Sequence record: PQ303785.1 | Direction: 5' to 3' (one strand) | DNA: 64,000 nt | Origin: Escherichia phage LYE-01 | Shown: positions 1 through 64,000 of the stretch, one piece after another | How the letters are laid out: the number at the start of each line of letters is the position of its first letter | Numbering within the stretch: the first letter of the stretch is position 1 | Translations under genes and position numbers: made by a program | The notes under the pieces: model-generated | What the model was told of the DNA's origin: nothing | The model's input: only the letters and a program-made list of their open reading frames with translations | Database searches by the model: none

Positions 1-86
1 GATATGATTTTTCATTTTGGTCCAGAATTTTATTCGCAATACAGTTTAGTGCTTATCAATGCTTGGTTAATCAATTAAGGGTAAAT

Positions 87-299
87 ATGTATAAATTTCG
101 TAAAGGTTTAGCTGATTTTCTTACAACCGTAACGTTCTTTTTGTTTATGGCAGTTGGAGCTATTTTCCTTATTCCTTTTATTGCTATATTTTTCGTGATT
201 AGTTTGATTTCTCCAGAAAAAGGCTTATCTTCTAGTGAATTTAATGAGCGTCTGGATAAAATTACTAACAAGCTGAATGCTGCTCTTAGTAAGGAATAG
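87..299 (+). CDS. hypothetical small membrane protein (70 aa from ATG 87; frame opens at TTG 63)
   Basis: ORF with hydrophobic core FFLFMAVGAIFLIPFIAIFFVISLI; AAGGG 6 nt before ATG; no family recognised. Confidence 0.35.
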   Translation: MYKFRKGLADFLTTVTFFLFMAVGAIFLIPFIAIFFVISLISPEKGLSSSEFNERLDKITNKLNAALSKE

Positions 300-301
300 T
301 T

Positions 302-610
302 GTGAAACAAAACAAGATTGAAGTCTATGGAATTCCAGATGAAGTAGGTCGTTGTCCTGGATGTCAATCAGTTACAAAACTTCTAAAGGAGCTCAATGCT
401 CCTTTTACTTTCTATAAAGTTCTTACAAATAATGGTAAGATTGAGTATGATCGTCCACTGATTGTATCTCTTGCTAAACGCGCTGGATTCACATCTCTTA
501 ACATTCGTTATCCAGTCATTTTCATCAATGATTCTAGACAAAAGAACATTAAACACTTCAAAGAAACTCTCATTTCACTTGGATATGATAGAGATATCAT
601 AGAAGACTAA
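302..610 (+). CDS. thioredoxin-fold redoxin, NrdH/glutaredoxin-like (102 aa, GTG start)
   Basis: CPGC redox motif near N-terminus; AAGGA before GTG; position upstream of the gene 55 block as for T4 nrdH (recall). Confidence 0.5.
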   Translation: MKQNKIEVYGIPDEVGRCPGCQSVTKLLKELNAPFTFYKVLTNNGKIEYDRPLIVSLAKRAGFTSLNIRYPVIFINDSRQKNIKHFKETLISLGYDRDIIED

Positions 611-640
611 GACGGGCCCTCTGGGCCTTTCTTTCTCACA
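611..640 (+). terminator. hairpin GGGCCC-TCT-GGGCC followed by TTTCTTTCT
   Basis: GC stem plus T-rich tract directly after the redoxin stop codon. Confidence 0.45.
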
Positions 641-707
641 TTCTGTATATTACCATTCTAACTATCATTCACTTCTTATCATTCCCTAAAATAATTTTCA
701 CAAAGTT

Positions 708-737
708 GTTTACAACAAGTTCAAACTGTGGTATTAT
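708..737 (+). promoter_or_regulatory. T4-type early promoter (-35 GTTTAC, 18 nt spacer, TG-extended -10 TATTAT)
   Basis: AAAGTTGTTTAC at 702-713 and TGTGGTATTAT at 727-737, matching the T4 early promoter consensus; precedes ORF 768. Confidence 0.55.
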
Positions 738-767
738 TAACATATGAATTGCCTTTGAGGAATTGAT

Positions 768-950
768 ATGGTTGTGGTTGATAAAGAAATTAAAAAGGGA
801 CAGTATTATTTTATTAATGGTAATGTTGTTCGTGTTACTTATGTAAACGGTTTTGAAGTTTATTATCTTATACTCAAGTTACATAAACAGATGATTTGTG
901 ATCGTGCTGTATTTAGTTCAGTTGCTAAGGAAATTAAACTCCATGGGTAA
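768..950 (+). CDS. hypothetical protein (60 aa)
   Basis: ORF with GAGG SD; position of T4 55.x ORFs. Confidence 0.35.
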   Translation: MVVVDKEIKKGQYYFINGNVVRVTYVNGFEVYYLILKLHKQMICDRAVFSSVAKEIKLHG

Positions 951-1236
951 AACGTATCGTCGTAAAGATTTAAAAGTACGTGATTATGACTATTTCGGAA
1001 AGCGTAAAGCTCCTGATGGTGTAAGTCATAAAGATATGGTTGAAAACATTTTTCGCTCAGATAAATGGCGTAGAATGAAAGGCATTGATTCAGAAGTTAA
1101 AGATGAGTTAAATCGTCAATTACGTGGTGAAGTAAGAAAGTTGAAAAAATCAGTTTACATTGATGGCGATTTTGATTATAATACTTCTCAACGAGTTGCT
1201 AAGCGTAAATCAAACGAGTGTTATCGTTATAGCTGA
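943..1236 (+). CDS. hypothetical basic protein (frame open from 898; ATG 943 chosen)
   Basis: ORF; start uncertain. Confidence 0.3.
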   Translation: MGKTYRRKDLKVRDYDYFGKRKAPDGVSHKDMVENIFRSDKWRRMKGIDSEVKDELNRQLRGEVRKLKKSVYIDGDFDYNTSQRVAKRKSNECYRYS

Positions 1237-1243
1237 GGAAAAT

Positions 1244-1378
1244 ATGAATATCAAACGCATGCTTTTTAAACAAGGATTATACACTTTAAATGTTGCTCCA
1301 AAAGGCGATACGACCAAGTGGTCAGTAAATGACTGGATTAAATTCATTGATGAAAACGGTAACTGGTGGAAAATTTAA
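1244..1378 (+). CDS. hypothetical protein (44 aa from ATG 1244; frame open from 1160)
   Basis: GAGGA SD before ATG 1244. Confidence 0.3.
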   Translation: MNIKRMLFKQGLYTLNVAPKGDTTKWSVNDWIKFIDENGNWWKI

Positions 1379-1579
1379 ATGAATCCTGAATCTAAATTAT
1401 CACAACGAATTGCTGAAGCTCGTCGTCAGTTCTTTGAAAATATGATAGCCCAAGGTATTGATGACGAAGTTTTTCTGAACTGGTTTTGGAATCACAAATA
1501 TTCAAGCTGTTCAGGGGCAATATTAATATCAGCCGCAATGATGTACGAAGGCTGGAAGGGCGCCAAACAGTTTAGCTAA
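1379..1579 (+). CDS. hypothetical protein (66 aa)
   Basis: ATG overlaps upstream stop (TAAATG); followed by terminator. Confidence 0.4.
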   Translation: MNPESKLSQRIAEARRQFFENMIAQGIDDEVFLNWFWNHKYSSCSGAILISAAMMYEGWKGAKQFS

Positions 1580-1598
1580 GGGCTTCGGCCCTTTTTGG
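1578..1598 (+). terminator. rho-independent terminator, GGGCTTCGGCCC hairpin with UUCG tetraloop plus T-run
   Basis: AGGGCTTCGGCCCTTTTT seen directly. Confidence 0.6.
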
Positions 1599-1631
1599 AT
1601 AATAAAATTTTAACGTAATTGAGGATAATGT

Positions 1632-1958
1632 ATGACTATTCAAATTAAAAACGCCATCAATTCTTACGCATATGATAAAGTAGTTTCTCTGCTAGAAAAA
1701 GGCGATATTGTAACTCCTCAAATTTTGGATAAATGGGAAAAAGAGCTTCATCAGACGATGAAACAGAATGATCAGAAAATTGGGCGCAATACTGTCCGTG
1801 AATTGTTGGTTCAATATATCTTGTCAGAATTTGATGTTAAAGCTTTTGGTGTAGAATCTAAAGCTTATCAGAAGCATGAAATTTCTGATAAAACTATTCG
1901 TCGTATGAAAAATCAACGCAAGAAAAAATTTGCTGACCTGAAAATTACTAAGGCATAA
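1632..1958 (+). CDS. hypothetical protein (108 aa)
   Basis: ORF with GAGGA SD. Confidence 0.45.
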   Translation: MTIQIKNAINSYAYDKVVSLLEKGDIVTPQILDKWEKELHQTMKQNDQKIGRNTVRELLVQYILSEFDVKAFGVESKAYQKHEISDKTIRRMKNQRKKKFADLKITKA

Positions 1959-1960
1959 TT

Positions 1961-2176
1961 ATGAATGAAGCTCTTATTAACGATTTACGTCTTGCCGGAT
2001 ATGAAGTAAATACAAACGGCATTGGTTTAACTCAAATTGAAGGAAACGGATTCATCCTTGAGTATGAATTTAGCCAATGGTGGTTATATGCTAATTATGG
2101 CGAATTAATTGAATATGTCGATCAATTTGATTCACTAGATGCAGCTCTCGAAGCTGCTAACTTAATGAATGCGTGA
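1961..2176 (+). CDS. hypothetical acidic protein (71 aa)
   Basis: ORF tightly packed after previous stop. Confidence 0.4.
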   Translation: MNEALINDLRLAGYEVNTNGIGLTQIEGNGFILEYEFSQWWLYANYGELIEYVDQFDSLDAALEAANLMNA

Positions 2177-2193
2177 AATTGATTCATCCTCTA

Positions 2194-2221
2194 TGCTTTA
2201 AGATAGATCTTCAAATATTAT
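2194..2221 (+). promoter_or_regulatory. candidate MotA-dependent middle promoter (MotA box TGCTTTA plus -10 TATTAT)
   Basis: TGCTTTA at 2194-2200 and TATTAT 15 nt downstream; precedes gene 55. Confidence 0.35.
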
Positions 2222-2258
2222 GATATAATAGATCTATGAATTGAGCTAAGAGGTGAAA

Positions 2259-2816
2259 ATGTCAGAAACTAAGCCTAAATATAATTACGTAAACAATAAA
2301 GAGCTTTTACAAGCTATTATTGATTGGAAAACAGAATTAGCAAATAATAAAGACCCAAATAAAGTAGTTCGTCAGAATGATACTATCGGATTAGCCATTA
2401 TGCTTATTGCAGAAGGCTTATCTAAACGTTTCAACTTTTCAGGATACACCCAGTCTTGGAAACAAGAAATGATTGCAGATGGTATAGAAGCTTCTATTAA
2501 GGGGCTTCATAATTTTGATGAAACGAAATATAAAAACCCACATGCATATATAACTCAAGCTTGTTTTAATGCATTCGTCCAACGTATTAAAAAAGAACGT
2601 AAGGAAGTTGCAAAGAAATATAGTTACTTCGTTCACAATGTCTATGACAGTCGTGACGACGATATGGTTGCGTTAGTAGATGAAACTTTTATTCAAGACA
2701 TCTACGATAAAATGACGCATTACGAAGAATCAACCTATAGAACACCGGGGGCTGAAAAGAAAAGTGTTGTAGACGATTCTCCTAGTTTGGATTTTTTATA
2801 TGAGGCTAACGATTAA
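2259..2816 (+). CDS. 55: gp55, late-transcription sigma factor (185 aa)
   Basis: From ATG 2259 the product begins [23 protein letters not shown], which I recognise as T4 gp55; 185 aa. Confidence 0.9.
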
Positions 2817-3018
2817 CCTCTCCGGATTCTTGGAAGAAATACCTGAAGTTGAAGCTATTCCCTATTTACTTAAAATGTATCTCAGGGAAGTTTTAGCTCT
2901 TGACATTGATATTGATCCAGAAAATCCGTATGATACCGCTTTTAAATCTAATGGTGTAGAATTAAACTATCGGTATCATTTAACAGATGATGATTTTTAT
3001 TTTATATTAGAGAAATAA
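2800..3018 (+). CDS. hypothetical protein (72 aa)
   Basis: ORF overlapping gene 55 end. Confidence 0.35.
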
Positions 3019-3019
3019 T

Positions 3020-3337
3020 ATGACTGATAAACCCGAAATTAATGATGAAGTGGAAAAGCTTATTTCTTCTATTGAAGAAAAGAACCGTCTTGAAGCAGAA
3101 AGAAAAGCAAATAAGTTATTGTCTAAAAATAAACGCGAACTGAACCGTCTTTATAAACACGCTCAAATTGCAGCTGAAAACAATAATTTTGCTCAATACG
3201 AATATGCTATCAAGAAAAGTCGGGATATTCTAAAACAGCCATATAACGATGAACTCATTAGTATTCTTTGGAAGACTACTAGATCACAGATTGAGGATAT
3301 GATTGATGCTTACACACGTAAAATTCAAGCGTCTTAA
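3020..3337 (+). CDS. hypothetical protein (105 aa), predicted coiled coil
   Basis: ORF; K/E-rich helical sequence. Confidence 0.4.
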   Translation: MTDKPEINDEVEKLISSIEEKNRLEAERKANKLLSKNKRELNRLYKHAQIAAENNNFAQYEYAIKKSRDILKQPYNDELISILWKTTRSQIEDMIDAYTRKIQAS

Positions 3338-3509
3338 AATTAATGCAGGATTTACTGAATCTTTGAACGGCCATCTTTGTGTGAAAATTTCTGAAAAAGA
3401 ATACCATGATAGTTCAATTAAAGAAGTTAATCCTCCTATTGTAAGAGCAGACCCTAATATGAAAGTGTGGGTTGATTCTTATCAAGTCAAAAAATGGTGG
3501 CAACTGTGA
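3303..3509 (+). CDS. hypothetical protein (68 aa)
   Basis: ORF overlapping previous. Confidence 0.3.
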   Translation: MMLTHVKFKRLKINAGFTESLNGHLCVKISEKEYHDSSIKEVNPPIVRADPNMKVWVDSYQVKKWWQL

Positions 3510-3512
3510 AAG

Positions 3513-3686
3513 ATGAACACCCAGACTTCTGAAATAGATTATAATAAAATTCGTTCCTCTAAAGTAGAAATGATGAGACGCTTTAAAGAGTCTCATGATA
3601 AAGCTAAAGCAGAAGGAACTATAACATATAAGCGCATAAAATTTAGAAGCTCTAACGAGCCTTTGTATGGCGTATTATGCGGATAG
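3513..3686 (+). CDS. hypothetical protein (57 aa)
   Basis: ORF below the track threshold; stop lies inside a UUCG hairpin. Confidence 0.25.
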   Translation: MNTQTSEIDYNKIRSSKVEMMRRFKESHDKAKAEGTITYKRIKFRSSNEPLYGVLCG

Positions 3687-3710
3687 GAGCTTCGGCTCCT
3701 ATATTGCTTT
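3685..3710 (+). terminator. hairpin AGGAGC-TTCG-GCTCCT with weak T tract
   Basis: Stem with UUCG loop; poor U-run, so may be an RNA stability element. Confidence 0.35.
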
Positions 3711-3752
3711 ATAAATTTTTGGTAAAATAAACCAAAACAATGAGGATATTAA

Positions 3753-4955
3753 ATGAAAGTATGTATTTTTATGGCTCGAGGTCTTGAAGGTTGCGGTGTA
3801 ACTAAATTTTCTCTTGAGCAGCGTGATTGGTTTATTAAAAATGGTCATGAAGTAACTTTGGTTTATGCTAAAGATAAATCATTTACTCGTAATTGCGCGC
3901 ATGATTATAAATCATTTTCAATTCCGGTTTTATTGGCAAAAGAATACGATAAAACACTTAAGCTGGTAAATGATTGTGATATTCTAATTATCAATTCAGT
4001 TCCTGCTACTTCAGTCGAAGAAGACACGATTAATAACTATAAAAAAATTATTGATAACATTAAACCTTCGGTTCGTGTTGTAGTTTATCAGCATGACCAT
4101 TCTTCTCTTTCTTTGCGTCGAAATTTGGGATTAGAAGAAACTGTTCGTCGAGCTGATGTTATTTTTAGCCATTCTGATAATGGCGATTTTAATAAAGTTT
4201 TAATGAAAGAATGGTATCCAGAAACTGTTTCACTGTTTGATGATATTGAAGAAGCACCGACCGTATATAACTTTCAGCCTCCTATGGATATTGCGAAGGT
4301 TCGATCAACCTACTGGAAAGATGTTTCTGAAATTAACATGAATATCAATCGTTGGATTGGTCGTACTACTACATGGAAAGGCTTTTATCAGATGTTTGAT
4401 TTTCACGAAAAACATCTTAAACCTGCAGGACTAAGTACTATTATGGAAGGCCTGGAACGTTCTCCAGCGTTCATTCCTATTAAAGAAAAAGGAATTCCAT
4501 ACGAGTATTATCGTCTTCATCAAGTAGACCAAATTAAAATTGCTCCTAATTTGCCAACGCAAATTCTCGACCGTTATGTAAATAGCGAAATGCTTGAACG
4601 CATGAGTAAATCCGGATTTGGTTATCAGCTGAGTAAGTTGGACAAAAAATATCTACAGCGTTCTTTAGAATACACTCATCTCGAGCTTGGTGCATGTGGA
4701 ACAATTCCGGTATTTTGGAAATCTACGGGCGAAAATTTAAAATTCCGTGTTGATAATACTCCATTAATTTCTCATGATAGCGGTATCGTTTGGTTTGATG
4801 AAAATGACATGGAATCAACATTTGAACGTATTAAAGAACTGTCATCTGACCGAGCTCTTTATGACCGTGAACGTGAAAAAGCTTATGAATTTTTGTATCA
4901 GCATCAAGATTCAAGCTTCTGCTTTAAAGAACAGTTTGACATTATTACAAAATAA
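3753..4955 (+). CDS. agt: DNA alpha-glucosyltransferase (400 aa)
   Basis: 400 aa; sequence matches my recollection of T4 alpha-gt; synteny between 55 and 47. Confidence 0.85.
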   Translation: MKVCIFMARGLEGCGVTKFSLEQRDWFIKNGHEVTLVYAKDKSFTRNCAHDYKSFSIPVLLAKEYDKTLKLVNDCDILIINSVPATSVEEDTINNYKKIIDNIKPSVRVVVYQHDHSSLSLRRNLGLEETVRRADVIFSHSDNGDFNKVLMKEWYPETVSLFDDIEEAPTVYNFQPPMDIAKVRSTYWKDVSEINMNINRWIGRTTTWKGFYQMFDFHEKHLKPAGLSTIMEGLERSPAFIPIKEKGIPYEYYRLHQVDQIKIAPNLPTQILDRYVNSEMLERMSKSGFGYQLSKLDKKYLQRSLEYTHLELGACGTIPVFWKSTGENLKFRVDNTPLISHDSGIVWFDENDMESTFERIKELSSDRALYDREREKAYEFLYQHQDSSFCFKEQFDIITK

Positions 4956-4978
4956 AGGGCTTCGGCCCTTTAGCTTTA
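4955..4978 (+). terminator. GGGCTTCGGCCC hairpin plus T tract after alpha-gt
   Basis: AAGGGCTTCGGCCCTTTAGCTTT. Confidence 0.5.
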
Positions 4979-4994
4979 TACGGAGTTTGATATA

Positions 4995-5135
4995 ATGATA
5001 TTTCTTGGATATGTGATACTTTTTCTGGCGTTTTATTTGTTCACCAGAGCGTGTTGGATTGGGTTCTTTAGTACTCCAGATGGATTTATTTCAATAATTT
5101 TATTTTGCATTTCAATGACGGTTCTTGATATATGA
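4995..5135 (+). CDS. hypothetical small membrane protein (46 aa)
   Basis: Hydrophobic ORF; ATG overlaps an extended -10-like TGATATAAT, so expression is uncertain. Confidence 0.25.
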   Translation: MIFLGYVILFLAFYLFTRACWIGFFSTPDGFISIILFCISMTVLDI

Positions 5136-5755
5136 AAAAATATATAACTTATTTAACAATATATAGTGGAGATAAACTTCCTCCTTTTTATATTGGATCT
5201 ACATCTTTAGACAGGCATTTAGCCGGATATCATGGATCAGTTTTATCTAAAAAGTATAAGAAAATTTATAATGAAGAACTTTCAAATAACCCACATTTAT
5301 TTGATTCATGCATTTTAGATGAATTTGATACACGCGAAGAAGCTATTAAATGCGAGCTATATTATCAACGTTTGCATGATGCGGTTAAAAATCCATTATT
5401 CTTTAATATGTCATATGCTGCTCCAAAAGGTTCATTTGGAAGAGATATTAAAGGACAAAATCATCCATTATATGGTTCTCATAATTGTAAAGGAAACATA
5501 CATTCACATGACCCATTAACAGGAAAATCTGCCTTTTTACCGTATATTCCAGAAGGTTATGTAAAAGGAAGGTCAAATAAATTTAAAGCTTCATCACATA
5601 ATAAAGGTAAAAAATGGTATAATAACGGAGTTAAGCAAATGTTATGTCATGAACCTCCTGGTCCTGAATGGACAAAAGGAAAAATTAAAGAACTAGTTTC
5701 AAAAGCAGCTAAATTAGGATGGAAAAGACACCATGAAAATACTAAACTTGGGTGA
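5132..5755 (+). CDS. GIY-YIG family endonuclease, Seg-like homing endonuclease candidate (207 aa)
   Basis: N-terminus YITYLTIYSGDKLPPFYIGSTS gives GIY and YIG motifs about 11 residues apart; basic C-terminal region (NKGKKWYNNG); overlaps gene 47 start by 23 nt. Confidence 0.6.
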   Translation: MKKYITYLTIYSGDKLPPFYIGSTSLDRHLAGYHGSVLSKKYKKIYNEELSNNPHLFDSCILDEFDTREEAIKCELYYQRLHDAVKNPLFFNMSYAAPKGSFGRDIKGQNHPLYGSHNCKGNIHSHDPLTGKSAFLPYIPEGYVKGRSNKFKASSHNKGKKWYNNGVKQMLCHEPPGPEWTKGKIKELVSKAAKLGWKRHHENTKLG

Positions 5756-6752
5756 TTGGCATTTAGGCGTTAAAGCTGATGATGAATGGATTCGCGGTAT
5801 TCAAATTGATGGAATTAAACAAGCGATAGAATATTCTAAGAAAAATGGAATTACTGTATGGATTCAATACGGTGATATTTTTGATGTACGAAAAGCGATC
5901 ACGCATAAAACTATGGAGTTTGCTCGTGAAATAGTTCAAATGCTTGATGACGTTGGAATCACATTACATACTATTGTAGGAAATCACGATCTCCACTATA
6001 AAAATGTAATGCATCCAAATGCTTCTACTGAGCTTTTGGCTAAATATCCTAATGTTAAAGTATATGATAAGCCTACTACAGTAGATTTTGACGGATGCTT
6101 GATTGATTTAATTCCTTGGATGTGTGAAGAAAATACTGGTGAAATTCTTGAACACATCAAAACTTCATCTGCTTCTTTTTGTGTCGGTCACTGGGAGCTG
6201 AATGGATTTTATTTTTATAAAGGAATGAAATCTCACGGTCTTGAACCTGATTTCCTTAAGACTTATAAAGAAGTGTGGTCTGGTCACTTCCATACTATCT
6301 CTGAGGCTGCTAACGTCAGATATATTGGGACACCATGGACACTAACTGCAGGTGACGAGAATGACCCTCGCGGGTTCTGGATGTTTGATACAGAAACAGA
6401 ACGAATGGAATTTATTCCAAACAACACTACCTGGCATCGTCGAATTCAATATCCATTTAAGGGAAAAATTGACTATAAAGATTTTACAAATCTATCAGTA
6501 CGTGTTATAGTAACTGAGGTAGACAAAAATCTGACGAAGTTCGAATCTGAACTAGAAAAAGTTGTGCATTCATTACGAGTTGTGTCAAAGATTGATAACT
6601 CTGTCGAGTCAGATGATAGCGAAGAGGTTGAAGTTCAATCTCTTCAGACGTTGATGGAAGAATACATTAATGCAATTCCAGACATCACTGATTCTGACCG
6701 CGAAGCACTTATTCAATATGCAAATCAGTTATATGTAGAGGCAACACAATGA
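5733..6752 (+). CDS. 47: gp47 recombination nuclease subunit (Mre11-like, 339 aa)
   Basis: Phosphoesterase motifs (GDWH, GNHD, GHFH); size and synteny as T4 gp47. Confidence 0.9.
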   Translation: MKILNLGDWHLGVKADDEWIRGIQIDGIKQAIEYSKKNGITVWIQYGDIFDVRKAITHKTMEFAREIVQMLDDVGITLHTIVGNHDLHYKNVMHPNASTELLAKYPNVKVYDKPTTVDFDGCLIDLIPWMCEENTGEILEHIKTSSASFCVGHWELNGFYFYKGMKSHGLEPDFLKTYKEVWSGHFHTISEAANVRYIGTPWTLTAGDENDPRGFWMFDTETERMEFIPNNTTWHRRIQYPFKGKIDYKDFTNLSVRVIVTEVDKNLTKFESELEKVVHSLRVVSKIDNSVESDDSEEVEVQSLQTLMEEYINAIPDITDSDREALIQYANQLYVEATQ

Positions 6753-7012
6753 CTTTTGATGAATTTAAAAATGTTATGATGAGTCAGCATTTTGAATGCG
6801 AAGTAAAAGATGATATTGGGCATAAAGAAATTATTGAATACTGGTTTGAACCACTAGAGGTTGAAGATAATTGTATTAAAAAGGTTACGGTCTGCACTGA
6901 CTGGGCTGTATCTTTTAACTTCAACATTTTAGATAATGACACACCTAAATCAGTACAAGATATGGCTGTATCTTGTATTAAGGATGCATACTGTGAAGTT
7001 TTCGACATTTGA
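6749..7012 (+). CDS. hypothetical protein (87 aa)
   Basis: ATG overlaps gene 47 stop (ATGA). Confidence 0.4.
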   Translation: MTFDEFKNVMMSQHFECEVKDDIGHKEIIEYWFEPLEVEDNCIKKVTVCTDWAVSFNFNILDNDTPKSVQDMAVSCIKDAYCEVFDI

Positions 7013-7199
7013 CATTAACGATGAATTCATAGCAAATATTGATTACACCGAAGAAGATTCTAGATATGTTGGAATAATTTATATCACATCAAAAGCAGCA
7101 CAAGGTGTTGTTTGCATGGCTGAATTTGATGAATACTTTTTAGATTATGATGATATGATAGAATGGTCTAAAAGATACATTAAAAGGAATCTTTTGTGA
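6993..7199 (+). CDS. hypothetical protein (GTG 6993 chosen; frame open from 6936)
   Basis: N-terminus VKFSTFDINDEF resembles the N-terminus of the downstream HNH ORF. Confidence 0.3.
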   Translation: MKFSTFDINDEFIANIDYTEEDSRYVGIIYITSKAAQGVVCMAEFDEYFLDYDDMIEWSKRYIKRNLL

Positions 7200-8050
7200 A
7201 GAATTTTAAACTTGACATTAATGATGAATTTTTAATAAAGGAATTAGTTGAAAAATTAGCGTTGAGTGAAGAAGACGCCAAGTCTTACATTAATTTTATT
7301 TCTATGAATTCAACTGTTAAAACTCCAGGTAAAACGGAAGCACACCACGTGCTTCCTAAATCAATATTTCCTGAATATTTAAAATCTACATGGAATTTAG
7401 TTAATTTAAGTCATTTTAATCATTTTAAAGCACACTTCTTATTAGCAAAAGGTAAAAATGGAAAAATGCTAAATGCTTTAAATAGAATGATGTCAGGAAA
7501 AACATATAAAAATTTATCTTTAGCCGAAGTTGATTTAATAGCTGCTGAATATAGTTTTATAAAACAAGATGTAAGTGACACAATATCAAAAAGGCTTCAA
7601 CAGTATTATTCAAATCCGCAAAATAGAAATGCTGCTAGAGAAAGGGCATTAAAATATTTTTCAGTAGCAAAAAATAGGAAAGATAACAAAGAAAGATTAA
7701 ATAATTTTAAAACAAAACAAAAAATTTCAATGGCTTCAAGGGAATGGTTTAATAACGAAGAAAATAAAATTAAACACCAAAAGGCTGTTCGTGCTGCTTT
7801 ATCAAAACCTGAATATAAAATAGCTATATCAAATTCAGTAGCTGCTAGTTGGAAAAATCCGGAGATTAGAAAAGCTCATATAGCATCTAGACGAAAAGGC
7901 TATCATTGGGATAATAAAGATAAATTGTATGAATTGTGGATATCATATAATCGTCCTAAACATGTGATGTTTAGGAAAATGTTAGTTAAGAATGGATATC
8001 CAATAGAGGCTTCATTACAGGCTTTAGTTAAAGAATTTTCTTCATTGTGA
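7196..8050 (+). CDS. HNH homing endonuclease candidate (Mob-like, 284 aa, GTG start)
   Basis: HNH motif EAHHVLPKS...NLVNLSHFNHFKAH; C-terminal repeated basic modules; AT/Lys-rich composition; sits between 47 and 46. Confidence 0.65.
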   Translation: MKNFKLDINDEFLIKELVEKLALSEEDAKSYINFISMNSTVKTPGKTEAHHVLPKSIFPEYLKSTWNLVNLSHFNHFKAHFLLAKGKNGKMLNALNRMMSGKTYKNLSLAEVDLIAAEYSFIKQDVSDTISKRLQQYYSNPQNRNAARERALKYFSVAKNRKDNKERLNNFKTKQKISMASREWFNNEENKIKHQKAVRAALSKPEYKIAISNSVAASWKNPEIRKAHIASRRKGYHWDNKDKLYELWISYNRPKHVMFRKMLVKNGYPIEASLQALVKEFSSL

Positions 8051-8065
8051 ACAATTGGATACAAA

Positions 8066-9748
8066 ATGAAATCATTTAAACTTAATAGAGTAAAATATAA
8101 AAATATAATGTCAGTTGGTCAAAATGGAGTTGACATTCAATTAGATAAGGTTCAAAAAACTCTTATTACTGGACGAAATGGCGGTGGTAAGTCTACTATG
8201 TTAGAAGCCATCACATTTGGGCTTTTTGGCAAGCCATTTCGTGATGTAAAGAAAGGTCAATTAATAAACAGCACAAATAAGAAAGAACTTTTAGTTGAAC
8301 TGTGGATGGAATATGATGAGAAAAAGTACTATATCAAAAGAGGACAAAAACCAAACGTTTTCGAAATCACCGTTAACGGTACACGTCTTAATGAATCTGC
8401 CAGCAGTAAAGATTTCCAAGCAGAATTTGAACAGCTTATCGGAATGTCATATGCCAGTTTCAAGCAGATTGTTGTCCTTGGTACAGCAGGGTATACCCCT
8501 TTCATGGGTTTGTCGACCCCTGCGCGAAGAAAGCTTGTGGAAGACCTGCTTGAGGTAGGAACATTAGCTGAAATGGATAAGCTTAATAAAGCACTAATAC
8601 GTGAATTAAATTCACAAAACCAAGTGCTTGATGTTAAAAAAGATAGTATTATCCAGCAAATTAAAATATATAATGATAACGTTGAACGTCAGAAAAAATT
8701 AACTGGTGATAACCTTACTCGTCTGCAGAATATGTATGATGATTTGGCGAAAGAAGCTAGAACGTTAAAATCGGAAATAGAAGAAGCTAATGAAAGATTA
8801 GTTAATATTGTTTTGGATGAAGACCCGACTGATGCATTTAATAAAATCGGTCAAGAAGCATTTTTAATTAAATCAAAAATTGACTCGTATAATAAAGTCA
8901 TTAATATGTATCACGAAGGTGGATTATGTCCAACCTGTTTGTCACAATTAAGTTCCGGTGATAAAGTTGTTTCTAAAATTAAAGATAAAGTTTCTGAATG
9001 CACGCATTCGTTTGAACAGCTTTCAACACATCGTGATAATTTAAAAGTTCTCGTTGATGAATACCGAGATAATATTAAAACCCAGCAGACGTTGGCGAAT
9101 GATATTCGCAATAAAAAGCAATCCTTAATCACGACGATAGATAAAGCTAAAAAGGTTAAAGCGGCTATAGAAAAAGCATCATCCGAGTTTATTGACCATG
9201 CTGATGAAATAGCACTGCTTCAAGAAGAACTTGATAAAATTGTTAAGACAAAAACTAATTTAGTAATGGAAAAATACCACAGAGGAATTTTGACTGACAT
9301 GCTCAAAGATTCTGGTATTAAAGGTGCTATTATTAAAAAGTACATTCCATTATTTAATAAGCAGATTAACCATTATCTTAAAATAATGGAAGCGGATTAT
9401 GTGTTTACATTAGATGAAGAATTTAATGAGACAATTAAATCCCGTGGTCGCGAAGATTTTAGTTATGCTTCATTCAGTGAAGGTGAAAAAGCACGAATTG
9501 ATATTGCTCTTTTATTTACTTGGCGTGATATTGCTTCTATCGTATCTGGTGTTAGTATTAGTACATTAATTCTTGATGAAGTGTTTGATGGGTCATTTGA
9601 TGCCGAAGGTATTAAAGGTGTAGCGAATATTATAAATTCAATGAAAAATACTAATGTTTTTATAATTTCGCATAAAGACCACGACCCGCAAGAATATGGT
9701 CAGCATCTTCAAATGAAGAAAGTTGGTCGGTTTACTGTAATGGTTTAA
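8066..9748 (+). CDS. 46: gp46 recombination nuclease ATPase subunit (Rad50/SbcC-like, 560 aa)
   Basis: Walker A GRNGGGKST, Zn-hook CPTC, coiled-coil middle, C-terminal LILDE Walker B; 560 aa as T4 gp46. Confidence 0.9.
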   Translation: MKSFKLNRVKYKNIMSVGQNGVDIQLDKVQKTLITGRNGGGKSTMLEAITFGLFGKPFRDVKKGQLINSTNKKELLVELWMEYDEKKYYIKRGQKPNVFEITVNGTRLNESASSKDFQAEFEQLIGMSYASFKQIVVLGTAGYTPFMGLSTPARRKLVEDLLEVGTLAEMDKLNKALIRELNSQNQVLDVKKDSIIQQIKIYNDNVERQKKLTGDNLTRLQNMYDDLAKEARTLKSEIEEANERLVNIVLDEDPTDAFNKIGQEAFLIKSKIDSYNKVINMYHEGGLCPTCLSQLSSGDKVVSKIKDKVSECTHSFEQLSTHRDNLKVLVDEYRDNIKTQQTLANDIRNKKQSLITTIDKAKKVKAAIEKASSEFIDHADEIALLQEELDKIVKTKTNLVMEKYHRGILTDMLKDSGIKGAIIKKYIPLFNKQINHYLKIMEADYVFTLDEEFNETIKSRGREDFSYASFSEGEKARIDIALLFTWRDIASIVSGVSISTLILDEVFDGSFDAEGIKGVANIINSMKNTNVFIISHKDHDPQEYGQHLQMKKVGRFTVMV

Positions 9749-9802
9749 TTTATAAGAGATTATGCTTTAATTTATTAGAGTATAATCTCTATGGAGGAAA
9801 AC

Positions 9803-9991
9803 ATGGAATATTCAACTGGACAGCATCTATTAACTATTCCTGAAATAAAACGATATATTCTGAGAAATAATTTTTCTAATGAAGAGCATATAGTTACTGA
9901 ATCTATGCTTAAGAATGCATTTAAAGCAGAATATACGAAAATAATGTCCAACAGAAATGAAGCTTGGACTGTTACTGATTATTATGACTAA
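9803..9991 (+). CDS. hypothetical protein (62 aa from ATG 9803)
   Basis: GGAGG SD before ATG 9803. Confidence 0.35.
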   Translation: MEYSTGQHLLTIPEIKRYILRNNFSNEEHIVTESMLKNAFKAEYTKIMSNRNEAWTVTDYYD

Positions 9992-10000
9992 AGGTGTATT

Positions 10001-10390
10001 ATGACTAAAATTACTGTGAATTATACTGTTGATGTAAAAGATATTCAGCCAAAACACGTGCGTTCTGAATCAAATCCACAAAACCAAAATAAAATTCGTC
10101 GAGCATGGGTTTTGTCTCTTTCTAATAACGCAATGGAAGTTATTCAAAACAAAATTAAATCTGCACCTGCTCGTCATGCGTATTATGAAGCTATCGATAG
10201 TGAAGTGAGTGATAAATGGATCGAACTGATGCGCAAACATACGACAGAATCTCTAAACGCTGGTGCCAAATTTATTATGACTTCATGTGGTGAACGCCTT
10301 GAAGATGATTATTGTGGTAATGCAGATGAACGTCTAATTGTTGCTGCTCAAATTGTTGCGGAAACAATTGCTGCTGATTTTAATCGTTAA
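10001..10390 (+). CDS. rpbA: RNA polymerase-binding protein RpbA-like (129 aa)
   Basis: 129 aa ORF immediately upstream of gene 45, as T4 rpbA (recall of size and position only). Confidence 0.55.
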
Positions 10391-10391
10391 T

Positions 10392-10416
10392 TGCTTTATT
10401 AAATTAGTTATAAAAT
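10392..10416 (+). promoter_or_regulatory. candidate MotA-box middle promoter overlapping a late-promoter-like TATAAAAT, upstream of gene 45
   Basis: TGCTTTA at 10392-10398; TATAAAAT at 10409-10416. Confidence 0.4.
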
Positions 10417-10445
10417 TAAATCTCATTTGAATTGAAGGAAATTAC

Positions 10446-11132
10446 ATGAAACTGTCTAAAGATACTACTGCTCTGCTCAAAAATTTCGCTACTATTAACT
10501 CCGGTATTATGCTTAAATCCGGCCAATTTATTATGACTCGCGCAGTTAATGGTACCACTTATGCGGAAGCAAATATTTCTGACACTATTGATTTTGATGT
10601 AGCGATTTACGATTTGAACGGTTTTCTCGGTATTCTGTCTCTAGTTAATGATGATGCAGAAATTTCCCAGTCAGAAGATGGTAATATTAAAATTGCTGAT
10701 GCTCGTTCAACAATTTTTTGGCCAGCAGCCGATCCGAGTACAGTAGTTGCTCCTAATAAACCAATTCCATTCCCGGTAGCATCTGTTGTTACTGAAATTA
10801 AAGCTGAAGACCTTCAACAGCTGTTGCGTGTATCTCGTGGTCTGCAGATTGATACAATTGCTATCACAGTAAAAGAAGGTAAAATCGTAATTAACGGTTT
10901 TAATAAAGTAGAAGATTCTGCTTTGACACGTGTTAAATATTCTTTGACTCTTGGTGATTATGATGGTGAAAATACATTTAATTTCATTATCAATATGGCA
11001 AATATGAAAATGCAACCAGGAAATTATAAACTTCTGCTCTGGGCAAAAGGTAAACAAGGCGCTGCTAAATTTGAAGGTGAACATGCGAATTATGTAGTAG
11101 CTCTTGAAGCTGATTCTACCCACGATTTTTAA
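10446..11132 (+). CDS. 45: gp45 sliding clamp (228 aa)
   Basis: 228 aa; sequence and synteny as T4 gp45. Confidence 0.9.
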   Translation: MKLSKDTTALLKNFATINSGIMLKSGQFIMTRAVNGTTYAEANISDTIDFDVAIYDLNGFLGILSLVNDDAEISQSEDGNIKIADARSTIFWPAADPSTVVAPNKPIPFPVASVVTEIKAEDLQQLLRVSRGLQIDTIAITVKEGKIVINGFNKVEDSALTRVKYSLTLGDYDGENTFNFIINMANMKMQPGNYKLLLWAKGKQGAAKFEGEHANYVVALEADSTHDF

Positions 11133-11134
11133 TA

Positions 11135-11153
11135 GAGGGCTTCGGCCCTTTAT
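11135..11153 (+). terminator. GGGCTTCGGCCC UUCG hairpin after gene 45
   Basis: GAGGGCTTCGGCCCTTTATAATTT. Confidence 0.5.
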
Positions 11154-11183
11154 AATTTACACTAAAACTTGAATGAGGAAATT

Positions 11184-12143
11184 ATGATTACTGTAAATGA
11201 AAAAGAACACATTCTTGAACAGAAATATCGTCCATCTACTATCGATGAATGTATTCTTCCCGCCTTTGATAAAGAAACCTTTAAATCTATTACAAGTAAA
11301 GGTAAGATTCCACATATTATTCTTCATTCTCCTTCTCCAGGAACAGGTAAAACAACCGTAGCAAAAGCATTGTGTCATGACGTAAATGCTGATATGATGT
11401 TTGTGAATGGGTCAGATTGTAAAATTGATTTCGTTCGCGGTCCTTTGACCAATTTTGCTAGTGCAGCTTCATTTGATGGTCGTCAAAAAGTAATTGTTAT
11501 TGATGAATTTGACCGTTCAGGATTAGCAGAATCTCAGCGACATCTTCGTTCCTTTATGGAAGCTTATAGTTCAAACTGTAGTATTATTATTACTGCTAAC
11601 AATATTGATGGTATTATTAAACCGCTTCAGTCACGCTGCCGAGTTATTACATTCGGTCAACCGACCGATGAAGATAAAATTGAAATGATGAAGCAGATGA
11701 TTCGTCGATTGACTGAAATCTGCAAGCGTGAAGGAATTGCTATAGCTGATATGAAAGTTGTAGCAGCTTTGGTTAAAAAGAATTTTCCTGATTTTCGTAA
11801 AACTATTGGCGAGCTCGATAGTTATTCATCTAAAGGTGTTTTGGATGCTGGTATTTTATCACTGGTTACTAACGATCGTGGTGCTATTGATGATGTTCTT
11901 GAATCTCTCAAAAATAAAGATGTTAAACAGCTCAGAGCTTTAGCACCAAAATATGCAGCTGATTATTCGTGGTTCGTAGGTAAACTTGCCGAAGAAATTT
12001 ATTCACGTGTAACTCCACAGAGTATTATTCGTATGTATGAAATTGTTGGTGAAAATAACCAGTATCATGGAATTGCGGCTAATACGGAATTACATTTAGC
12101 ATATCTTTTCATTCAATTGGCATGTGAAATGCAGTGGAAGTGA
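11184..12143 (+). CDS. 44: gp44 clamp-loader ATPase subunit (319 aa)
   Basis: From ATG 11184 begins [17 protein letters not shown]; Walker A GTGKTT; DEFD box; matches T4 gp44. Confidence 0.9.
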
Positions 12144-12144
12144 T

Positions 12145-12708
12145 ATGAGCTTATTTGAAGATGATATTCAATTAAACGAGCATCAAGTTGCTTGGTATTC
12201 AAAAGATTGGACAGCTGTCCAATCTGCTGCTGATTCTTTTAAAGAAAAAGCTGAAAATGAATTTTTTGAAATAATTGGGGCTATTAATAATAAAACTAAA
12301 TGCTCTATTGCTCAAAAAGATTATTCAAAATACATGGTTGAGAATGCATTATCACAATTTCCTGAGTGCATGCCAGCTGTATATGCTATGAATTTAATTG
12401 GATCAGGTTTAAGCGATGAAGCCCATTTTAATTATCTGATGGCTGCTGTTCCTCGGGGTAAAAGATATGGTAAATGGGCAAAACTGGTTGAAGATTCTAC
12501 TGAAGTATTGGTTATTAAGTTACTTGCTAAGCGGTATCAAGTTAATACAAATGATGCAATTAACTATAAATCAATTCTTACTAAAAATGGAAAACTTCCT
12601 TTAGTATTAAAGGAACTAAAAGGTTTAGTCACGGATGATTTTTTGAAAGAAGTGACTAAGAACGTAAAAGAACAGAAACAACTCAAAAAACTAGCATTGG
12701 AATGGTAA
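12145..12708 (+). CDS. 62: gp62 clamp-loader subunit (187 aa)
   Basis: From ATG 12145 begins [13 protein letters not shown]; 187 aa; follows gene 44. Confidence 0.85.
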
Positions 12709-12709
12709 A

Positions 12710-13078
12710 ATGATTGAAATTACTCTTAAAAAACCTGAAGATTTTCTGAAAGTAAAAGAAACCTTGACTCGTATGGGAATTGCTAATAATAAAGATAAAG
12801 TTCTGTATCAGTCCTGCCACATTCTTCAGAAAAAAGGACTATACTATATCGTTCATTTTAAAGAAATGCTTCGTATGGATGGTCGCCAGGTTGAAATGAC
12901 AGAAGAAGATGAAGTTCGTCGTGATTCGATTGCATGGCTGTTAGAAGATTGGGGACTGATTGAAATCGCTCCCGGTCAAAGAACTTTTATGAAAGATTTA
13001 ACTAATAACTTCCGAGTTATTTCTTTTAAACAAAAACATGAATGGAAGCTCGTTCCCAAATATACGATTGGTAATTAA
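12710..13078 (+). CDS. regA: RegA translational repressor (122 aa)
   Basis: 122 aa beginning MIEITLKKPEDFLKVKETLTRMG; synteny 62-regA-43. Confidence 0.85.
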   Translation: MIEITLKKPEDFLKVKETLTRMGIANNKDKVLYQSCHILQKKGLYYIVHFKEMLRMDGRQVEMTEEDEVRRDSIAWLLEDWGLIEIAPGQRTFMKDLTNNFRVISFKQKHEWKLVPKYTIGN

Positions 13079-13080
13079 GC

Positions 13081-13103
13081 AAGGGGCTTCGGCCCCTTAT
13101 TTG
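13081..13103 (+). terminator. GGGGCTTCGGCCCC UUCG hairpin plus T tract
   Basis: AAGGGGCTTCGGCCCCTTATTT. Confidence 0.5.
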
Positions 13104-13118
13104 GAGTATAATATATCA

Positions 13119-13156
13119 AGAGCCTAATAACTCGGGCTATAAACTAAGGAATATCT
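13119..13156 (+). promoter_or_regulatory. gene 43 translational operator (hairpin with UAAUAACUC-type loop adjacent to SD)
   Basis: GAGCCTAATAACTCGGGCT hairpin then AAGGA SD; matches the classical T4 gp43 autoregulatory RNA operator as I recall it. Confidence 0.6.
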
Positions 13157-15853
13157 ATGAAAGAATTTTATATCTCTATCGAAACAGTCGGAAATAACAT
13201 TGTTGAGCGTTACATTGATGAAAACGGAAAGGAACGTACTCGTGAAGTAGAATATCTTCCGACTATGTTTAGGCATTGTAAGGAAGAGTCAAAATACAAA
13301 GACATTTATGGTAAAAATTGCGCTCCTCAAAAATTTCCATCAATGAAAGATGCCCGAGATTGGATGAAACGAATGGAAGACATCGGTCTCGAAGCTCTCG
13401 GTATGAACGATTTTAAACTCGCTTATATCAGTGATACATATGGTTCAGAAATTGTTTATGACCGAAAATTTGTTCGTGTAGCTAACTGTGACATTGAGGT
13501 TACTGGTGATAAATTTCCTGACCCAATGAAAGCAGAATATGAAATTGATGCTATCACTCATTATGATTCAATTGACGACCGTTTTTACGTCTTTGATTTG
13601 TTGAATTCAATGTACGGTTCAGTATCAAAATGGGATGCAAAGTTAGCTGCTAAGCTTGACTGTGAAGGTGGTGATGAAGTTCCTCAAGAAATTCTTGACC
13701 GAGTAATTTATATGCCATTTGATAATGAGCGTGATATGCTCATGGAATATATTAATCTCTGGGAACAGAAACGACCTGCTATTTTTACCGGTTGGAATAT
13801 TGAGGGATTTGACGTTCCGTATATCATGAATCGTGTTAAAATGGTTCTCGGTGAACGCAGTATGAAACGTTTCTCTCCAATCGGTCGAGTAAAATCTAAA
13901 TTAATTCAAAATATGTACGGTAGCAAAGAAATTTATTCTATTGATGGCGTATCTATTCTTGATTATTTAGATTTGTACAAGAAATTCGCATTTACTAATT
14001 TGCCATCGTTCTCTTTGGAATCAGTTGCTCAACATGAAACCAAAAAAGGTAAATTACCGTACGATGGTCCTATTAATAAACTTCGTGAGACTAATCATCA
14101 ACGATACATTAGTTATAACATTATTGACGTAGAATCAGTTCAAGCAATTGATAAAATTCGTGGGTTTATCGATCTAGTTTTAAGTATGTCTTATTATGCT
14201 AAAATGCCTTTTTCTGGTGTAATGAGTCCTATTAAAACTTGGGATGCTATTATTTTTAACTCATTGAAAGGTGAACATAAGGTTATTCCTCAACAAGGTT
14301 CGCACGTTAAACAAAGTTTTCCAGGTGCATTTGTGTTTGAACCTAAACCGATTGCTCGTCGATACATTATGAGTTTTGACTTGACGTCTCTGTATCCTAG
14401 CATTATTCGTCAGGTTAACATTAGTCCTGAAACTATTCGTGGACAGTTTAAAGTTCATCCAATTCATGAATATATCGCAGGAACAGCTCCTAAGCCAAGT
14501 GATGAATATTCTTGTTCTCCGAATGGATGGATGTACGATAAGCATCAAGAAGGTATCATTCCAAAGGAAATCGCTAAAGTATTTTTCCAGCGTAAAGATT
14601 GGAAAAAGAAAATGTTCGCTGAAGAAATGAATGCCGAAGCTATTAAAAAGATTATTATGAAAGGCGCAGGGTCTTGTTCAACTAAACCAGAAGTTGAACG
14701 ATATGTTAAGTTCAGTGATGATTTCTTAAATGAACTATCAAATTACACCGAATCTGTTCTTAATAGTCTGATCGAAGAATGTGAAAAAGCAGCTACACTT
14801 GCTAACACAAATCAGCTGAACCGTAAAATTCTTATCAACAGTCTTTACGGCGCTCTTGGTAATATTCATTTCCGTTACTATGATTTGCGAAATGCTACTG
14901 CTATCACAATTTTTGGTCAAGTCGGTATTCAGTGGATTGCTCGTAAAATTAATGAATACCTGAATAAGGTGTGTGGAACTGATGGTGAAGATTTCATCGC
15001 AGCAGGTGATACTGATTCGGTATATGTTTGTGTAGATAAAGTTATTGAAAAAGTAGGTCTTGACCGCTTTAAAGAACAAAATGATTTAGTTGAATTCATG
15101 AATCAGTTTGGTAAGAAAAAGATGGAACCTATGATTGATGTTGCATATCGTGAGTTATGTGATTATATGAATAACCGCGAGCATCTGATGCATATGGACC
15201 GTGAAGCTATTTCTTGTCCTCCACTTGGTTCAAAGGGTGTTGGTGGATTTTGGAAAGCGAAAAAGCGTTATGCTCTGAACGTTTATGATATGGAAGATAA
15301 ACGATTTGCTGAACCACATCTAAAAATCATGGGTATGGAAACTCAGCAGAGTTCAACACCAAAAGCAGTACAAGAAGCTCTCGAAGAAAGTATTCGTCGT
15401 ATTCTTCAGGAAGGCGAAGAGTCTGTCCAAGAATACTACAAGAACTTTGAGAAAGAATATCGTCAACTTGATTATAAAGTTATTGCTGAAGTAAAAACCG
15501 CGAACGATATAGCGAAATATGACGATAAAGGTTGGCCAGGATTTAAATGCCCGTTCCACATTCGTGGGGTGCTAACTTATCGTCGAGCTGTTAATGGTTT
15601 AGGTGTAGCTCCAATTTTGGATGGAAATAAGGTAATGGTTCTTCCATTACGTGAGGGAAATCCATTTGGTGACAAGTGCATTGCTTGGCCATCGGGTACG
15701 GAACTTCCAAAAGAAATTCGTTCTGATGTACTGTCTTGGATTGACTACTCAACTTTGTTCCAAAAATCGTTTGTTAAACCGCTTGCGGGTATGTGTGAAT
15801 CGGCAGGTATGGACTATGAAGAAAAAGCTTCGTTAGACTTCCTGTTTGGCTGA
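13157..15853 (+). CDS. 43: gp43 DNA polymerase (family B, 898 aa)
   Basis: 898 aa; exonuclease and polymerase motifs (NCDIEV, DLTSLYPS, YGDTDS); matches T4 gp43. Confidence 0.95.
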   Translation: MKEFYISIETVGNNIVERYIDENGKERTREVEYLPTMFRHCKEESKYKDIYGKNCAPQKFPSMKDARDWMKRMEDIGLEALGMNDFKLAYISDTYGSEIVYDRKFVRVANCDIEVTGDKFPDPMKAEYEIDAITHYDSIDDRFYVFDLLNSMYGSVSKWDAKLAAKLDCEGGDEVPQEILDRVIYMPFDNERDMLMEYINLWEQKRPAIFTGWNIEGFDVPYIMNRVKMVLGERSMKRFSPIGRVKSKLIQNMYGSKEIYSIDGVSILDYLDLYKKFAFTNLPSFSLESVAQHETKKGKLPYDGPINKLRETNHQRYISYNIIDVESVQAIDKIRGFIDLVLSMSYYAKMPFSGVMSPIKTWDAIIFNSLKGEHKVIPQQGSHVKQSFPGAFVFEPKPIARRYIMSFDLTSLYPSIIRQVNISPETIRGQFKVHPIHEYIAGTAPKPSDEYSCSPNGWMYDKHQEGIIPKEIAKVFFQRKDWKKKMFAEEMNAEAIKKIIMKGAGSCSTKPEVERYVKFSDDFLNELSNYTESVLNSLIEECEKAATLANTNQLNRKILINSLYGALGNIHFRYYDLRNATAITIFGQVGIQWIARKINEYLNKVCGTDGEDFIAAGDTDSVYVCVDKVIEKVGLDRFKEQNDLVEFMNQFGKKKMEPMIDVAYRELCDYMNNREHLMHMDREAISCPPLGSKGVGGFWKAKKRYALNVYDMEDKRFAEPHLKIMGMETQQSSTPKAVQEALEESIRRILQEGEESVQEYYKNFEKEYRQLDYKVIAEVKTANDIAKYDDKGWPGFKCPFHIRGVLTYRRAVNGLGVAPILDGNKVMVLPLREGNPFGDKCIAWPSGTELPKEIRSDVLSWIDYSTLFQKSFVKPLAGMCESAGMDYEEKASLDFLFG

Positions 15854-15865
15854 TAGAATAAATCT

Positions 15866-15888
15866 AGGGACCTCCAGGTCCCTTTTTC
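15866..15888 (+). terminator. rho-independent terminator GGGACC-TCCA-GGTCCC plus TTTTT
   Basis: Perfect 6-bp GC stem and T5 run after gene 43. Confidence 0.65.
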
Positions 15889-15970
15889 ATACAAGTAATA
15901 TAAATCTATACTTATGAAAAAGAGATGATTCTGGACCCTTTGGATTCCCTAAAATTTTTTTCACAAAACT

Positions 15971-16000
15971 GTTTACATCCCGGTTCCTTTATGGTACTAT
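15971..16000 (+). promoter_or_regulatory. T4-type early promoter of a PeSL-like cassette (GTTTAC, 18 nt spacer, TACTAT)
   Basis: TTTTCACAAAACTGTTTAC...TATGGTACTAT; one of four near-identical cassettes in the window. Confidence 0.55.
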
Positions 16001-16005
16001 ATAAC

Positions 16006-16034
16006 TATCAACTGATACGGATTTGGAGAATGAA
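16006..16034 (+). repeat. conserved early leader: TATCAACTGATA hairpin plus GGAGAAT SD
   Basis: TATCAACTGATACGGATTTGGAGAATGAAATG, near-identical to 43982-44013. Confidence 0.55.
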
Positions 16035-16415
16035 ATGAAAATCGCTATTTTGGTTATTGCATTGGGTCTTACTGGTTGTGTAGCTCAAGGACCGGTAGTA
16101 AATCAGTCTGATGTAGGAAAAATTGTAAACTGTTCAAGCAAATTTTATAATCCTAATGTTAAGTGTTATAAAGAGGCTCCAAAACAGACAGTAGAACAAA
16201 TGCAGGCGAATTTTGACGAAGCTATTCGTCCAGATGAATCTGCACAAGCATATCGTAATTCAGATGTGATTACACGCGAAGAAAAAATTGAAAACTACTG
16301 TGCTGAACTTTGGGCAAATTGGGCTAATAATTACCAATGGCGTACTGGTAAAAATGCTCCGATGGAGTATGTAGTAAATTCTTATAATTCATGTGTAAAA
16401 AATTTGACTAAGTGA
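16035..16415 (+). CDS. predicted lipoprotein (126 aa from ATG 16035)
   Basis: Signal peptide with lipobox (MKIAILVIALGLTGC); GGAG SD; position of T4 imm.1. Confidence 0.5.
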   Translation: MKIAILVIALGLTGCVAQGPVVNQSDVGKIVNCSSKFYNPNVKCYKEAPKQTVEQMQANFDEAIRPDESAQAYRNSDVITREEKIENYCAELWANWANNYQWRTGKNAPMEYVVNSYNSCVKNLTK

Positions 16416-16422
16416 GGAAAAC

Positions 16423-16674
16423 ATGGAAACTTTAGTAGCAGGTTCAATTTTTATGGTTTTAGTTTCAGGCGTGTTGGCTATTATTATATACATGCTTCCA
16501 TGGTTTATCGCCTTGATGCGTGGGTCAAAATCGACAGTAGGAATCTTTTTCACATCTTTACTGTTTAATTGGTCAATTATTGGTTGGTTTATTACATTTA
16601 TTTGGTCAATTGCGGGTGAAACTAAAAAATCTGCACAGCAAAACCAAGTAATTATCATCAGAGAGAAGGAATGA
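16423..16674 (+). CDS. imm: Imm, superinfection immunity membrane protein (83 aa)
   Basis: 83 aa two-TM protein between 43 and 42, as T4 imm. Confidence 0.7.
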   Translation: METLVAGSIFMVLVSGVLAIIIYMLPWFIALMRGSKSTVGIFFTSLLFNWSIIGWFITFIWSIAGETKKSAQQNQVIIIREKE

Positions 16675-16820
16675 AAAGCAAAATTATAGCAGTGTTGCTT
16701 TTAATCTTGATGATTATAATAAGTATATACTATAGTGTAACGGTTCCTCTTATGATTCCAACGCTTATTATAGGGTGGAGTTTATTACTGTTACAAGTTA
16801 AATATGAATGTATCAATTGA
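16671..16820 (+). CDS. hypothetical small membrane protein (49 aa)
   Basis: ATG overlaps imm stop (ATGA); hydrophobic; ends 8 nt before gene 42. Confidence 0.3.
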   Translation: MKSKIIAVLLLILMIIISIYYSVTVPLMIPTLIIGWSLLLLQVKYECIN

Positions 16821-16827
16821 GGTTTAA

Positions 16828-17568
16828 ATGATTAATGATTCTATGACAGTTGAAGAAATCCGTCTTCATTTGGGAATTGCATTAAAGGAAAAAGATTTCG
16901 TAGTTGATAAAACCGGTGTTAAAACTATTGAAATTATTGGTGCATCATTTGTAGCAGATGAACCTTTTATTTTTGGCGCTCTTAATGATGAATACATTCA
17001 GCGTGAACTTGAATGGTATAAGTCTCAAAGTTTGTTTGTTAAAGATATTCCAGGTGAAACACCAAAGATTTGGCAGCAGGTAGCATCTTCTAAAGGCGAA
17101 ATTAACTCGAATTATGGTTGGGCCATCTGGTCAGAAGATAACTATGCCCAGTATGATATGTGTTTAGCTGAACTTGGTCAAAATCCTGATTCTCGACGTG
17201 GTATCATGATTTATACTCGTCCATCTATGCAGTTTGACTACAATAAAGATGGTATGTCAGATTTCATGTGTACGAATACAGTACAGTACCTGATTCGTGA
17301 TAAGAAAGTCAATGCAGTAGTTAACATGCGCTCAAATGACGTGGTCTTCGGATTCCGTAATGATTATGCATGGCAAAAATACGTACTAGATAAACTAGTA
17401 TCTGATTTGAATGCAGGTGATTCAACTCGCCAGTATAAAGCAGGTTCCATTATATGGAATGTTGGAAGCCTTCATGTGTATTCCCGTCATTTTTATTTGG
17501 TTGACCATTGGTGGAAAACTGGCGAAACTCATATTGCGAAAAAAGATTATAATGGTGAGTGGAAATGA
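16828..17568 (+). CDS. 42: gp42 dCMP hydroxymethylase (246 aa)
   Basis: 246 aa; thymidylate-synthase-like sequence; synteny. Confidence 0.9.
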   Translation: MINDSMTVEEIRLHLGIALKEKDFVVDKTGVKTIEIIGASFVADEPFIFGALNDEYIQRELEWYKSQSLFVKDIPGETPKIWQQVASSKGEINSNYGWAIWSEDNYAQYDMCLAELGQNPDSRRGIMIYTRPSMQFDYNKDGMSDFMCTNTVQYLIRDKKVNAVVNMRSNDVVFGFRNDYAWQKYVLDKLVSDLNAGDSTRQYKAGSIIWNVGSLHVYSRHFYLVDHWWKTGETHIAKKDYNGEWK

Positions 17569-18407
17569 TTCAATTTGTAATTCCAAGTTATCAACGCGTA
17601 GGGGCAGTTTCTGCCCTTGATATGTTTCCGACTGATTATGAACCTCATATTGTAGTACGTGAACATGAAGAAAAAGCTTATTATGACGCTTACGGGTCTA
17701 GAGCTAAAATTATAACTATTCCTGATGATGTTAATGGAATTGCTGGTACTCGTAAAGCAATTACTGATATGTATGCAGGTCAACGAATCTGGATGATTGA
17801 TGATGATACTACTATTCGTATGAGTTCAATGCGAAAGAAAGATGATCGTCGCTGCGTAGATAAAATTAATCAGTTAACCCGTGAGCAGTTCTATGAATTG
17901 ATTCAATACGTTGAAGATGCCATGGATTGCGGGTATTATCATGGTCATGCTCGTCTACCAATTTTTAAAATTACTTCATCTTGGGGTAATTATCGTGAAA
18001 ATTCATATGGATTCACGAATACATGGTATGATTTAGGAAAACTTACAACAGAACAAATTGGGTATGGAAAAATTGATTTATGCGAAGATATGTATGCATT
18101 TCTCAATTTAATTAATCAAGGTTATCCACATTTAGCCTTGTTCAAATATCTGGTTGTATCCGGAAAAGCACAGGCTCCCGGTGGATGCAGCTCAATTCGT
18201 AGTAATTCTAAACATAATAGAGCGCTTGAGCAAATCAATAGAGAGTTTCCAGAGCAAGCTCGTTGGAAAACTTCTAATATTGAAAAACGAAAATCATTAG
18301 GTGAAGAAGACGAGCCATTAAAGGTTCTTCGCATGTGTGTTTCACGCAAAGAAAAATCAGAAGCGTTTCATAAGTTTAATGCTATTCATCCAATAGCGGT
18401 TGATTAA
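17565..18407 (+). CDS. glycosyltransferase, GT-A-like with DxD motif; candidate beta-alpha-glucosyl-HMC transferase in the T4 beta-gt position (280 aa)
   Basis: IWMIDDDT DxD motif; occupies the 42-uvsX slot but is not T4 beta-gt (351 aa, different sequence by recall); ATG overlaps gene 42 stop. Confidence 0.55.
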   Translation: MIQFVIPSYQRVGAVSALDMFPTDYEPHIVVREHEEKAYYDAYGSRAKIITIPDDVNGIAGTRKAITDMYAGQRIWMIDDDTTIRMSSMRKKDDRRCVDKINQLTREQFYELIQYVEDAMDCGYYHGHARLPIFKITSSWGNYRENSYGFTNTWYDLGKLTTEQIGYGKIDLCEDMYAFLNLINQGYPHLALFKYLVVSGKAQAPGGCSSIRSNSKHNRALEQINREFPEQARWKTSNIEKRKSLGEEDEPLKVLRMCVSRKEKSEAFHKFNAIHPIAVD

Positions 18408-18485
18408 TGCCTAAATTTATTGTGTTATAATTACTCTATCTTTAACCAGTGAGGAAAATATAATGATGCCTATGGAAAAAAATGA

Positions 18486-19667
18486 ATGTCTATTGCAGAT
18501 TTAAAATCCCGTTTGATTAAAGCTTCCACTTCTAAAATGACTGCTGAACTGACTACATCTAAATTCTTTAATGAAAAGGATGTAATCCGTACAAAAATCC
18601 CAATGCTTAATATCGCTATTTCAGGTGCGATTGACGGTGGTATGCAGTCTGGTTTAACCATTTTTGCAGGTCCTTCTAAACACTTTAAATCAAATATGTC
18701 TTTGACTATGGTTGCGGCGTATTTGAACAAATATCCTGACGCGGTATGTCTATTTTATGATAGCGAATTTGGTATTACTCCAGCTTATTTGCGATCCATG
18801 GGAGTTGACCCGGAACGAGTAATTCATACACCAATCCAGTCAGTTGAACAGCTGAAAATTGATATGGTGAATCAGCTTGAAGCTATTGAGCGCGGTGAAA
18901 AGGTTATTGTATTCATTGACTCAATCGGTAATATGGCTTCTAAGAAAGAAACGGAAGATGCCTTGAATGAAAAATCTGTGGCAGATATGACTCGTGCTAA
19001 ATCACTGAAGTCATTATTCCGTATTGTTACTCCTTATTTTAGTATTAAAAACATTCCGTGTGTTGCGGTTAACCATACAATTGAAACAATTGAAATGTTT
19101 AGTAAAACCGTGATGACAGGTGGTACAGGCGTAATGTATTCGGCTGATACTGTATTCATTATCGGTAAGCGCCAGATTAAAGATGGTTCTGATCTTCAGG
19201 GGTATCAATTTGTTCTAAATGTAGAAAAATCTCGTACCGTTAAAGAAAAAAGTAAATTCTTTATTGATGTTAAATTTGACGGTGGCATCGATCCTTATTC
19301 TGGATTGTTAGATATGGCTCTTGAATTAGGATTTGTGGTAAAACCTAAAAATGGCTGGTATGCTCGTGAATTTCTTGACGAAGAAACTGGCGAGATGATT
19401 CGCGAAGAAAAATCTTGGCGTGCAAAAGATACCAATTGCACTACATTCTGGGGTCCTTTATTTAAGCATCAACCATTCCGAGATGCTATTAAACGTGCTT
19501 ATCAATTAGGTGCTATTGATAGTAATGAAATTGTTGAAGCTGAAGTTGATGAATTAATTAACTCAAAGGTTGAAAAATTTAAATCTCCAGAAAGTAAAAG
19601 TAAATCAGCAGCTGATTTAGAAACTGACCTAGATCAGTTAAGTGATATGGAAGAATTTAATGAATAA
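18486..19667 (+). CDS. uvsX: UvsX recombinase (RecA-like, 393 aa)
   Basis: Walker A GPSKHFKS; high similarity to T4 UvsX by recall. Confidence 0.9.
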   Translation: MSIADLKSRLIKASTSKMTAELTTSKFFNEKDVIRTKIPMLNIAISGAIDGGMQSGLTIFAGPSKHFKSNMSLTMVAAYLNKYPDAVCLFYDSEFGITPAYLRSMGVDPERVIHTPIQSVEQLKIDMVNQLEAIERGEKVIVFIDSIGNMASKKETEDALNEKSVADMTRAKSLKSLFRIVTPYFSIKNIPCVAVNHTIETIEMFSKTVMTGGTGVMYSADTVFIIGKRQIKDGSDLQGYQFVLNVEKSRTVKEKSKFFIDVKFDGGIDPYSGLLDMALELGFVVKPKNGWYAREFLDEETGEMIREEKSWRAKDTNCTTFWGPLFKHQPFRDAIKRAYQLGAIDSNEIVEAEVDELINSKVEKFKSPESKSKSAADLETDLDQLSDMEEFNE

Positions 19668-19998
19668 AGATGATTTAGATCTAGAAATTATCGACGAATC
19701 CCCCTCTTCGGAGGGGGAAGAAGAAAGAAAAGAACGTCTTTTTAATGAATCTCTTAAGATAATTAAATCTGCCATGGAAAATGTTATCCAGGAGATTGTC
19801 ATTAAACTAGAAGACGGTTCTACACACATTGTGTATGTGACAAAATTAGATTGGGTTGATGGAAAAGTCGTAATGGACTTTGCTGTTCTTGACCAAGAAA
19901 GAAAAGCTGAGTTAGCTCCTCATGTAGAAAAATGTATTACAATGCAACTACAAGATGCATTTAATAAAAGGTCAAAGAAAAAATTTAAATTCTTTTAA
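19660..19998 (+). CDS. 40: gp40 head-vertex assembly protein (112 aa from ATG 19660; frame open from 19642)
   Basis: Small ORF between uvsX and 41; start overlaps uvsX stop. Confidence 0.55.
   Translation: MNKDDLDLEIIDESPSSEGEEERKERLFNESLKIIKSAMENVIQEIVIKLEDGSTHIVYVTKLDWVDGKVVMDFAVLDQERKAELAPHVEKCITMQLQDAFNKRSKKKFKFF
19700..19717 (+). repeat. perfect 7-bp hairpin with UUCG loop inside gene 40 coding sequence
   Basis: CCCCCTC-TTCG-GAGGGGG. Confidence 0.4.
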
Positions 19999-20007
19999 GG
20001 AGTAAGT

Positions 20008-21435
20008 GTGGTAGAAATTATTCTTTCTCATCTCATATTTGATCAAGCTTATTTTTCAAAAGTTTGGCCATATATGGATTCAGAATATTTTGAAAGTGGT
20101 CCAGCTAAAAATACATTCAAATTAATTAAATCTCATGTTAATGAGTACCATAGCGTTCCATCTATTAATGCGTTAAATGTTGCGTTAGAAAATAGTTCAT
20201 TTACTGAAACAGAATATTCTGGTGTAAAAACACTTATTTCAAAACTGGCCGATTCTCCGGAAGACCATAGCTGGTTAGTAAAAGAAACAGAAAAATATGT
20301 TCAGCAAAGGGCGATGTTTAACGCTACATCTAAAATAATTGAAATTCAAACTAATGCTGAGCTTCCTCCGGAAAAACGAAATAAGAAAATGCCAGATGTA
20401 GGTGCTATTCCTGACATCATGCGCCAAGCATTATCAATTTCATTTGATAGTTACGTTGGTCATGATTGGATGGATGACTACGAAGCACGTTGGCTATCTT
20501 ATATGAATAAAGCTCGTAAGGTTCCATTTAAACTCAAAATTCTAAATAAAATTACTAAAGGCGGAGCTGAAACTGGAACACTGAACGTTTTAATGGCTGG
20601 TGTTAACGTTGGTAAGTCATTAGGTCTGTGTTCATTGGCAGCAGATTATTTACAGCTTGGACATAATGTTCTTTACATTTCCATGGAAATGGCAGAAGAA
20701 GTCTGTGCTAAACGTATTGATGCTAATATGCTTGACGTTTCTCTTGATGACATTGATGATGGGCATATTTCTTACGCTGAATATAAAGGAAAAATGGAAA
20801 AATGGCGTGAGAAATCTACTCTTGGACGTTTAATCGTTAAACAGTATCCTACTGGTGGAGCAGACGCTAATACATTTCGTTCTCTTTTGAACGAATTGAA
20901 GCTCAAGAAGAATTTTGTTCCAACAATCATTATTGTCGACTATCTGGGCATTTGTAAATCTTGCCGCATCAGAGTTTATTCGGAAAATAGTTACACAACT
21001 GTTAAAGCCATCGCAGAAGAATTGCGTGCTCTGGCTGTTGAAACTGAAACTGTTCTTTGGACTGCAGCACAGGTTGGTAAGCAAGCTTGGGATTCTTCTG
21101 ATGTTAACATGAGCGATATTGCGGAATCTGCCGGTCTTCCAGCAACAGCCGATTTTATGCTTGCGGTCATTGAAACCGAGGAGTTAGCAGCTGCTGAACA
21201 ACAACTCATTAAGCAAATCAAATCACGATATGGTGATAAGAATAAATGGAATAAGTTTTTGATGGGTGTTCAAAAAGGAAATCAGAAATGGGTAGAAATT
21301 GAACAAGATTCTACTCCAACTGAAGTGAACGAAGTAGCAGGTTCACAACAGATACAAGCTGAACAGAACCGCTATCAAAGAAACGAATCCACTCGAGCTC
21401 AGTTAGATGCTTTGGCGAATGAATTAAAATTTTAG
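20008..21435 (+). CDS. 41: gp41 replicative DNA helicase (475 aa, GTG start)
   Basis: Begins MVEIILSHLIFDQAYF; Walker A GVNVGKS; 475 aa as T4 gp41. Confidence 0.9.
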   Translation: MVEIILSHLIFDQAYFSKVWPYMDSEYFESGPAKNTFKLIKSHVNEYHSVPSINALNVALENSSFTETEYSGVKTLISKLADSPEDHSWLVKETEKYVQQRAMFNATSKIIEIQTNAELPPEKRNKKMPDVGAIPDIMRQALSISFDSYVGHDWMDDYEARWLSYMNKARKVPFKLKILNKITKGGAETGTLNVLMAGVNVGKSLGLCSLAADYLQLGHNVLYISMEMAEEVCAKRIDANMLDVSLDDIDDGHISYAEYKGKMEKWREKSTLGRLIVKQYPTGGADANTFRSLLNELKLKKNFVPTIIIVDYLGICKSCRIRVYSENSYTTVKAIAEELRALAVETETVLWTAAQVGKQAWDSSDVNMSDIAESAGLPATADFMLAVIETEELAAAEQQLIKQIKSRYGDKNKWNKFLMGVQKGNQKWVEIEQDSTPTEVNEVAGSQQIQAEQNRYQRNESTRAQLDALANELKF

Positions 21436-21464
21436 TTTACAAGCTGACAAGACTATGGTATAGT
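21435..21464 (+). promoter_or_regulatory. early promoter; -35 GTTTAC shares its G with the gene 41 TAG stop; -10 lies inside an 8-bp inverted repeat
   Basis: TAGTTTACAAGCTGACAAGACTATGGTATAGTAGTCTTGT. Confidence 0.5.
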
Positions 21465-21493
21465 AGTCTTGTTGGTTAAATGAGGAGATTGTT

Positions 21494-21676
21494 ATGGAAT
21501 TGGTAAAGGTAGTTTTTATGGGGTGGTTTAAGAATGAAAGCATGTTTACTAAAGAAATCACAATGATGAAAGATGACGTTCAATGGGCTACTACTCAATA
21601 TGCTGAAGTTAATAAAGCATTAGTTAAAGCTTTCATTGATGACAAGAAAGTATGCGAAGTGGATTGCCGAGGATAA
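21494..21676 (+). CDS. dmd: Dmd, discriminator of mRNA degradation (60 aa)
   Basis: 60 aa beginning MELVKVVFMGWFKNESMF, recognised as T4 Dmd (gene 61.5). Confidence 0.75.
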   Translation: MELVKVVFMGWFKNESMFTKEITMMKDDVQWATTQYAEVNKALVKAFIDDKKVCEVDCRG

Positions 21677-21677
21677 T

Positions 21678-21920
21678 ATGCACATTGTTTTATTTAAACC
21701 TACTCCGTATAATGTCAGGAAAAATACTCAATTCAAGGCACTTATTGCGGATACGTGGGAATTGGTGTTAGATATTCCAGCAGAAGAAAGCCCTCCATTT
21801 GGTCGAGTGGAATTTATTAAGTTTGCTGTGCGCCCTACGAAGCGACAGATTCGCCAATGCAAAAGATACTTTCGTAAAATCGTCAAGTTAGAGAAACAGT
21901 TATTGATGCTAGTAAAATAG
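21678..21920 (+). CDS. hypothetical protein, 61.4-like position (80 aa from ATG 21678)
   Basis: GAGGA SD; starts 2 nt after dmd stop; basic C-terminus. Confidence 0.4.
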   Translation: MHIVLFKPTPYNVRKNTQFKALIADTWELVLDIPAEESPPFGRVEFIKFAVRPTKRQIRQCKRYFRKIVKLEKQLLMLVK

Positions 21921-21922
21921 TA

Positions 21923-21952
21923 GTTTACAAGCTGATAGAGTTGTGTTATAGT
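21923..21952 (+). promoter_or_regulatory. early promoter (TAGTAGTTTAC, 18 nt spacer, TATAGT) with -10 embedded in a 9-bp inverted repeat
   Basis: AGCTGATAG...CTATCAGCT flank GTTATAGTA; paralogous to the element at 21435. Confidence 0.5.
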
Positions 21953-21983
21953 AATTCTATCAGCTAATCGCGGAGAAAAGAAA

Positions 21984-22238
21984 ATGATGCTAGTTAATAG
22001 AGAATATCAGTTTAAATCAGAAGAAGATTTGGAAAAATTCGCGAGTGGTTGTGAACTGAATAGACGCACAGCTAAAGTCATAGGATTAAAACCCTTTACA
22101 GTTCTAGATTGTGAAGTTTCTAAATTCCGCAGAGGGTGTTCTATTAGCGGTCATGCTCTGGTTGATGGAAACACATTTTTCTTTGTTTTTAGCGTCAGAG
22201 AACTTTTATTGATTAACGAACTTGAGGAAATAAAATAG
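21984..22238 (+). CDS. hypothetical protein (84 aa)
   Basis: ORF with its own promoter cassette and GGAG SD. Confidence 0.4.
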   Translation: MMLVNREYQFKSEEDLEKFASGCELNRRTAKVIGLKPFTVLDCEVSKFRRGCSISGHALVDGNTFFFVFSVRELLLINELEEIK

Positions 22239-22267
22239 TTTACTTTTGTTGGAAATTGAGATACTAT
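22238..22267 (+). promoter_or_regulatory. early promoter (TAGTTTAC junction) upstream of sp
   Basis: GTTTAC at 22238-22243 sharing G with the upstream TAG stop; TACTATTAT -10 region; GAGGAG SD. Confidence 0.45.
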
Positions 22268-22296
22268 TATAAACATAAACTACTGAGGAGATTATC

Positions 22297-22590
22297 ATGA
22301 AAAAATTTGTTTTTGCTGCAATTTTTGCTTTAGCTTCTTGCGCTGCTCAGCCTGCTATGGCAGGTTATGATAAAGATTTGTGCGAATGGTCTATGACTGC
22401 AGATCAGACTGAGGTTGAAACTCAGATTGAAGCAGATATTATGAATATCGTTGAGCGTGATCGCCCTGAAATGAAAGCTGAAGTACAAAAACAGCTTAAG
22501 TCTGGTGGTGTAATGCAGTATAATTACGTTCTGTATTGTGATAAAAACTTCAATAATAAAAATATCATCGCTGAAGTGGTAGGTGAATAA
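22297..22590 (+). CDS. sp: Spackle-like periplasmic protein (97 aa, signal peptide)
   Basis: 97 aa; N-terminal signal peptide MKKFVFAAIFALASCAAQPAMA; position between 41 and 61. Confidence 0.6.
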   Translation: MKKFVFAAIFALASCAAQPAMAGYDKDLCEWSMTADQTEVETQIEADIMNIVERDRPEMKAEVQKQLKSGGVMQYNYVLYCDKNFNNKNIIAEVVGE

Positions 22591-23216
22591 TGCTTTATCA
22601 AATGCACAAGTGCAAAGACACGTACAAATATAAAGGTGCCCAGTGTTATATCATTAATCGTGAAAACGCAGGTCCAGGTCATTCGCATCAATCGCGGTTT
22701 GTATTCGTTAAAAACAACGAAATTATAGCAGTTGCTAATTACGTGCTTGTGACTAGTGATGTTAATCCGGTGCCTTTTACATATTATAATCTAATGGACT
22801 TGGCGTACGATTATAATTGGTTTAATCATGACACTTTGGCTCATATCGAAGGCGTAGGATTTGACATCTCTTACTCTAGTTACTCGTTGTGTCCTATGAG
22901 CCGAGCTCATAAAGAGCCTGAATATTTTTCATTTCGGCGGCGCGTAGACTTTAAACGCAGCACAGAGTATATTGGTGGAATCTTTGTTAAAGATAATCGA
23001 ATTACTCGCATTATTTATCCTTTGGGTTGTGGTCAAAAAGATATTGAGGTTGATTTAGACTTTACTGAAAACATCATTAATCATATTGCTTCTGTGTATT
23101 TTGATATTGATCACAAAATTGTAATATGCGGATATGAATTACCATCGGAAAAACAGTTTAAAGTAAAAGTTTCTATTGATGACCAAATTTTTAATGCTTT
23201 TATGAATAGAGGTTAA
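22590..23216 (+). CDS. hypothetical protein, 61.2-like position (208 aa)
   Basis: ATG overlaps sp stop (TAATG). Confidence 0.45.
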   Translation: MLYQMHKCKDTYKYKGAQCYIINRENAGPGHSHQSRFVFVKNNEIIAVANYVLVTSDVNPVPFTYYNLMDLAYDYNWFNHDTLAHIEGVGFDISYSSYSLCPMSRAHKEPEYFSFRRRVDFKRSTEYIGGIFVKDNRITRIIYPLGCGQKDIEVDLDFTENIINHIASVYFDIDHKIVICGYELPSEKQFKVKVSIDDQIFNAFMNRG

Positions 23217-23217
23217 T

Positions 23218-23382
23218 ATGAAAACATATAAAGAATTTATCAAAGAAGATATGGTAGCTGGAGATTCAGGTGGTAATCCTGAAAATATCTCTACTGGAAC
23301 AACGTCAGGCGCTGTAGTAAATAAAGGTCCTGAACAGATTCCTAAAAAGAAAAAAGAGGAATCTAAAGAAAAAGAAGAGTAA
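23218..23382 (+). CDS. hypothetical small protein (54 aa)
   Basis: ORF filling the gap before gene 61; Lys/Glu-rich tail. Confidence 0.3.
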   Translation: MKTYKEFIKEDMVAGDSGGNPENISTGTTSGAVVNKGPEQIPKKKKEESKEKEE

Positions 23383-23384
23383 AA

Positions 23385-24413
23385 ATGTCATCAATACCTT
23401 GGATTGATAATGAGTTTGCATACCGTGCGCTAGCTCATTTACCTAAATTCACACAAGTAAATAATAGTTCAACTTTTAAATTACGGTTTAGATGCCCTGT
23501 TTGTGGAGATTCAAAAACCGACCAAAATAAAGCCCGTGGATGGTATTATGGCGATAATAATGAAGGAAATATTCATTGTTATAATTGCAACTATCATGCA
23601 CCAATCGGAATATATTTAAAGGAGTTTGAACCCGATTTATATCGTGAGTATATCTTTGAAATAAGAAAAGAAAAAGGTAAAAGTCGTCCAGTAGAAAAAC
23701 CTAAAGAACTTCCTAAACAACCTGAGAAGAAAATAATTAAATCTCTTCCGTCATGTATTAGATTAGATAAACTGGCGGAAGACCATCCAATTATAAAATA
23801 CGTAAAAGCTCGCTGTATTCCAAAGGACAAATGGAAATATCTTTGGTTTACAACCGAATGGCCTAAATTAGTTAATAGCATAGTACCAGGAACATACAAA
23901 AAGGAAATACCTGAGCCTCGTCTTGTTATTCCAATTTATAATGCTAATGGAAAAGCTGAGTCTTTTCAAGGACGTGCATTAAAGAAAGATGCTCCTCAAA
24001 AATATATCACCATCAAAGCTTATCCTGAGGCAACAAAAATCTATGGTGTTGAACGGATTAAAGACGGTGATGTATATGTTCTAGAAGGACCTATAGATTC
24101 GCTTTTTATTGAAAATGGTATAGCTATTACGGGCGGTCAATTAGACCTAGAAATTGTTCCATTTAAAGATAGACGTGTATGGGTTTTAGATAATGAACCT
24201 CGTCACCCTGACACTATTAAACGAATGACTAAATTAGTTGATGCAGGAGAAAGGGTTATGTTTTGGGATAAATCTCCCTGGAAATCAAAAGATGTTAATG
24301 ATATGATTAGAAAGGAAGGTGCAACCCCTGAACAAATTATGGAATATATGAAAAATAATATTGCCCAAGGGCTGATGGCTAAAATGCGGCTATCTAAATA
24401 TGCTAAGATTTAA
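23385..24413 (+). CDS. 61: gp61 DNA primase (342 aa)
   Basis: Begins MSSIPWIDNEFAYRALAHLPKF; Zn-ribbon CPVCGDS...CYNC; 342 aa as T4 gp61. Confidence 0.9.
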   Translation: MSSIPWIDNEFAYRALAHLPKFTQVNNSSTFKLRFRCPVCGDSKTDQNKARGWYYGDNNEGNIHCYNCNYHAPIGIYLKEFEPDLYREYIFEIRKEKGKSRPVEKPKELPKQPEKKIIKSLPSCIRLDKLAEDHPIIKYVKARCIPKDKWKYLWFTTEWPKLVNSIVPGTYKKEIPEPRLVIPIYNANGKAESFQGRALKKDAPQKYITIKAYPEATKIYGVERIKDGDVYVLEGPIDSLFIENGIAITGGQLDLEIVPFKDRRVWVLDNEPRHPDTIKRMTKLVDAGERVMFWDKSPWKSKDVNDMIRKEGATPEQIMEYMKNNIAQGLMAKMRLSKYAKI

Positions 24414-24610
24414 ATTAACCCAACCAAAGCAAATGCTAAATCTACGAATGTATCAAGAGTAATTACTGGAATACTAACGCCATGAGCAATAGCAACTGGC
24501 GATAAAACAAAATTCCAAAGTAAAATTCCTATCATAGCAGAAATAGTAAAAGCTATACGTTTTTTATTACCTTTGATGGCATTAACAAGTGCCATTAATT
24601 TTTGTACCAT
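24410..24610 (-). CDS. hypothetical small two-TM membrane protein (66 aa), antisense to the early block
   Basis: ATG preceded by AGGAGG at 7 nt spacing; two hydrophobic helices; stop overlaps gene 61 stop tail-to-tail. Confidence 0.45.
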   Translation of the reverse strand: MVQKLMALVNAIKGNKKRIAFTISAMIGILLWNFVLSPVAIAHGVSIPVITLDTFVDLAFALVGLI

Positions 24611-24659
24611 GCGTCGTCCTCCTTTAAATTAAATATTTATCGCAAATTTTACAAAATTT

Positions 24660-24689
24660 GTTTACTTTCTCAGCTTGCTGTGGTATTAT
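24660..24689 (+). promoter_or_regulatory. T4-type early promoter (GTTTAC, 18 nt spacer, TG-extended TATTAT) driving ORF 24715
   Basis: TTTGTTTACTTTCTCAGCTTGCTGTGGTATTAT then CTGAGGATAAT SD leader. Confidence 0.55.
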
Positions 24690-24714
24690 AAAATAAACTG
24701 CTGAGGATAATATA

Positions 24715-26054
<1,340 letters not shown>

Positions 26055-26055
26055 C

Positions 26056-26080
26056 TGCTTATATATTCAAATGATATAAT
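26056..26080 (+). promoter_or_regulatory. candidate MotA-dependent middle promoter upstream of gene 56
   Basis: TGCTTA at 26056-26061, 13 nt, TATAAT at 26075-26080. Confidence 0.4.
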
Positions 26081-26114
26081 TATTTAACTTATTAATGAAT
26101 TGAAAGGAAAAATA

Positions 26115-26633
26115 ATGGCATACTTTAATGAATGTTCACAACTGATTGAAGGCGCTGATAAAGCTCAAAATGAATACTGGGATATTCTCGGTGATGAAAA
26201 AGACCCGCTGCAAGTTATGCTTGATATGCAGAAATCTTTGCAGGTTCGTTTAGCTAAAGATAAACCTGAATATAACCGTCATCCTGATGATTTGGCTACT
26301 GCAGGTGAAGTTGTCGATTGGCTGCGTAATCAGAAAGATTATATTGACGATGAATTCCGTGAACTTCTGACATCTCTTGGCGGTATGAGCAATGGCGAAA
26401 AAGATGCATCTGCTGTATGGAAGCCTTGGAAAGCTCAACATGGTGAACGTCGTGAAACTCTAATTACTGATTTGTCTCCACAAGACCAGTTGGAAATTAA
26501 ATTCGAAATGATTGATATTCTTCATTTCGTTCTGAATATGTTCCAAGGTCTCGGCCTTACTGCTGAAGAAATCTTTAAACTTTATTATCTGAAGAATGCT
26601 GAAAACTTCGCTCGTCAAGACCGAGGTTATTAA
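26115..26633 (+). CDS. 56: gp56 dCTPase/dUTPase (172 aa from ATG 26115)
   Basis: Begins MAYFNECSQLIEG, similar to T4 gp56; ends ARQDRGY. Confidence 0.85.
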   Translation: MAYFNECSQLIEGADKAQNEYWDILGDEKDPLQVMLDMQKSLQVRLAKDKPEYNRHPDDLATAGEVVDWLRNQKDYIDDEFRELLTSLGGMSNGEKDASAVWKPWKAQHGERRETLITDLSPQDQLEIKFEMIDILHFVLNMFQGLGLTAEEIFKLYYLKNAENFARQDRGY

Positions 26634-26677
26634 TAGCTCGTTTATTTAAACGACGACTTAAAAGCCGCGAGAATTAT

Positions 26678-26685
26678 TATAAATA
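26678..26685 (+). promoter_or_regulatory. T4 late promoter TATAAATA upstream of soc
   Basis: Exact TATAAATA 31 nt upstream of soc ATG. Confidence 0.6.
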
Positions 26686-26715
26686 ATCATGTAATTTAAA
26701 TAAAAGGAGAATTAC

Positions 26716-26961
26716 ATGGCTAGTACTCGCGGTTATGTTAATATCAAAACGTTTGAGCAGAAATTAGATGGAAATAAGAAAATTGAAGGAAAGGAAATTT
26801 CTGTAGCTTTCCCTCTTTATTCTGACGTTCACAAAATTTCTGGCGCTCATTACCAGACATTCCCTTCAGAAAAAGCAGCATATACTACTGTATATGAAGA
26901 AAATCAACGTACTGAATGGATTGCCGCAAACGAAGATTTGTGGAAAGTAACTGGTGGTTAA
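26716..26961 (+). CDS. soc: Soc small outer capsid protein (81 aa)
   Basis: Begins MASTRGYVNIKTFEQKLDGNKKIEGKEISVAFPLY, recognised as T4 Soc. Confidence 0.85.
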   Translation: MASTRGYVNIKTFEQKLDGNKKIEGKEISVAFPLYSDVHKISGAHYQTFPSEKAAYTTVYEENQRTEWIAANEDLWKVTGG

Positions 26962-26967
26962 TAATTC

Positions 26968-26994
26968 AAGGACTCCTTCGGGAGTCCTTTTTTC
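26968..26994 (+). terminator. rho-independent terminator GGACTCC-TTCG-GGAGTCC plus TTTTTT
   Basis: Stem-loop with UUCG loop and T6 run after soc. Confidence 0.65.
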
Positions 26995-27003
26995 ATTTTA
27001 CTG

Positions 27004-27033
27004 GTTTACTTTCCAAAATGAGTATGGTATAAT
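27004..27033 (+). promoter_or_regulatory. T4-type early promoter (GTTTAC, 18 nt spacer, TATGGTATAAT)
   Basis: Consensus -35/-10 with TG extension; GGAGAG SD; precedes ORF 27060. Confidence 0.55.
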
Positions 27034-27059
27034 AAAATTATCTTATAGAGGAGAGCACT

Positions 27060-27266
27060 ATGTTAAATCGCTGGATTAAACCAAATGAAGATTTAGATAT
27101 TATCATTTCACGACATGTAATGAAGAAATATGAACTACAGCCATGGTCTACAGAAGTTGTTGTGCATTCATTTATGATGTACGCAGATGGTTCTGTCGAA
27201 TTTAATGCAGAGATTCGATATGATTATGGTGAGAAGCAAGTTGAATTCAAGAGAGGCTTTTTGTAA
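27060..27266 (+). CDS. hypothetical protein (68 aa)
   Basis: ORF with SD. Confidence 0.4.
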   Translation: MLNRWIKPNEDLDIIISRHVMKKYELQPWSTEVVVHSFMMYADGSVEFNAEIRYDYGEKQVEFKRGFL

Positions 27267-27607
27267 TGTTTATCTTTAACTGGTTTAAAAATTTCTTTAC
27301 GGATTTTTTCTCTACAGCTCCTGGAGAAGGTGTAGTTCCTATTTCAAATGACTACCTTCCTTTAACTGTAGTTGAATATGTTTATATGGGAGATGGAACA
27401 GTAGAAGCGGTTACTATGACTTATGAAGAAGCCCAGGAATATTATAAAAATCCTTGGCGCTGGTCAACACCTGCTGCATCATCTAATACACAGAATACAC
27501 AGTCTAGTTCTGATTCATATGACACTAATGTTCCTGTTCATGTATGGGCGGGCGATTCGTGTGGAAGTTCTTGTGATTCTAGTTGTTCATCTACATTTTG
27601 CGATTGA
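27266..27607 (+). CDS. hypothetical protein with Cys/Ser-rich C-terminus (113 aa)
   Basis: C-terminal [18 protein letters not shown]. Confidence 0.4.
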
Positions 27608-27615
27608 GGAAAATT

Positions 27616-28101
27616 ATGGAAGCGATTTTGTTTGAAATGTATATTAGCAGTGATAGCATGTCGTTTGCTAAAGATGTTCCAATTACAGTAGCAGTAATGA
27701 TTGATAAGGGTTATTGTGACCCAATGTATCTAGTAGAAAATTTCGTTTCAATGCCAGTTCCAGAAGATGCTGAAATAAAGCTTAAAAAGATCGGAATTAT
27801 TGAAACTGTACCAAATATTCCGTTTAGAGCAATTGAAGCATTTACTAAATCCGAATACATTAATGTTAGCGCAGAACAATATAATGATAAGCCTTTATCT
27901 TTTTATTCGTACGATTCACTATATAGTTGGAAAATAGATAAAGGAAATAAATTTATAATTGCAAGTGAAGATGCTTTATCATACTTTATTTCTTCTGTAT
28001 GGAATAGTTTACATCCAAATTTGCTAAAAATTCATGAATTTGATGATGCTCCTACTGTTGTTTTAGGTAAAACAAATGAAAGTTCTGAAGAAAATGTTTG
28101 A
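27616..28101 (+). CDS. hypothetical protein (161 aa from ATG 27616; frame open from 27583)
   Basis: GAGGAAA SD before ATG 27616. Confidence 0.4.
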
Positions 28102-28279
28102 ATGGTTCAATAGACCAAACTCAATGTATATTGACGATGGTTGGGTTGAACAAGCAAATAAAGAAATGCAGAACGAATCAGAAGAATGGATGAAATCAAT
28201 GATTAGTGCCGAGAAAGAAAAGAAATTAGAACGCTCAGCGCTTAAATTGATGAGAGACATCTATGGGGATAAATCATGA
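28076..28279 (+). CDS. hypothetical protein (67 aa)
   Basis: ORF overlapping previous end. Confidence 0.35.
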
Positions 28280-28440
28280 ACAAAGATATGACGCTAGAAG
28301 AGGCCAAGGCTAAAGCAAATGAAGCATTGGATTTGCTTCTTAAAATTGGCAGTAAAATGATGGAAGAAAATGAGAAATATATCCAGGAAAACAAAATTCC
28401 TGACGGCCCGTTAGTAGGCAAGAGGAAATCACATGATTGA
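28276..28440 (+). CDS. hypothetical protein (54 aa)
   Basis: ATG overlaps upstream stop (ATGA); below track threshold. Confidence 0.25.
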
Positions 28441-28903
28441 AGTAGCAAAACATTATTCAATAGAATTTATGTCTAAAGAAGGTAAATCAGTAAATACACT
28501 TGATAAAAAGTGCTCATTAATTATTCCTTTAGCAGAAAATCCGGATATTTTAATTAAAGATATAAAAGAAAGAAAATATCCAGAAAATGTTATTCTAATT
28601 ATAAAGCATACTGAAGATATTTTGCAGAATACTGATTCACCGTTTTCTTCTTCTGAAGCTTTAACTATCAAAGGCTATAAAAGAGCTCATGAATATGGTC
28701 TTTTTGACCTGTTTGAAGATGATAAAGTTAAATTAGCGAGTCAACCTTCTAAAAGTAAAACATTCATTATTGAAGATATTAAAGACATAAATGCATTTGT
28801 TAAGATGGTCTGGGCTCATTTTGATGTTGGACTACGCTGGAGAATGTCCGAAGAAGAAAGAAAAATTATTGAAGCTAATCGTTATTTTGGTTTTTATCGC
28901 TAG
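28433..28903 (+). CDS. hypothetical protein (156 aa)
   Basis: ORF with GAGGAAA SD. Confidence 0.4.
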
Positions 28904-28911
28904 GAATTAAT

Positions 28912-29094
28912 ATGGATTTATTTGAGATGTTAGAAGATAATCATTCTACGAATATCCAGAATGATTCTAGTGATTATAAGAAAGAGTACCGTATAGTATT
29001 ACAGAATTATGGAATTGAAGCCCCAGATGCTCTTCTAGAAGAACTAGCTTCATACCATCTTGACCCTCCGCCCTGGGCTCCCTGGGCAAAATAA
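28912..29094 (+). CDS. hypothetical acidic protein (60 aa)
   Basis: ORF with SD. Confidence 0.35.
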   Translation: MDLFEMLEDNHSTNIQNDSSDYKKEYRIVLQNYGIEAPDALLEELASYHLDPPPWAPWAK

Positions 29095-29105
29095 TTCAAA
29101 AAGTT

Positions 29106-29135
29106 GTTTACTTTCCTTCCTAACAATGATATGAT
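29106..29135 (+). promoter_or_regulatory. T4-type early promoter upstream of modB
   Basis: AAAGTTGTTTAC, 18 nt spacer, TATGAT. Confidence 0.5.
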
Positions 29136-29161
29136 AGCTTCTGAAGTATATGGAGGCTATC

Positions 29162-29785
29162 ATGATTATTAATCTTGCAGATGTTGAACAGTTATCTATA
29201 AAAGCTGAAAGCGTTGATTTTCAATATGATATGTATAAAAAGGTCTGTGAAAAATTTACTGACTTTGAGCAGTCAGTTCTTTGGCAATGTATGGAAGCCA
29301 AAAAGAATGAAGCTCTTCATCGGCAGTTGAATAAAATCGTTAAAAAGCATTTAACTGAATCACCTTATCAGTTATATCGTGGTATATCAAAATCGACAAA
29401 AGAACTCATTAAAGATTTACAAGTTGGAGAAGTGTTTTCAACGAACAGAGTAGATTCATTTACTACTAGTTTGCATACAGCGTGTTCTTTTTCTTATGCT
29501 GAATATTTCACTGAAATAGTACTTCGCTTAAAAACTGATAAAGCTTTTAATTACTCTGACCATATCAGCGATATTATACTTTCTTCTCCTAATACTGAGT
29601 TTAAGTATACATATGAAGATACTGATGGATTAGATTCAGAACGTACTGATAACTTAATGATGATTGTGCGTGAACAAGAATGGATGATTCCAATTGGAAA
29701 GTATAAAATAACTTCTATTTCAAAAGAAAAATTACACGATTCATTTGGAACATTTAAAGTGTATGATATTGAGGTAGTTGAATGA
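29162..29785 (+). CDS. modB: ModB-like ADP-ribosyltransferase (207 aa from ATG 29162)
   Basis: Paralogous to the downstream ModA-like ORF; GGAGG SD before ATG 29162; position upstream of modA. Confidence 0.55.
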   Translation: MIINLADVEQLSIKAESVDFQYDMYKKVCEKFTDFEQSVLWQCMEAKKNEALHRQLNKIVKKHLTESPYQLYRGISKSTKELIKDLQVGEVFSTNRVDSFTTSLHTACSFSYAEYFTEIVLRLKTDKAFNYSDHISDIILSSPNTEFKYTYEDTDGLDSERTDNLMMIVREQEWMIPIGKYKITSISKEKLHDSFGTFKVYDIEVVE

Positions 29786-30384
29786 AATATTCAGCAATGC
29801 AATTAAAAGATTTTAAAATCAAATCAATGAATGCATCGGTGCGTGCTTCTATTCGTGAAGAATTACTTTCTGAAGGATTTAATTTATCTGAAATTGAACT
29901 TTTAATTCATTGTATTACTAATAAGCCAGACGATCATTCTTGGTTAAATGAAATAATCAAATCTCGTTTGGTTCCAAACGATAAACCTCTTTGGAGAGGT
30001 GTTCCAGTTGAGACTAAACAGGTGTTAAATCAAGGAATTGATATTATTACATTTGATAAAGTAGTATCAGCTTCATATGATAAAAATATAGCTCTGCATT
30101 TTGCTTCTGGATTAGAATACAACACACAAGTTATTTTTGAATTCAAAGCTCCTATGGTATTTAATTTTCAGGAGTATGCTATAAAAGCTCTACGTTGTAA
30201 AGAATATAGTCCGAGTTTTAAGTTTCCGGATAGCCATCGCTATCGTAATATGGAATTAGTTTCAGATGAACAAGAAGTAATGATACCAGCTGGAAGTGTA
30301 TTTAGAATTGCAGATAGATATGAGTATAAAAAGCATTCAACATACACTATCTATACTCTTGACTTTGAAGGATTTAATCTATAA
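29782..30384 (+). CDS. modA: ModA-like ADP-ribosyltransferase (200 aa)
   Basis: 200 aa; R-S-E-type ART features; position before srd/dda as T4 modA. Confidence 0.6.
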   Translation: MKYSAMQLKDFKIKSMNASVRASIREELLSEGFNLSEIELLIHCITNKPDDHSWLNEIIKSRLVPNDKPLWRGVPVETKQVLNQGIDIITFDKVVSASYDKNIALHFASGLEYNTQVIFEFKAPMVFNFQEYAIKALRCKEYSPSFKFPDSHRYRNMELVSDEQEVMIPAGSVFRIADRYEYKKHSTYTIYTLDFEGFNL

Positions 30385-30440
30385 TGGAAGGACTTAGATT
30401 CATTATACCATGAAAGTTTTAAAGCATTTTTCATAAAGTT

Positions 30441-30470
30441 GTTTACAAGCTGAAGTAAAAATGATATAGT
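30441..30470 (+). promoter_or_regulatory. T4-type early promoter upstream of srd
   Basis: AAAGTTGTTTAC, 18 nt spacer, TGATATAGT. Confidence 0.5.
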
Positions 30471-30499
30471 ATAAGTAGTTAACCGTCCGTGAGAAAAAT

Positions 30500-31246
30500 A
30501 TGAAACTGTCTAAAAATCAAATTCGTAAAATTACACGTCGTTTAGAGCATACTCAGGCATCAGCTAAAAGACGTTCTAAAGATTTTAACTTAGACTTCAA
30601 TTACATTAAGAATATTTTAGATCAAAAAGTTTGTGCCTATTCAGGAGAACCTTTTGATAATCGTATTGAAGGAGAGAAATTATCATTAGAACGTTTTGAT
30701 AATAACATTGGATACATTAAAGGGAATGTTATTGCAGTAAAGAAAAAGTATAATACATTTCGTTCTGATTATACTTTAGAAGAGTTGATTGAAAAGCGTG
30801 ATTTATTTGCTTTGCGAATTGGTCGTTCATCTGCGAAAAAAGTTCATAAACTAAATTTAGATGAAAAGAAATGGGCTAAAATCAAAAAGACTTATAATCA
30901 AATTAAAGCTATACAGAAGAAACGTGAAAACCGAATTGAGCACATTTCTCAGCTTTCTAAATCAAAACAAACTTCTGACGTTAAGCTAACGATTATAGCA
31001 CTTAAAGCTCGTATTGATGGTTCTCGTATAGCAGAAGGCGCTGAAGTTGTTAAATTAAACGTTCTTCTTAAAGGCTCAGATTGGAAAACCGTGAAAAAGT
31101 TGTCAGAAGCAGAAATGCAATATGATATGTGTGATAAAATTATTCAAGGTGTAGAGCGGTATCAAAACTTGTCTTTTATTGATAAACTTAAACTGAAAAG
31201 AGGATACCCGCTAAATTGTTCAATTTTTAAACTTATCCGAGGATAA
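30500..31246 (+). CDS. srd: Srd-like protein (248 aa)
   Basis: Size and position between modA and dda (recall of T4 order); no motif verified. Confidence 0.45.
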   Translation: MKLSKNQIRKITRRLEHTQASAKRRSKDFNLDFNYIKNILDQKVCAYSGEPFDNRIEGEKLSLERFDNNIGYIKGNVIAVKKKYNTFRSDYTLEELIEKRDLFALRIGRSSAKKVHKLNLDEKKWAKIKKTYNQIKAIQKKRENRIEHISQLSKSKQTSDVKLTIIALKARIDGSRIAEGAEVVKLNVLLKGSDWKTVKKLSEAEMQYDMCDKIIQGVERYQNLSFIDKLKLKRGYPLNCSIFKLIRG

Positions 31247-31247
31247 T

Positions 31248-31559
31248 ATGTTTTATGTATATGCGATAGTGTATAGAGATAAAGATGGATTTGCGGTGCC
31301 TGTTCCTCTTGATGAACATCGCCCTGCTGTATTTTTTGAAAGGGAGATTGCTGATAAAGTATTTACAACTCTTAAAGATCAGTATCAACTAGCTTTAGGT
31401 ATGGGAATTCCGAGATTAGTTGAGACTCCACGCAAGTTTTGGTTTAATAAAATAGAAGTTAAACATGTTAAGCCTGATGTAGACACGCAAAGATTATATA
31501 GGCGAATTTTAGATACTGGGCGTATTGTTAGTATACCAATTGCAGGGAATTTACGATGA
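31248..31559 (+). CDS. hypothetical protein, dda.1 position (103 aa)
   Basis: ORF tightly coupled between srd and dda. Confidence 0.45.
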   Translation: MFYVYAIVYRDKDGFAVPVPLDEHRPAVFFEREIADKVFTTLKDQYQLALGMGIPRLVETPRKFWFNKIEVKHVKPDVDTQRLYRRILDTGRIVSIPIAGNLR

Positions 31560-32875
31560 CATTTGATGATTTGACAGAAGGCCAGAAAAATGCCTTTAAC
31601 ATCGTTATGAGGGCTATTAAAGAAAAGAAACATCATGTAACTATTAATGGACCTGCTGGTACTGGTAAGACTACTCTTACTAAGTTCATCATTGAAGCTT
31701 TAATATCTACAGGCGAAACTGGAATTATTTTAGCAGCTCCTACACATGCAGCTAAAAAGATTCTTTCAAAACTATCAGGGAAAGAAGCGAGTACTATTCA
31801 CAGTATTCTTAAAATTAACCCAGTAACATACGAAGAAAACGTTCTTTTTGAACAAAAAGAAGTACCGGATTTAGCTAAATGCAGAGTATTAATCTGCGAC
31901 GAAGTATCAATGTATGATAGAAAGCTATTTAAAATTCTGCTTTCAACTATTCCACCTTGGTGTACTATAATTGGAATAGGCGATAATAAGCAAATTAGAC
32001 CTGTTGACCCAGGAGAAAACACTGCTTATATCAGTCCATTCTTTACGCACAAAGATTTTTATCAATGTGAACTCACTGAAGTTAAACGCAGTAATGCTCC
32101 TATTATTGATGTAGCTACTGATGTTCGCAACGGTAAGTGGATTTATGATAAAATTGTTGACGGGCATGGAGTACGTGGATTTACTGGTGATACCGCTTTA
32201 CGCGATTTTATGGTAAATTATTTTTCAATCGTAAAATCGCTAGATGATTTGTTTGAAAATCGTGTAATGGCATTTACGAATAAATCTGTTGATAAGTTAA
32301 ATAGCATTATTCGCAAAAAGATTTTTGAAACTGATAAAGATTTTATCGTTGGTGAAATTATTGTAATGCAGGAACCATTAATTAAAACATATAAAATTGA
32401 TGGAAAGCCTGTGTCAGAAATTATTTTTAATAACGGGCAATTAGTTCGTATTATAGAAGCAGAGTATACATCAACATTTGTTAAAGCTCGTGGTGTTTCT
32501 GGAGAATATCTAATTCGTCATTGGGATTTAACAGTAGAAACTTACGGCGATGATGAATATTATCGTGAAAAGATTAAAATAATTTCATCTGATGAAGAGC
32601 TGTATAAGTTTAACTTATTTTTAGGTAAAACGGCAGAAACTTATAAAAATTGGAATAAAGGTGGAAAAGCTCCGTGGAGTGATTTTTGGGATGCTAAATC
32701 GCAGTTTAGTAAAGTGAAAGCACTTCCTGCATCAACGTTCCATAAAGCGCAGGGTATGTCTGTAGACCGTGCTTTCATCTATACGCCTTGTATTCATTAT
32801 GCAGACGCTGAATTGGCTCAGCAGCTTCTTTATGTTGGTGTCACTCGTGGTCGTTATGATGTGTTTTATGTATGA
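31556..32875 (+). CDS. dda: Dda DNA helicase (SF1B, 439 aa)
   Basis: Begins MTFDDLTEGQKNAFNIV; Walker A GPAGTGKTT; 439 aa as T4 Dda. Confidence 0.9.
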   Translation: MTFDDLTEGQKNAFNIVMRAIKEKKHHVTINGPAGTGKTTLTKFIIEALISTGETGIILAAPTHAAKKILSKLSGKEASTIHSILKINPVTYEENVLFEQKEVPDLAKCRVLICDEVSMYDRKLFKILLSTIPPWCTIIGIGDNKQIRPVDPGENTAYISPFFTHKDFYQCELTEVKRSNAPIIDVATDVRNGKWIYDKIVDGHGVRGFTGDTALRDFMVNYFSIVKSLDDLFENRVMAFTNKSVDKLNSIIRKKIFETDKDFIVGEIIVMQEPLIKTYKIDGKPVSEIIFNNGQLVRIIEAEYTSTFVKARGVSGEYLIRHWDLTVETYGDDEYYREKIKIISSDEELYKFNLFLGKTAETYKNWNKGGKAPWSDFWDAKSQFSKVKALPASTFHKAQGMSVDRAFIYTPCIHYADAELAQQLLYVGVTRGRYDVFYV

Positions 32876-32896
32876 TTAAATTTGAGGAAGCTATTC

Positions 32897-33142
32897 GTGG
32901 AAATAACTAAAGATCAGTTTTATCTTCTTCAAGATAAAGTAAGCGAAATTTATGAAATTGCTTATAGCAAAAATCGTGAAACTGTAAAAATAGAATCTAG
33001 TAAGTTGATGCTTCAATTAGAAGAAATTGAACGAGATTTAATTGCGTTAGAATTCTTTTGTGGTGAAGTTAAAACTGTTACAATCAATGATTACGTTTTA
33101 GGCGAAATTAGCTATCTTTATAAGGCGATTATTAATGATTGA
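32897..33142 (+). CDS. hypothetical protein (81 aa from GTG 32897), paralog of next ORF
   Basis: Shares LEEI..D...DY.LG.I motif with ORF 33135. Confidence 0.4.
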   Translation: MEITKDQFYLLQDKVSEIYEIAYSKNRETVKIESSKLMLQLEEIERDLIALEFFCGEVKTVTINDYVLGEISYLYKAIIND

Positions 33143-33377
33143 ATTAAGTTGGTACCAATTTAAATCTCTTATGACAAATGTTAAAGCTGTCATTGAAGAA
33201 AATCCGGGTCCTGAAAATATTACTATTCGCGAAAAAGCTTTAAAGATAGTATACAGTCTTGAAGAAATACAAAAAGATATTGAATCTATGGCAAAATTTA
33301 TTGATGAGCCTATCAATAAAGTTTATATTCAAGACTATACTGTAGGTCAAATTCGTGATTTAGCGAGGAAAATTTAA
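33135..33377 (+). CDS. hypothetical protein (80 aa), paralog of previous ORF
   Basis: Tandem paralog, overlapping stop/start. Confidence 0.4.
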   Translation: MIELSWYQFKSLMTNVKAVIEENPGPENITIREKALKIVYSLEEIQKDIESMAKFIDEPINKVYIQDYTVGQIRDLARKI

Positions 33378-34060
33378 TGTTTGATTTTATTATAGATTTT
33401 GAAACAATGGGAAGCGGTGAAAAAGCAGCTGTTATTGATTTGGCTGTAATTGCTTTTGACCCTAACCCAGAAGTAGTTGAAACATTTGATGAATTAGTTT
33501 CACGCGGCATTAAAATCAAATTTGATTTAAAAAGCCAAAAAGGACATCGTCTTTTTACTAAAAGCACTATCGAATGGTGGAAGAATCAATCTCCTGAAGC
33601 TAGAAAAAATATTGCACCATCCGATGAAGATGTAAGCACTATCGATGGTATTGCAAAATTTAATGATTACATTAATGCACATAATATCGATCCTTGGAAA
33701 TCTCAAGGCTGGTGTCGTGGAATGTCATTTGATTTTCCAATTTTAGTCGATCTCATTCGTGATATTCAGCGTCTTAATGGTGTATCTGAGAATGAGCTTG
33801 ACACATTTAAGTTAGAACCATGTAAATTCTGGAATCAGCGTGATATTCGTACCAGAATTGAAGCACTTCTCCTTGTTCGTGATATGACCACATGTCCTCT
33901 TCCAAAGGGAACTTTAGATGGATTCGTTGCACATGATTCTATTCATGACTGTGCGAAAGACATCCTGATGATGAAGTATGCTTTGCGATATGCTATGGGT
34001 CTTGAAGATGCTCCGTCAGAGGAAGATTGCGATCCTCTATCTCTTCCAACAAAACGATAA
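33377..34060 (+). CDS. dexA: DexA exonuclease A (DEDD 3-5 exonuclease, 227 aa)
   Basis: N-terminal DFETMG exo motif; 227 aa; position as T4 dexA. Confidence 0.8.
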   Translation: MFDFIIDFETMGSGEKAAVIDLAVIAFDPNPEVVETFDELVSRGIKIKFDLKSQKGHRLFTKSTIEWWKNQSPEARKNIAPSDEDVSTIDGIAKFNDYINAHNIDPWKSQGWCRGMSFDFPILVDLIRDIQRLNGVSENELDTFKLEPCKFWNQRDIRTRIEALLLVRDMTTCPLPKGTLDGFVAHDSIHDCAKDILMMKYALRYAMGLEDAPSEEDCDPLSLPTKR

Positions 34061-34066
34061 AAAGTT

Positions 34067-34096
34067 GTTTACTTCCTCGGTTAGTTGTGGTATTAT
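34067..34096 (+). promoter_or_regulatory. T4-type early promoter
   Basis: AAAAGTTGTTTAC, 18 nt spacer, TGTGGTATTAT; GAGGATAAT SD leader. Confidence 0.55.
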
Positions 34097-34123
34097 AACA
34101 CCATAGCTACTGAGGATAATAAA

Positions 34124-34624
34124 ATGAAAATTTATCGTGTTGAATCATCTTTTAGTATTCTTAATTATGAAGATGCTATAACAATACGTCGAAATCTTTG
34201 TGTTCAAATAACGCCGTACAGGAGTATAATAGATTCATGGAGCGAAGAGTGGTTATTACACGTAGGTTATGATAGACCTAATTTTATGCATCATAGCGAT
34301 AATAATAAAAGAATTCCTTTACCACACGAAGATAAACTATTAGTTAAAAACGCTAATATAGTAATTAATACTAAGTTCAAGAAAGATTATGTTGGAGTAG
34401 AATATCATATTCCAGGATGGTTTATAGCTCTTTATCATTTTGCTTTCGCTAGTGAATATGATATGATGAGATGGTTCACACGAGAAGAGCGGGAAGAATT
34501 ATCTTCTAAAGGATTTTATCTTGCTGTATACGAAGTGCCAGATGACCAAGTTATCATTGGCAGGCGCCAAGTAATGTTCCGCAAATCACATGCTGAACTC
34601 GTAGATTTTATTGAAATGAGATAA
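34124..34624 (+). CDS. hypothetical protein (166 aa from ATG 34124)
   Basis: ORF after early promoter and SD. Confidence 0.4.
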   Translation: MKIYRVESSFSILNYEDAITIRRNLCVQITPYRSIIDSWSEEWLLHVGYDRPNFMHHSDNNKRIPLPHEDKLLVKNANIVINTKFKKDYVGVEYHIPGWFIALYHFAFASEYDMMRWFTREEREELSSKGFYLAVYEVPDDQVIIGRRQVMFRKSHAELVDFIEMR

Positions 34625-34625
34625 T

Positions 34626-35168
34626 ATGAAATTTAATTATACTCCTGAATACACACCAAATCCGGCAGCTAAACTGATTGATTTTGATGTTGTAAGCACT
34701 TATGTATGCCCTGTTAAACCACTGGAAATTAAGGAACCTACTATGACTACCGCTATTGAAATCGGCAAAACCTACAAACTGGTTGAAACTGAAATTAAAA
34801 CTAATGCCTTAATTTCCGGCCATAAAATTTTGACTGATGTTTTTGGCGAAGGCGAATTTACCGTTGAAGACTTTGAAAAAAGTAAATGGTTTACTAAATC
34901 TTATATTGTCCACGGTCGTCGTTTAGACAATAACAAAATAGAGAAAATCCTGGTTTATGAAGCAGAGTTCATCCTGTTCCAAGAAGTTGAAGAACAAGAC
35001 CCTACCGACCTTCTAACTCGTGCAGTAGCTATTAAGACCCCATTTATTTCGGTCTGCGGTTGGGTAACAGACCAGTGGGTTGAAGACGGTGTTGAACTTC
35101 TAAACGTTGTTCATGCAGGTGATTTTAGCGTAGTACCTCGTAGTGCGGTGGTAGCTATTTTAAATTAA
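34626..35168 (+). CDS. MotB paralog (180 aa)
   Basis: C-terminal GWVTDQWVEDGVELLNVV shared with MotB (GYITDQWVEDGVKLYNVV). Confidence 0.5.
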   Translation: MKFNYTPEYTPNPAAKLIDFDVVSTYVCPVKPLEIKEPTMTTAIEIGKTYKLVETEIKTNALISGHKILTDVFGEGEFTVEDFEKSKWFTKSYIVHGRRLDNNKIEKILVYEAEFILFQEVEEQDPTDLLTRAVAIKTPFISVCGWVTDQWVEDGVELLNVVHAGDFSVVPRSAVVAILN

Positions 35169-35170
35169 TA

Positions 35171-35206
35171 GTTTACAAACTCTTGGGACCGGAGTATAAT
35201 GGTCCC
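35171..35206 (+). promoter_or_regulatory. early promoter with -10 TATAAT inside a GGGACC/GGTCCC hairpin
   Basis: TAGTTTAC, 18 nt spacer, TATAAT; 6-bp inverted repeat flanks the -10. Confidence 0.5.
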
Positions 35207-35244
35207 GCGGAGTATAAAATCTTTTTAACAAGTGAGAGATAACT

Positions 35245-35733
35245 ATGATTATTAATATTGGTGAAATTGCTCGTGTATCTGATAAATCTCGTTCTAAAGC
35301 AGCAGGAAAATTGGTCGAAATTGTAAGCATTCAGCTTAAACACGGCGTTAAAGATGAAGATTCTGAAGTAAAAGTGCGTATCATTCCTAAAGATGGAAAG
35401 TCTAAACCTCAGTTTGGCTATGTTCGTGCGAAATTTCTTGAATCTGCGTTTTTGAAAGCTGTTCCCGCTAAAGGAATTGAGACGATTGATACTTCGCATG
35501 TAGGTGTAGACTTTAAGTGGAAACTCGGTCAATCTATTAAGTTCATTGCTCCTTGCGAATTTAAATTCATTCCAGATGATGGAAAGGCTGTTTATACTCG
35601 TGCTATGTGTGGATACATTACCGATCAATGGGTAGAAGATGGTGTTAAGTTGTACAACGTGGTATTTTTAGGAACATACAAAGTCATTCCTGAAAGTTGG
35701 ATTAAACACTATAGAAATGCGCTCTATGCATAA
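35245..35733 (+). CDS. motB: MotB-like protein (162 aa)
   Basis: 162 aa; position between dexA and 39 as T4 motB. Confidence 0.55.
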   Translation: MIINIGEIARVSDKSRSKAAGKLVEIVSIQLKHGVKDEDSEVKVRIIPKDGKSKPQFGYVRAKFLESAFLKAVPAKGIETIDTSHVGVDFKWKLGQSIKFIAPCEFKFIPDDGKAVYTRAMCGYITDQWVEDGVKLYNVVFLGTYKVIPESWIKHYRNALYA

Positions 35734-35781
35734 AGTTTAAAATTTTTTCATAAAACTATATACATCAGTAGTTGATTATGG

Positions 35782-35830
35782 TACTATATCAATATCAACT
35801 ACTGATACAGAAAACAACTTGGAGAATAAA
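35782..35830 (+). repeat. PeSL-like leader copy with degenerate -35 (TACTAT, TATCA-ACTAC-TGATA hairpin, GGAGAAT SD)
   Basis: Near-identical to the 47594-47640 copy. Confidence 0.45.
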
Positions 35831-36100
35831 ATGGAAAACTTAATTATCATCGAACAATCTTTCAACGATTATGGTATGGCTTACGGTTATCGTGCGATAA
35901 TGGAAGATTCTCGTGGATGTGTTATCGATATTGCTGAATGTAAAGATTTACTGCAGCTTTTGAAGATTGTTCGCAAAAATTGGGATTGTGAAAACATTAA
36001 AGTTCGTGTTGTAACGGAAGAAGAAACTGTTTTTCATGATGTAAAATTTGCCAAAGGTGCTGCTACTCTTCTGAAACGCATCGCTCCACTGTTCAATTAA
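35831..36100 (+). CDS. hypothetical protein (89 aa from ATG 35831)
   Basis: ORF behind the conserved GGAGAATAAAATG leader. Confidence 0.4.
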   Translation: MENLIIIEQSFNDYGMAYGYRAIMEDSRGCVIDIAECKDLLQLLKIVRKNWDCENIKVRVVTEEETVFHDVKFAKGAATLLKRIAPLFN

Positions 36101-36113
36101 TGAGGAAATTGTA

Positions 36114-36329
36114 ATGAAACGTAAAATTGTTCAGAACTGCACTAATGACGAATTTGAAGATGTATTATTCGATCCAGATTTGGTAGTAGTTCAAAAGGAA
36201 CACACCATTAAGTTTACCCACTTGACTTCGGTTTATGTGTATGAAAAGGTTGGTGATAAACAACCAATTTACGGTGTATTTCGTGAAATTACTGAAGATG
36301 GCACAACTTACTGGAAGGAAATTTATTAA
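36114..36329 (+). CDS. hypothetical protein (71 aa)
   Basis: ORF with GAGGAAA SD. Confidence 0.35.
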
Positions 36330-36748
36330 TGGCTATTAAATTTGAAGTTAATAAATGGTATCAATTTAAAAATAAACAAGCTCAAGAAAATTTTATTAAA
36401 GACCATACTGATAACGGAATCTATGCACGACGTTTAGGTATAGAACCTTTTAAAATTTTAGATGTTGACTATTACGGGCGTCCTACTAAAATTGTGACAT
36501 CTACTGGCACAATTGGATATTCAACATGTGGTACAGTCATTGACGAAAACTTTATCTGGCTCTCTACTAACGAAGCTGAGTTCTTTGATGAAGTTGAAAA
36601 TCCATATCAGGCATCTGAAGAGCAAGGGCAGGAAGAGCAAGAACAAATAGAAGATTTCACAGAATTCCCTGTCATGAAAGTTACTATTGAAAATAATGAA
36701 CAGGCATGGTCCTTGTATCAGATGTTGAAAGCACACTTTAAGGAATAA
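36329..36748 (+). CDS. hypothetical protein with acidic Q/E-rich linker (139 aa)
   Basis: ORF overlapping previous stop. Confidence 0.35.
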
Positions 36749-36750
36749 TT

Positions 36751-36927
36751 ATGCCAATGTATGATTATAAATGCCAATCCGAAGATTGTGGGCATGAATA
36801 TGAAAAAATTAAAAAGATTTCTGAACGAGAAAATGATGTTTGCCCTAAATGTCATCGTTTGTCTACTCGTCGGCCTTCTGCTCCTAAGCATGTGAATGGT
36901 GGATTTTACGACTTACTTAAAGGGTAA
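36751..36927 (+). CDS. putative zinc-ribbon protein (58 aa)
   Basis: CxxC...CxxC (YKCQSEDCGHEY...DVCPKCHRL), FmdB-like arrangement. Confidence 0.35.
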   Translation: MPMYDYKCQSEDCGHEYEKIKKISERENDVCPKCHRLSTRRPSAPKHVNGGFYDLLKG

Positions 36928-36929
36928 TT

Positions 36930-37301
36930 ATGTTTAAAATCGGTAAGAAATATCGTGTTCGCGAAGGTGAAGAAAAGAAATATCTACTTTCTTCTATTTA
37001 TAGGAATAGTTCTATTAATACTGTAATATCTACAAGCGAATTTATCGTTGAAGATATGAAAGGTCATAATGTTACAATGATTAGTACAGCATCTGGAAAT
37101 GATGGAAAAATTCTTCACAGCTTTCAGAGTAATGTTCTAATTTATGATGAAGAATTTGACTTCTTCGAAGAAGTTACAGAAGATTTTGATTTTGGATGCA
37201 CCATCACTATGAAATCTGGTGACCCTCTTTCATTTACGGTTAAAGATGAAAGAAGTCGCTTGAGAATTATTAGTCTTCTTCAAGCCATTAAATTTGAGTG
37301 A
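36930..37301 (+). CDS. hypothetical protein (123 aa)
   Basis: ORF. Confidence 0.4.
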   Translation: MFKIGKKYRVREGEEKKYLLSSIYRNSSINTVISTSEFIVEDMKGHNVTMISTASGNDGKILHSFQSNVLIYDEEFDFFEEVTEDFDFGCTITMKSGDPLSFTVKDERSRLRIISLLQAIKFE

Positions 37302-37305
37302 AATT

Positions 37306-37566
37306 ATGAAATATGTTAATCGTTCTATCGCGGCATTAGTATTAGCAGTATCTTTAGTAGGATGTACTGATGCTGATAATGCAACCAAAGTTTTGTCTTC
37401 AAGTGGGTTTACTAATATTGAAATCACTGGATACAATTGGTTTGGTTGCTCTGAAAATGATTTCCAACACACTGGATTTCGTGCTATTGGACCTACTGGG
37501 CAGAAAGTAGAAGGAACCGTGTGTTCTGGTCTATTCTTCAAGGATTCGACTATCCGTTTTAAATAA
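37306..37566 (+). CDS. predicted lipoprotein (86 aa from ATG 37306)
   Basis: Signal peptide plus lipobox (AVSLVGC). Confidence 0.45.
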   Translation: MKYVNRSIAALVLAVSLVGCTDADNATKVLSSSGFTNIEITGYNWFGCSENDFQHTGFRAIGPTGQKVEGTVCSGLFFKDSTIRFK

Positions 37567-37590
37567 AAGGCCTTCGGGCCTTTAGCTTTA
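37566..37590 (+). terminator. GGCCTTCGGGCC UUCG hairpin plus T tract
   Basis: AAAGGCCTTCGGGCCTTTAGCTTT. Confidence 0.5.
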
Positions 37591-37635
37591 TGATTACTGG
37601 AGTATAATATTCCCGAAACCAAACGAGGATAAGTG

Positions 37636-39453
37636 ATGATTAAGAATGAAATTAAAATTCTGAGCGATATTGAACATATCAAAAAGCGTAGCGGCATGTA
37701 CATTGGCTCTTCCGCTAATGAAATGCATGAGCGCTTTCTGTTTGGTAAATGGGAAAGTGTTCAGTATGTACCTGGTCTTGTTAAGCTTATTGATGAAATT
37801 ATTGATAACTCAGTAGATGAAGGTATTCGTACTAAGTTTAAATTCGCAAATAAAATTAATGTTACTATCAAAAACAATCAAGTAACAGTTGAAGATAACG
37901 GTCGTGGTATTCCACAAGCGATGGTTAAAACACCTACCGGTGAAGAAATTCCTGGTCCAGTTGCTGCATGGACTATTCCAAAGGCAGGTGGTAACTTTGG
38001 TGATGATAAAGAACGCGTCACTGGTGGTATGAATGGTGTTGGTTCTAGTTTAACTAACATTTTTTCTGTGATGTTTGTCGGTGAAACTGGCGACGGTCAA
38101 AATAATATTGTAGTTCGTTGTTCAAATGGCATGGAAAATAAATCATGGGAAGATATTCCTGGAAAATGGAAAGGAACACGTGTTACTTTCATTCCTGATT
38201 TTATGTCATTTGAAACTAATGAGCTATCTCAGGTTTATCTTGACATTACACTAGATCGTCTCCAGACACTTGCGGTAGTTTATCCTGATATTCAATTTAC
38301 CTTTAATGGTAAAAAGGTTCAGGGTAATTTTAAGAAATATGCACGCCAATATGATGAACACGCTATCGTTCAAGAACAAGAAAATTGTTCTATTGCGGTT
38401 GGTCGTTCACCTGATGGTTTTCGTCAATTAACATACGTTAATAACATTCATACTAAGAATGGTGGCCATCACATTGACTGCGTTATGGATGATATTTGTG
38501 AAGACCTTATTCCACAAATCAAACGTAAGTTCAAAATTGATGTAACTAAAGCACGTGTTAAAGAATGTTTGACTATCGTTATGTTTGTTCGTGATATGAA
38601 AAACATGCGATTTGATTCTCAAACTAAAGAGCGTTTGACTTCTCCATTTGGTGAAATTCGTAGTCATATTCAGCTTGATGCTAAAAAGATTTCACGTGCT
38701 ATTTTAAATAATGAAGCAATTTTAATGCCAATCATTGAAGCTGCCTTGGCTCGTAAATTGGCGGCAGAAAAAGCAGCAGAAACTAAAGCAGCTAAAAAGG
38801 CTTCTAAAGCCAAGGTTCATAAACATATTAAAGCGAATCTTTGTGGTAAAGATGCTGATACTACTCTTTTCTTGACTGAGGGTGATTCTGCTATCGGATA
38901 TCTTATTGATGTTCGTGATAAAGAACTTCATGGTGGTTATCCATTGCGTGGTAAAGTTCTCAACAGTTGGGGTATGTCTTATGCTGATATGCTTAAAAAC
39001 AAAGAACTGTTTGATATTTGCGCAATCACTGGATTGGTTCTTGGTGAAAAGGCTGAAAACTTAAATTATCATAATATTGCAATTATGACCGATGCTGACC
39101 ATGATGGTCTAGGAAGCATTTATCCTTCTCTGCTCGGATTTTTTAGTAATTGGCCAGAACTGTTTGAACAAGGAAGAATTCGCTTCGTCAAAACTCCTGT
39201 AATCATCGCTCAGGTCGGTAAAAAACAAGAATGGTTTTATACAGTCGCTGAATATGAGAGTGCTAAAGATGCTCTACCTAAACATAGCATCCGTTATATT
39301 AAAGGACTTGGCTCTTTGGAAAAATCTGAATATCGTGAGATGATTCAAAACCCAGTATATGATGTTGTTAAACTTCCTGAGAATTGGAAAGAGCTTTTTG
39401 AAATGCTCATGGGAGATAATGCTGACCTTCGTAAAGAATGGATGAGCCAGTAG
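37636..39453 (+). CDS. 39: DNA topoisomerase II large (ATPase) subunit, continuous gene 39 of T2/T6 type (605 aa)
   Basis: Begins MIKNEIKILSDIEHIKKRSGMYIGS; GHKL ATPase motifs; continuous to 605 codons with no split or bypass. Confidence 0.9.
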   Translation: MIKNEIKILSDIEHIKKRSGMYIGSSANEMHERFLFGKWESVQYVPGLVKLIDEIIDNSVDEGIRTKFKFANKINVTIKNNQVTVEDNGRGIPQAMVKTPTGEEIPGPVAAWTIPKAGGNFGDDKERVTGGMNGVGSSLTNIFSVMFVGETGDGQNNIVVRCSNGMENKSWEDIPGKWKGTRVTFIPDFMSFETNELSQVYLDITLDRLQTLAVVYPDIQFTFNGKKVQGNFKKYARQYDEHAIVQEQENCSIAVGRSPDGFRQLTYVNNIHTKNGGHHIDCVMDDICEDLIPQIKRKFKIDVTKARVKECLTIVMFVRDMKNMRFDSQTKERLTSPFGEIRSHIQLDAKKISRAILNNEAILMPIIEAALARKLAAEKAAETKAAKKASKAKVHKHIKANLCGKDADTTLFLTEGDSAIGYLIDVRDKELHGGYPLRGKVLNSWGMSYADMLKNKELFDICAITGLVLGEKAENLNYHNIAIMTDADHDGLGSIYPSLLGFFSNWPELFEQGRIRFVKTPVIIAQVGKKQEWFYTVAEYESAKDALPKHSIRYIKGLGSLEKSEYREMIQNPVYDVVKLPENWKELFEMLMGDNADLRKEWMSQ

Positions 39454-39482
39454 TTTACTTTACCACAAGGATGTGGTATAAT
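39453..39482 (+). promoter_or_regulatory. early promoter (TAGTTTAC junction with gene 39 stop; TG-extended TATAAT)
   Basis: TAGTTTACTTTACCACAAGGATGTGGTATAAT. Confidence 0.55.
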
Positions 39483-39507
39483 TAATTGGGCAAATGAGGA
39501 TATTGAA

Positions 39508-39711
39508 ATGAAATCATATAAAGTAAATTTAGAACTTTTTGATAAAGCAGTTCATCGAGAATATAGAATCATTCAACGCTTTTTCGATATGGGAGAAGCT
39601 GAAGAGTTTAAAAACCGCTTTAAGGATATTAGAGATAAAATTCAATCCGACACCGCAACTAAAGATGAACTACTAGAAGTTGCTGAAGTTATTAAACGCA
39701 ATATGAATTAA
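39508..39711 (+). CDS. hypothetical protein (67 aa)
   Basis: ORF with GAGGA SD. Confidence 0.4.
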
Positions 39712-39721
39712 TGAGGAAATT

Positions 39722-41899
39722 ATGATTATCACCACTGAAAAAGAAACAATTCTTGGTAATGGTTCTAAATCAAAAGCATTTAGCATCACAGCGTCTCCTA
39801 AAGTATTTAAAATTCTGTCATCTGATTTGTATACAAACAAGATTCGCGCAGTGGTTCGTGAATTGATTACCAATATGATTGATGCCCATGCTCTTAATGG
39901 AAATCCTGAAAAATTTATCATTCAAGTTCCAGGACGATTAGATCCGCGATTTGTTTGCCGAGATTTTGGTCCAGGTATGAGCGATTTTGATATTCAGGGT
40001 GATGATAATTCTCCTGGGTTGTATAATTCATACTTCAGTTCATCTAAGGCTGAATCTAACGATTTCATTGGTGGATTTGGTTTAGGTTCTAAATCTCCGT
40101 TTAGTTATACTGATACGTTTAGTATTACTTCGTACCATAAAGGTGAAATTCGCGGTTATGTAGCTTATATGGATGGTGACGGTCCGCAGATTAAACCTAC
40201 ATTCGTAAAAGAAATGGGTCCAGACGATAAAACTGGTATTGAAATCGTAGTTCCAGTTGAAGAAAAAGACTTTAGAAACTTTGCTTATGAAGTTTCTTAT
40301 ATCATGCGACCATTCAAAGATTTGGCTATCATTAATGGTCTTGACCGCGAAATTGATTATTTTCCGGATTTTGATGATTATTACGGCGTAAATCCAGAAA
40401 GATACTGGCCAGATCGTGGTGGATTGTATGCTATCTATGGTGGTATTGTTTATCCTATTGATGGTGTTATTAAAGACCGTAACTGGTTGAGCATTCGCAA
40501 TGAAGTGAATTACATTAAGTTTCCAATGGGTTCACTTGATATTGCTCCATCACGTGAGGCTCTTTCATTAGATGATCGTACTCGTAAAAATATTATTGAG
40601 CGTGTTAAAGAGCTTAGTGAGAAGGCATTCAATGAAGATGTAAAACGATTTAAAGAATCTACATCTCCTCGTCATACATACCGTGAATTGATGAAGATGG
40701 GATATTCTGCTCGAGATTATATGATTAGTAATTCGGTCAAATTCACGACTAAAAATCTGTCATATAAAAAGATGCAGAGCATGTTTGAGCCTGATAGTAA
40801 GTTATGCAATGCAGGGGTTGTGTATGAAGTAAATCTTGACCCTCGACTGAAACGCATTAAACAAAGTCATGAAACTTCAGCCGTTGCATCAAGTTATCGT
40901 CTGTTTGGTATTAACACAACAAAAATTAATATCGTTATTGATAATATTAAAAATCGTGTTAATATTGTCCGTGGATTAGCACGTGCATTAGATGATAGTG
41001 AATTTAATAACACTTTGAATATTCATCACAATGAGCGTCTTCTGTTTATTAATCCGGAAGTAGAATCGCAGATTGATTTGCTTCCTGATATTATGGCAAT
41101 GTTTGAAAGTGATGAAGTTAACATTCATTATCTGTCAGAAATTGAGGCTTTAGTTAAAAGTTATATTCCAAAGGCAGTAAAAAGTACAGCTCCTCGTCCT
41201 AAAGCTGCTACTGCGTTTAAGTTTGAAATTAAAGACGGTCGCTGGGAAAAAGAGGAACTGTTTACGCTCACATCAGAAGCAGATGAAATTACTGGTTATG
41301 TAGCATACATGCATCGTTCTGATATTTTCTCTATGGATGGTACTACATCGCTTTGTCATCCATCTACGAATATTTTGATTCGTATGGCTAATCTTATTGG
41401 CATTAATGAATTTTATGTTATTCGTCCGCTTTTGCAGAAAAAGGTAAAAGAACTTGGTCAGTGCCAATGTATTTTTGAAACTTTGCGTGATTTATATGTA
41501 GATGCTTTTGATGATGTAGATTATGATAAGTATGTAGGTTATTCAAGTTCAGCTAAACGATATATTGATAAAATTATCAAGTATCCTGAACTAGATTTTA
41601 TGATGAAGTACTTCAGTGTAGATGAAGTTTCTGAAGAATATACACGACTCGCTAATATGGTTAGTTCATTACAGGGTGTATATTTCAACGGTGGAAAAGA
41701 TACCATCGGTCATGACATCTGGACAGTAACTAATCTTTTTGATGTATTATCAAATAATGCTTCAAAAAACAGTGATAAAATGGTTGCTGAGTTTACCAAG
41801 AAATTCCGTATTGTTTCCGACTTCATCGGTTATCGCAACTCTTTAAGTGATGATGAAGTTTCCCAAATCGCTAAAACTATGAAGGCCCTTGCGGCCTAA
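39722..41899 (+). CDS. rIIA: rIIA protein (725 aa)
   Basis: 725 aa; GHKL-like N-terminal motifs; immediately upstream of rIIB. Confidence 0.85.
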
Positions 41900-41910
41900 T
41901 AAGGAAAATT

Positions 41911-42849
41911 ATGTACAATATTAAATGCCTGACCAAAAACGAACAAGCTGAAATTGTTAAACTGTATTCAAGTGGTAATTACACCCAACAGGAATTGGCT
42001 GATTGGCAAGGTGTATCGGTTGACACAATCCGTCGTGTTTTGAAAAATGCTGAAGAAGCTGAGCGTTCCAAAGTTACTATTAGCGGTGATATTACAGTTA
42101 AAGTTAAGAGTGATGTAGCTATTGCTTCAGTTGCTAAATCTGACATTATTTGGAATGCATCTAAAAAATTCATTTCAATTACTGTTGATGGCGTAACTTA
42201 CAACGCAACTCCTAATACTCATTCAAACTTCCAGGAAATTCTTAATCTGCTTGTTGCAGATAAATTGGAAGAAGCGGCACAAAAAATTAATGTTCGTCGC
42301 GCTGTTGAAAAATATATTTCCGGTGATGTTCGAATTGAAGGTGGAAGCCTGTTCTATCAAAATATTGAATTGCGGTCTGGTTTAGTTGATCGTATTCTCG
42401 ATTCGATGGAAAAAGGTGAAAACTTTGAATTTTATTTTCCGTTCTTGGAAAATCTGCTGGAAAACCCGAGCCAAAAAGCGGTATCTCGACTCTTTGATTT
42501 CTTGGTAGCAAACGATATTGAAATTACAGAAGACGGTTACTTCTATGCTTGGAAAGTAGTTCGCAGCAATTACTTTGACTGTCACTCAAATACCTTTGAT
42601 AACAGTCCTGGTAAAGTAGTTAAAATGCCACGTACTCGTGTGAATGACGATGATACACAAACTTGTTCTCGTGGTCTGCATGTGTGTTCTAAATCTTATA
42701 TTCGTCACTTTGGCAGTTCAACCAGTCGAGTTGTAAAAGTTAAAGTACATCCTCGCGATGTAGTATCAATTCCGATTGATTACAACGATGCTAAAATGCG
42801 TACCTGCCAATACGAAGTAATTGAAGACGTTACTGAACAATTTAAATAA
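41911..42849 (+). CDS. rIIB: rIIB protein (312 aa)
   Basis: 312 aa ORF following rIIA, as T4 rIIB. Confidence 0.85.
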   Translation: MYNIKCLTKNEQAEIVKLYSSGNYTQQELADWQGVSVDTIRRVLKNAEEAERSKVTISGDITVKVKSDVAIASVAKSDIIWNASKKFISITVDGVTYNATPNTHSNFQEILNLLVADKLEEAAQKINVRRAVEKYISGDVRIEGGSLFYQNIELRSGLVDRILDSMEKGENFEFYFPFLENLLENPSQKAVSRLFDFLVANDIEITEDGYFYAWKVVRSNYFDCHSNTFDNSPGKVVKMPRTRVNDDDTQTCSRGLHVCSKSYIRHFGSSTSRVVKVKVHPRDVVSIPIDYNDAKMRTCQYEVIEDVTEQFK

Positions 42850-42865
42850 GGGCTTCGGCCCTTAA
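42848..42865 (+). repeat. GGGCTTCGGCCC UUCG hairpin without U-run (RNA stability or processing element)
   Basis: AAGGGCTTCGGCCCTTAACT. Confidence 0.4.
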
Positions 42866-42877
42866 CTAAGGAAAATT

Positions 42878-43072
42878 ATGTTAGGTTATCAAGCACGAGT
42901 AAAAGAAGAATACGATCAATTAATGCTCAAAATTAATGCACTGAGCAAATTTTTAGAAAGCACAAAGTTTCTAACGATTAATGAAGTTGAGCAAGAACTG
43001 TTGCTTTCACAATTTATCTCAATGAAATCTTACGCAGATTGTTTAGAGAAAAGAATTGCACAATTCAAATAA
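42878..43072 (+). CDS. hypothetical protein (64 aa)
   Basis: ORF with AAGGA SD. Confidence 0.4.
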   Translation: MLGYQARVKEEYDQLMLKINALSKFLESTKFLTINEVEQELLLSQFISMKSYADCLEKRIAQFK

Positions 43073-43075
43073 AAT

Positions 43076-43100
43076 AAGGGGCTTCGGCCCTTTTGTTTTA
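43076..43100 (+). terminator. GGGGCTTCGGCCC UUCG hairpin plus TTTTGTTTT
   Basis: Seen directly. Confidence 0.55.
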
Positions 43101-43110
43101 AGGAAAAATT

Positions 43111-43440
43111 ATGATTTATTGTATGAATATCGGTGATTCCGACATAAAAGAGATTAAACTGCACGGAAATCATCACGCTAATATTGTGTACTGCAATAAA
43201 TTTGAGTTTGGTCACGAAAAACTTGGGTTTCTTTACTGCAATGATGTTATAGTCATGGATAAAAAGAAACTCGATGAACTTGACCGTGAGTCTTTAAATG
43301 AAAATGATCGAATTTATTATGGTACTCTTAAAGTATATAACGCTTATCTTAGTGGTAAAAAGGAAAGTCTAAATGCAGAAAACGAATCCAGGTTTACAGA
43401 GACTATTTCAGATTCCGACATTTACCCTATCGAACAGTGA
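43111..43440 (+). CDS. hypothetical protein (109 aa)
   Basis: ORF; overlaps next ORF by 68 nt. Confidence 0.3.
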   Translation: MIYCMNIGDSDIKEIKLHGNHHANIVYCNKFEFGHEKLGFLYCNDVIVMDKKKLDELDRESLNENDRIYYGTLKVYNAYLSGKKESLNAENESRFTETISDSDIYPIEQ

Positions 43441-43930
43441 CTTGACTAGTGAAATGAAGGTCAAAATTGCTGATACAGCAAGATACTCTTTAAAACAAAA
43501 TCCTAATCAGGATAAAGCAGAAGTTATTGAAAGATGTCGCATCGCTGTGTACGCAGAATTTTTTGTAGCAGATTGGCTAAGCGGGTATGTTAACAAAGGC
43601 CAAGAGGATGTTAATGACCCGTATACATATGCGTGGGATGTACTGGCGCATCCAAAATACTGCGGGCTTCGTGTAGAAGTCAAAACACATCAAACTGACT
43701 CACGTTGGATTTCGGTAACAACCGGATGCAGCGGAGAGTATCCATACGGTTCTGGAATAAATCTAGGGCCCATTCTGAATCATCAAGTCGCTGACTGTAT
43801 AATTATATTCAACACTAAAGAAATTCATCCAGGTGTCATCCAGTACACTCCGAAGTTCATCGGTGATAGAGAAGACCTTCGTAAGGTTGTAAGAAAAAGC
43901 AACTACAACGGATGGTATCTTTCCATTTAA
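43373..43930 (+). CDS. denB: DenB-like endonuclease IV (185 aa)
   Basis: 185 aa ORF in the rIIB-ndd interval where T4 denB lies; size and position from recall only. Confidence 0.5.
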   Translation: MQKTNPGLQRLFQIPTFTLSNSDLTSEMKVKIADTARYSLKQNPNQDKAEVIERCRIAVYAEFFVADWLSGYVNKGQEDVNDPYTYAWDVLAHPKYCGLRVEVKTHQTDSRWISVTTGCSGEYPYGSGINLGPILNHQVADCIIIFNTKEIHPGVIQYTPKFIGDREDLRKVVRKSNYNGWYLSI

Positions 43931-43946
43931 AAATTTTCACAAAACG

Positions 43947-43976
43947 GTTTACATACCACAAGGACTGTGGTACTAT
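43947..43976 (+). promoter_or_regulatory. T4-type early promoter of a PeSL-like cassette
   Basis: TTTTCACAAAACGGTTTAC, 18 nt spacer, TGTGGTACTAT. Confidence 0.55.
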
Positions 43977-43981
43977 ACAAC

Positions 43982-44010
43982 TATCAACTGATACGGATTT
44001 GGAGAATAAA
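43982..44010 (+). repeat. conserved early leader: TATCAACTGATA hairpin plus GGAGAAT SD
   Basis: Identical core to 16006-16034. Confidence 0.55.
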
Positions 44011-44217
44011 ATGTTTACTACAGCTGAATTAAAACGAGCAAAAGCTAAGAAAGGGCAAGGAAAATATAAAGCTGAATTAGTTAAAGAACTTCAGTTTGCT
44101 GAGGCTGAATTGAATTCAATGATTATTCAAAATGCTCCAGAAACTGAAATTGCTCTTAAACGTATTGCGAATAAGTGTCTTCGTGATGCAATCGTCGTTC
44201 TTTTAGCGGATTATTGA
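44011..44217 (+). CDS. hypothetical protein (68 aa)
   Basis: ORF behind conserved leader. Confidence 0.4.
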   Translation: MFTTAELKRAKAKKGQGKYKAELVKELQFAEAELNSMIIQNAPETEIALKRIANKCLRDAIVVLLADY

Positions 44218-44434
44218 GTAAAATGAAAATCGTTGAGATTGAACTATGAGTTCATTATGGTGGTGTTTCATTTGGTTAATTAGTATTCCATTAATTTGTT
44301 TAACATTTACTTTTGTGATGAGGTTATTATGAAAATTTTGAATTCTGTACTTATTGCTTGTGCGTGGTGGGTTGCGCAAGTTTCGGCAGTAGTGATTGGT
44401 ATTCACATTTATTACGAATATTTTTAAAAAAGTT

Positions 44435-44464
44435 GTTTACAAGACTGTTCCTCTGTGGTATTAT
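44435..44464 (+). promoter_or_regulatory. early promoter; 7-bp inverted repeat GTTCCTC/GAGGAAC brackets the -10 and SD
   Basis: AAAGTTGTTTAC, 18 nt spacer, TGTGGTATTAT. Confidence 0.5.
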
Positions 44465-44492
44465 TACTCTATCAACTACGGAGGAACAGAAA

Positions 44493-44606
44493 ATGAAAAA
44501 GATTGTTAAAGCTATATGGAATGTAGTTATAATACTAGTAGTTTTGAGTATATTCCCAATCGTTTTAATGATTGATGTATTAAACGCTTACTTTGGATTT
44601 ATGTGA
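44493..44606 (+). CDS. hypothetical tiny membrane protein (37 aa)
   Basis: GGAGG SD; single TM. Confidence 0.3.
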   Translation: MKKIVKAIWNVVIILVVLSIFPIVLMIDVLNAYFGFM

Positions 44607-44613
44607 GGAAAAT

Positions 44614-44811
44614 ATGAAGCGTAAACGCAGTGCTTTTACATTTATTGAATGGTTTTTCGATAATATTTTTCCGGCTTTATTCATTTTCATGTTGATTTTC
44701 GCCTTAGGTTCTGTTGTAGTTGGAATCTATTTGATGGCAGTTGTCGGAATGGATATTCACCAAAATGGTTTAAAATCTGTGGTTGAAACAATTTGGAATG
44801 GTGTAAAATGA
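44614..44811 (+). CDS. hypothetical small membrane protein (65 aa from ATG 44614)
   Basis: GAGGAAA SD; hydrophobic segment. Confidence 0.35.
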   Translation: MKRKRSAFTFIEWFFDNIFPALFIFMLIFALGSVVVGIYLMAVVGMDIHQNGLKSVVETIWNGVK

Positions 44812-44926
44812 TGAATTTACTAAACATTTGGTTTTATATTCTTATGTTTTACATTGGCGCAAATATCCCATATTGGATGGGATGGTCAACAACTGCATTT
44901 GGATTTTATACTCCCTGAGGTGAATT

Positions 44927-45142
44927 ATGAAAATCTTTAAAGATGTAAAAGTTGGTGAAATTTTTTGCTTAGATAGTGGTGATCAGTTAATTCGTATTTC
45001 ACCTCTTAAGAGCACTAGCGAGAAAATGACGGTTAATGCTACTTTAGCAAATAACAGTAATGAACGTTTCTGTATTGAAAATGATACTGAAACTTATACT
45101 GTAGAAGAGTTCTGGGAATTGAGCGTCGCCTGCGACGATTAA
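44927..45142 (+). CDS. hypothetical protein (71 aa)
   Basis: ORF with GAGG SD. Confidence 0.4.
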   Translation: MKIFKDVKVGEIFCLDSGDQLIRISPLKSTSEKMTVNATLANNSNERFCIENDTETYTVEEFWELSVACDD

Positions 45143-45202
45143 TTTATCGGCCGTATGAATTCATACGGCCTTGGAGTAGAAAATAATTTAGAGGAAATTA
45201 AC

Positions 45203-45658
45203 ATGAAATATATGACTGTTACTGATTTGAATAATGCAGGCGCAACTGTTATTGGTACAATCAAGGGCGGTGAATGGGTTTTTGGAACTCCGCATAAAGA
45301 CATTTTGTCTAACCCTGGATTTTACTTTTTAGTGAGTAAATTTGGTGGTCCATTTGATAGTCCGTGTGTATCTGCACGATTTTATGTAGGTAATCAGCGT
45401 TCTAAGCAAGGATTCAGTGCAGTTCTAAGTCATATTCGTCAGCGTCGGTCTCAGCTTGCGCGTACTATTGCAAATAACAATGTTCCATACACAGTATTTT
45501 ATCTACCTTCTTCTAAGATGAAACCTCTGACGACGGGATTTGGAAAAGGTCAGTTAGCTTTAGCGTTTACTCGTAATCATCATTCTGAGTATCAAACGCT
45601 TGAAGAAATGAACCGTATGTTGGCTGATAACTTTAAATTTGTTTTGCAGGCATATTAA
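45203..45658 (+). CDS. ndd: Ndd nucleoid disruption protein (151 aa from ATG 45203)
   Basis: Begins [18 protein letters not shown]; 151 aa; immediately followed by stp. Confidence 0.7.
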
Positions 45659-45738
45659 TGAGTAATTTCCATAACGAACATGTGATGCAGTTTTATCGTA
45701 ATAATCTTAAAACTAAAGGCGTCTTCGGACGCCAGTGA
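45658..45738 (+). CDS. stp: Stp peptide (26 aa)
   Basis: Encodes [26 protein letters not shown], recognised as T4 Stp; ATG overlaps ndd stop (TAATG). Confidence 0.7.
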
Positions 45739-45745
45739 GGAAAAT

Positions 45746-45901
45746 GTGAATATTGCAAAATTATTAGGAGTTATTTCATTTATTTGTTGGATAGTAGCAT
45801 GTGTTTTAACTATCTGTATTGATGCCAGCAGCGTGTTTTCGCAAGCTTTAGCTCAGGGTATGTGTGCATATTTAACATTTGCGTTGTTATCTAATGATTA
45901 A
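45746..45901 (+). CDS. Ac-like small membrane protein (51 aa, GTG start)
   Basis: 51 aa hydrophobic ORF after stp; position and size of T4 ac (recall). Confidence 0.4.
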   Translation: MNIAKLLGVISFICWIVACVLTICIDASSVFSQALAQGMCAYLTFALLSND

Positions 45902-46034
45902 GAAAATCTTGGGCTATTCATTAGCCCTTGCTACTTTATTGGTAGCACTATATTATGGAGTAATGTTCGGATTAATTCAAGTCGTGCTTTTCATTTCTGA
46001 TGTTATTATGGCACTACATTCACTAGTATGGTAA
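45894..46034 (+). CDS. hypothetical small membrane protein (46 aa)
   Basis: Hydrophobic ORF ending 5 nt before gene 52. Confidence 0.3.
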   Translation: MIKKILGYSLALATLLVALYYGVMFGLIQVVLFISDVIMALHSLVW

Positions 46035-46038
46035 ATTT

Positions 46039-47367
46039 ATGCAACTGAATAATCGCGATTTAAAAAGTATCATTGATAATGAAGCATTGGCTTATGCTAT
46101 GTACACGGTTGAAAATCGTGCTATTCCAAATATGATTGATGGATTTAAGCCAGTTCAACGATTTGTTATCGCTCGAGCTCTTGATTTGGCGCGGGGAAAT
46201 AAAGATAAGTTTCACAAACTCGCTTCTATTGCAGGTGGTGTAGCTGACCTTGGATATCATCATGGCGAAAACTCTGCACAAGATGCGGGGGCTTTGATGG
46301 CTAACACTTGGAATAATAACTTTCCTTTGTTAGATGGTCAAGGAAACTTTGGTTCTCGTACCGTTCAAAAAGCAGCGGCAAGCCGTTATATTTTTGCTCG
46401 TGTAAGTAAAAATTTCTATAACGTATATAAAGATACTGAATATGCTCCGGTACATCAAGATAAAGAACACATTCCTCCTGCTTTCTATTTGCCTATTATT
46501 CCTACTGTTCTTCTTAATGGTGTTTCCGGTATTGCAACTGGTTATGCAACTTACATTCTTCCTCATAGTGTTTCTTCTGTCAAGAAAGCTGTACTACAAG
46601 CTCTTCAAGGAAAGAAAGTAACTAAACCGAAGGTAGAATTCCCAGAATTTCGTGGTGAAGTCGTTGAGATTGACGGGCAATATGAAATTCGTGGAACATA
46701 TAAGTTTACTTCACGAACTCAAATGAATATCACTGAGATTCCGTATAAGTATGATCGTGAAACTTATGTGAGTAAAATCTTAGACCCGCTTGAAGATAAG
46801 GGCTTCATTACATGGGATGATGCTTGCGGTGAGCATGGTTTTGGCTTTAAAGTTAAATTCCGCAAAGAATATTCTTTGAGCGATAACGAAGAAGAACGCC
46901 ATGCAAAAATTATGAAAGACTTTGGGTTGATTGAGCGTCGTTCCCAAAATATTACAGTCATCAACGAGAAAGGAAAGTTACAAGTTTACGATAACGTAGT
47001 TGATTTAATTAAAGACTTCGTTGAAGTTCGTAAAACTTATGTCCAAAAACGAATTGATAACAAAATCAAAGAAACTGAATCAGCATTTCGTTTAGCCTTT
47101 GCCAAGGCGCATTTCATTAAGAAAGTAATTTCAGGTGAAATCGTTGTACAGGGTAAAACTCGTAAAGAACTGACCGAAGAACTTTCTAAAATTGATATGT
47201 ATTCTTCTTATGTTGATAAACTAGTTGGAATGAATATTTTTCATATGACTTCCGACGAAGCAAAGAAACTTGCTGAAGAAGCTAAAGCTAAGAAAGAAGA
47301 AAACGAATATTGGAAAACTACTGATGTAGTTACAGAATACACCAAAGATTTAGAGGAAATCAAATGA
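46039..47367 (+). CDS. 52: gp52 topoisomerase II medium subunit (GyrA-like, 442 aa)
   Basis: 442 aa; begins MQLNNRDLKSIIDNEALAYAMYTVENRAIP; matches T4 gp52. Confidence 0.9.
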   Translation: MQLNNRDLKSIIDNEALAYAMYTVENRAIPNMIDGFKPVQRFVIARALDLARGNKDKFHKLASIAGGVADLGYHHGENSAQDAGALMANTWNNNFPLLDGQGNFGSRTVQKAAASRYIFARVSKNFYNVYKDTEYAPVHQDKEHIPPAFYLPIIPTVLLNGVSGIATGYATYILPHSVSSVKKAVLQALQGKKVTKPKVEFPEFRGEVVEIDGQYEIRGTYKFTSRTQMNITEIPYKYDRETYVSKILDPLEDKGFITWDDACGEHGFGFKVKFRKEYSLSDNEEERHAKIMKDFGLIERRSQNITVINEKGKLQVYDNVVDLIKDFVEVRKTYVQKRIDNKIKETESAFRLAFAKAHFIKKVISGEIVVQGKTRKELTEELSKIDMYSSYVDKLVGMNIFHMTSDEAKKLAEEAKAKKEENEYWKTTDVVTEYTKDLEEIK

Positions 47368-47513
47368 GTCCATTTATAGGTATTACAAGCGCGGCATTAG
47401 TATCTGGTGGCATTTTACTAGCGGGGGTAGGTGTTGTTCCAGCCGTAGCAGGAGGTCTTCTTGCATTCGGAATTCAACGCGTTATCATGACAGTTATCAC
47501 AGTCATGCAGTAA
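47364..47513 (+). CDS. hypothetical Gly-rich small membrane protein (49 aa)
   Basis: ATG overlaps gene 52 stop (ATGA); followed by terminator. Confidence 0.35.
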   Translation: MSPFIGITSAALVSGGILLAGVGVVPAVAGGLLAFGIQRVIMTVITVMQ

Positions 47514-47518
47514 TTTTA

Positions 47519-47545
47519 GGGAGAGCCTCGGCTCTCCCTTTTTTA
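47519..47545 (+). terminator. rho-independent terminator GGGAGAGCC-TCG-GCTCTCCC plus TTTTTT
   Basis: Perfect 8-9 bp stem and T-run. Confidence 0.65.
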
Positions 47546-47569
47546 TTTCAAAATTTTTTTCACAAAACG

Positions 47570-47599
47570 GTTTACAACCAAAGCATACTGTGGTACTAT
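47570..47599 (+). promoter_or_regulatory. T4-type early promoter of a PeSL-like cassette upstream of motA
   Basis: TTTTTTTCACAAAACGGTTTAC, 18 nt spacer, TGTGGTACTAT. Confidence 0.55.
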
Positions 47600-47604
47600 A
47601 CAAC

Positions 47605-47640
47605 TATCAACTACTGATACAGAATTACGGAGATTAGAAA
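47605..47640 (+). repeat. conserved leader hairpin TATCA-ACTAC-TGATA plus GGAG SD before motA
   Basis: Paralogous to 35793-35830. Confidence 0.5.
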
Positions 47641-48276
47641 ATGTCTAAAGTAACTTACATCATCAAAGCTTCTAACGATGTTCTGAATGAAAAAACTGCT
47701 GCGATTTTAATTACCATTGCTAAGAAAGATTTCATTACAGCTGCAGAAGTTCGTGAGGTGCATCCAGATTTAGGTAATGCAGTAGTTAATAGTAATATTG
47801 GGGTATTGATTAAAAAAGGCCTGGTGGAGAAATCTGGTGATGGATTAATCATTACAGGTGAAGCTCAGGATATTATTTCAAATGCAGCAACTTTATACGC
47901 ACAGGAAAACGCTCCTGAACTGCTGAAAAAACGAGCAACTCGTAAAGCTCGTGAGATTACTTCTGATATGGAAGAAGATAAAGACTTCATGTTAAAACTT
48001 TTAGATGAAAATGGATTTGTTCTTAAAAAGGTTGAAACTTATCGTAGTAACTATCTCGCTATTTTAGAAAAACGCACTCACGGAATTCGTAATTTTGAAA
48101 TTAACAACAATGGAAATATGCGAATTTTTGGATACAAAATGATGGAACATCATATTCAGAAATTTACTGATATCGGAATGTCATGTAAAATCGCTAAAAA
48201 CGGTAATGTGTATCTTGACATTAAACGCTCGGCAGAAAACATTGAAGCTGTAATCACCGTAGCATCTGAACTGTGA
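47641..48276 (+). CDS. motA: MotA middle-transcription activator (211 aa)
   Basis: Begins MSKVTYIIKASNDVLNEKTAAILITIAKKDF; 211 aa as T4 MotA. Confidence 0.9.
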   Translation: MSKVTYIIKASNDVLNEKTAAILITIAKKDFITAAEVREVHPDLGNAVVNSNIGVLIKKGLVEKSGDGLIITGEAQDIISNAATLYAQENAPELLKKRATRKAREITSDMEEDKDFMLKLLDENGFVLKKVETYRSNYLAILEKRTHGIRNFEINNNGNMRIFGYKMMEHHIQKFTDIGMSCKIAKNGNVYLDIKRSAENIEAVITVASEL

Positions 48277-48286
48277 GGAATAAATA

Positions 48287-48616
48287 ATGAACAAGTTAGA
48301 AATTGTCAATGAACTTCGTCGTTGCGCAGAACCTACTCAAGAGGGATGGGACATTTGGTACCATGGGGCTTATCTTGGAACTATTGTAAAGATTAAGACT
48401 GGCAAATACATGATTATTCGTGAAAGTAAAGATGCTCCAGTAGGTATTCGCAATAATTTCATGGCAGCGATAAGTTCCTTTACGGATTCAGCTTACGAAA
48501 TTTACCTTGCCGATTATAAAGAATTCCAGGAATCTCAACCAGTTATTCGCTCAATTGGTGTTAACAAAGCTCAACAGAAAACTTTATGGCAACGTATTAA
48601 AGGATGGTTTAAATGA
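48287..48616 (+). CDS. hypothetical protein (109 aa)
   Basis: ORF with SD. Confidence 0.45.
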
Positions 48617-49074
48617 ACCCATTTATTAATCGTTTAAAAATGCTGAATGTTCCTTTATCTCGTGAAACTCCAGAAAGTCTTGCTGAAAAATTTAAAGCGC
48701 ATGGTTATAAATGCACAGAAGAAGATATTTTAAAAGAAGTTCCTGAAATCTGTTGGCAGTCTGCATACTGGGATGAAAACCAAAAGTACCAACGACGGAT
48801 TGTTTGCGCAGCCAACCGTTTTAAATTAAAAGATGGACGAACTCTTATTATTCCGGGTGCTCGTCATTATTCTAAAGATATGGCCGAAGTTTTAGATGTA
48901 GTTAAACCCCAATTAGTTACTCAGCAAGTTTGTGATGATGACCAAGGGTTTATTGACCAATATAGTAATTATTGGACACGTGAAGAAGCAATGATTATTG
49001 CAACTTACGCTGGACAAGTACGTATTGAACGTGGTGGCAGTGAAAAAGAACTTTACTCTGAGGACCTTTACTAA
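48613..49074 (+). CDS. hypothetical protein (153 aa)
   Basis: ATG overlaps previous stop. Confidence 0.45.
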
Positions 49075-49370
49075 TGAATATTAAAAAGTTTCAAATTGAT
49101 GGAATTACTAATCAAATCCAGGCATTGGAATATGCCAATAAAATGATGTCAACTAATTGGGGAATTTATGCTAATGAACCTGCATTTCAGTTTTGTGATA
49201 TGGAATTAACTAAAAAGCTCGTAGGAAAAGATTATGTATGTCCATTTAGTTCTCCAGTAAATGGAATGTTAAAACCTGCTTTACGCGATCTTTATATTGC
49301 GATGAACGAAGAGATGATAAAAGAGCTAAAACGTCAACTGAAGGTGATTCAATTTGGCCAGGGAAATTAA
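49074..49370 (+). CDS. hypothetical protein (98 aa)
   Basis: ATG overlaps previous stop. Confidence 0.4.
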   Translation: MNIKKFQIDGITNQIQALEYANKMMSTNWGIYANEPAFQFCDMELTKKLVGKDYVCPFSSPVNGMLKPALRDLYIAMNEEMIKELKRQLKVIQFGQGN

Positions 49371-49572
49371 TTCAAAATCAGATTATTTTAATTCTCTCAA
49401 CGATAAAGATAAAAATCTAATACGGCACTTTATCGTTGAGATGGGATATACTGACACACGTGATTTAAGAGAACATATATTTGAGTGTGGTGTAGCTAAA
49501 AAGTTTTCATTCACATGCAAATGTTTAAGAGAGGTAATTCAGCATTATGAACAATTTAGTAGCAAAACATAA
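49354..49572 (+). CDS. hypothetical protein (72 aa; TTG start, doubtful)
   Basis: Open frame only; no ATG near the 5-prime end. Confidence 0.2.
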   Translation: MAREINSKSDYFNSLNDKDKNLIRHFIVEMGYTDTRDLREHIFECGVAKKFSFTCKCLREVIQHYEQFSSKT

Positions 49573-49655
49573 TTTTAATAAAGCTTCTGTCCATAAGGAT
49601 AAAAAGAAAGCGTTTAAAGAATCTAATCGCAAACAGAAACATAAGGGGAAGGTCT

Positions 49656-49934
49656 ATGATTATTGATTCTCAATCTGTGGTTCAATATACAATCAAAATT
49701 GATATTTTAGAAAAGCTATATAAGTTTCTACCAAATTTATACCACTCAATTGTTAATGAATTAGTTGAAGAACTACATCTTGAAAATAATGATTTTTTGG
49801 TTGGAACTTATAAAGATAACTCAAAGGCGGGATATTTCTACGTAATTCCAGCTCCAGGAAAAAGTATTGATGATGTATTAAAAACTATAATGTTTTACGT
49901 CCATGATTACGAAATTGAAGATTATTTCGAATGA
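49656..49934 (+). CDS. acidic 92-aa protein, Arn-like (anti-restriction) candidate
   Basis: 92 aa, strongly acidic; lies between motA and asiA where T4 arn lies (recall). Confidence 0.4.
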   Translation: MIIDSQSVVQYTIKIDILEKLYKFLPNLYHSIVNELVEELHLENNDFLVGTYKDNSKAGYFYVIPAPGKSIDDVLKTIMFYVHDYEIEDYFE

Positions 49935-50083
49935 GTCATAATCTTGAAAAGGTAATCGAGCATAATGTAGCTCAGGAACGCGAGTCGTTCAAGGAATTCG
50001 TAGAAAAAATTTTTGAAGAAAATAACACAGACCAGTTTACAAATCGAGTGTCTGATGATATTATAATAAAGTCAACTAATTGA
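49931..50083 (+). CDS. hypothetical protein (50 aa)
   Basis: ATG overlaps upstream stop (ATGA). Confidence 0.3.
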   Translation: MSHNLEKVIEHNVAQERESFKEFVEKIFEENNTDQFTNRVSDDIIIKSTN

Positions 50084-50095
50084 GTGGTATAGTTA

Positions 50096-50368
50096 ATGAA
50101 TAAAAACATTGATACAGTTCGTGAAATTATTACTGTTGCATCTATTTTGATTAAATTTTCCAGAGAAGATATTGTTGAGAATCGTGCTAATTTTATTGCA
50201 TTTCTGAATGAGATTGGAGTAACGCATGAAGGTAGAAAGTTAAATCAGAATTCATTCCGTAAAATTGTTTCTGAATTAACCCAAGAAGATAAGAAAACCC
50301 TCATCGACGAATTCAACGAGGGTTTTGAGGGTGTATATCGATATCTAGAGATGTATACAAACAAATAA
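50096..50368 (+). CDS. asiA: AsiA anti-sigma70 factor (90 aa)
   Basis: Begins MNKNIDTVREIITVASILIKFSREDIVENRANF, recognised as T4 AsiA. Confidence 0.9.
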   Translation: MNKNIDTVREIITVASILIKFSREDIVENRANFIAFLNEIGVTHEGRKLNQNSFRKIVSELTQEDKKTLIDEFNEGFEGVYRYLEMYTNK

Positions 50369-51025
50369 TTATTTAGCCCTTCCTAATATTCTGGCCGCCT
50401 GAGAACATATTGATTCAAGGCGGTCATTACTTATATGATCATTTCTATACCAGTACATGGTTATCGTTCCAGCATAGATATTATCCAAATTAAAATATGG
50501 ACAACTGTACATGTAGTTTATTTCGGGAGTAGGCTTTTTAGTTGGTAAAAAAGCAAATTTTGAGTTGGAATAATAATGACGTCCATTTAAATGAACTGTA
50601 TATTCATCCATAGTTTTATCAACAGGATATCCTCCAAGTGATTTTTCGCTTATTGTTGAAGGTAATTTTCCTTCATATGCTATAATATCAACAAAATAGT
50701 TTAAGTTTTTAGGGCGGAAAGAATACACCGCACTAAAGTCTGCCTCAGATGATATATGAACTATCTGGAGTTGTTCCAGGGCGACAGATTCAAAGCGTGC
50801 ATTTCTTTCCTTTTCAATAATTTCACTGTATGTTTCATACTTTGATTGCTTATAGTACTCAAAGAAACTATCTCCCCTATACCAAACAATCGCCATTATA
50901 AACAAAAGAATTACGACAGCTACTCGGGAAGCAAGAACCTTCCCGGTAGCGTTATCTTTGAACAAGCGATCTAGAACACCCAACAGAATATCAGAGGGCG
51001 AAAATGATATTCTAGGTGCTGCCAT
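50369..51025 (-). CDS. t: holin T (218 aa)
   Basis: Begins MAAPRISFSPSDILLGVLDRLFKDNATGKVLASR; single TM; 218 aa as T4 gpt; convergent with asiA. Confidence 0.9.
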   Translation of the reverse strand: MAAPRISFSPSDILLGVLDRLFKDNATGKVLASRVAVVILLFIMAIVWYRGDSFFEYYKQSKYETYSEIIEKERNARFESVALEQLQIVHISSEADFSAVYSFRPKNLNYFVDIIAYEGKLPSTISEKSLGGYPVDKTMDEYTVHLNGRHYYSNSKFAFLPTKKPTPEINYMYSCPYFNLDNIYAGTITMYWYRNDHISNDRLESICSQAARILGRAK

Positions 51026-51055
51026 AGACCCTCCTTTTAAGGATATTTATTCAAA

Positions 51056-51835
51056 TTATACTCTTGGACCATATATTGCTCCAACGTTTTGCCATGTCGG
51101 TGTAGACCCTATGACGGCATAACCAGCAGCACCACCGTTATATTCTGTACCGTTCCCATGAATATTACATCTACCTCCTGCTGAGCCAACTTCACCGCCA
51201 TTCCCGCCTGTATATACCCAAAGAGACCCCTCACCGACAGATCCTGCACCCGGAGCGGAAATGGTGCCAGCGGTTGCACCAGCACCCATATGAGAGGAAG
51301 ACCCGCCAGCACCGAATGGGCGACCACCACCACCACCAAATGATAGTCTACCGTAGTTACCGCCGCCGCCACCGCCACCGCCGCCTGCAATAGCTCCACC
51401 ATTATTAATTCTTAGTCTCCCACCAATATCGTTTTGAATACAATGACCTCCAGCTGAGCCAGGACTATTGCTACCGCCATTACCGCCACGTCCATACATC
51501 GTTACGCCGTGTATATTCAACTGAACATATTCATTCGGTGTATCTCCGTACATGAAGAATAAAGGAACATCTTTAGAATATGATACTAAATCTCCAGTGA
51601 TATTAAACACTATAGGTGTACTACCTGCCTCAAAACATCTATCTCGGAACCATTGACCATTGAAGTTATGGTCTGCTCCAAGTGTATGAATAATTTCTCT
51701 TGAGCGACCTGCAAATTGACTCATCCAGCAAGGAACACCCAATCTTAATTGACCAGCTGCTTGACTCATCCAGCGCTGACCCGTTTCATTTACGGCTGAA
51801 CTTCCAATCCAGCCAGGAACTCCAACTACTGCCAT
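51056..51835 (-). CDS. 38: gp38 long tail fiber tip adhesin, T2/T6 type with glycine-rich motifs (259 aa)
   Basis: Poly-Gly blocks ([38 protein letters not shown]) between conserved segments; downstream of gene 37; unlike 183-aa T4 gp38. Confidence 0.8.
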
Positions 51836-51850
51836 AATTTATACTCCAAA

Positions 51851-51865
51851 GGGGGCATTTCCCCC
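51851..51865 (-). repeat. GGGGG-AAATG-CCCCC hairpin between genes 37 and 38
   Basis: Perfect 5-bp G/C stem; no strong U-run. Confidence 0.35.
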
Positions 51866-51871
51866 TTGTTG

Positions 51872-54800
51872 TTAGAATTTAAAATATTTACTAATTTTGC
51901 GAGCAATTTTAGTAAAGAGAGGCGTTTTCAATTCTTTAATTTCTTCACTCATTTCCTGAATAGCCTTAATTAAAAGAGCATTCACTGTAGAGTTAGAAAT
52001 TGTTAAAATCTCTTCTGGGTTATCAAGAGATCCGACATTAGAAGTGCTAACAGCTTCCGGTAAAATTTCTTGTAAATCCTGCGCGATAATACCAATCTCA
52101 TGTGCGATGACTTCTCGGTCAGAAAGAGACTTAACTTTATCGTAGGTTTTAACTTTTAGTTTATTTACCTTATCTACCGCATTTTCTTCGTAGTCTTCAA
52201 CGTTAATTTTCAGACGACGGTCGGAACGAATATAAACATCGTTACAGTAAACCGACGCACTAGATGTGAAATCGCCATTTGCAGCCCATGAATACCAGCC
52301 GCCTTTGTTCATATGCATCATTACGGTAGCTTGACCACCGCCAGCATGAACACCCATTGCCGCAAGATGATCAACACCCCAATGAGTTGCTTTCCAAATT
52401 GAATATGCTCGGGTTTGTGAATCCTGACAATCTAAGAGAATACCAGCAGGACGGTTGCGCCAGTCATCCCAAGCACCACCAAAAACATCACCACGGATAA
52501 GAGCGTATTCACTATTATAAGGAACTTGCTCTCCCGCTTTAATCATTGCACCCTGGAAGTGATGACTAAATGAACCCCCATGATTATTTCGTATATGTAA
52601 AATACCCTCATCTGTAGCCCAGATAACAGCCTTTTCTGCATCGCTATCATCTCTAAACCAGATATGGCGAGCACCAGTTGAGTTTTTGATGGTTATTCCG
52701 CTAGGTCCATGCACGGTCAAAGAACCAGCAACATCAAACATCAAACTGTTATCTGTCCTGCGTTCAGCATAGAAGTGATAACCTTTTGAATCGCCGACTT
52801 CCAATACTGCCGCGCGACCAACTTCTGAATTTCCCCAATTGTTGATAGAGAATCGTTCAGAGCTATTATTCATCTGATTTAGGTATAATGTACCATCAGT
52901 GAATGTTTCGCCAAAGAAACGAGTTTTAATTGCACCTGTCGCTAAAGTACGTTCAGTGGAAAAATGGGCGCCTTGACTATCTTCTAACTGGATGATGTTA
53001 TCACGAGCGTTATTGCTATCACCCCAATGGTTAAATTTAAAATAATCTCGTGATCCTAAACGTCCGGCGTCAAAAGTCATCAAGCCTTTCATGTTAATAT
53101 CACCGCCGACCAGAACGTTATCCGGGAAGTTAACTGTACCATCAGCATTAAATCTTGATGTATGGCCCTGTGTTCCATCTTCTTTGATATGGTGTATCAC
53201 GAATGTACCTGAATTAATTTCAGTACCTAAAGACCAAACTGCTTTACCTTGAAGGTATTTTTGCTTAACAATCGGATAATATTTGTTTACAGCATCATCA
53301 TCGATTTCCTGGAAAATAGGAGCCGCTTGAACATATTGAATATCATAACCACCAGCGCCAGCGCCATGACCAACAAATTTAATATAGCCGTTCGCAGCGA
53401 ACGTATTGTAACTTGATTGTAAATCTGGAATAGTAACTTTACCGGTATCTAAAGCCATACTAAACGGGCGAAGTGGACCGATATCGCCATGTTTACCTTC
53501 ACCATAAGCAGTTGGAATAATATGAAGACTGCCTTCTGAACGTCTAAAAATAGCTCCATAATCTGCGTTCCAAATGCGAAGACCATTTACAGCATTTGTC
53601 GCGATTTCACCGGCTGCGCTGATTGTACCGTCAAATGTAGCATTTTTTACTACTGTAAAGTTTTCATTAACAATCTGGGTGCCATTTATAACCGATTCGA
53701 TTTTACCCGCAGTTGTTCGTTGAATATAATGCATCCATCCAATATCATCAGAAATTTCCATGACATTTTTACGGGTGCCTTCACTTGGATTAGTAAAAGT
53801 ATTTCCCCAAACAGCTATATACATGTTATCAACGGAGCTTTGACCCATGGTATAGCCTTTAAACATTAAAGTTGAATTATTATTTCTACCATCAATATTA
53901 ACCGAACCACCAATAACGTCAATATTGCCTGGAGTAACTAACAAACCGCCATGAGTATTAATGTTTGTGGTACCCTTACCGCGGAAATAGTGATGATAGT
54001 TACCGCCTTGATAATATCCTAAAAGAGTTTGACCGTCACCATACGCGTTATTATCATGGTAAGTAACAACAGTGGCTAATGCATAGTTTTCTGTCGGTGG
54101 CGTTGTCATAAGAATCCCATCCGGAGAATAACCCATAACCATTTTTCTAAGGCTTTGTGTTTCCGCAGGACCGTAAATGAAAGTTCTTGTTCCGTTGTTT
54201 ACTGCATGAAAATATCCGTCCTGATGCCATTTAAATCCGGTATCATTATCGCCAATAGCAATAGAACCTTTACCTAAGGCTGAATATGTCATAGGACTTG
54301 ATTCCATACCTACTGCAATTGAATGGCCTGCTTGAAGCCCACCGGAATAAGAAAATGACAACATGTAATCAGTAGGGGTTGAACCAGAATACCAACTGAT
54401 GCCGTTATTTTCACAAATTTCATGGAGCATTGCGGCCGCTGGGTCGGTACGTACAATGCGCAAATAGTTTTTATCTGTGTCAGAATTATTATTTGCTAAT
54501 GAAGATATATCATAATCGCCCGTCTTCTTCCCATCTGTAATAACTTTATCGGTCAGAATTTGTGGAGACGAAATAGATTTCCATGCTGATACTTCAGGTG
54601 AAGTAAATAGGCCACTGCCTGAAAATGCATAGGTGCTTTCATCACCAGCGGCGTAGTCTTGAACCCTGATATTAAGTACTTGTGTAGTTAATCCATCATT
54701 AGCCGGGGCATAAATTATTCCGCGTTCGCGGTTATTGCCATCGAAAAAACGAACATGCGCTGTACCTGAACTTTTTGTAATAAGTTCTCCGCCCTCAGTC

Positions 54801-55114
54801 ATAATCTGCCCGGCGGCAATAATATCGCGAGTTACTCGAGCAATACCAGTTAAATTAAAATTACCTGTCTGAGTGAAAGCGCCATTTAAAGTATAATCAC
54901 CAGTTTGATTATAGTTTCCTATATGAATAACATTCCCGTCAATGCTACCGCCCTTAGCAAAACCAAGATCAATGATATTTCCTTGGTCGTCTTTAGTAAA
55001 AAGTACGCGGTCTTTTAAGTTTATAGCCAATTCACCTTCGGCTAATACTGAAGCGGCAGGACGTGCTCCTGCAGTTTTGCTTCTTTTAAATTGTATTTGT
55101 TTTAAAGTAGCCAT
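51872..55114 (-). CDS. 37: gp37 long tail fiber distal subunit (1080 aa) with C-terminal intramolecular-chaperone-like domain
   Basis: N-terminus MATLKQIQFKRSK...AEGELAINLKDR as T4 gp37; C-terminal ~110 aa resembles self-cleaving chaperone domains of T2-type fibers. Confidence 0.85.
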   Translation of the reverse strand: MATLKQIQFKRSKTAGARPAASVLAEGELAINLKDRVLFTKDDQGNIIDLGFAKGGSIDGNVIHIGNYNQTGDYTLNGAFTQTGNFNLTGIARVTRDIIAAGQIMTEGGELITKSSGTAHVRFFDGNNRERGIIYAPANDGLTTQVLNIRVQDYAAGDESTYAFSGSGLFTSPEVSAWKSISSPQILTDKVITDGKKTGDYDISSLANNNSDTDKNYLRIVRTDPAAAMLHEICENNGISWYSGSTPTDYMLSFSYSGGLQAGHSIAVGMESSPMTYSALGKGSIAIGDNDTGFKWHQDGYFHAVNNGTRTFIYGPAETQSLRKMVMGYSPDGILMTTPPTENYALATVVTYHDNNAYGDGQTLLGYYQGGNYHHYFRGKGTTNINTHGGLLVTPGNIDVIGGSVNIDGRNNNSTLMFKGYTMGQSSVDNMYIAVWGNTFTNPSEGTRKNVMEISDDIGWMHYIQRTTAGKIESVINGTQIVNENFTVVKNATFDGTISAAGEIATNAVNGLRIWNADYGAIFRRSEGSLHIIPTAYGEGKHGDIGPLRPFSMALDTGKVTIPDLQSSYNTFAANGYIKFVGHGAGAGGYDIQYVQAAPIFQEIDDDAVNKYYPIVKQKYLQGKAVWSLGTEINSGTFVIHHIKEDGTQGHTSRFNADGTVNFPDNVLVGGDINMKGLMTFDAGRLGSRDYFKFNHWGDSNNARDNIIQLEDSQGAHFSTERTLATGAIKTRFFGETFTDGTLYLNQMNNSSERFSINNWGNSEVGRAAVLEVGDSKGYHFYAERRTDNSLMFDVAGSLTVHGPSGITIKNSTGARHIWFRDDSDAEKAVIWATDEGILHIRNNHGGSFSHHFQGAMIKAGEQVPYNSEYALIRGDVFGGAWDDWRNRPAGILLDCQDSQTRAYSIWKATHWGVDHLAAMGVHAGGGQATVMMHMNKGGWYSWAANGDFTSSASVYCNDVYIRSDRRLKINVEDYEENAVDKVNKLKVKTYDKVKSLSDREVIAHEIGIIAQDLQEILPEAVSTSNVGSLDNPEEILTISNSTVNALLIKAIQEMSEEIKELKTPLFTKIARKISKYFKF

Positions 55115-55122
55115 AAGTCCTC

Positions 55123-55779
55123 TTAATAATAGCCGAAATCTTGAACAGAATCCTTAATAACAATTTGATCAAATCGTGGAACATGTGAAGGTTGAGATGC
55201 AGGATTCTGCGAAAAAAGGTTTGGCGCAGTTAAATTTCCTGTCATAGTATCTCCAGAGCGTAATACCCTAGAGTTTGCGTTTGCTGTAACAATATTTATT
55301 GCTCCATCAACATAATCTTTCCGTGTAAGGTCATAATTATTTACTGGAGATAATGAAGTTGCGCGTATTTGTGATGCTTCAATTACACCCTTTGAGCTAA
55401 TATCTCCATTTCGCGTGTTAATTACTACAGTTCTACCCGCTGAACCCTGTGATGATTTAAAACCAATACCATACCACGAAACAATATCCATATTTGTAGT
55501 ATCATATGTGGCATTATCACCAGGACCAGCAAAAATACCGTTGTCACCTGACCCTGCACCAGGAACAGTCATTCCTTTATTAAAAATTACTTTATTTAAA
55601 TACGTACCACCGTTAGCTTTAGAAACGAAATCGTTATCAGCAGCTTGTGGCTTATTATATTCTGAATATATTTTAAATGATTTATAGAGTACATCGTCAC
55701 CGGCTGGATTCAATGGAAAATTTCCTTGATGCCAAATGACAGAGCCTCCAGTTGTTGAACCTACTTTTAAATCAGCCAT
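55123..55779 (-). CDS. 36: gp36 long tail fiber hinge-proximal small distal subunit (218 aa)
   Basis: Size, order 34-35-36-37, late promoter upstream. Confidence 0.8.
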   Translation of the reverse strand: MADLKVGSTTGGSVIWHQGNFPLNPAGDDVLYKSFKIYSEYNKPQAADNDFVSKANGGTYLNKVIFNKGMTVPGAGSGDNGIFAGPGDNATYDTTNMDIVSWYGIGFKSSQGSAGRTVVINTRNGDISSKGVIEASQIRATSLSPVNNYDLTRKDYVDGAINIVTANANSRVLRSGDTMTGNLTAPNLFSQNPASQPSHVPRFDQIVIKDSVQDFGYY

Positions 55780-55802
55780 TGTATGCCCCTTTATTTTAAT
55801 AG

Positions 55803-55810
55803 TATTTATA
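55803..55810 (-). promoter_or_regulatory. T4 late promoter TATAAATA for gene 36
   Basis: Exact reverse complement TATTTATA on the plus strand, 24 nt upstream of gene 36 ATG. Confidence 0.6.
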
Positions 55811-55811
55811 A

Positions 55812-55837
55812 AGAAAAAGGGAACCCGAAGGCTCCCT
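55812..55837 (-). terminator. hairpin GGGAGCC-UUCG-GGUUCCC plus U-run after gene 35
   Basis: Stem with UUCG loop then TTTTTCTTT on the minus strand. Confidence 0.5.
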
Positions 55838-55841
55838 CAAT

Positions 55842-56960
55842 TTATACTTCTCTAAATTCTTGCCCAAATACTTTACCAGCTTTAGACGATGCTTGCGTAG
55901 GAAGTACCATTATATCCGGAGGTGAAGCAGATTCACAGATATAATTAACACGAATGCCGTTGATACCAAATTCAGCAGGTTTCGAAATACTTCCATTTCT
56001 TGACACTTCCGAAAAGCTTAAATTCCTCATGCCACCTTGACCAGCTTGAGCAGTTCTTTGTGCATATATCGTAAATCCTACTGCATTTTCTGGAATAACT
56101 ACATAATCTTCCTTTAATTCCCATGACCCAGCTTGTCCAGTAAACTCAGCATGTGTTGAAGAAATATATCCATTTGATGCATCATAAAAACGAATGGATA
56201 TATTTGTAGTTCCAAGATCAAGTAAATCAGCATCAGCATATAACTGTGCTTTAAGATAAAGAACATCACCAGGAATTAAATTATAATCAGATAGTTTACT
56301 TATAGCAGCTGAAGTTGGTAATCGCGCAATTTCGTTATTAGTTCCACCAACTGCTGACATAAATTGCTCGACACTTTCATATGTTCTTTTAGGAAATCCT
56401 GTAGCTCCGACGTCTTCTAAACTATCAAATACAACATCTAAAATAGTTTGATAGTCATCTGTGCTTTTTCTATTACTTAGTTTAACATGTTCCAATGCAA
56501 TAGCTCTTTTAGAAGAAGTATAAAAGGCAGCATATGATACGTCAAATCTTGACAATACAGAATCAGATGGAAAAGCAGACGTTCCTGCGGTTCTTATCCA
56601 AGATACTACCTCAGGAGGAAAATTAACTTTTCCGTTAGTTAATATAGCAACAAGTCTATTATTCGTCAAAGAGTTCATGAAACCAACAAAAGCAGCTGAT
56701 GTAGTATCATTTGAAGCCGAAAAAGCATATGACTTACTATCAACTAATGCTCCTGTAGAAGGGTCAAAAACTCTTAAATGAAGTCCTGCGCTAAATGTTT
56801 GACTTCCAACAGGATTATCCTGAAATTTAACGTATGGTCCTTCTGCAGTAGAAAGCGGGCAAGAACCCGCTATACTTATTTTATATCTTACTGAATTGCT
56901 TTCCGATAAAAATGGCGTTTGGACATATCCTTGTCCAAACTCTGCCATAAATTTTTCCAT
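55842..56960 (-). CDS. 35: gp35 long tail fiber hinge protein (372 aa)
   Basis: 372 aa as T4 gp35; synteny. Confidence 0.8.
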   Translation of the reverse strand: MEKFMAEFGQGYVQTPFLSESNSVRYKISIAGSCPLSTAEGPYVKFQDNPVGSQTFSAGLHLRVFDPSTGALVDSKSYAFSASNDTTSAAFVGFMNSLTNNRLVAILTNGKVNFPPEVVSWIRTAGTSAFPSDSVLSRFDVSYAAFYTSSKRAIALEHVKLSNRKSTDDYQTILDVVFDSLEDVGATGFPKRTYESVEQFMSAVGGTNNEIARLPTSAAISKLSDYNLIPGDVLYLKAQLYADADLLDLGTTNISIRFYDASNGYISSTHAEFTGQAGSWELKEDYVVIPENAVGFTIYAQRTAQAGQGGMRNLSFSEVSRNGSISKPAEFGINGIRVNYICESASPPDIMVLPTQASSKAGKVFGQEFREV

Positions 56961-56968
56961 AATACCTC

Positions 56969-59900
56969 TTATTCAACCCATTCAAATTTAACCGTTTTAT
57001 TCACTGGGTCAGGAATAATGCGAACATTACCAATTCGTAAGAAATCACGAATAGTAAGATTCCCCATTATAGCATTATCAGATGGTAAAGCACCGATATC
57101 AGATGGCTGAGGAGGGTTACCTCCATCAAATACCTGAACAAAGCTTGACCAAGAATTTTTGGTTTTCTGCCATGTACGCGTCCAGCGAGTGGTGCGCGCT
57201 TCTGGGGTCGTTGGATAAGTAATCCAATCTTGGTAAAGCGAATCGAGTGTGTTACCAAATTGAGTCAGCGTACCAGGAGATTTAACCTCTTCACCGCGTT
57301 CTAAGTATGGAAGCCCAGTCACTTCATTAGTTTTTTCAACCATTTTAAAATAACCCGGGAACTGGTTATAAGTGGCTGAATCATTAATATCGATTGACCA
57401 GAATCCTACAGTATCAGATGTTGGCGCCCGGGTATATAAATCAGAGGTTTTAGTACCCTGAGAACGAATTCTCGAGTTAACAGTTAAACCACCTGAAGTT
57501 ATAGTAGCACCTTTGGCAATGATTAAGCTTTCACCAATTGTAACCTGACCAGATTGATTATTAATTGATAATGGACGTAATCCATTAAACCCACCAGTCT
57601 GATCACCAGATGCAGTAAGCATAAAATAGGTGTTAGCACCATCATTACGAATAAAGAATCCGTAATCACCATTTATTGCTCTAAAAGCATTCGACGATTT
57701 ACTGATAAATTCGCCATTAGCAGTAACTGAACTACCGAATGTTGCAACGCCATTCGCATTCAATGTTCCTGAAGCATTCACATTTATCGGTGTTACTGTA
57801 CCATTGATATTAAATGTTATATTACCAGCTTTATTGCGCTGAGAATAAAAGTGACTAGACGTTTCATCACTAACTTCAAATACAGTAGAACGCGTTGTGT
57901 CTGATTCACCACTAAATTGATTTCCCCACACTTTGACTGTCATCGTTTGAGCCGGGTTCGTTCCAGTTTGAGGTCCTTTCTCAAAAATCAGACGAGTTGC
58001 TGTTCCAGTATTAGAAATGGTTAGTGTACTATTTGCTGAAACTGATCCACCGAACGTAGCAGTACTAGATGATACAAGAGGGGCACTCAGATTCGTTTGT
58101 TGGGTTAAGGTTAGTGAACCATTAACCGTTTGTGCAATATCCCTACGAATGAACTGAGATGAATCTAGACCATCCAGTAAATTACTATCTACAGCTTTTG
58201 CTTTTAACGGCAAATAATTTGCTAATACACGGTTTAATTCGTATGGCGATACTGCATAACTATTTTTCTCGTACAATTCTAATGACTGTGTTGAACCAAC
58301 TGTATCATTACCAACGAATGTAATTGAACCAGATGAAGTTTTAACAAAACCTCTTACCAGAGTAGTAGCTGCCCAAGTAGGTTCACTCTGCACAATCCAT
58401 TTTAAATTTTTTGGAGATACAGCAGTATTTGCTGACGTTCCAGCTACAGTTTCAGACTGAGTTGCAACTTTAATAACGCCTTCCTGTGCTTCAGTAGATT
58501 TAGTACCTAAAAGCTTTTTAGGAGTTATTAAAACATTATCCAATGTTCCTGCAGCAGCTTCAACTTGCGTAGCCACACGAAGTGTACCACGCTGTGTCTC
58601 ATTTGCTTCAAGAATATTAAGGGTATAATGGTCCCAGAGAGTTCCTGATTCAACTAATCCAGATAGAGCAACAACAGAAGTACGATCAGTACTATTAAAT
58701 CTGGTTTTAATTTTTAATGGTGTAGAGATACGAGTATCGTCGACGCCTGCGTCGAATTCAACTTGCGTAGCAATTTCAGCTATACCACTTAAACTTTCAG
58801 TTGCTTTACGGCCATTTAAAGTTTTAGGAGTGACTGCACGAGTATAATCAGTTCCTGTATTAACTTCACTTTGCGTAGCAATTTCAATTAAACCAATTCT
58901 TGCATCAGTTGATGTCTTTTTATGTAACGTTTCTGGCGTTACAACCGCATTTGCCCATCCTTCTTGACTCTGTCCAGCAATTACTTCACTTTCAACTGCT
59001 AAAATTACTGCACCTTGTTGGGTTGGAGTAGCTTTATACTGATCCAAAGCTTTAGGCGAAACAACTAAATTATTAGTGTTTTTATTATAAACATTTGTAC
59101 CATTTAATTCACGACTAGAAGCTGCAGTAGCTCCTGCAGTAGATACAAAAGTTACAATACCAGATAATGATTCAGAACCTTGACGAGCTTGAAGCTTTTT
59201 AGGAGTGATGATTGTAGTATCATCAGTACCTGCATTAGTTTCTTGCTGTGTAGCAATTTCAGCAACACCTCTACGAGTTTCTGTAGCAGTTCTTTCATTC
59301 AGCTTTTTAGGAGTGACGATAATATCATCAGCAAAAGAGAATGTAGTATCCTGGTTCACTTGAGCAGTGGTTGCTATTCTTGCGATACCTCTACGAGTTT
59401 CTGTAGCAGTACGGTTAGCTAATGTTTCTGGGGTAATTGCTAATTCTTTTTGCGGAGAATTTTCTAAATCAGCATTTGCTTGAGCTTGTGTAGCTAAAGC
59501 AATTACGCCTAATCTTGCTCTAGTAGAATCATTTAAAGAATCAACTCTTTCAACTGTTGGCACGTTTTGCTGCACCACCCAGTATTTTCCATCAGAATCT
59601 TCTATATAAGCAAGCTGTAAAACTGGAACATAATTAGTTTCGCCGTTAAAAACTAATTCTTGAACAGTCACCCATTCAGCTTCAGGCGGATACTCTGAAC
59701 GTTTTGGGAATTGCAACAATTGAACTGAAGAAGCAATTTTATCTTCACCGGCAGCTTTGATTTTAACTGTTTGGCCTTTTCTCATGTAATTCATGGAAAT
59801 TTTAACAGTATCACCAATGGAAATATCGGTTGGAAGTTGAAGTTCAATTGTTTGGGTTGTTCCGTTATTCGCTCCAAATACCATGACTTCTTCATTTGGA

Positions 59901-60838
59901 CGAATACTAGAATTAGTTGTTATAATACGTAAACGTGCTTTACTATCCCCGTCAAACAATCTCCACAATTTTTCATTATCATCATACATCAAGAAACCAT
60001 CAATCGATGTACGGCCTTCAATGGAATGAGTTCCAACTTCTTGCACTGAAGTTGTTTCATCGTATGTAGTAACAATTGTATGATAAAGTGGATTTAATTT
60101 GTCTAAATCGACGAAATTAATAATATCGCCATGATTAGCAAATCTCGGAAGTTTAATATTAATCGCCGCGGCTGAAGTAAATCTGCGCACGATAAAATCG
60201 TTAGATTGCGCCTGATAAAGACTTGCCGGTGTTACGACTACAGCTTCTCTGCTATAATCAGCAACATACATTTGCCACAGACGATTACTAAAAATTAAAA
60301 CTATCTGCGATTTTGGATGAGTCATTAGTACTGAACGTACTTGTTCGCCTCTGAAGTTTACAATACTTTGCACTGGAGCTACAATTAAAACCTGGTTAAC
60401 ACCAGGTTTTCCTCCAATGTCTTGGAGAACGATAGTATCTCCATCAATTGGGGAAGATGGTAAAGTAAATGTAATGTCATTACCAGCTGCAGTATCAACT
60501 GAAATTGATTCGCCTGACTTTAATTGATAAGGTCCTGATGAAACAGTTGTCCAATTAGCATCAGTACGTAATGCTCTCCAACGCACGCTATTAAAAGCTC
60601 CTGCTGGTTTTGGAATATCATTTATAGCAGCCCAAAAGCGGTTATCATAAATGATTACAAAATCTTTTAAATATCCACGAGTTGGATCGTATTGTTGAAC
60701 TGTGTTTTCTTGAATTAAGTAATCAACGTTAACACCGTCAGTTCCTACGGTACGATCAGCTAAAGCTACGTTGATTATTTTATCGCCACCTGCGTCCAGA
60801 CCGTCTTCTGCTCTGAACTTTCTTTTAATCTCGGCCAT
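56969..60838 (-). CDS. 34: gp34 long tail fiber proximal subunit (1289 aa)
   Basis: Begins MAEIKRKFRAEDGLDAGGDKIINVALADRTVGTDGVNVDYLIQ; 1289 aa; matches T4 gp34. Confidence 0.9.
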   Translation of the reverse strand: MAEIKRKFRAEDGLDAGGDKIINVALADRTVGTDGVNVDYLIQENTVQQYDPTRGYLKDFVIIYDNRFWAAINDIPKPAGAFNSVRWRALRTDANWTTVSSGPYQLKSGESISVDTAAGNDITFTLPSSPIDGDTIVLQDIGGKPGVNQVLIVAPVQSIVNFRGEQVRSVLMTHPKSQIVLIFSNRLWQMYVADYSREAVVVTPASLYQAQSNDFIVRRFTSAAAINIKLPRFANHGDIINFVDLDKLNPLYHTIVTTYDETTSVQEVGTHSIEGRTSIDGFLMYDDNEKLWRLFDGDSKARLRIITTNSSIRPNEEVMVFGANNGTTQTIELQLPTDISIGDTVKISMNYMRKGQTVKIKAAGEDKIASSVQLLQFPKRSEYPPEAEWVTVQELVFNGETNYVPVLQLAYIEDSDGKYWVVQQNVPTVERVDSLNDSTRARLGVIALATQAQANADLENSPQKELAITPETLANRTATETRRGIARIATTAQVNQDTTFSFADDIIVTPKKLNERTATETRRGVAEIATQQETNAGTDDTTIITPKKLQARQGSESLSGIVTFVSTAGATAASSRELNGTNVYNKNTNNLVVSPKALDQYKATPTQQGAVILAVESEVIAGQSQEGWANAVVTPETLHKKTSTDARIGLIEIATQSEVNTGTDYTRAVTPKTLNGRKATESLSGIAEIATQVEFDAGVDDTRISTPLKIKTRFNSTDRTSVVALSGLVESGTLWDHYTLNILEANETQRGTLRVATQVEAAAGTLDNVLITPKKLLGTKSTEAQEGVIKVATQSETVAGTSANTAVSPKNLKWIVQSEPTWAATTLVRGFVKTSSGSITFVGNDTVGSTQSLELYEKNSYAVSPYELNRVLANYLPLKAKAVDSNLLDGLDSSQFIRRDIAQTVNGSLTLTQQTNLSAPLVSSSTATFGGSVSANSTLTISNTGTATRLIFEKGPQTGTNPAQTMTVKVWGNQFSGESDTTRSTVFEVSDETSSHFYSQRNKAGNITFNINGTVTPINVNASGTLNANGVATFGSSVTANGEFISKSSNAFRAINGDYGFFIRNDGANTYFMLTASGDQTGGFNGLRPLSINNQSGQVTIGESLIIAKGATITSGGLTVNSRIRSQGTKTSDLYTRAPTSDTVGFWSIDINDSATYNQFPGYFKMVEKTNEVTGLPYLERGEEVKSPGTLTQFGNTLDSLYQDWITYPTTPEARTTRWTRTWQKTKNSWSSFVQVFDGGNPPQPSDIGALPSDNAIMGNLTIRDFLRIGNVRIIPDPVNKTVKFEWVE
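58400..59550 (-). repeat. tandem ~40-codon fiber repeats within gene 34
   Basis: About six repeats of ETRRGIAxIATQxExNxGTDDTxIxTPKKL in the product; recurring GCGTAGCAATTTCAGC-like DNA blocks; bounds approximate. Confidence 0.6.
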
Positions 60839-60871
60839 TCTCCCGGCTCCTATTGTGTTTTCAATAATAAG

Positions 60872-60879
60872 TATTTATA
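60872..60879 (-). promoter_or_regulatory. T4 late promoter TATAAATA for gene 34
   Basis: Exact reverse complement TATTTATA on the plus strand, 34 nt upstream of gene 34 ATG. Confidence 0.6.
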
Positions 60880-60941
60880 CTTGTTTACTTTAAGATTCGG
60901 ATGGTATATAATAGAAATCTCACTAATTGAACGAGGTTCAT

Positions 60942-61859
60942 ATGGATTTAGAAATGATGCTGGATGAAGATTACAAAGAAGGAATCTGCTTAATTGACTT
61001 TAGTCAAATTGCGCTTTCAACTGCTCTAGTAAACTTCCCAGATAAAGAAAAAATTAATTTATCAATGGTTCGTCATTTGATATTGAACTCAATTAAGTTT
61101 AATGTCAAAAAAGCAAAAACTCTTGGATACACTAAAATTGTACTGTGTATCGATAACGCGAAATCTGGATACTGGCGTCGTGATTTTGCTTATTATTATA
61201 AGAAAAACCGTGGAAAAGCACGAGAAGAATCTACTTGGGACTGGGAAGGTTATTTTGAATCCAGTCATAAAGTTATAGATGAATTGAAAGCTTATATGCC
61301 ATACATTGTTATGAATATTGATAAGTATGAAGCAGATGACCATATTGCTGTTCTTGTTAAAAAGTTCTCTTTAGAAGGACATAAGATTTTAATCATTTCA
61401 TCGGATGGTGACTTTACTCAACTTCACAAGTATCCAAATGTTAAGCAATGGTCACCGATGCACAAGAAATGGGTTAAAATTAAAAGCGGTTCTGCTGAAA
61501 TTGACTGTATGACTAAAATTCTTAAGGGTGATAAAAAGGATAACGTTGCTTCAGTTAAAGTACGATCTGACTTTTGGTTTACCAGAGTTGAAGGTGAACG
61601 AACTCCTTCAATGAAAACCTCTATTGTTGAAGCTATTGCTAATGACCGTGAGCAAGCTAAGGTGCTTCTTACCGAATCTGAATATAATCGATATAAAGAA
61701 AATTTAGTTCTAATTGATTTTGATTATATTCCTGATAATATTGCTTCAAATATTGTGAATTACTATAATTCATATAAATTACCACCGCGCGGCAAAATTT
61801 ATTCATATTTTGTAAAAGCGGGTCTTTCTAAATTAACTAATAGCATTAATGAATTTTGA
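60942..61859 (+). CDS. rnh: RNase H (5-3 exonuclease/flap endonuclease, 305 aa from ATG 60942)
   Basis: Begins MDLEMMLDEDYKEGICLIDFSQIAL as T4 RNase H; divergent from gene 34. Confidence 0.9.
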   Translation: MDLEMMLDEDYKEGICLIDFSQIALSTALVNFPDKEKINLSMVRHLILNSIKFNVKKAKTLGYTKIVLCIDNAKSGYWRRDFAYYYKKNRGKAREESTWDWEGYFESSHKVIDELKAYMPYIVMNIDKYEADDHIAVLVKKFSLEGHKILIISSDGDFTQLHKYPNVKQWSPMHKKWVKIKSGSAEIDCMTKILKGDKKDNVASVKVRSDFWFTRVEGERTPSMKTSIVEAIANDREQAKVLLTESEYNRYKENLVLIDFDYIPDNIASNIVNYYNSYKLPPRGKIYSYFVKAGLSKLTNSINEF

Positions 61860-61867
61860 GGCGAATA

Positions 61868-62137
61868 ATGGCTAAAAAAGAAATGGTTGAATTTGATGAA
61901 GCTATCCATGGCGAAGACTTGGCTAAATTTATTAAAGAAGCATCTGACCATAAACTGAAAATTTCTGGTTATAATGAATTGATTAAAGATATTCGAATTC
62001 GTGCTAAAGATGAACTTGGCGTTGATGGTAAGATGTTTAATCGTCTATTAGCTTTGTATCATAAAGATAATCGTGATGTGTTTGAAGCTGAAACCGAAGA
62101 GGTAGTTGAACTTTATGACACAGTTTTCTCTAAATGA
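61868..62137 (+). CDS. dsbA: DsbA double-stranded DNA-binding protein (89 aa)
   Basis: Begins MAKKEMVEFDEAIHGEDLAKFIKE; 89 aa; between rnh and 33. Confidence 0.75.
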   Translation: MAKKEMVEFDEAIHGEDLAKFIKEASDHKLKISGYNELIKDIRIRAKDELGVDGKMFNRLLALYHKDNRDVFEAETEEVVELYDTVFSK

Positions 62138-62453
62138 TATTCGTCCGGTCGATGAGACCGGTCTTTCAGAAAAAGAACTTTCAATTAAGAAAGAAAAGGA
62201 TGAAATAGCAAAGCTTCTTGACCGCCAAGAAAATGGATTTATTATTGAAAAAATGGTAGAAGAGTTTGGAATGAGTTATCTTGAAGCTACAACAGCATTC
62301 TTAGAAGAAAATTCTATTCCTGAAACTCAATTTGCTAAATTTATTCCTTCGGGTATAATTGAAAAAATTCAGTCAGAAGCTATTGACGAAAATCTTTTAC
62401 GTCCTTCTGTTGTTCGTTGTGAAAAAACTAATACATTAGATTTTCTACTATGA
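62115..62453 (+). CDS. 33: gp33 late transcription co-activator (112 aa)
   Basis: Begins MTQFSLNDIRPVDETGL; 112 aa; synteny. Confidence 0.8.
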   Translation: MTQFSLNDIRPVDETGLSEKELSIKKEKDEIAKLLDRQENGFIIEKMVEEFGMSYLEATTAFLEENSIPETQFAKFIPSGIIEKIQSEAIDENLLRPSVVRCEKTNTLDFLL

Positions 62454-63103
62454 TTAAACTCCGCATGCCTGCTGGTGGTGAAAGATATATTGATGGTAAA
62501 TCAGTTTATAAATTATACTTAATGATAAAACAACATATGAATGGAAAGTATGATGTAATTAAGTATAATTGGTGCATGCGGGTGTCTGATGCCGCTTATC
62601 AAAAGCGAAGGGATAAGTATTTTTTCCAGAAGTTATCAGAAAAATATAAATTAAAAGAACTTGCTTTAATCTTTATAAGCAATCTTGTTGCTAACCAGGA
62701 TGCTTGGATTGGTGACATCTCTGACGCTGATGCACTTGTGTTTTATCGTGAATATATCGGACGCTTAAAGCAAATTAAATTTAAGTTTGAAGAAGATATT
62801 CGCAATATTTATTATTTTAGTAAAAAAGTTGAAGTTTCTGCTTTTAAAGAAATCTTTGAGTATAATCCAAAAGTTCAATCAAGTTATATTTTTAAACTAC
62901 TTCAATCGAATATAATTTCGTTTGAGACGTTTATCTTGCTTGATTCGTTTTTAAATATAATTGATAAACATGATGAACAGACTGATAATTTAGTCTGGAA
63001 TAATTATTCTATAAAGTTAAAAGCTTATAGAAAAATTTTAAATATTGATTCACAGAAAGCTAAAAGTGTTTTCATTGAAACTGTGAAATCTTGCAAGTAT
63101 TAA
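62450..63103 (+). CDS. 59: gp59 helicase loader (217 aa)
   Basis: Begins MIKLRMPAGGERYIDGKSVYKLYLMIKQHM; 217 aa as T4 gp59. Confidence 0.9.
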   Translation: MIKLRMPAGGERYIDGKSVYKLYLMIKQHMNGKYDVIKYNWCMRVSDAAYQKRRDKYFFQKLSEKYKLKELALIFISNLVANQDAWIGDISDADALVFYREYIGRLKQIKFKFEEDIRNIYYFSKKVEVSAFKEIFEYNPKVQSSYIFKLLQSNIISFETFILLDSFLNIIDKHDEQTDNLVWNNYSIKLKAYRKILNIDSQKAKSVFIETVKSCKY

Positions 63104-63104
63104 T

Positions 63105-63128
63105 TGCTTATTATAAATAGATTATAAT
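63105..63128 (+). promoter_or_regulatory. stacked gene 32 promoters: MotA box TGCTTA plus TATAAT (middle) overlapping late TATAAATA
   Basis: TGCTTA at 63105-63110; TATAAATA at 63112-63119; TATAAT at 63123-63128. Confidence 0.5.
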
Positions 63129-63135
63129 TATCTCA

Positions 63136-63201
63136 CTGACCAGCTATGAGGTCATACATCGTCATAGCACCAACTGTTAATTAAATTAAAAAGGAAATAA
63201 A
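63136..63201 (+). promoter_or_regulatory. gene 32 autoregulatory translational operator (pseudoknot plus unstructured AU-rich region)
   Basis: CTGACCAGCTATGAGGTCATACATCGTCATAGC then TTAAATTAAAAAGGAAATAAAAATG, matching the T4 gene 32 operator as I recall it. Confidence 0.65.
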
Positions 63202-64000
63202 AATGTTTAAACGTAAATCTACTGCTGAACTCGCTGCACAAATGGCTAAACTGGCTGGAAATAAAGGTGGTTTTTCTTCTGAAGATAAAGGCGAGTGGAA
63301 ACTGAAACTCGACAATGCGGGTAACGGTCAAGCAGTAATTCGTTTTCTTCCGTCTAAAAATGATGAACAAGCACCATTCGCAATTCTTGTAAATCACGGT
63401 TTCAAGAAAAATGGTAAATGGTATATTGAAAACTGTTCATCTACCCACGGTGATTACGATTCTTGTCCAGTATGTCAGTACATCAGTAAAAATGATTTGT
63501 ACAACACTGACAATAAAGAGTATGGTCTTGTTAAACGCAAAACTTCTTACTGGGCTAACATTCTTGTAGTAAAAGACCCAGCTGCTCCAGAAAATGAAGG
63601 CAAAGTATTTAAATACCGTTTTGGTAAGAAAATCTGGGATAAAATCAATGCAATGATTGCAGTTGATGTTGAAATGGGTGAAACTCCGGTTGATGTAACT
63701 TGTCCGTGGGAAGGTGCTAACTTTGTACTGAAAGTTAAACAAGTTTCTGGGTTTAGTAACTACGATGAATCTAAATTCCTGAATCAATCTGCGATTCCAA
63801 ACATTGATGATGAATCTTTCCAGAAAGAACTGTTCGAACAAATGGTTGACCTTTCTGAAATGACTTCTAAAGATAAATTCAAATCGTTTGAAGAACTGAG
63901 CACTAAGTTCAGTCAAGTTATGGGAACTGCTGCTATGGGCGGTGCCGCAGCAACTGCCGCTAAGAAAGCCGATAAAGTTGCTGATGATTTGGATGCATTC
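63202..64000 (+). CDS. 32: gp32 single-stranded DNA-binding protein, 5-prime partial (first 266 codons; runs off window)
   Basis: Begins [50 protein letters not shown]; Zn-binding Cys/His present; absent from the ORF track because no stop lies in the window. Confidence 0.9.

Follow-up and report, generated by a model that had tools for sequence, protein, structure and literature searches.

Five probable promoter and leader cassettes of the T-even early type in a Tequatrovirus genome and the variability of their gene junctions

T4-like phages place a strong early promoter and a short mRNA leader ahead of many early genes, and the 64,000-nt stretch of Escherichia phage LYE-01 analysed here (PQ303785.1; hereafter the window) carries five related cassettes that are, very probably, T-even-type early promoter and 5'-leader units, or PeSLs in the naming of the Krisch group. 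The window belongs to a Tequatrovirus (a T4-like coliphage) with 97.6% identity to phage GEP001, and its plus strand corresponds to the early strand of T4. An earlier note on this DNA had reported four of the cassettes; the observation is correct and the interpretation right, but such units have already been described in the PeSL papers on RB49/phi1 (2010) and T4/PST (2014) and in the literature on T4 early promoters and RegB. Since PeSLs are well known and have already been reported as spots where small genes are swapped, the cassettes are real but not new. The window adds one further example, together with mosaicism below the cassette level, junctions located exactly at the ATG, and a conserved leader block that is unexplained. 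PeSLs illustrate how T4-like phages pack small accessory genes as self-contained expression units, in which a strong early promoter is joined to a short open leader and RegB provides a built-in 'off switch', and the gain, loss and swapping of such units bears on the turnover of host-range and anti-defence genes.

Each unit spans approximately 95 bp and contains, from 5' to 3', an A/T-rich UP-like tract, a -35 element, a 15-nt spacer, an extended -10 element (TGGTACTAT), a leader block and a Shine-Dalgarno (SD) sequence. The -35 element is GTTTAC in copies 1, 2, 3 and 5 and ATATAC in copy 4, and the start-site/leader block is almost invariant (CTATCAACT[ACT]GATACRG). The GGAG of the SD is located 8-10 nt upstream of the ATG in all copies, inside a RegB/S1 target 11-mer that abuts the ATG. 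A sigma-70 scan recovered TTTACA-17-TACTAT with a TG extension at copies 1, 2, 3 and 5; the 18-nt spacer given in the earlier note thus holds if counted from GTTTAC to TACTAT, but becomes 17 nt in the sigma-70 register. The architecture of T4 early promoters (UP, -35 GTTTAC, TGn, -10 TAnnAT, 17-bp spacing) is present throughout, with copy 4 departing from it in the -35 only. An assignment to MotA-dependent middle promoters was rejected, as inspection by eye of copies 1-4 revealed no MotA box (TGCTT) at -30, where GTTTAC is found.

In an unbiased repeat search, the cassettes come out as the highest-ranking family of dispersed direct repeats in the window (repeats D1, D3 and D4). The 21-nt core GGTACTATANNANTATCAACT occurs four times exactly and once with three mismatches, against 0.06 occurrences expected by chance in the window, and TTTTCACAAAACNGTTTAC has three exact occurrences (0.29 expected), with copy 4 and three other early promoters matching at no more than three mismatches. 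Compared over their full length, any two copies are 66-79% identical (mean 71%), the corresponding figure for the window's remaining early promoters being 57%. The earlier description of the copies as near-identical was overstated, and the similarity comes in blocks. The extended -10 is 100% identical within the family versus 76% among other promoters, and the 21 nt that follow it are 70% versus 32% identical in ungapped comparison, whereas the 15-nt spacer is unconserved (38% versus 28%). The longest exact runs common to the copies are 14-29 nt. Across 544 records, the family occupies about five places per genome, matching the five in the window, and the T4 members of this long-leader sub-family comprise six promoters plus three partial ones.

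Copy 1 (15941..16037, plus strand) is located between gene 43, encoding DNA polymerase, and imm.1 (DUF5481). Its -35 GTTTAC (15971-15976) and extended -10 TGGTACTAT (15992-16000) are followed by the palindrome TATCAACTGATA (16006-16017), the SD/RegB-like sequence GGAGAATGAAA (16025-16035, plus strand) and the ATG (16035-16037); the orthologous promoter in T4 has its -35 at 27080. A terminator-like hairpin of gene 43, AGGGACCTCCAGGTCCCT with a T-run (15866..15883, plus strand), lies about 60 nt upstream. Copy 3 (47551..47643, plus strand) is the early promoter and leader of motA, with the -35 at 47570-47575, TGGTACTAT at 47591-47599, the palindrome TATCAACTACTGATA at 47605-47619, the SD/RegB site GGAGATTAGAA at 47629-47639 and the ATG at 47641-47643 (plus strand), and from its -35 through to its ATG it does not differ from T4. 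An intrinsic-terminator hairpin, AGGGAGAGCCTCGGCTCTCCCT followed by T6 (47518..47539, plus strand), abuts the UP tract of this copy.

Copy 2 (43921..44013, plus strand) and the end of denB overlap, and a 68-aa ORF (phrog_4535) follows. The cassette comprises a -35 at 43947-43952, TGGTACTAT at 43968-43976, TATCAACTGATA at 43982-43993, an exact RegB/S1 11-mer GGAGAATAAAA at 44001-44011 and the ATG at 44011-44013 (plus strand). Downstream of it extends a variable module (44011..44249, plus strand), in which the 68-aa ORF (44011-44217) is followed by a second SD-ATG end, GAGTAAAATG, and by the 9-codon remnant MKIVEIEL* (44223-44249, plus strand), which corresponds to the 3' end of an 87-aa ORF occupying the same site in RB51 and pSs-1. 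The four copies listed originally are all real, but the list was incomplete, as a fifth, diverged copy (TGGTATTAT...CTATCAACTACGGAGGAACAGAAAATG; 44405..44495, plus strand) is found 488 bp downstream of copy 2, preceding an ndd.4-like 37-aa ORF. This copy 5 has a -35 GTTTAC at 44435-44440, TGGTATTAT at 44456-44464, TATCAACT at 44470-44477 and a short leader with a GGAGG SD before the ATG at 44493-44495 (plus strand); its T4 orthologue has the -35 at 166807.

Copy 4 (35740..35833, plus strand) lies downstream of motB and upstream of an 89-aa ORF (phrog_3720) that is truncated in T4. Its -35, rightly described before as degenerate, is ATATAC (35758-35763), followed by TGGTACTAT (35779-35787), TATCAACTACTGATA (35793-35807), the exact RegB/S1 11-mer GGAGAATAAAA (35821-35831) and the ATG (35831-35833, plus strand). 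It is possible, but doubtful, that copy 4 is a decayed promoter whose leader, ribosome-binding site and RegB site serve read-through transcripts from motB. The element carries two mismatches in an otherwise invariant GTTTAC, and ATATAC is kept in T4 and, among the matches listed, in IMG/VR relatives; a terminator scan found none upstream of copy 4, and the motB stop codon abuts the UP tract. Degraded 'half' PeSLs are known near indels from Comeau et al. 2014 (PMC4122927), who also described PeSLs in the nt-1/KVP40 pair. However, copy 4 has kept its UP-like T-tract, its TGn extended -10 and the correct spacing, and promoters with an extended -10 can work without a good -35; TGn/-10 promoters are discussed in the Hinton review. 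Orthologues preserve the entire unit, which points to its continued use. Copy 4 would probably retain promoter activity, and, given its poor -35 kept in orthologues, may be weak or dependent on the TGn extended -10.

The four units reported first lie at the coordinates given there, and the last base of each is the G of an ATG start codon, these codons starting at 16035, 35831, 44011 and 47641. Four of the five copies precede small ORFs of unknown function and the remaining one precedes motA; the ORFs following the copies each belong to a different family, in agreement with the claim that every copy heads a different gene. The orthologous early-promoter sites in T4 are those of imm.1, upstream of cef, ndd.6, ndd.4 and motA.

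The cassettes have the anatomy outlined above, are orthologous to T4 sites and match the RegB consensus, and their early activity with unmodified host polymerase appears likely from identity to the T4 motA promoter region and from reviews. Right after infection, unmodified host sigma-70 RNA polymerase would recognize the UP-like tract, (G)TTTACA and the extended -10 TGnTACTAT, and, judging by the spacing, transcription would start approximately 6-8 nt downstream of the -10, within or close to CT-A-TC. The predicted leader of 30-45 nt is A/U-rich and essentially unstructured, and at its 3' end the GGAG SD provides the first four bases of the RegB/S1 11-mer GGAGAAUAAAA. This overlap at the leader end suggests that the downstream gene would be translated in a burst, and RegB together with ribosomal protein S1 would then cut within GGAG, leaving the mRNA inactive within minutes, as shown for T4 motA and presumed for the others.

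The RegB/S1 target consensus GGAGAAUAAAA summarizes 26 sites that are cleaved in vivo (Durand 2006). In the 64 kb, GGAGRAYARAA is matched exactly just twice, in copies 2 and 4; copies 1 and 3 each deviate by a single base, a G at position 8 and a U at position 6 of the 11-mer, respectively, and the A at position 8 is among the most conserved (Durand 2006). Copy 5 has the GGAGG variant of the SD and a C at position 8, and in copies 1, 2 and 4 the last A of the 11-mer is also the A of AUG. RegB cleavage at the motA SD of T4 has been established experimentally (Hinton review; Durand 2006). Together with the exact or nearly exact 11-mers and the identity of the motA copy to T4, this makes the proposal that the GGAG SD is a RegB target plausible, and copies 1, 2, 4 and 5 may be cleaved as well. 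RNA structure inhibits RegB, and the targets in the leaders are predicted to be single-stranded, the leaders folding no better than shuffled sequence. The regB gene maps outside the window (62.3-62.7 kb in T4); it is full-length at 95% identity or more in 501 Tequatrovirus records, and is therefore very likely present in this phage. All eight strict RegB matches in T4 are an identical 11-mer abutting the ATG, and five of the eight occur in TATCAACT leaders. An improbable reading, which would go with a function of its own for the conserved leader block described below, is that the T4 'RegB consensus' GGAGAAUAAAA owes part of its sharpness to shared ancestry of the cassettes instead of enzyme specificity.

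The leader palindrome, TATCAACTGATA in copies 1 and 2 and TATCAACTACTGATA in copies 3 and 4, had been described as a hairpin. It is no credible structure, nor is it the stem-loop of the PeSL definition. Both folding and pair counting failed to support it as an RNA or DNA structure: the hairpin reaches only -0.6 to -1.9 kcal/mol as RNA and 0 to -1.3 kcal/mol as DNA, covariation is zero, and whole leaders have predicted minimum free energies (MFE) of -0.4 to -3.0 kcal/mol, with z-scores of +0.4 to +1.3 versus shuffled sequence. The Rfam search gave no match at the gathering threshold anywhere in the window, the palindrome included. We consider it very unlikely that TATCA-N2/5-TGATA is a functional element, acting either as an RNA 5' stem-loop (a stabiliser or attenuator) or as a DNA operator. 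In favour of such a role, all four copies contain the palindrome, most of the collected copies have unchanged arms, isolated 17-20-mers fold better than shuffles (z = -2.4 and -4.9), and one PeSL subclass has a stem-loop downstream of the -10 (Arbiol 2010). However, the weak hairpin is missing from the MFE structure of two full leaders, and transcription probably starts within the 5' arm or beside it. Same-site orthologues of T4 and the window (imm.1 and ndd.6) have their arms 2 versus 5 nt apart, which is incompatible with a fixed dimer operator. Moreover, the 3' arm is destroyed by the variant AACTAATACGG in L018, L061 and PYps55T, and related leaders (copy 5, T4 nrdC.9 and the ipI type) keep TATCAACT and lack the 3' arm. 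The binder proposed for the operator version is a dimeric regulator or a recombination protein.

The block CTATCAACT[ACT]GATACRG, spanning approximately +1 to +20, is the best conserved part of the cassettes, yet is unaccounted for by the needs of the promoter, the SD or RegB. That it is a functional signal of its own appears improbable. As one option, the block may set the fate of a subset of immediate-early mRNAs through S1/ribosome loading or RNase access; as another, it may be a preferred crossover or docking sequence, explaining the clustering of exchanges between the -10 and the ATG.

We compared synteny at the cassettes in about 500 Tequatrovirus records, scoring whether both flanks of a copy were contiguous. 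The flanks of copy 2 are contiguous in 114 of 506 records (23%) and those of copy 4 in 213 of 506 (42%), with synteny breaking exactly at the 3' edge of the cassette and alignments ending at the ATG, whereas a control junction without a promoter in the same region is contiguous in 493 of 494 records (99.8%). Insertions were also found at the two other copies reported before: PYps55T has an extra ORF directly after copy 1, and phage 107 has one at copy 3, between two cassettes with a common 23-nt leader block. The module exchange proposed for the copies is seen at copies 2 and 4 and, as occasional insertions, at copies 1 and 3, but the copy 3 (motA) junction is almost invariant among relatives. 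The second control, an early promoter outside the family that has no paralogue and occurs at one place per record, is contiguous in 145 of 503 records, its breaks falling at the upstream edge. Variability at gene units led by early promoters is thus general rather than peculiar to the long-leader sub-family, which is not specially recombinogenic.

Parts of the cassettes are themselves mosaic. Downstream of gene 43, each of two spacer types is found with either of two following genes, giving all four combinations; the T4 promoters at 55384 and 146875 share approximately 75 identical bp, including the unconstrained spacer, and diverge after ACAACTATC; and pSs-1 and RB51 are alike in promoter and ORF and have the leader swapped. 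The module table pools the T4 and window copies with at least 31 filtered IMG/VR matches, a few of which are still chance matches; in the underlying IMG/VR pattern scan, 92 of 123 among the matches listed were due to chance and had no -35. Breakpoints thus coincide with cassette edges, and mosaicism occurs within cassettes. With about five same-orientation copies per genome sharing exact blocks of 14-29 nt, the cassettes may also act as crossover or microhomology points. The comparison of relatives shows insertion, deletion or replacement of small early genes exactly at the boundary between leader and ATG, as well as trading of promoter, spacer and leader segments between paralogous copies. 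The exact shared blocks are well under the approximately 50 bp usually quoted for efficient T4 recombination, and several junctions look less like crossovers between two cassettes than like microhomology deletions at the A-rich SD-ATG. For the T4 8-codon remnant MKIAEIEL* after the ndd.6 cassette, which has ATGAAAATCGCT in common with imm.1, a conversion tract from the imm.1 cassette was considered and rejected, since RB51 and pSs-1 carry at that site an 87-aa ORF whose 3' end is this remnant, pointing to an internal deletion.

An alternative, which we regard as rather unlikely, is that the cassettes resemble each other because they do the same job and are not preferred recombination substrates, with convergence and a selection filter producing the pattern. 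Recombinants cut elsewhere would break genes or regulation, hence the location of breakpoints at cassettes under such a filter. The conserved blocks are mostly of known function (UP, -35, TGn/-10, SD/RegB) and the spacer is unconserved, the exact runs in common are short, the paralogue-free control promoter is equally variable, and microhomology deletions at sequences resembling AAAATGAAA account for some events, all of which convergence would accommodate. It does not readily explain why the block with no known functional requirement is the best conserved, or why unconstrained spacers are identical at non-orthologous loci (T4 55384/146875 and the T4 imm.1/ndd.4 type). The four-gamete combinations and the leader-only swap indicate real exchange inside cassettes, the ORF inserted in phage 107 is bounded by cassettes with a shared leader block, and RB49 provides PeSL mini-circles, whose crossovers have been located by experiment in the interval from the -10 to the ATG (Arbiol et al. 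2010, RB49/phi1). We infer that homology, rather than selection alone, probably causes the breakpoints.

From the T4 early promoter (PE) class, reportedly treated by Liebig and Rueger in 1989, Wilkens and Rueger in 1994 and Miller et al. in 2003, the cassettes differ in nothing essential; they form a sub-family with the -10 TACTAT and the leader CTATCAACT[ACT]GATACRG. T4 early promoters combine UP, -35, TGn and -10 elements with extra conserved regions (Hinton review). Like the RegB/S1 sites of T4 early mRNAs (Uzan 1988; Durand et al. 2006), the cassettes have a GGAG SD followed by an A-rich, C-free 7-mer, although cleavage has been demonstrated in T4 and is predicted here from the sequence. 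The PeSL papers make no mention of RegB (0 occurrences in Arbiol 2010). The T-even IP-locus motifs, as summarised from Repoila et al. 1994 in Arbiol 2010, are similarly based on T4 early promoters and show gene-cassette polymorphism; they contain weak AT-rich stem-loops and differ in being located at other loci (ipI/ipII/ipIII), outside the window.

Compared with PeSLs, the cassettes differ in the defining stem-loop, a terminator or attenuator just upstream of the promoter in PST/T4, which is found directly upstream only at copy 3; the terminator scan detected none upstream of copies 2, 4 and 5, and that of copy 1 is about 60 nt away. The stems published for PST/T4 are described as weak and of variable sequence (AGNA-loop-TCNT), and the scan could have overlooked them. 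In other respects the PeSL-like label of the earlier note is apt. Both are repeats of about 100 bp with an AT-rich tract and a sigma-70-type early promoter, followed by the SD and ATG of a small gene, as in the elements of Comeau et al. 2014 (PMC4122927), and both occur in several same-orientation copies per genome, adjoining indels and replacements between close relatives. PeSLs favour hyperplastic regions, where they precede small ORFs, and neighbouring PeSLs can recombine into mini-circles (Arbiol 2010; Comeau 2014). The promoter consensus for T4/PST, TTTACW-N17-TAYWAT (Comeau et al. 2014, PMC4122927), fits the cassettes of the window, the -35 of copy 4 being degenerate, and the exchange given as an example in that study, in the ndd.4/.5 region, adjoins copies 2 and 5 described here.

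The promoter/leader cassettes of Escherichia phage LYE-01 are located at 15941-16037, 43921-44013, 47551-47643 and 35740-35833 (copies 1 to 4, respectively), and reading of these intervals confirmed the four units placed there by the earlier note. Each unit opens with an A/T-rich tract containing TTTTCA(C/T)AAAAC and then GTTTAC, which is replaced by ATATAC in copy 4. The following 15-nt segment differs from copy to copy and leads to TGGTACTAT and (A/T)(C/T)(A/C)A(C/T)TATCAACT[ACT]GATAC(A/G)G, after which a brief variable stretch runs into GGAG...ATG, the G of the start codon being the last base of each interval. Within the window, the 21-nt core pattern has four exact matches and one with three mismatches (chance expectation 0.06), and the upstream pattern has three exact matches and four more with up to three mismatches (chance expectation 0.29); the cassettes are also the top dispersed direct-repeat family in an unbiased repeat search. 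The extra core-pattern match is a diverged fifth member (copy 5, 44405-44495), found 488 bp 3' of copy 2. Copy 1 lies between gene 43 and imm.1, copy 2 spans the denB end and precedes a 68-aa ORF, copy 3 precedes motA, copy 4 is behind motB and ahead of an 89-aa ORF, and copy 5 is ahead of an ndd.4-like 37-aa ORF.

The architecture, comprising an UP-like tract, a -35 element (G)TTTACA, 17 bp, and TGn plus TACTAT, is that of T4 early promoters, described in reviews as a class of "UP/-35/TGn/-10" promoters with further conserved regions. Promoter activity and start site of the cassettes are predicted from sequence. Copy 3 is the counterpart of the early promoter region of T4 motA, with which it agrees in every base from the -35 to the ATG. 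The degenerate -35 of copy 4 is kept as such in orthologues, which suggests that this promoter may be weak or decayed.

The earlier description of the copies as near-identical overstates their similarity: compared pairwise over the whole unit, they are 66-79% identical (mean 71%), and the longest exact runs common to two copies are 14-29 nt. The copies are more alike than unrelated early promoters, of which the window has five others, with 57% identity among them. The extended -10 is 100% identical in the family versus 76% in the other promoters; for the 21 nt after the -10 the ungapped values are 70% and 32%, the family reaching ~100% if one 3-nt indel is permitted. From -35 to -10, the spacer is unconserved, as its identity is 38% in the family versus 28% in the other promoters. 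Judged by these alignments, the copies constitute a real sub-family.

The window also contains further sub-families of early promoters, each with a shared leader of its own. The pair at 21425-21488 and 21913-21976, 488 bp apart, has the -10 TATAGT; the equality of this spacing with that between copies 2 and 5 is probably a coincidence. Another pair, at 24653-24718 and 34060-34127, has in common GTTTACTT...TGGTATTAT and the leader CTRCTGAGGATAATAWAATGA.

The hairpin that the earlier note placed in the leader was retained only as a palindrome: TATCA-N2/5-TGATA is real, whereas folding, covariation and arm-spacing evidence speak against a credible structure. Its stability is -0.6 to -1.9 kcal/mol as RNA and 0 to -1.3 kcal/mol in DNA form. 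In two leaders the minimum-energy fold lacks the hairpin, and the folding of complete leaders is not superior to that of shuffled sequence (z = +0.4 to +1.3). No covariation was detected in eight distinct variants of the palindrome (from the window, T4, PYps55T and IMG/VR contigs among the matches listed), and no Rfam family was matched. The arm-to-arm distance is 2 versus 5 nt in orthologues at one site, the variant AACTAATACGG, present at at least three loci among the matches listed, has a destroyed 3' arm, and related leaders retain TATCAACT with the 3' arm wholly absent. A leader hairpin was rejected on this weak folding, zero covariation, variable spacing and lost arm. The stem-loop of the T4/PST PeSLs (promoter-early stem-loops) is a terminator-type structure directly upstream of the promoter (Comeau 2014, PMC4122927); in the hairpin scan, which may miss weak and variable stems, such a structure was detected directly next to copy 3 only (47518-47539), and another, at 15866-15883, precedes copy 1 at a distance of ~60 nt.

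A second dispersed repeat family of the window consists of GGGCTTCGGCCC hairpins with a UUCG tetraloop and flanking A/T runs, located at 4949-4978, 11129-11158, 13076-13105, 37561-37590 and 43071-43100, and also at 1566-1593 and 42836-42863. These are terminator-like intergenic stem-loops.

The target of the endoribonuclease RegB with ribosomal protein S1 is an 11-nt single-stranded GGAGRAYARAA, with the T4 consensus GGAGAAUAAAA, as derived from the mapping of 26 T4 sites cut in vivo (Durand et al. 2006). RNA structure inhibits RegB, in agreement with open leaders. In a scan of the 64 kb, the exact 11-mer was found in copies 2 and 4 only (44001-44011 and 35821-35831, respectively), copies 1 and 3 being one base away; in copies 1, 2 and 4, the A of the ATG is the final A of the 11-mer. 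The scan also retrieves known cut sites, namely the motB Shine-Dalgarno sequence and the GGAU sites of 55.2 and motB.2. The motA Shine-Dalgarno sequence is an established RegB site in T4, and its sequence is unchanged in copy 3. The regB gene maps outside the window and is full-length in 501 relatives. With exact 11-mers in copies 2 and 4 and the T4 motA site in copy 3, the earlier suggestion that the GGAG is a plausible RegB target is supported, and the cassettes of this phage are well-supported candidate targets on the strength of sequence and literature together. Copy 1 also contains a mini-ORF, ATGAAATGA (MK*, window 16030-16038), which is out of frame and overlaps both the true start of imm.1 (16035) and the RegB-like 11-mer; the G that gives rise to it is also the one by which position 8 deviates from the RegB consensus.

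A scan of 149 kb of T4 yielded eight strict GGAGRAYARAA matches, all of them the identical 11-mer GGAGAATAAAA on the early strand and adjoining an ATG, and five of the eight lie in leaders with TATCAACT. The narrow T4 consensus is tighter than the SELEX consensus (Durand et al.). Since all eight matches are identical and five belong to such leaders, the sharpness of the T4 consensus may be partly due to paralogy, that is, common descent of promoter-leader cassettes.

The window belongs to a Tequatrovirus (97.6% identity to phage GEP001 across 4 kb), and its + strand is the early, counter-clockwise strand of T4. T4 has the motif at orthologous positions; the 149 kb of its sequence that were scanned contain six long-leader members (imm.1, nrdC.10, e.8, motA, ndd.6 and a cef-upstream copy) and three partial relatives (nrdC.9, ndd.4 and frd.3). 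The 95-nt unit used as query matched 2,769 places in 544 phage records (~5 per genome), essentially all Tequatrovirus.

Synteny was assessed in ~500 Tequatrovirus records with ~600-nt queries, each with a cassette at its centre. Contiguous flanks were found in 114 of 506 records at copy 2, where partial alignments stop at the last base of the ATG (44013) or just after TATCAACT (43989), and in 213/506 at copy 4, where the alignment ends 2-4 nt past the ATG. The copy 1 junction is contiguous in 496/504, with a ~250-bp insertion in many records, and that of copy 3 is nearly invariant (479/~506 Tequatrovirus). The copy-1 cassette of PYps55T drives an additional ORF of 78 aa, with imm.1 coming next without a promoter, and in phage 107 a 75-aa ORF is inserted between the motA-type promoter and motA, with a cassette on each side, both with CTATCAAATAAATGAACTGAAAC. 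Two controls were compared: a junction without a promoter, also in the ndd region, is contiguous in 493/494 records, and a non-family early promoter after gene 61 (primase) in 145/503. The latter unit (early promoter at 24660, window 24380-24970) is present in these 145 records, and alignments in the remaining ones end at query 231-267 (~24610-24646), at the promoter's upstream edge; these endpoints indicate that the early promoter at 24660 moves together with its gene. Module shuffling at the cassettes thus stands, with copies 2 and 4 often broken and insertions at copies 1 and 3, but the gene 61 control argues against its being specific to the sub-family; gene turnover is therefore linked to early-promoter-led units generally. 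A frequent synteny break also occurs near window ~43358, directly 5' of the denB start (query 159-160 onward aligned in many records), where a 109-aa ORF (43111-43440) overlaps the start of denB (43373-43930).

Mosaicism within the cassette was traced in a module table that combines the window with T4 and with IMG/VR contigs among the matches listed. Among these matches, one denB-end promoter is joined to at least three different downstream sequences, and behind gene 43 each of two spacer types is found with each of two downstream genes, giving all four combinations; the table also contains non-orthologous loci with identical spacers. Two T4 promoters, at 55.38 and 146.88 kb, have the same sequence over ~75 bp, spacer included, and differ beyond ACAACTATC. 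pSs-1 and RB51 share the promoter and an 87-aa ORF and differ in the leader. This agrees with PeSL crossovers mapped between the -10 and the ATG (Arbiol 2010). In the window, the 68-aa ORF of copy 2 is flanked by GGAGAATAAAATG and GAGTAAAATG and followed by MKIVEIEL*, a remnant of an RB51-type ORF. T4 MKIAEIEL* is the same remnant, derived from an internal deletion at AAAATGAAA microhomology, which refuted its origin by conversion from imm.1. According to these comparisons, deletion between microhomologies in the A-rich SD-ATG stretch contributes beside cassette-to-cassette exchange.

Elsewhere in the window, 37633-39453 holds one 606-aa ORF, at the position of which T4 has gene 39, a mobA pseudogene, 60.1 and the split gene 60 with a 50-nt translational bypass. 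The phage appears to have an unsplit topoisomerase II large subunit, as do many T-even relatives. The - strand long tail-fibre gene region at 58500-59410 contains short imperfect direct repeats with 108-120-bp and ~375-bp spacings, which probably correspond to the repeated motifs already known from fibres of the gp34/gp37 type.

Both the early promoters of T4 and RegB sites belong to textbook knowledge. In the PeSL and RegB literature examined, no function is assigned to the strongly conserved block CTATCAACT[ACT]GATACRG, and the identity of the eight strict T4 matches, with five in TATCAACT leaders, was not found; the unassigned block and the possible paralogy behind the RegB consensus are modest points. 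The definition of PeSLs comes from RB49/phi1 (Arbiol 2010) and was extended explicitly to the T4/PST pair, with an example of exchange in the ndd.4/.5 region and a promoter consensus, TTTACW-N17-TAYWAT, that the cassettes match (Comeau 2014, PMC4122927). Given the PeSL papers, the T4 early promoters and the RegB literature, the PeSL-like interpretation of the earlier note is essentially correct and already published, and the cassettes are known elements.

Follow-up and report, generated by a model that had tools for sequence, protein, structure and literature searches.

Which enzyme does Escherichia phage LYE-01 encode in the slot that phage T4 gives to its beta-glucosyltransferase gene? In the T4 region that we fetched, gene 42 is followed by b-gt and then by segA before uvsX. 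A sequence-only reading of LYE-01 DNA had pointed to a 280-aa open reading frame between gene 42 and uvsX and had suggested that it encodes a glycosyltransferase of the kind found in T2 and T6. We followed this up within 64,000 nucleotides of LYE-01 DNA (record PQ303785.1), a stretch referred to here as the window. On its plus strand the gene order reads 55, a-gt, 47, 46, 45, 44, 62, regA, 43, imm.1, imm, 42, the 280-aa ORF, uvsX, 40 and 41, which is a T4-like block of replication and recombination genes. Over the 20 kb around the transferase gene, the DNA shares 97.5% identity with Escherichia phage vB_EcoM_P8 and with other Tequatrovirus isolates from the environment, and by this measure of sequence the phage is an ordinary member of that genus. 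The features on which the argument depends are as follows.

17565..18407, plus strand: probable beta-alpha glucosyltransferase gene (ba-gt / ggt / TAGT; beta-glucosyl-HMC-alpha-glucosyltransferase), assigned from the ORF, PHROG 842, Pfam PF20691, identity to the T2/T6 enzymes and GT-A fold matches.
17799..17807, plus strand: DxD codons (Asp79-Asp80-Asp81), the putative site binding metal and the UDP-glucose diphosphate; the sole DxD, invariant and at a strand end.
16828..17568, plus strand: gene 42, dCMP hydroxymethylase, which makes the hydroxymethylcytosine (hmC) precursor; 97% identical to T4 gp42, Pfam thymidylate synthase family.
18486..19667, plus strand: uvsX recombinase, the landmark downstream of the slot; Pfam T4_UVSX_C (E=4.7e-39) and a RecA domain.
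3753..4955, plus strand: a-gt, alpha-glucosyltransferase, the source of the alpha-glucosyl-hmC acceptor; 91% identity with T4 a-gt over 400 aa, Pfam PF11440 (AGT) E=2.4e-236.
26115..26630, plus strand: gene 56, dCTPase/dCTP pyrophosphatase, which prevents unmodified C from entering phage DNA; the coordinates are the span of a tblastn match, without the stop codon.

The placement of the ORF was borne out, its neighbours being identified by the identity to T4 gp42 on one side and by the UvsX and RecA domains on the other; it thus lies in the slot of T4 b-gt. The ORF listing and its translation give an uninterrupted plus-strand frame from the ATG at 17565 to the TAA at 18405-18407; the listing itself starts the frame at a GTG upstream of this ATG (17559-18407). 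The ATG and the gene 42 TGA overlap as ATGA, and a putative ribosome-binding site, GGTGAG, is found 7 nt upstream of the ATG, a layout typical of a gene that is translationally coupled to the one before it, here gene 42. This junction sequence is conserved between the window, T2 and T6, and the annotated start of the transferase likewise overlaps the end of gene 42 in T2 and in T6 record AP018814. The G+C content of the ORF is 36.1%, against 35.0% for the window. Downstream, a gap of 78 nt (18408-18485) separates the gene from uvsX, and segA, the GIY-YIG homing endonuclease gene, is absent from between the two; T2 and T6 likewise lack it there.

Several further observations were made around the gene. 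Scanning for promoter and terminator consensus sequences gave no useful signal, with 18 promoter-like sites where 12.9 were expected. Inside the 5' end of the ORF, at codons 12-19 (17599-17619, plus strand), lies a 9-bp stem that has five G-C pairs and leads into a T-rich tail (TAGGGGCAGTTTCTGCCCTTG ATATGTTTCC); its sequence is the same in T2 and T6. It might act as an RNA structure on expression downstream of gene 42, or might simply follow from what this sequence encodes. A 49-aa hydrophobic ORF (16671-16820, plus strand) lies between imm and gene 42 and matches PHROG 3610, of unknown function, with E=5.3e-26; the T4 RefSeq record has no gene annotated in the 153-nt gap at the corresponding position.

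For comparison we fetched the equivalent stretches from T4, from T2 and from two T6 records (MH550421 and AP018814). The T2 protein annotated as "b-gt: beta-glucosyl-HMC-alpha-glucosyl-transferase" has the same 280-aa length as the window protein and is 99% identical to it, differing by four substitutions (window/T2: R11/H, K92/R, I101/V and P251/S). The beta-glucosyl-HMC-alpha-glucosyl-transferase of T6 (AP018814) is 98% identical; six residues are substituted, and the DDD motif of the window protein has one Asp more. The window protein is a mosaic of the two, in that R11 and P251 are T6-like, Y40, D55 and R106 are T2-like, and K92 and I101 match neither. Both T2 and T6 also carry the transferase gene between 42 and uvsX, and both have the partner alpha-gt. 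The T2/T6 enzyme is presumably the glucosyl-DNA beta-glucosyltransferase of EC 2.4.1.28; its activity is said to have been described by Kornberg and colleagues in a 1961 paper that PMC13216743 lists as its reference 18, and the T2 and T6 genes were reportedly cloned and sequenced by Winkler and Rueger (Nucleic Acids Res., 1993).

The two T6 records disagree with each other. In MH550421 the transferase gene (5138-5980, minus strand of the fetched region) has an amber stop, TAG, at codon 10, and the annotation begins instead at Met20, giving a 261-aa protein; a protein begun there would lack the first beta-strand along with several of the residues that are invariant in the family. In AP018814 (5135-5974, minus strand of the fetched region) the gene is intact, but the motif has two Asp only (IWMI-DDT), whereas T2, MH550421 and the window all have DDD. 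This disagreement suggests that the T6 reference data on the transferase gene are unsettled, and stock-specific lesions or sequencing errors in these records may affect work that uses them as a reference. The discrepancy matters because T6 is the phage reported with the most gentiobiosyl-hmC.

Family searches agree with the comparison to T2 and T6. Residues 1-275 match phrog_842, "beta-glucosyl-HMC-alpha-glucosyltransferase", with E=5.6e-89, and Pfam PF20691 (TAGT, TET-associated glycosyltransferase) is matched over its full length (model positions 2-205 of 205) at 38.8 bits and E=1.2e-9, above the curated gathering cut-off of 27.5 bits. The latter score is nonetheless modest, which leads us to regard the T-even enzymes as a divergent branch of the TAGT family. 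In the window the source of hmC is a dCMP hydroxymethylase, whose substrate is the nucleotide, and not a TET/JBP dioxygenase, whose substrate is DNA. A Pfam scan of the transferase protein at E<=1 gave no match to PF09198, to PF11440 or to the GT2 family, and NCBIfam has no model for either this protein or a-gt. Using megablast, we found DNA homologous to the gene in 479 deposited phage records; in 476 of these the match spans 80% or more of the gene, with 90-97.4% identity. The records belong to Tequatrovirus-type phages of Escherichia, Shigella, Yersinia, Salmonella and Citrobacter, and most carry the same product name with the gene adjoining that for dCMP hydroxymethylase. A search of a collection of 5.8 billion proteins returned 11 homologues, from 99% down to 29% identity, nearly all with PF20691 and the close ones without exception.

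The DxD motif noticed beforehand in IWMIDDDT is present at residues 75-82, and the protein has no DxD other than its DDD (79-81). By itself such a tripeptide could arise by chance. What sets this one apart is that D79, D80 and D81 are invariant in an alignment of 10 sequences (nine full-length homologues and the window protein, down to 32% identity), and that they are placed at the end of a predicted beta-strand (74-79), as in GT-A enzymes. Among the other invariant positions of this alignment are P7, S8, Y9, R11, D93, D121, D175, G206, G207, S209 and R212, and the window protein, whose frame is full length, has every one of the family-invariant residues. By analogy with GT-A enzymes, Asp79-81 probably hold a divalent metal and the UDP diphosphate. 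The catalytic base is probably an acidic residue, possibly the invariant Asp175, whose "CED" motif is similar to the "TED" motif of the base in GT2 enzymes, and it would deprotonate the 6-OH of the acceptor glucose.

The AlphaFold2 model made from the family alignment (pTM 0.75, mean pLDDT 70.9) has a confident N-terminal half of alternating beta and alpha elements, with loops 87-100, 130-149 and 194-210 poorly modelled. Searching the PDB with this model using Foldseek, all matches at E<=0.001 were to GT-A or nucleotide-diphospho-sugar transferase folds, at TM of about 0.45-0.50, and included AvpGT, the WrtF fucosyltransferase, the chondroitin polymerase K4CP, TarS, RmlT and SpsA. The model appears to have the single Rossmann-like alpha/beta/alpha nucleotide-sugar-binding domain by which a GT-A enzyme is recognised. 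The fold assignment rests on the model because the family has no experimental structure: searching the PDB by sequence gave a single, spurious match (E=0.76) and no solved relative. Thus the GT-A-like fold proposed from the letters is supported, with the moderate confidence that the model allows. Identity to the inverting GT-A enzymes of the GT2 family (SpsA, TarS, BcsA, WrtF and AvpGT) is only 9-15%, and unlike these the window transferase would, by analogy with the T2/T6 enzymes, have as its acceptor a sugar on double-stranded DNA.

Other identities for the proteins of this pathway were tried and rejected. Homology to T4 beta-gt was discarded on a best BLASTP value of E=3.4 together with the missing PF09198 match, in agreement with the earlier remark that the ORF does not resemble that enzyme. 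The same holds for homology to alpha-gt (best BLASTP E=1.0 against the window's own a-gt, no PF11440 match), while the RB69-type arabinosyl pathway was rejected because gp42 shares 97% identity with the dCMP hydroxymethylase of T4 and the a-gt present is of the T4 type. T4 b-gt (PF09198) has in common with the window transferase the slot downstream of gene 42, and it also makes a beta linkage from UDP-glucose on phage DNA. The two differ in fold class, GT-A for the window transferase as opposed to GT-B for T4 b-gt (PMC13216743), and in acceptor, which is the glucose of alpha-glucosyl-hmC for the T2/T6-type enzyme and the hydroxymethyl group of hmC for T4 b-gt. A 2026 study found TAGT to be syntenic with T4 beta-GT, modelled it as a GT-A enzyme sister to GT2, and reported that nearly all glucosyltransferase-encoding phages pair an alpha-GT or beta-GT with a TAGT. 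The unusual case is T4, not LYE-01.

The dCMP hydroxymethylase, dCTPase and alpha-glucosyltransferase through which the acceptor is made are all encoded in the window. The upstream alpha-gt is indeed T4-like, as had been noted from the sequence, and the gp56 match, obtained by tblastn with the annotated dCTP pyrophosphatase of vB_EcoM_P8 as query, is 99.4% over 172 aa. Adjoining the dCTPase gene is a gene for a Dam-type DNA adenine methylase (25275-26051, plus strand) whose protein is 100% identical to that of vB_EcoM_P8; because of this gene, the phage DNA is probably N6-adenine methylated besides its cytosine hypermodification. Two other ORFs may also be mentioned. One, of 207 aa, is situated between a-gt and gene 47 (5132-5755, plus strand), at a position where T4 has only the small gene 47.1, and looks from its matches like a Seg-type homing endonuclease (PHROG 10820, E=2.3e-93; a weak GIY-YIG Pfam match at E=9e-4, below the cut-off). 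Between genes 47 and 46, where T4 has 46.1 and 46.2, a 284-aa ORF (7196-8050, plus strand) matches homing-endonuclease PHROG 655 (E=7.8e-45) and HNH PHROG 12434, and is probably a Mob-type mobile endonuclease insertion.

Our conclusion from these results is that the window ORF encodes a T2/T6-type beta-alpha glucosyltransferase (beta-glucosyl-HMC-alpha-glucosyltransferase, ggt, TAGT) that adds a second glucose onto alpha-glucosyl-hmC, a reading to which we assign a probability of roughly 0.93. Our analysis contributes to it the identity to the T2 and T6 proteins, the family, the fold, the conserved motif, the intact frame and the finding that the window also encodes the partner enzymes. The proposal made from sequence alone is in this respect upheld: the protein is neither a homologue of T4 beta-gt nor a member of a non-DNA glycosyltransferase family.

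For the reaction, and for what it means to host defences, we rely on published work on T2 and T6, which would apply to LYE-01 by analogy. In this scheme, gp42 and gp56, together with dNMP kinase, would lead to 5-hydroxymethylcytosine in phage DNA, and alpha-gt would add an alpha-linked glucose after replication. The transferase would then use host UDP-glucose to place a second glucose, beta-1,6, onto the first, giving gentiobiosyl-hmC; since UDP-alpha-glucose yields a beta linkage, the reaction would be an inverting one. The bulkier decoration would alter the set of host defences able to attack the DNA. For T2 and T6 it has been shown that the enzyme adds a beta-1,6 glucose onto alpha-glucosyl-hmC, and that the gentiobiosylated share of hmC is 5% in T2 and 72% in T6 (PMC6024577, PMC11078745, PMC13216743), T2 DNA having 70% alpha-glucosyl-hmC beside its 5% gentiobiosyl-hmC (PMC11078745, PMC6024577). 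Deletion of the T6 gene leaves only alpha-glucosyl-hmC; the DNA of the deletion phage can be degraded by Brig1 in vitro, and the phage is more sensitive in vivo (PMC11078745). The glucosyl hydrolase BapA releases glucose from T6 delta-g-gt DNA and not from wild-type T6 DNA (bioRxiv 10.64898/2026.02.25.707755), and gentiobiosyl-hmC is also reported as a target of GmrSD (PMC13216743). Environmental Tequatrovirus phages with alpha-GT and TAGT and without beta-GT have hmdC, alpha-glucosyl-hmdC and gentiobiosyl-hmdC at about 1:2:2 and no beta-glucosyl form (PMC13390438). From the gene content of LYE-01 we infer that it itself carries gentiobiosyl-hmC, and the predicted composition of its DNA is alpha-glucosyl-hmC and gentiobiosyl-hmC with no beta-glucosyl-hmC.

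A transferase of this type might still contribute little in LYE-01, such that the DNA would be mainly alpha-glucosyl-hmC and bare hmC and the effect on defence small. The closest protein is that of T2, at 99% and four substitutions, and T2 is the phage with only 5% gentiobiosyl-hmC (PMC11078745, PMC6024577), but R11 and P251 are common to the window and T6 and are not found in T2, and the environmental Tequatrovirus phages with the same gene pair reach the 1:2:2 proportions given above (PMC13390438). We therefore see a small contribution as possible but doubtful. Far less probable is that the protein is a TAGT-family enzyme of altered specificity, using another sugar donor or glycosylating bare hmC directly. 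Specificity does vary within the family, because TAGT homologues accompany either an alpha-GT or a beta-GT, or stand alone, as they do in 288 of 753 phage genomes (PMC13216743), yet a change is very unlikely at 98-99% identity to the T2/T6 enzymes, and the cognate alpha-gt is present.

We give almost no credence to the ORF being a remnant without activity, or to its product glycosylating something other than DNA, for instance sugars of the host envelope. That lesions occur in laboratory stocks is indicated by the stop at codon 10 in one public T6 record, but the LYE-01 frame is intact and of full length, retains every family-invariant residue and appears translationally coupled to gene 42. Similarly, although the structural neighbours are transferases of polysaccharide, teichoic-acid and lipid-linked sugars, T6 genetics tie the gene to DNA modification (PMC11078745).

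The T2/T6-type transferase of LYE-01 is thus a known enzyme in a known position, in an arrangement that is usual in T4-like coliphages and not new. The T2 and T6 enzymes differ at a handful of positions and the phages 14-fold in gentiobiosylation, a question already recognised in the field on which the window by itself gives no leverage. We think it unlikely that the window variant gives a gentiobiosyl to alpha-glucosyl ratio unlike those of both T2 and T6; if it did, it would help to establish whether the 5% in T2 and the 72% in T6 are caused by enzyme sequence, by expression or by alpha-gt. The use of the result is mainly in annotation, bringing no new biology: LYE-01 can be classed as a Tequatrovirus of the T2/T6 type, with alpha-GT plus TAGT. 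The gene concerned is the one that decides whether T-even hydroxymethylcytosine carries a single glucose or gentiobiose, and the type of sugar changes the sensitivity of the phage to defences that read or remove it, namely the Brig1 glycosylase, BapA/Brig3 and GmrSD-type restriction.

Follow-up and report, generated by a model that had tools for sequence, protein, structure and literature searches.

T4-like phages carry short cassettes that combine an early promoter with a stem-loop, termed promoter-early stem-loop (PeSL) cassettes (Arbiol et al., 2010, PMC2839356; Comeau et al., 2014, PMC4122927). The upstream stop codon opens a PeSL, and the place most commonly taken by the stem-loop is between the -35 and -10 elements or over the -10 (PMC2839356). 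Downstream of one tested phi1 stem-loop, lacZ was lowered to a degree similar to that seen with a strong terminator, and recombination between PeSLs produces mini-circles (PMC2839356). PeSLs of the T4/PST type have also been described, and in these the stem-loop lies just upstream of the promoter and not over the -10 (PMC4122927).

A second described system is that of the T4 genes e, soc, 49 and I-TevI. Upstream transcripts of these genes fold into a hairpin that sequesters the Shine-Dalgarno (SD) sequence or the AUG. Where a promoter is located in the 5' strand or loop of the hairpin, its transcripts come without the 5' arm and are translated (PMC3014915).

The T4 early promoters themselves are well characterized. 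The published consensus has GTTTAC at positions -36 to -31 (PMC1524935), and a promoter type with UP, -35, TGn and -10 elements has been reported (PMC2988021). The T4 dmd-tifA operon, in which tifA is gene 61.4, is reported to be under the control of an early promoter (PMC9391042). Neither an overlap of a TAG stop codon with the -35 nor a hairpin is discussed in the two promoter reviews (PMC2988021, PMC1524935), and the T4 GenBank records AF158101 and S57514 have no promoter or terminator features annotated for the region considered below.

The window analysed here is a stretch of 64,000 nucleotides from Escherichia phage LYE-01 (PQ303785.1). It belongs to Tequatrovirus, with 96.7-98.2% identity to the Tequatrovirus records listed and ∼98% to T4 relatives. 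The gene order across the region is 41, dmd, 61.4/tifA, an extra open reading frame and sp; the extra, GoF-like reading frame of 84 amino acids is absent from T4 (Table 1). The start of 61.4 is assumed from analogy with T4, where 61.4 begins 2 nt past the dmd stop; the list of open reading frames gives an open frame at 21636..21920 with a TTG start. The TAG at 21918-20 is the 61.4 stop codon and is followed by a second in-frame TAG (21921-23), which overlaps the -35 of the next promoter. Farther along, a TAA stop (35166-68) is followed by an in-frame TAG (35169-71), and the TAG at 39451-53 ends a 606-codon reading frame, that of the topoisomerase large subunit. A scan of the whole window against Rfam gave no family at the gathering score.

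Table 1. Genes, early promoters and RNA hairpins of the window.
Feature	Position	Strand	Basis or detail
Gene 41 (replicative helicase)	20008..21435	+	ORF list; annotation of 98%-identical phages and T4; stop check
Gene 41 TAG stop	21433-21435	+	Its G is also the G of the -35 hexamer
dmd-61.4(tifA) early promoter	21435..21464	+	-35 GTTTAC 21435-40; 17-bp spacer
dmd promoter -10	TGG 21456-58, TATAGT 21459-64	+	Start predicted near 21471
Hairpin 1 (RNA)	21442..21477	+	15-bp stem, 21442-56 with 21463-77; 4 G-U pairs
dmd (antitoxin against RnlA)	21494..21676	+	ORF list; related-phage annotation
61.4/tifA homologue	21679..21923	+	PHROG 2375; tandem in-frame TAG TAG at end
Second early promoter	21923..21952	+	-35 GTTTAC 21923-28; TGT extended -10
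Second promoter -10	TATAGT 21947-52	+	Start predicted near 21959
Hairpin 2 (RNA)	21930..21965	+	14-bp stem, 21930-43 with 21952-65
Extra 84-aa ORF, GoF-like family	21984..22238	+	TAG stop 22236-38 overlaps sp promoter -35
sp (spackle) early promoter	22238..22267	+	-35 GTTTAC 22238-43; -10 TACTAT 22262-67
29106 promoter, upstream of modB	29106..29170	+	Absent from first-pass annotation
34067 promoter	34067..34126	+	9 nt past dexA stop; absent from first-pass annotation
35171 promoter, upstream of motB	35166..35213	+	-35 35171-76; -10 TATAAT 35195-200
39453 promoter	39451..39482	+	TAG fused to -35 39453-58; -10 TATAAT 39477-82
44435 promoter	44435..44495	+	-35 44435-40; -10 TATTAT 44459-64; ATG 44493

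The first-pass annotation had proposed that a TAG supplies the first bases of a GTTTAC -35 element at five sites in the window. This is borne out: a check of stop codons shows that TAG gives the G of the -35, and at all five sites this TAG either ends the upstream gene or is a second stop in the same frame. The motif TAGTTTAC is found seven times, always on the + strand (21433, 21921, 22236, 28005, 35169, 39451 and 56292), where dinucleotide shuffles give a mean of 2.7. As 3 of 100 shuffles reach seven copies, the bare 8-mer is only marginally enriched and is uninformative by itself. For two of these motifs (28005 and 56292), the 17-bp spacer and TAnnnT -10 do not follow. The other five, those of the first-pass annotation, all have a GTTTAC -35, a 17-bp spacer and a TAnnnT -10 (TATAGT, TACTAT or TATAAT), and its assignment of them to the sigma70 type is correct. 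Three of the five have a TGn-extended -10 (TGG at 21456-58, TGT at 21944-46, TGG at 39474-76), which is missing at 22238 (AGA) and 35171 (GAG). An A/T-rich, UP-like sequence, AATTAAAATTT, lies upstream of the promoter at 21435. Each of the five promoters is correctly oriented towards an early gene, whose SD and start codon it precedes by 20-60 nt; these genes are dmd, the GoF-like reading frame, sp, motB and rIIA.1.

With GTTTAC, a 17-bp spacer, TGn, TAnnnT and A/T-rich upstream sequence, the promoters themselves show no difference from T4 early promoters. The dmd promoter region has 98.6% identity to that of T4 over 71 nt, with one substitution, and the record of Yersinia phage fPS-2 labels two of these elements as early promoters (the dmd one as "predicted early promoter"). 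The elements are ordinary T4-like early promoters of a kind already described.

Inverted repeats with the -10 in the loop, noticed previously at four promoters, do exist. Perfect arms of 9 bp flank a loop of 8 nt at the dmd promoter (21447-55/21464-72), arms of 10 bp a loop of 16 nt at the second promoter (21930-39/21956-65), arms of 6 bp a loop of 10 nt at 35171 (35185-90/35201-06) and arms of 9 bp a loop of 27 nt at 44435 (44445-53/44481-89). The -10 hexamers within these loops are at 21459-64, 21947-52, 35195-200 and 44459-64; at the dmd promoter the last T of the -10 doubles as the first base of the 3' arm. Among the 18 early promoters of the window, three have arms of at least 9 bp, where 0.15-0.46 are expected, and in seven the arms reach 7 bp or more, where 2.1-3.0 are expected (P ∼0.01-0.02). 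Folding, which the first-pass annotation had put forward as a check, gives RNA hairpins of -18 to -23 kcal/mol at the four promoters, more stable than those of shuffled sequences (z -4.3 to -6.0). Leaders that begin at the predicted start sites are unstructured (z ∼0). At 35171 the RNA hairpin has 13 bp (35179-91 with 35200-13), and at 39453 there is a weak 7-bp spacer hairpin, TACCACA/TGTGGTA (39461-67/39472-78), that overlaps the extended -10.

The presence of an embedded hairpin is related to the closeness of the upstream gene. With an embedded hairpin defined by a z at or below -3.8, six of the eight window promoters that have a stop codon at most 14 nt from the -35 contain one, versus none of the other ten (Fisher P=0.0015). 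Several of these ten have instead a GC-rich hairpin that stands apart from the promoter, on its upstream side. The exceptions at compact junctions are the sp promoter at 22238, with no hairpin, and that at 39453, with the weak one only. The association is replicated in 42 non-redundant promoters from viral contigs, collected by a DNA pattern scan (12/22 vs 2/20, P=0.003). After gene 41, other T4-like lineages display a stop codon, a GC-rich tetraloop hairpin and then a GTTTAC promoter; in lineages where the promoter starts at most 5 nt from the gene 41 stop, the hairpin is inside the promoter. The TAG/-35 overlap and the embedding of the hairpin are linked, via tight packing against the preceding gene. 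The specific occurrence of the hairpins at promoters that abut an upstream gene points to a role in read-through RNA, not in promoter opening.

The window elements share much with PeSLs. A strong sigma70-type early promoter is found together with a stem-loop in a short intergenic cassette that is bounded by the upstream gene's stop codon and the SD/ATG of the next; the stem-loop is mostly between the -35 and -10 or over the -10, with G-T pairs in the stems; and the cassettes lie among small, variable accessory reading frames, at junctions of indels or reading-frame replacement. There are also differences. The tested RB49/phi1 stem-loops are rich in G-runs and C-runs, whereas the window elements are AU/GU-rich, and the PST/T4-type stem-loop is drawn just upstream of the promoter, whereas the window hairpin is embedded in it.

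The elements are probably T4-type early promoters placed tight against the preceding gene, with a built-in PeSL hairpin that works as RNA. They would be read by the host sigma70 RNA polymerase. Because the promoter abuts the preceding gene, the G of GTTTAC is overlapped by TAG, a rare stop codon. Since there is no intergenic space for the usual post-gene hairpin, the 5' arm is formed by the promoter spacer and the 3' arm by the initial transcribed region, and the -10 is therefore left in the loop. The hairpin would form only in transcripts that begin upstream and read through the promoter; those from the embedded promoter would begin inside the loop or the 3' arm and have an unstructured leader.

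At 29106, 34067 and 44435 the 3' arm includes the ribosome-binding site. An 18-bp hairpin at 29106 (29125-42 with 29152-70) takes in both the SD GGAGG and the AUG, a 17-bp hairpin at 34067 (34074-91 with 34100-16) has the SD GAGGA within its 3' arm, and the promoter at 44435 is inside a 15-bp hairpin (44445-59 with 44475-89) whose 3' arm holds the SD GGAGGA (44480-85). The predicted probability that the SD is unpaired is 0.00-0.01 in read-through RNA versus 0.31-0.68 in promoter-proximal RNA at the three promoters, with 0.00 versus 0.67 at 44435. With the ribosome-binding site in the 3' arm, RNA that reads through would be untranslatable for the downstream gene, and we infer from the predicted folds that only promoter-proximal RNA would be translated. 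This is the same architecture as that of e, soc, 49 and I-TevI. Those genes use late (gp55) promoters, which delays translation, whereas the internal promoter in the window is early; hence only promoter-proximal early RNA would be open to translation. The two focal hairpins, at 21435 and 21923, differ from both groups in that they exclude the SD (the dmd SD, GAGGAG at 21482-87, is outside hairpin 1), and the corresponding read-through and proximal values are 0.42 vs 0.56 and 0.85 vs 0.58. To judge from their position, the focal hairpins most likely attenuate, terminate or 3'-stabilise the upstream message; a literature search found no map of T4 3' ends or transcript ends.

Neither the rule that ties embedded hairpins to compact junctions (6/8 vs 0/10; 12/22 vs 2/20) nor the subclass of early promoters with a sequestered SD is stated in the PeSL papers (PMC2839356, PMC4122927). 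A link between the stop-to--35 distance and hairpin position is not stated there, translation is not treated (the word occurs 0 times), and SD sequestration is not mentioned.

A broader reading, which is possible but doubtful, is that the embedded hairpins serve T4-like phages generally as a "transcript-origin discriminator" and are under selection in their own right. When the stop codon abuts the -35, the spacer would evolve complementarity to the initial transcribed region or the Shine-Dalgarno sequence. RNA derived from upstream would then be capped by a hairpin or be untranslatable for the next gene, and RNA from the embedded promoter would stay open. If this is true, some genes would be strictly "own-promoter only" (immediate-early), and the late-promoter trick of e, soc, 49 and I-TevI would be extended to early promoters.

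It is unlikely that the focal hairpins are plain Rho-independent terminators of the upstream units that overlap the next promoter by chance. They resemble such terminators in that a stable hairpin comes right after a stop codon, and the annotators of phage SA20RB, with TransTermHP and WebGeSTer, called both of them "rho-independent terminator". Of 34 distinct T4-like lineages, 10 have a canonical terminator, GC-rich and with a U-tract, at this same place behind gene 41, and one PeSL stem-loop cut read-through about as much as rrnB T1 (PMC2839356). The focal hairpins, however, do not have a GC-rich stem directly before a U-tract: their stems are AU- and GU-rich with low GC, and the sequence continues as ...UUGGUU AAAUGAGG after hairpin 1 and ...UCAGCU AAUCGCGG after hairpin 2. 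An AU-rich stem without a U-tract makes a poor canonical intrinsic terminator, and a local terminator scan of the window does not list either hairpin. In addition, the genes downstream in T4 belong to delayed-early/middle read-through units (PMC2988021), and complete termination is therefore unlikely. The three sister hairpins at 29106, 34067 and 44435, moreover, clearly aim at the ribosome-binding site.

Less probable still is the suggestion that the repeats are functionless, the complementarity being a fortuitous by-product of duplication and shuffling of promoter cassettes. The cassettes are indeed a repeated family: TAGTTTACAAGCTGA is common to the dmd promoter (21433) and the second promoter (21921), and TACCACAAGGA is common to 39453, 43947 and other genera. 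A Klebsiella phage has the -35 to -10 stretch of the dmd promoter without the 3' arm. The complementarity, however, is specific to each instance. In the set of 42 promoters, where the -35 and -10 are identical throughout, 9 (21%) have a stem that reaches 9 bp or more in fixed register, versus 1.6% of chimeric arm pairs; stem length has a bimodal distribution, and the arms are unrelated in sequence. The association of hairpins with compact junctions, found in two independent samples, also argues against a by-product. Loci for covariation were sought with the gp41 C-terminus and the DNA pattern scan, since a search with the Dmd protein returned only near-identical phages. Within Tequatrovirus, all 15 pairs of hairpin 1 are kept in each of eight variants, a count that a shuffle control cannot tell from chance (263/500). 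The substitutions are all pair-preserving, one pair appearing as G-U, G-C and A-U, and the variation, mostly at wobble positions, is one-sided throughout.

Gene content between 41 and sp differs among Tequatrovirus, Mosigvirus and Gaprivervirus. The 61.4-sp interval has three alleles (T4, the window and SA20RB) that differ by reading-frame cassettes, and the insertion in this interval is present in 74 of ∼660 records. The allele junctions have a promoter/SD cassette on one side, and GTTTAC of the sp promoter is the right-hand junction in all three. A role in recombination, raised as an option by the first-pass annotation, fits these local data as well as the PeSL literature (PMC2839356, PMC4122927). 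As far as sequence comparison goes, a reading-frame swap bounded by cassettes supports the reported recombination role of PeSLs, and the conserved cassettes may provide short patches of homology for swaps of small reading frames between related phages.

Highly improbable is a role of the repeats in DNA, where a cruciform or hairpin would compete with the open complex or expose a single-stranded -10, so that promoter strength would depend on supercoiling or structure. Phage N4 has hairpin-type promoters, which offer a precedent. At both focal promoters perfect arms of 9-10 bp flank the -10 symmetrically, and single-stranded DNA folds are more stable than those of shuffled sequences (z -2.6 to -4.2). 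But hairpins in DNA have low predicted stability (-6.7 to -11 kcal/mol), and their loops measure 6-15 nt when folded and 8-27 nt when taken between perfect arms; cruciform extrusion is disfavoured for short AT-rich arms with long spacers. Equivalent hairpins on both strands with a short loop are not found. The two strands are unequal, as 44 of 306 stem pairs are G-U, and such pairs, being A-C mismatches opposite, make the stems much better on the sense strand. Hairpin 1, with loop GGUAUA, has -18.6 to -18.9 kcal/mol as sense RNA and -10.1 as antisense; for hairpin 2 the values are -17.7 to -18.0 and -12.2. In the window hairpins generally, sense is more stable than antisense by 5-8 kcal/mol in a comparison that was biased, the hairpins having been picked by sense energy. 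Repeated in a strand-neutral manner, the comparison shows greater stability of sense in 18 of 23 hairpins against a genomic background of 61%, a moderate excess, and the sense-strand bias of the stems after this control is suggestive. Furthermore, the hairpins track the closeness of the upstream gene and no property of the promoter itself, and many equally good early promoters have no repeat. The stems fit sense-strand RNA best. The first-pass proposal that promoter melting and hairpin formation in DNA are mutually exclusive is therefore unsupported, given the G-U pairs of the sense strand, the weak DNA folds and the link to compact junctions. As for operators at which a dimeric phage or host protein would shut off the early promoters, a palindrome across the -10 has the classical repressor-operator geometry, but this reading is rejected as barely conceivable because the arms differ at every promoter (ACAAGACTA, AGCTGATAGA, GGGACC, CTGTTCCTC) and have no common sequence or spacing, with loops of 8-27 nt.

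As a discovery the embedded hairpins carry little weight, since T4 early promoters are textbook knowledge and cassettes that start at a stop codon with a stem over the -10 were described in 2010. They do have consequences for annotation and engineering. Automatic annotation mislabels them, the same 30-40 nt being a "promoter" in one record and a "rho-independent terminator" in another. Expression models and engineering designs for T4-like phages should allow for the fact that a promoter moved or replaced takes with it an RNA hairpin that would affect the upstream message, and in some cases this hairpin may be a switch for which transcripts get translated. The cassettes flag sites at which accessory anti-defence genes (dmd, tifA and the GoF-like reading frames) are swapped.

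Inverted repeats that enclose a −10 hexamer in their loop had been described at four sites in the window by the first-pass annotation, and all four are confirmed, with perfect arms of 9, 10, 6 and 9 bp. Their RNA folds reach −18 to −23 kcal/mol (z −4.3 to −6.0). Arms of at least 9 bp are found at three of the 18 early promoters in the window, against 0.15–0.46 expected. For each of these promoters, the distance from the upstream ORF stop to the −35 element was recorded and the segment from spacer to start codon was folded. A strong embedded hairpin, which spans the promoter spacer and the initial transcribed region, is present at six of the eight compact promoters (stop within 14 nt of the −35) versus none of the ten with a longer gap (Fisher P=0.0015). 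Four of the latter, 708, 15971, 27004 and 47570 (promoters are named by the −35 start), have a separate GC-rich hairpin between stop and promoter. In an independent, unbiased sample of all viral-contig matches to GTTTACA-N13-ATGGTATAGT, which comprises 42 non-redundant promoters, a strongly structured embedded segment is found at 12 of 22 compact junctions versus 2 of 20 others (P=0.003). In 57 T4-like loci compared 3′ of gene 41, most lineages show a GC-rich tetraloop hairpin directly past the stop, followed by a GTTTAC promoter; the hairpin is inside the promoter in lineages where no more than 5 nt separate the gene 41 stop from the promoter start. The stop/−35 overlap and the embedded hairpin are one phenomenon.

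Genes, stop codons, early promoters and promoter-associated motifs in the window
Feature	Position	Strand	Remarks
uvsX, 40, then 41	20008–21435 (41)	+	comparison with relatives
dmd	21494–21676	+	comparison with relatives
61.4/tifA	stop codon 21918–21920	+	comparison with relatives
Extra 84-aa ORF	21984–22238	+	between 61.4/tifA and sp
sp	from 22297	+	then 61.2, 61.1, 61
TAG	21433	+	gene 41 stop
61.4 stop, extra in-frame TAG	21918, 21921	+	tandem stops
TAG	22236	+	stop of extra 84-aa ORF
TAA stop, in-frame TAG	35166, 35169	+	tandem stops
TAG	39451	+	stop of 606-codon topoisomerase large-subunit gene
Compact promoters (stop ≤14 nt from −35)	21435, 21923, 29106, 34067, 35171, 44435		strong embedded hairpin, z −3.8 to −7.1
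Compact promoter (stop ≤14 nt from −35)	39453		weak 7-bp hairpin
Compact promoter (stop ≤14 nt from −35)	22238		no hairpin
TTTT(C)ACAAAAC(G/T)	690–707, 15953–15970, 43929–43946, 47552–47569		second cassette family

The proposal that a stop TAG, or an extra in-frame TAG, runs into the −35 element is exact at all five sites for which it was made. The sequence TAGTTTAC occurs seven times in the window, exclusively on the + strand, where 2.7 copies are expected; at least seven were obtained in 3 of 100 shuffles. Downstream of each of the five sites, a 17-bp spacer leads to a TAnnnT hexamer; the two remaining copies, at 28005 and 56292, lack this arrangement. In a crude census of window positions 1–52500, TAG is the terminal codon in 8 of ~92 long frames on the + strand, and four of these eight are fused or tandem to a GTTTAC −35, so that use of this rare stop codon is largely explained by the overlap. 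One such TAG ends the topoisomerase large-subunit gene (37633–39453), a single unbroken open frame of 606 codons; in T4, this function is divided between gene 39 and gene 60. The TAG/−35 overlap is best read as genome compaction, and no evidence of a separate function for it was seen.

The elements carry the published T4 early-promoter signature, which consists of GTTTAC at −36 to −31, TAnnnT after a 17-bp spacer, a TGn extension of the −10 and A/T-rich upstream sequence (PMC1524935; PMC2988021); the TGn is present at three of the five. The 4 kb around 21431–21970 has 96.7–98.2% identity to the Tequatrovirus (T4-like) genomes listed, and local gene names are taken from annotated relatives and T4 itself. 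The dmd promoter region differs from that of T4 by one substitution (98.6% identity over 71 nt). In T4 the dmd–tifA operon is reported to be under an early promoter, with a further promoter 3′ of tifA (PMC9391042), and the record of Yersinia phage fPS-2 labels the dmd and sp promoters ‘predicted early promoter’.

The 71-nt dmd promoter query has two matches per genome in several phages, including T4 (NC_000866.4, OZ209023.1). Tequatrovirus contigs L104 and L137 have a second promoter, located outside the window, with the same −10-in-loop geometry and other arms (AGTTGGCAAGGTT/AATCTTGTCAACT). In Klebsiella phage MY02 (Marfavirus, a different genus), a 32-nt stretch at 602–632 of locus L071, at the end of an unrelated ORF, has 96.9% identity to the dmd promoter; it spans −35 to −10 including the 5′ arm, without a complementary 3′ arm. 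This points either to spacer conservation for promoter reasons or to horizontal movement of the cassette. The motB promoter region has two copies of the direct repeat CGGAGTATAA (35190–35199 and 35208–35217); the first holds the −10 TATAAT and the second (TATAAA), 18 nt downstream and directly past the hairpin, may represent either a duplication scar or an additional −10-like element. A second early-promoter cassette family has TTTT(C)ACAAAAC(G/T) immediately 5′ of GTTTACA. Promoters 15971 and 47570 have a GC-rich hairpin and T-run within ~100 nt upstream, an order that equals the ‘stem-loop upstream of promoter’ layout of PST/T4 PeSLs (promoter-early stem-loop cassettes). A spacer hairpin, ACCACAAGGA(C)TGTGGTA, in which the extended −10 forms the 3′ arm, is found at two window promoters (39460–39478 and 43953–43972) and just past the gene 41 stop in two other T4-like lineages (L029, L030), and looks like a conserved promoter variant.

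Stem pairing among the 42 promoters, which have identical −35 and −10 elements, was compared with that in chimeras built from the 5′ half of one promoter and the 3′ half of a second. Nine of the 42 promoters form, in a single fixed register, a stem of 9 or more uninterrupted pairs, versus 1.6% of chimeras. Stem lengths are bimodal (≥9 or ≤2) and arm sequences mutually unrelated; the pairing is covariation at the promoter-instance level. All 15 pairs of the dmd hairpin are intact in 8/8 Tequatrovirus variants, one pair appearing as G-U, G-C and A-U, with changes that are one-sided and a shuffle control that gives no separation from chance.

At the RNA level, 44 of 306 stem pairs are G-U, and antisense RNA of the six strong window hairpins is less stable than sense by 5–10 kcal/mol. 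With strand-neutral selection, sense is the more stable in 18 of 23, versus 61% in background windows, a bias suggestive of RNA but not decisive. Single-stranded DNA folds are no better than −6.7 to −11 kcal/mol, with loops of 6–15 nt, and cruciform extrusion is unlikely where arms are this short and AT-rich and the spacers between them long. G-U pairs, strand asymmetry, weak DNA folds and dependence on the upstream gene favour a hairpin in read-through RNA, i.e. RNA started upstream that crosses the promoter. The first-pass interpretation stands in part: structure-dependent control holds at the RNA level, and a DNA hairpin or cruciform competing with promoter melting is not supported, given the weak DNA folds, sense-strand bias and upstream-gene dependence. 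Promoter-proximal transcripts, with a predicted start ~7 nt past the −10, have their 5′ end within the loop or 3′ arm and lack structure.

At 29106 (modB), 34067 (after dexA) and 44435, the Shine-Dalgarno (SD) or AUG forms the 3′ arm. In silico, SD unpaired probability at these promoters is 0.00–0.01 in read-through RNA versus 0.31–0.68 in promoter-proximal RNA. T4 genes e, soc, 49 and I-TevI have an SD-sequestering hairpin with an internal promoter (PMC3014915); the three sites share this architecture, but the internal promoter is early here and late there. In Mosigvirus loci L009 (818–868) and L011 (716–766), at the ORF upstream of dmd, a 14-bp perfect inverted repeat (TTCTCCAGTAGTTG/CAACTACTGGAGAA) encloses an early promoter and has the SD in its 3′ arm, the strongest SD-sequestering early-promoter example among loci compared.

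The SD at promoters 21435 (dmd) and 21923 (next ORF) is unaffected by the hairpin. In position, these two hairpins correspond to the terminator that follows gene 41 in other genera, and the record of phage SA20RB labels both ‘rho-independent terminator’. They have no U-tract and so are not canonical intrinsic terminators; they would probably attenuate or terminate upstream transcription, or protect the upstream 3′ end.

The 61.4–sp interval has three alleles. That of T4 has no insert; that of the window has promoter, hairpin and a GoF-like 84-aa ORF; that of SA20RB has promoter, hairpin and SD identical to those of the window, then an unrelated 60-aa ORF. On the right, the junction of all three falls at the sp promoter's GTTTAC; on the left, the window/SA20RB swap has its junction immediately 3′ of the shared SD. 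The window cassette is found in 74 of ~660 Tequatrovirus records, full-length with at least 98.8% identity in 70 of the 74. Its ORF belongs to the GoF/‘mRNA metabolism modulator’ family (PHROG 2980, E=3e-20). Gene 41 lies ~0.5 kb upstream, and GoF has been linked to stability of gene 41 mRNA (PMC12152347). Judged from the junctions, the alleles fit the PeSL modular shuffling model (PMC2839356; PMC4122927); they do not show the stem itself to be recombinogenic. A recombination role, also raised in the first-pass annotation, is supported for ORF swaps at the cassette level and not for the stem. In experimental evolution, dmd–tifA was amplified via assorted 6–10 bp microhomologies, with boundaries differing per population (PMC9391042).

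This type of element is known already, and differences from known PeSLs are of degree. Window stems are AU/GU-rich whereas the tested RB49/phi1 PeSL stems are G-run/C-run, and the window hairpin is embedded in the promoter whereas PST/T4 elements are shown with the stem immediately 5′ of it (PMC4122927). SD sequestration and the compaction rule are not discussed in the PeSL papers (PMC2839356; PMC4122927). What is new is modest: a quantitative association of embedded hairpins with stop-to-−35 distance, and an early-promoter version of the ribosome-binding-site-sequestering hairpin.

What the first reader, a model, noticed from the sequence alone, without database searches (positions are those of the whole stretch)
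21494..23382. Anti-defence islet between helicase gene 41 and primase gene 61, with one extra promoter-bearing ORF
This interval carries dmd (antitoxin against RnlA/LsoA-type RNases), a 61.4-position ORF, spackle and a 208-aa 61.2-position ORF; relatives of these are implicated in countering host toxin-antitoxin defences. Relative to the T4 layout I remember, there appears to be an additional 84-aa ORF (21984-22238) with its own promoter cassette.
Basis: partly seen in the sequence, partly recalled or inferred. Interest (0 to 1): 0.5.

Follow-up and report, generated by a model that had tools for sequence, protein, structure and literature searches.

The report
Known anti-toxin island plus GoF-like gene
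This stretch of a T4-like phage genome is the already-published cluster of genes that disarm bacterial toxin-antitoxin defences, and its one gene beyond phage T4 is a small, conserved, uncharacterised relative of the T4 GoF protein that about one in seven sequenced relatives also carry.

Summary
The window is a Tequatrovirus. Positions 21494-23382 hold dmd, tifA (61.4), an extra 84-aa ORF, spackle, adfA (61.2) and 61.1, between helicase 41 and primase 61. Alignment with T4 shows a ~315-bp unit (early promoter, hairpin, Shine-Dalgarno, ORF) that T4 lacks. Its right edge lies exactly at the -35 GTTTAC of the spackle promoter.

The ORF is a real gene (dN/dS 0.05-0.17). It is a stand-alone copy of the N-terminal small beta-barrel of GoF (GoF/MotB.1/Frd.2 'LSm-like' family). 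The true goF lies at 36329-36745.

It is not new to databases: about 70 of ~500 Tequatrovirus records carry it (RB3, RB5-10, Shfl2, PP01), usually as 'hypothetical' or 'goF'. Diverged copies sit in the same 41-61 island in Gapriverviruses and in metagenomic T4-like contigs.

The 'anti-TA island' idea was published by Srikant et al. (2022). The function of the extra protein is untested. I rate a host-specific counter-defence or takeover binder as most likely (about 0.4) and a GoF-like RNA role second. Overall this is an ordinary, known polymorphism that offers a reasonable candidate gene. Interest is low to moderate.

The parts
21435..21477 (+). Early promoter of the dmd-tifA operon (-35 TTTACA 21436-21441, -10 TATAGT 21459-21464), overlapped by a 14-15 bp hairpin
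   Evidence: Promoter scan. T4-early pattern. Fold -20.2 kcal/mol, z -4.4. Nearly identical to T4. Srikant 2022 places the tifA promoter upstream of dmd.
21494..21676 (+). dmd (61.5), antitoxin-like inhibitor of RnlA/LsoA
   Evidence: Pfam Dmd E 1.6e-46 and phrog_2102. One silent difference from T4.
21678..21920 (+). tifA (61.4), ToxN inhibitor. It is 80 aa here against 85 aa in T4. Residues 1-74 match T4 except one conservative Lys/Arg difference at residue 55, and the C-terminal tail differs (LLMLVK against FVTCDYAEILK).
   Evidence: Pfam DUF7279 E 2e-20. Alignment A6 keeps the PT motif and the basic helix region; K55, R56 and R59 are read from the window sequence. Function from PMC9391042 and PMC10853763.
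21921..22237 (+). The inserted unit as a whole (promoter + hairpin + SD + ORF84). It is bounded on both sides by AAAATAG...GTTTAC repeats and is absent from T4.
   Evidence: Alignments with T4, GEP001 and Ozark. 429 of 502 records have the T4-type junction and about 70 have the cassette.
21923..21965 (+). Early promoter of the extra ORF (-35 TTTACA 21924-21929, -10 TATAGT 21947-21952), with a 14-bp hairpin at 21930-21965 spanning the -10
   Evidence: Fold -18.0 kcal/mol, z -3.9. The hairpin is kept in 4 cassettes: 96% of cells paired, and 6 of 14 pairs show changes on both sides. 70% identical over 64 nt to the dmd promoter region.
21984..22238 (+). Extra 84-aa ORF: a stand-alone GoF-N-terminal-domain-like small beta-barrel protein (SD GGAG at 21972-21975)
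   Evidence: phrog_2980 E 3.2e-20. BLASTP to T4 GoF residues 7-47: 37% identity, E 2e-8. hhalign probability 96%. dN/dS 0.05-0.17. AF2 pLDDT 88. Fold matches.
22238..22267 (+). Early promoter of sp (GTTTAC...TACTAT). Its -35 is the right-hand junction of the cassette, and the ORF84 stop codon TAG overlaps it.
22297..22590 (+). sp (61.3), spackle periplasmic protein
   Evidence: Pfam T4_Spackle E 4.8e-45.
22590..23216 (+). adfA (61.2), anti-DarT factor A
   Evidence: Pfam AdfA E 8.7e-134 over the full length. Annotated adfA in phage P8.
23218..23382 (+). 61.1, a 54-aa Lys/Glu-rich ORF of unknown function
   Evidence: phrog_1823 E 7e-34. Same position as T4 61.1.

Best explanation
SHOWN. The interval is the T-even early-gene 'anti-TA island' (dmd, tifA, sp, adfA, 61.1), read rightward from host-sigma70 early promoters. 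In this phage one extra promoter-plus-gene unit of about 315 bp sits between tifA and sp. It encodes an 84-aa protein under purifying selection. The protein is a single-domain paralogue of the N-terminal SH3/LSm-like small beta-barrel of GoF, without GoF's acidic linker and C-terminal domain. The unit is bounded by repeats of the early-promoter -35 region (AAAATAG/GTTTAC). The same ORF, with the same promoter and hairpin, recurs at different positions of the 41-61 island in other T4-like lineages.

INFERRED. The unit was gained or lost by recombination between early-promoter/hairpin repeats, in the PeSL manner. The protein is made within the first minutes of infection. Like its neighbours Dmd, TifA and AdfA, it acts as a small stoichiometric binder of a host factor. 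It is most likely a host-strain-specific counter-defence or takeover factor, with its beta-barrel as the binding surface.

Confidence. I put the identity and architecture at 0.9 or higher. I put the counter-defence function at about 0.4. The confidence figure given for this explanation refers to the functional claim.
For: Extra relative to T4, with the junction at GTTTAC.

GEP001 keeps the T4-type tifA tail and has the cassette plus a second cassette flanked by GTTTACTTTTGTT repeats. This shows a modular, promoter-bounded structure.

The promoter matches the T4-early consensus, which is strongly enriched and strand-specific in the window.

Coding is supported by dN/dS 0.047-0.165 with saturated synonymous sites and a conserved length of 82-84 aa.

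The GoF relationship is supported.

Island association holds in four arrangements. In the window the order is dmd-tifA-ORF-sp. In SP18 the order is 41-ORF-x-x-dmd-sp. In the metagenomic loci L008 and L009 the order is 41-253aa-ORF-(50aa)-tifA-sp.

Three neighbours are experimentally proven anti-toxin factors, and Srikant et al. predicted that further ones lie in this region.
Against: There is no functional data for this ORF or any close homologue, and no paper on it was found.

Guilt by association is weak in T4 early regions, which are mosaics of unrelated small genes. Spackle, in the same island, is not a counter-defence gene.

Wild-type GoF and MotB.1 have no known phenotype. Deletions grow normally (PMC12152347).

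85% of Tequatroviruses do without the gene.

The protein is near-neutral (pI 5.8), so charge gives no hint of a nucleic-acid target.

The hairpin overlaps the promoter rather than lying just upstream of it as in described PeSLs.
Confidence: 0.4

Rival explanations
1. The 84-aa protein works like (mutant) GoF. It is an LSm-like RNA-binding protein that modulates the stability or 3'-end formation of phage early or middle mRNAs, for example transcripts of the neighbouring 41/dmd-tifA region. It would be a gene-expression tuner rather than a counter-defence factor.
For: It is homologous to the GoF N-terminal domain across its whole length. GoF(D25Y) stabilises an RNA carrying the gene 41 5' region, and the family was proposed to be LSm-like (PMC12152347). 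The RefSeq/PHROG label is 'goF mRNA metabolism modulator'. TifA next door is itself an RNA-binding protein.
Confidence: 0.3
2. The cassette is a neutral or selfish passenger: a decaying partial duplicate of goF spread by promoter-mediated recombination, with no benefit to the phage.
For: It is absent from about 85% of Tequatroviruses, including T4, which grow well. It is bounded by recombination-prone promoter repeats. It lacks GoF's C-terminal half.
Against: Purifying selection is strong (dN/dS 0.05-0.17) across lineages whose synonymous sites are saturated. The length, start, SD and own promoter are conserved. A complete barrel is predicted with pLDDT 88. It shares only 28% identity with GoF, so it is an old, separately maintained paralogue and not a recent fragment.
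Confidence: 0.1
3. The ORF is a chance open frame, and the functional element is only the extra promoter/hairpin, for example to boost sp-adfA transcription or to terminate or stabilise dmd-tifA mRNA.
For: The hairpin is conserved with compensatory changes. The promoter duplicate is 70% identical to P-dmd.
Against: The protein is conserved at 55-81% identity while synonymous sites are saturated. It has a PHROG family and a confident fold. sp keeps its own promoter downstream.
Confidence: 0.02

Closest known systems
T4 'anti-TA island' dmd (61.5) - tifA (61.4) - adfA (61.2), between genes 41 and 61 (Srikant, Guegler & Laub 2022, PMC9391042; Guegler et al. 2023, PMC10853763)
   Same: Same position, gene order, early promoter and proteins. 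Dmd is identical to T4. TifA matches T4 over residues 1-74 apart from one conservative Lys/Arg difference at residue 55, and keeps the PT motif and basic helix. AdfA matches the Pfam model over its full length.
   Different: One extra promoter + ORF unit lies between tifA and sp. The TifA C-terminal tail is 5 aa shorter and different. The extra promoter creates a 15-nt perfect direct repeat on both sides of dmd-tifA.
T4 GoF (ComC-alpha) and the GoF/MotB.1/Frd.2 'LSm-like fold' family of Tevenvirinae early proteins (Kim et al. 2025, PMC12152347)
   Same: It aligns with GoF residues 1 to about 91, sharing VN..YQFK, N, A, G..PF..LD and other motifs. It has the same predicted five-stranded bent barrel with helices after beta1. 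FeoA-type SH3-like domains appear among its closest solved folds, as reported for GoF. It is an early gene and is restricted to T4-like phages.
   Different: Only 28% identity. It lacks the acidic linker and C-terminal domain. It lies in the 41-61 island rather than the 39-motB region, where the window has its true goF at 36329-36745. It has family-specific invariant C23, C43, C52 and H57 that GoF lacks. A profile of the ORF84 family alone does not reach GoF at library-wide significance.
PeSL (promoter-early stem-loop) cassettes that mediate modular shuffling in T4-type genomes (Arbiol et al. 2010, PMC2839356; Comeau et al. 2014, PMC4122927)
   Same: It combines an AT-rich lead, TTTACW-N17-TAYWAT, a stem-loop, an SD and an ATG. 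It sits exactly at an indel between close relatives. Neighbouring cassettes are bounded by repeats of the -35 region.
   Different: The stem-loop overlaps the spacer and -10 instead of lying just upstream of the promoter. No mini-circle or recombination event was observed here.
Small SH3-like/Tudor/KOW beta-barrels (EF-P domain I, FeoA, PcrA/UvrD Tudor, CarD, MIB repeat, VapX antitoxin)
   Different: 5-18% identity. There is no evidence of common ancestry or shared function.

Membership tests
T-even anti-TA island (dmd-tifA-adfA) | Located between helicase gene 41 and primase gene 61, same strand | tested here: met
   Gene 41 at 20008-21435 and gene 61 at 23385-24413 flank it. Collinear with T4.
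T-even anti-TA island (dmd-tifA-adfA) | Encodes Dmd, TifA and AdfA homologues | tested here: met
   Pfam Dmd 1.6e-46, DUF7279 2e-20, AdfA 8.7e-134. The TifA PT motif and the basic helix region are conserved in alignment A6; K55/R56/R59 are read from the window sequence.
T-even anti-TA island (dmd-tifA-adfA) | Proteins actually neutralise RnlA/LsoA, ToxN and DarT | not testable with these tools
   Needs plaque or toxicity-rescue assays. Near-identity to the tested T4 proteins makes it likely for Dmd and TifA.
GoF/MotB.1/Frd.2 LSm-like fold family | Sequence homology to the GoF N-terminal domain | tested here: met
   BLASTP 37% over 41 aa, E 2e-8. hhalign probability 96%, E 2.6e-9. phrog_2980 'goF' 3.2e-20. 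Full-length alignment at 28% identity. Caveat: GoF was not retrieved at E<=1e-3 in the 1.8-billion-protein profile search.
GoF/MotB.1/Frd.2 LSm-like fold family | Bent five-stranded antiparallel beta-sheet/barrel in the N-terminal domain | tested here: met
   AF2 pLDDT 88.3, strands 6-10, 38-48, 51-60, 63-70, 77-82. BFVD matches to T4 MotB.1 (E 1.3e-4, TM 0.66) and VR7 GoF (E 5.7e-3, TM 0.68). The MSA contained GoF sequences, so the model is not independent of them.
GoF/MotB.1/Frd.2 LSm-like fold family | C-terminal domain joined by a flexible linker | tested here: not met
   The ORF ends right after beta5. The whole ORF84 family is 82-84 aa. It is a barrel-only member.
GoF/MotB.1/Frd.2 LSm-like fold family | Early gene of Tevenvirinae | tested here: met
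   Own T4-early-type promoter. All homologues found are in T4-like phages or contigs.
Bona fide Sm/Hfq proteins | Sm fold with N-terminal helix, closest structural neighbours Sm/Hfq, ring-forming, RNA-binding | tested here: not met
   [not shown]
PeSL promoter-early stem-loop cassette | sigma70-like early promoter TTTACW-N17-TAYWAT followed by SD and start codon | tested here: met
   TTTACA-17-TATAGT at 21924-21952, GGAG at 21972-21975, ATG at 21984. Consensus from PMC4122927.
PeSL promoter-early stem-loop cassette | Stem-loop just upstream of the promoter (terminator-like) | tested here: inconclusive
   A strong conserved hairpin exists at 21930-21965, but it overlaps the spacer and -10 and has no U-tract. 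The SP18 homologue does have a canonical upstream terminator + promoter.
PeSL promoter-early stem-loop cassette | Lies at indel boundaries between closely related phages | tested here: met
   Cassette edges coincide with -35 regions in the window/T4/GEP001/Ozark comparison.
PeSL promoter-early stem-loop cassette | Excision/integration through recombination between PeSLs (mini-circles) | not testable with these tools
   Needs PCR or long-read detection of circles or deletions.

The most novel reading that the evidence does not exclude
The 84-aa barrel-only GoF paralogue is a fourth, so far unrecognised inhibitor in the anti-TA island. It would be a small SH3-like protein that directly binds and neutralises a host toxin or abortive-infection effector, as the SH3-like antitoxin VapX does for VapD. 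It would explain host-range differences between Tequatroviruses that carry it (RB3, RB5-10, Shfl2, PP01, G28 and this phage) and those that do not (T4 and the other records with a T4-type junction). That would also give the first biological function to the GoF/MotB.1/Frd.2 family.
Probability: 0.3. Interest if true: 0.6.

Novelty: new member of a known kind. Interest (0 to 1): 0.25.

Why it matters
The island is a proven source of anti-toxin factors, and its remaining genes were flagged in print as candidates. This gene is a natural presence/absence polymorphism, in about 14% of sequenced Tequatroviruses, inside that island. That makes it a cheap target: add it to T4, or delete it from an RB3-type phage, and plate on strain and defence-system panels.

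A phenotype would also give the first wild-type function to the enigmatic GoF/MotB.1/Frd.2 protein family.

The promoter that comes with the cassette places a 15-nt perfect direct repeat on each side of dmd-tifA. This may make amplification or loss of that operon, the route T4 uses to escape toxIN, easier in these phages.

If no phenotype is found, this is just one more accessory early ORF in a T4-type hyperplastic region.

Tried and rejected
1. A profile of the ORF84 family searched against 1.84 billion representatives found only one further true relative, the SP18 type. The other hits were multi-repeat proteins: a C2H2 zinc-finger protein matched through 'KPFKCLQCEKSF' (spurious), and a protein with five tandem repeats of unknown origin, noted in passing. 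GoF was not reached, so the GoF link rests on pairwise, profile-profile, PHROG and fold evidence.

2. The first AF2 run with five near-identical sequences gave pLDDT 62 and was not used. The model used comes from an MSA that includes GoF sequences.

3. The afdb50 fold library was unavailable.

4. Pfam and NCBIfam have no family for ORF84, 61.1 or GoF itself. The PDB has no sequence relative.

5. I asked whether the altered tifA tail (TTGATGCTAGTAAAATAG) is a remnant of a duplicated ORF84 start (ATGATGCTAGTTAATAG), a 22-nt match at 77% (D3). I rejected this as not above the many chance repeats of the same quality in that list.

6. I looked for T4's 36-bp tifA tail elsewhere in the window. It is absent.

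7. I asked whether the invariant C23/C43/C52/H57 form a zinc site. Strand register suggests they are not all adjacent, so the question is left open.

8. My first promoter pattern had the wrong spacer and returned nothing. It was corrected.
Full report
WHAT IS THERE

The window is a Tequatrovirus (T4-like) genome read on the strand opposite to the T4 map. The 2-kb interval is 98-99% identical to phages vB_EcoM-G28, G2540-3, CJY920 and P8, and matches 511 phage records in all.

ORF listing and family scans give this order:
- uvsX, 18486-19667.
- Gene 40.
- Helicase 41, 20008-21435.
- dmd, 21494-21676 (Pfam Dmd 1.6e-46).
- tifA/61.4, 21678-21920 (DUF7279 2e-20).
- An 84-aa ORF, 21984-22238.
- sp, 22297-22590 (T4_Spackle 4.8e-45).
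- adfA/61.2, 22590-23216 (AdfA 8.7e-134).
- 61.1, 23218-23382.
- Primase 61, 23385-24413.

The T4 record has the same order without the 84-aa ORF.

THE EXTRA GENE RELATIVE TO T4

In a direct alignment the two genomes are almost identical up to ...GAGAAACAGTT, near the end of tifA, and again from the GTTTAC of the sp promoter onward. Between those points T4 has 36 bp and the window has about 340 bp.

A four-way alignment sharpens the boundaries. Phage GEP001 keeps the T4-type tifA tail and then has the same promoter + ORF. So the mobile unit runs from the (TA)GTTTACAAGC -35 region at about 21921 to the A at 22237. It is flanked by AAAATAG...GTTTAC on both sides.

GEP001 also carries a second cassette, a 59-aa ORF, bracketed by GTTTACTTTTGTT repeats. 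The site is therefore a stack of promoter-bounded modules.

The shorter tifA tail in the window (80 aa against 85 aa) is a separate polymorphism.

In the phage collection the site is essentially biallelic. 429 of 502 records have the T4-type junction and about 70 carry the cassette at 95% identity or more. These include RB3, RB5, RB6, RB7, RB9, RB10, Shfl2, ime09 and PP01.

PROMOTER AND HAIRPIN

TTTACA-17-TATAGT at 21924-21952 and the twin at 21436-21464 upstream of dmd are the two best sigma-70-type sites in the interval. The T4-early pattern GTTTACW-N16-18-TAYWRT occurs 19 times in the window, all on the + strand, against 0.29 expected. Three of these sit before dmd, the extra ORF and sp.

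The 64 nt around the two promoters are 70% identical. A perfect 15-mer, TAGTTTACAAGCTGA, occurs at 21433 and at 21921, flanking dmd-tifA.

Both promoters are overlapped by a 14-15 bp hairpin (-20.2 and -18.0 kcal/mol, z about -4). Across four cassettes (window P-orf84, window P-dmd and two metagenomic P-orf84 copies) 96% of cells stay paired. Six of 14 pairs change on both sides, G-U pairs are tolerated, and slid controls fall to 25-59%.

That pattern suggests a structure used at the RNA level in read-through transcripts, as a 3'-end or stability element. This is an inference. There is no U-tract, and no intrinsic terminator is predicted.

The layout resembles the PeSL promoter/stem-loop cassettes described for T4-type genomes. 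The reported T4/PST consensus is TTTACW-N17-TAYWAT, and those elements lie at indel borders (PMC4122927). In that description, however, the stem-loop lies just upstream of the promoter rather than over it.

THE PROTEIN

The ORF is a real gene. Against homologues at 55-81% amino-acid identity, synonymous sites are saturated while dN is 0.09-0.39. dN/dS is 0.047-0.165 where it can be computed.

The ORF hits phrog_2980, labelled 'goF mRNA metabolism modulator' (3.2e-20). It has no Pfam or NCBIfam family.

BLASTP against T4 GoF gives 37% identity over residues 4-44 against 7-47 (E 2e-8). Profile-profile comparison against the window's own GoF gives 96% probability. Multiple alignments extend the match over the whole GoF N-terminal domain at 28% identity. 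The genuine goF of this phage is at 36329-36745, so the ORF is a paralogue and not a displaced goF.

The family is small. There were five 90%-identity clusters in 5.8 billion proteins. Only one additional representative turned up in a filter-free profile search of 1.84 billion proteins, which did not reach GoF.

With an MSA that includes GoF sequences, AlphaFold2 gives pLDDT 88.3 and pTM 0.74. The order is beta1, two helices, then beta2 to beta5.

- eIF5A.
- Dda SH3 domain.
- MIB repeat.
- PcrA/UvrD Tudor domain.
- CarD.

No Hfq/Sm chain appears in the top 60.

Foldseek against viral models finds the SP18-type orthologue (E 1e-10), T4 MotB.1 (E 1.3e-4), a 141-aa PP01 protein labelled 'Transcriptional regulator', whose length equals that of GoF (E 9.1e-4), and VR7 GoF (E 5.7e-3).

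This reproduces for the ORF what Kim et al. [quoted passage not shown] The ORF is thus a barrel-only member of that family, lacking the linker and C-terminal domain.

The residue equivalent to GoF D25, the site of the gain-of-function D25Y mutation, is Gly22 and varies within the family. The protein is near-neutral (pI 5.8) against pI 10.3 for the RNA-binding TifA.

CONTEXT IN OTHER PHAGES

In Gaprivervirus SP18 the 57%-identical homologue lies directly after gene 41, upstream of two ORFs, dmd and sp.

In two metagenomic T4-like contigs the 78-81% homologues lie after a 253-aa ORF and before tifA and sp. No Dmd-family gene was called among the genes of those loci. They keep the same promoter + hairpin.

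So the gene moves, together with its promoter, but in every case examined it stays inside the 41-61 island next to tifA or dmd.

COMPARISON WITH WHAT IS KNOWN

Dmd inhibits RnlA, TifA (gp61.4) inhibits ToxN, and AdfA (gp61.2) counters DarT. Srikant et al. 2022 already proposed that this region is an 'anti-TA island' whose other genes are attractive anti-toxin candidates. TifA uses its basic C-terminal helix to bind RNA and ToxN, and that helix is intact here. Spackle is a superinfection-exclusion protein, not a counter-defence factor (my own knowledge).

I found no paper on the extra ORF. GenBank and RefSeq call it hypothetical, 'goF' or 'ComC-alpha'.

MECHANISM AND VERDICT

Shown:
- An early-promoter-driven, purifying-selected, barrel-only GoF paralogue.
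- It is carried on a promoter-bounded module.
- It is a minority allele in Tequatroviruses.
- It resides in the island in three lineages.

Inferred:
- Gain or loss by recombination between promoter repeats.
- Expression in the first minutes of infection.
- Action as a small stoichiometric binder.

I rate a host-specific counter-defence or takeover role as most likely (about 0.4). A GoF-like RNA-stability role comes next (about 0.3). A neutral passenger is about 0.1, and a non-gene is about 0.02.

Interest is low to moderate. Its value is as a ready-made candidate for a simple experiment.

Noticed in passing
window 24715-25275 (+), with an early-type promoter at 24660-24689: A 186-aa ORF lies immediately upstream of the dam methylase gene (25275-26054) and overlaps its start. 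It has a weak, sub-threshold Pfam hit to DpnII (GATC) restriction endonuclease (E 0.0025, 17.6 bits against a cut-off of 23). It matches phrog_8706 (unknown function) and has no PDB sequence relative. It is absent from T4, which has a 310-bp gap there, and present in G28, P8 and RB3-type phages. It could be a nuclease-like partner of Dam.
   Followed up: partly
window 24410-24610 (-): A 66-aa ORF (phrog_2024, E 1.9e-30) lies on the opposite strand to all surrounding genes, between primase 61 and the 186-aa ORF. It looks hydrophobic and membrane-like. It is annotated as hypothetical in G28 and RB3.
   Followed up: no
window 21433-21447 and 21921-21935 (third near-copy at 30439-30453): A perfect 15-nt direct repeat, TAGTTTACAAGCTGA, brackets the dmd-tifA operon. 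It exists only because the cassette brought a P-dmd-like promoter. T4 escapes toxIN by amplifying dmd-tifA through 6-10 bp microhomologies (PMC9391042). These longer repeats could therefore make amplification or deletion of the operon more frequent in cassette-bearing phages.
   Followed up: partly
window 21897-21920: The TifA C-terminal tail differs from T4 (LLMLVK, 80 aa, against FVTCDYAEILK, 85 aa), while residues 1-74 match T4 apart from one conservative Lys/Arg difference at residue 55. GEP001 has the cassette with the T4-type tail, so the tail variant is independent of the cassette. RB69 TifA, which lacks the T4 C-terminal extension, is reported as the more potent ToxN inhibitor.
   Followed up: partly
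window 22262-22275: The stretch just after the -10 of the sp promoter is an indel hot spot among close relatives: TACTATTATAAAC here, TACTATATAAAC in T4, TACTATAAAC in GEP001, and shorter still in Ozark.
   Followed up: no
ORF84 residues C23, C43, C52, H57 (window 22050-22154): Three cysteines and one histidine are invariant across all ORF84-family members, including the 55%-identical SP18 type, but are absent from GoF. They could be a metal site or a family-specific functional cluster.
   Followed up: no
[not shown]
   Followed up: no
window 17559-18407 (+): Upstream of uvsX the phage has a TAGT-family glycosyltransferase (Pfam TAGT, E 1.2e-9). Near-identical phages annotate it as beta-glucosyl-HMC-alpha-glucosyltransferase. 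T4 has segA and beta-gt at this position. The DNA sugar modification is therefore probably of a different type from T4's (T2/T6-like, from my own knowledge).
   Followed up: partly
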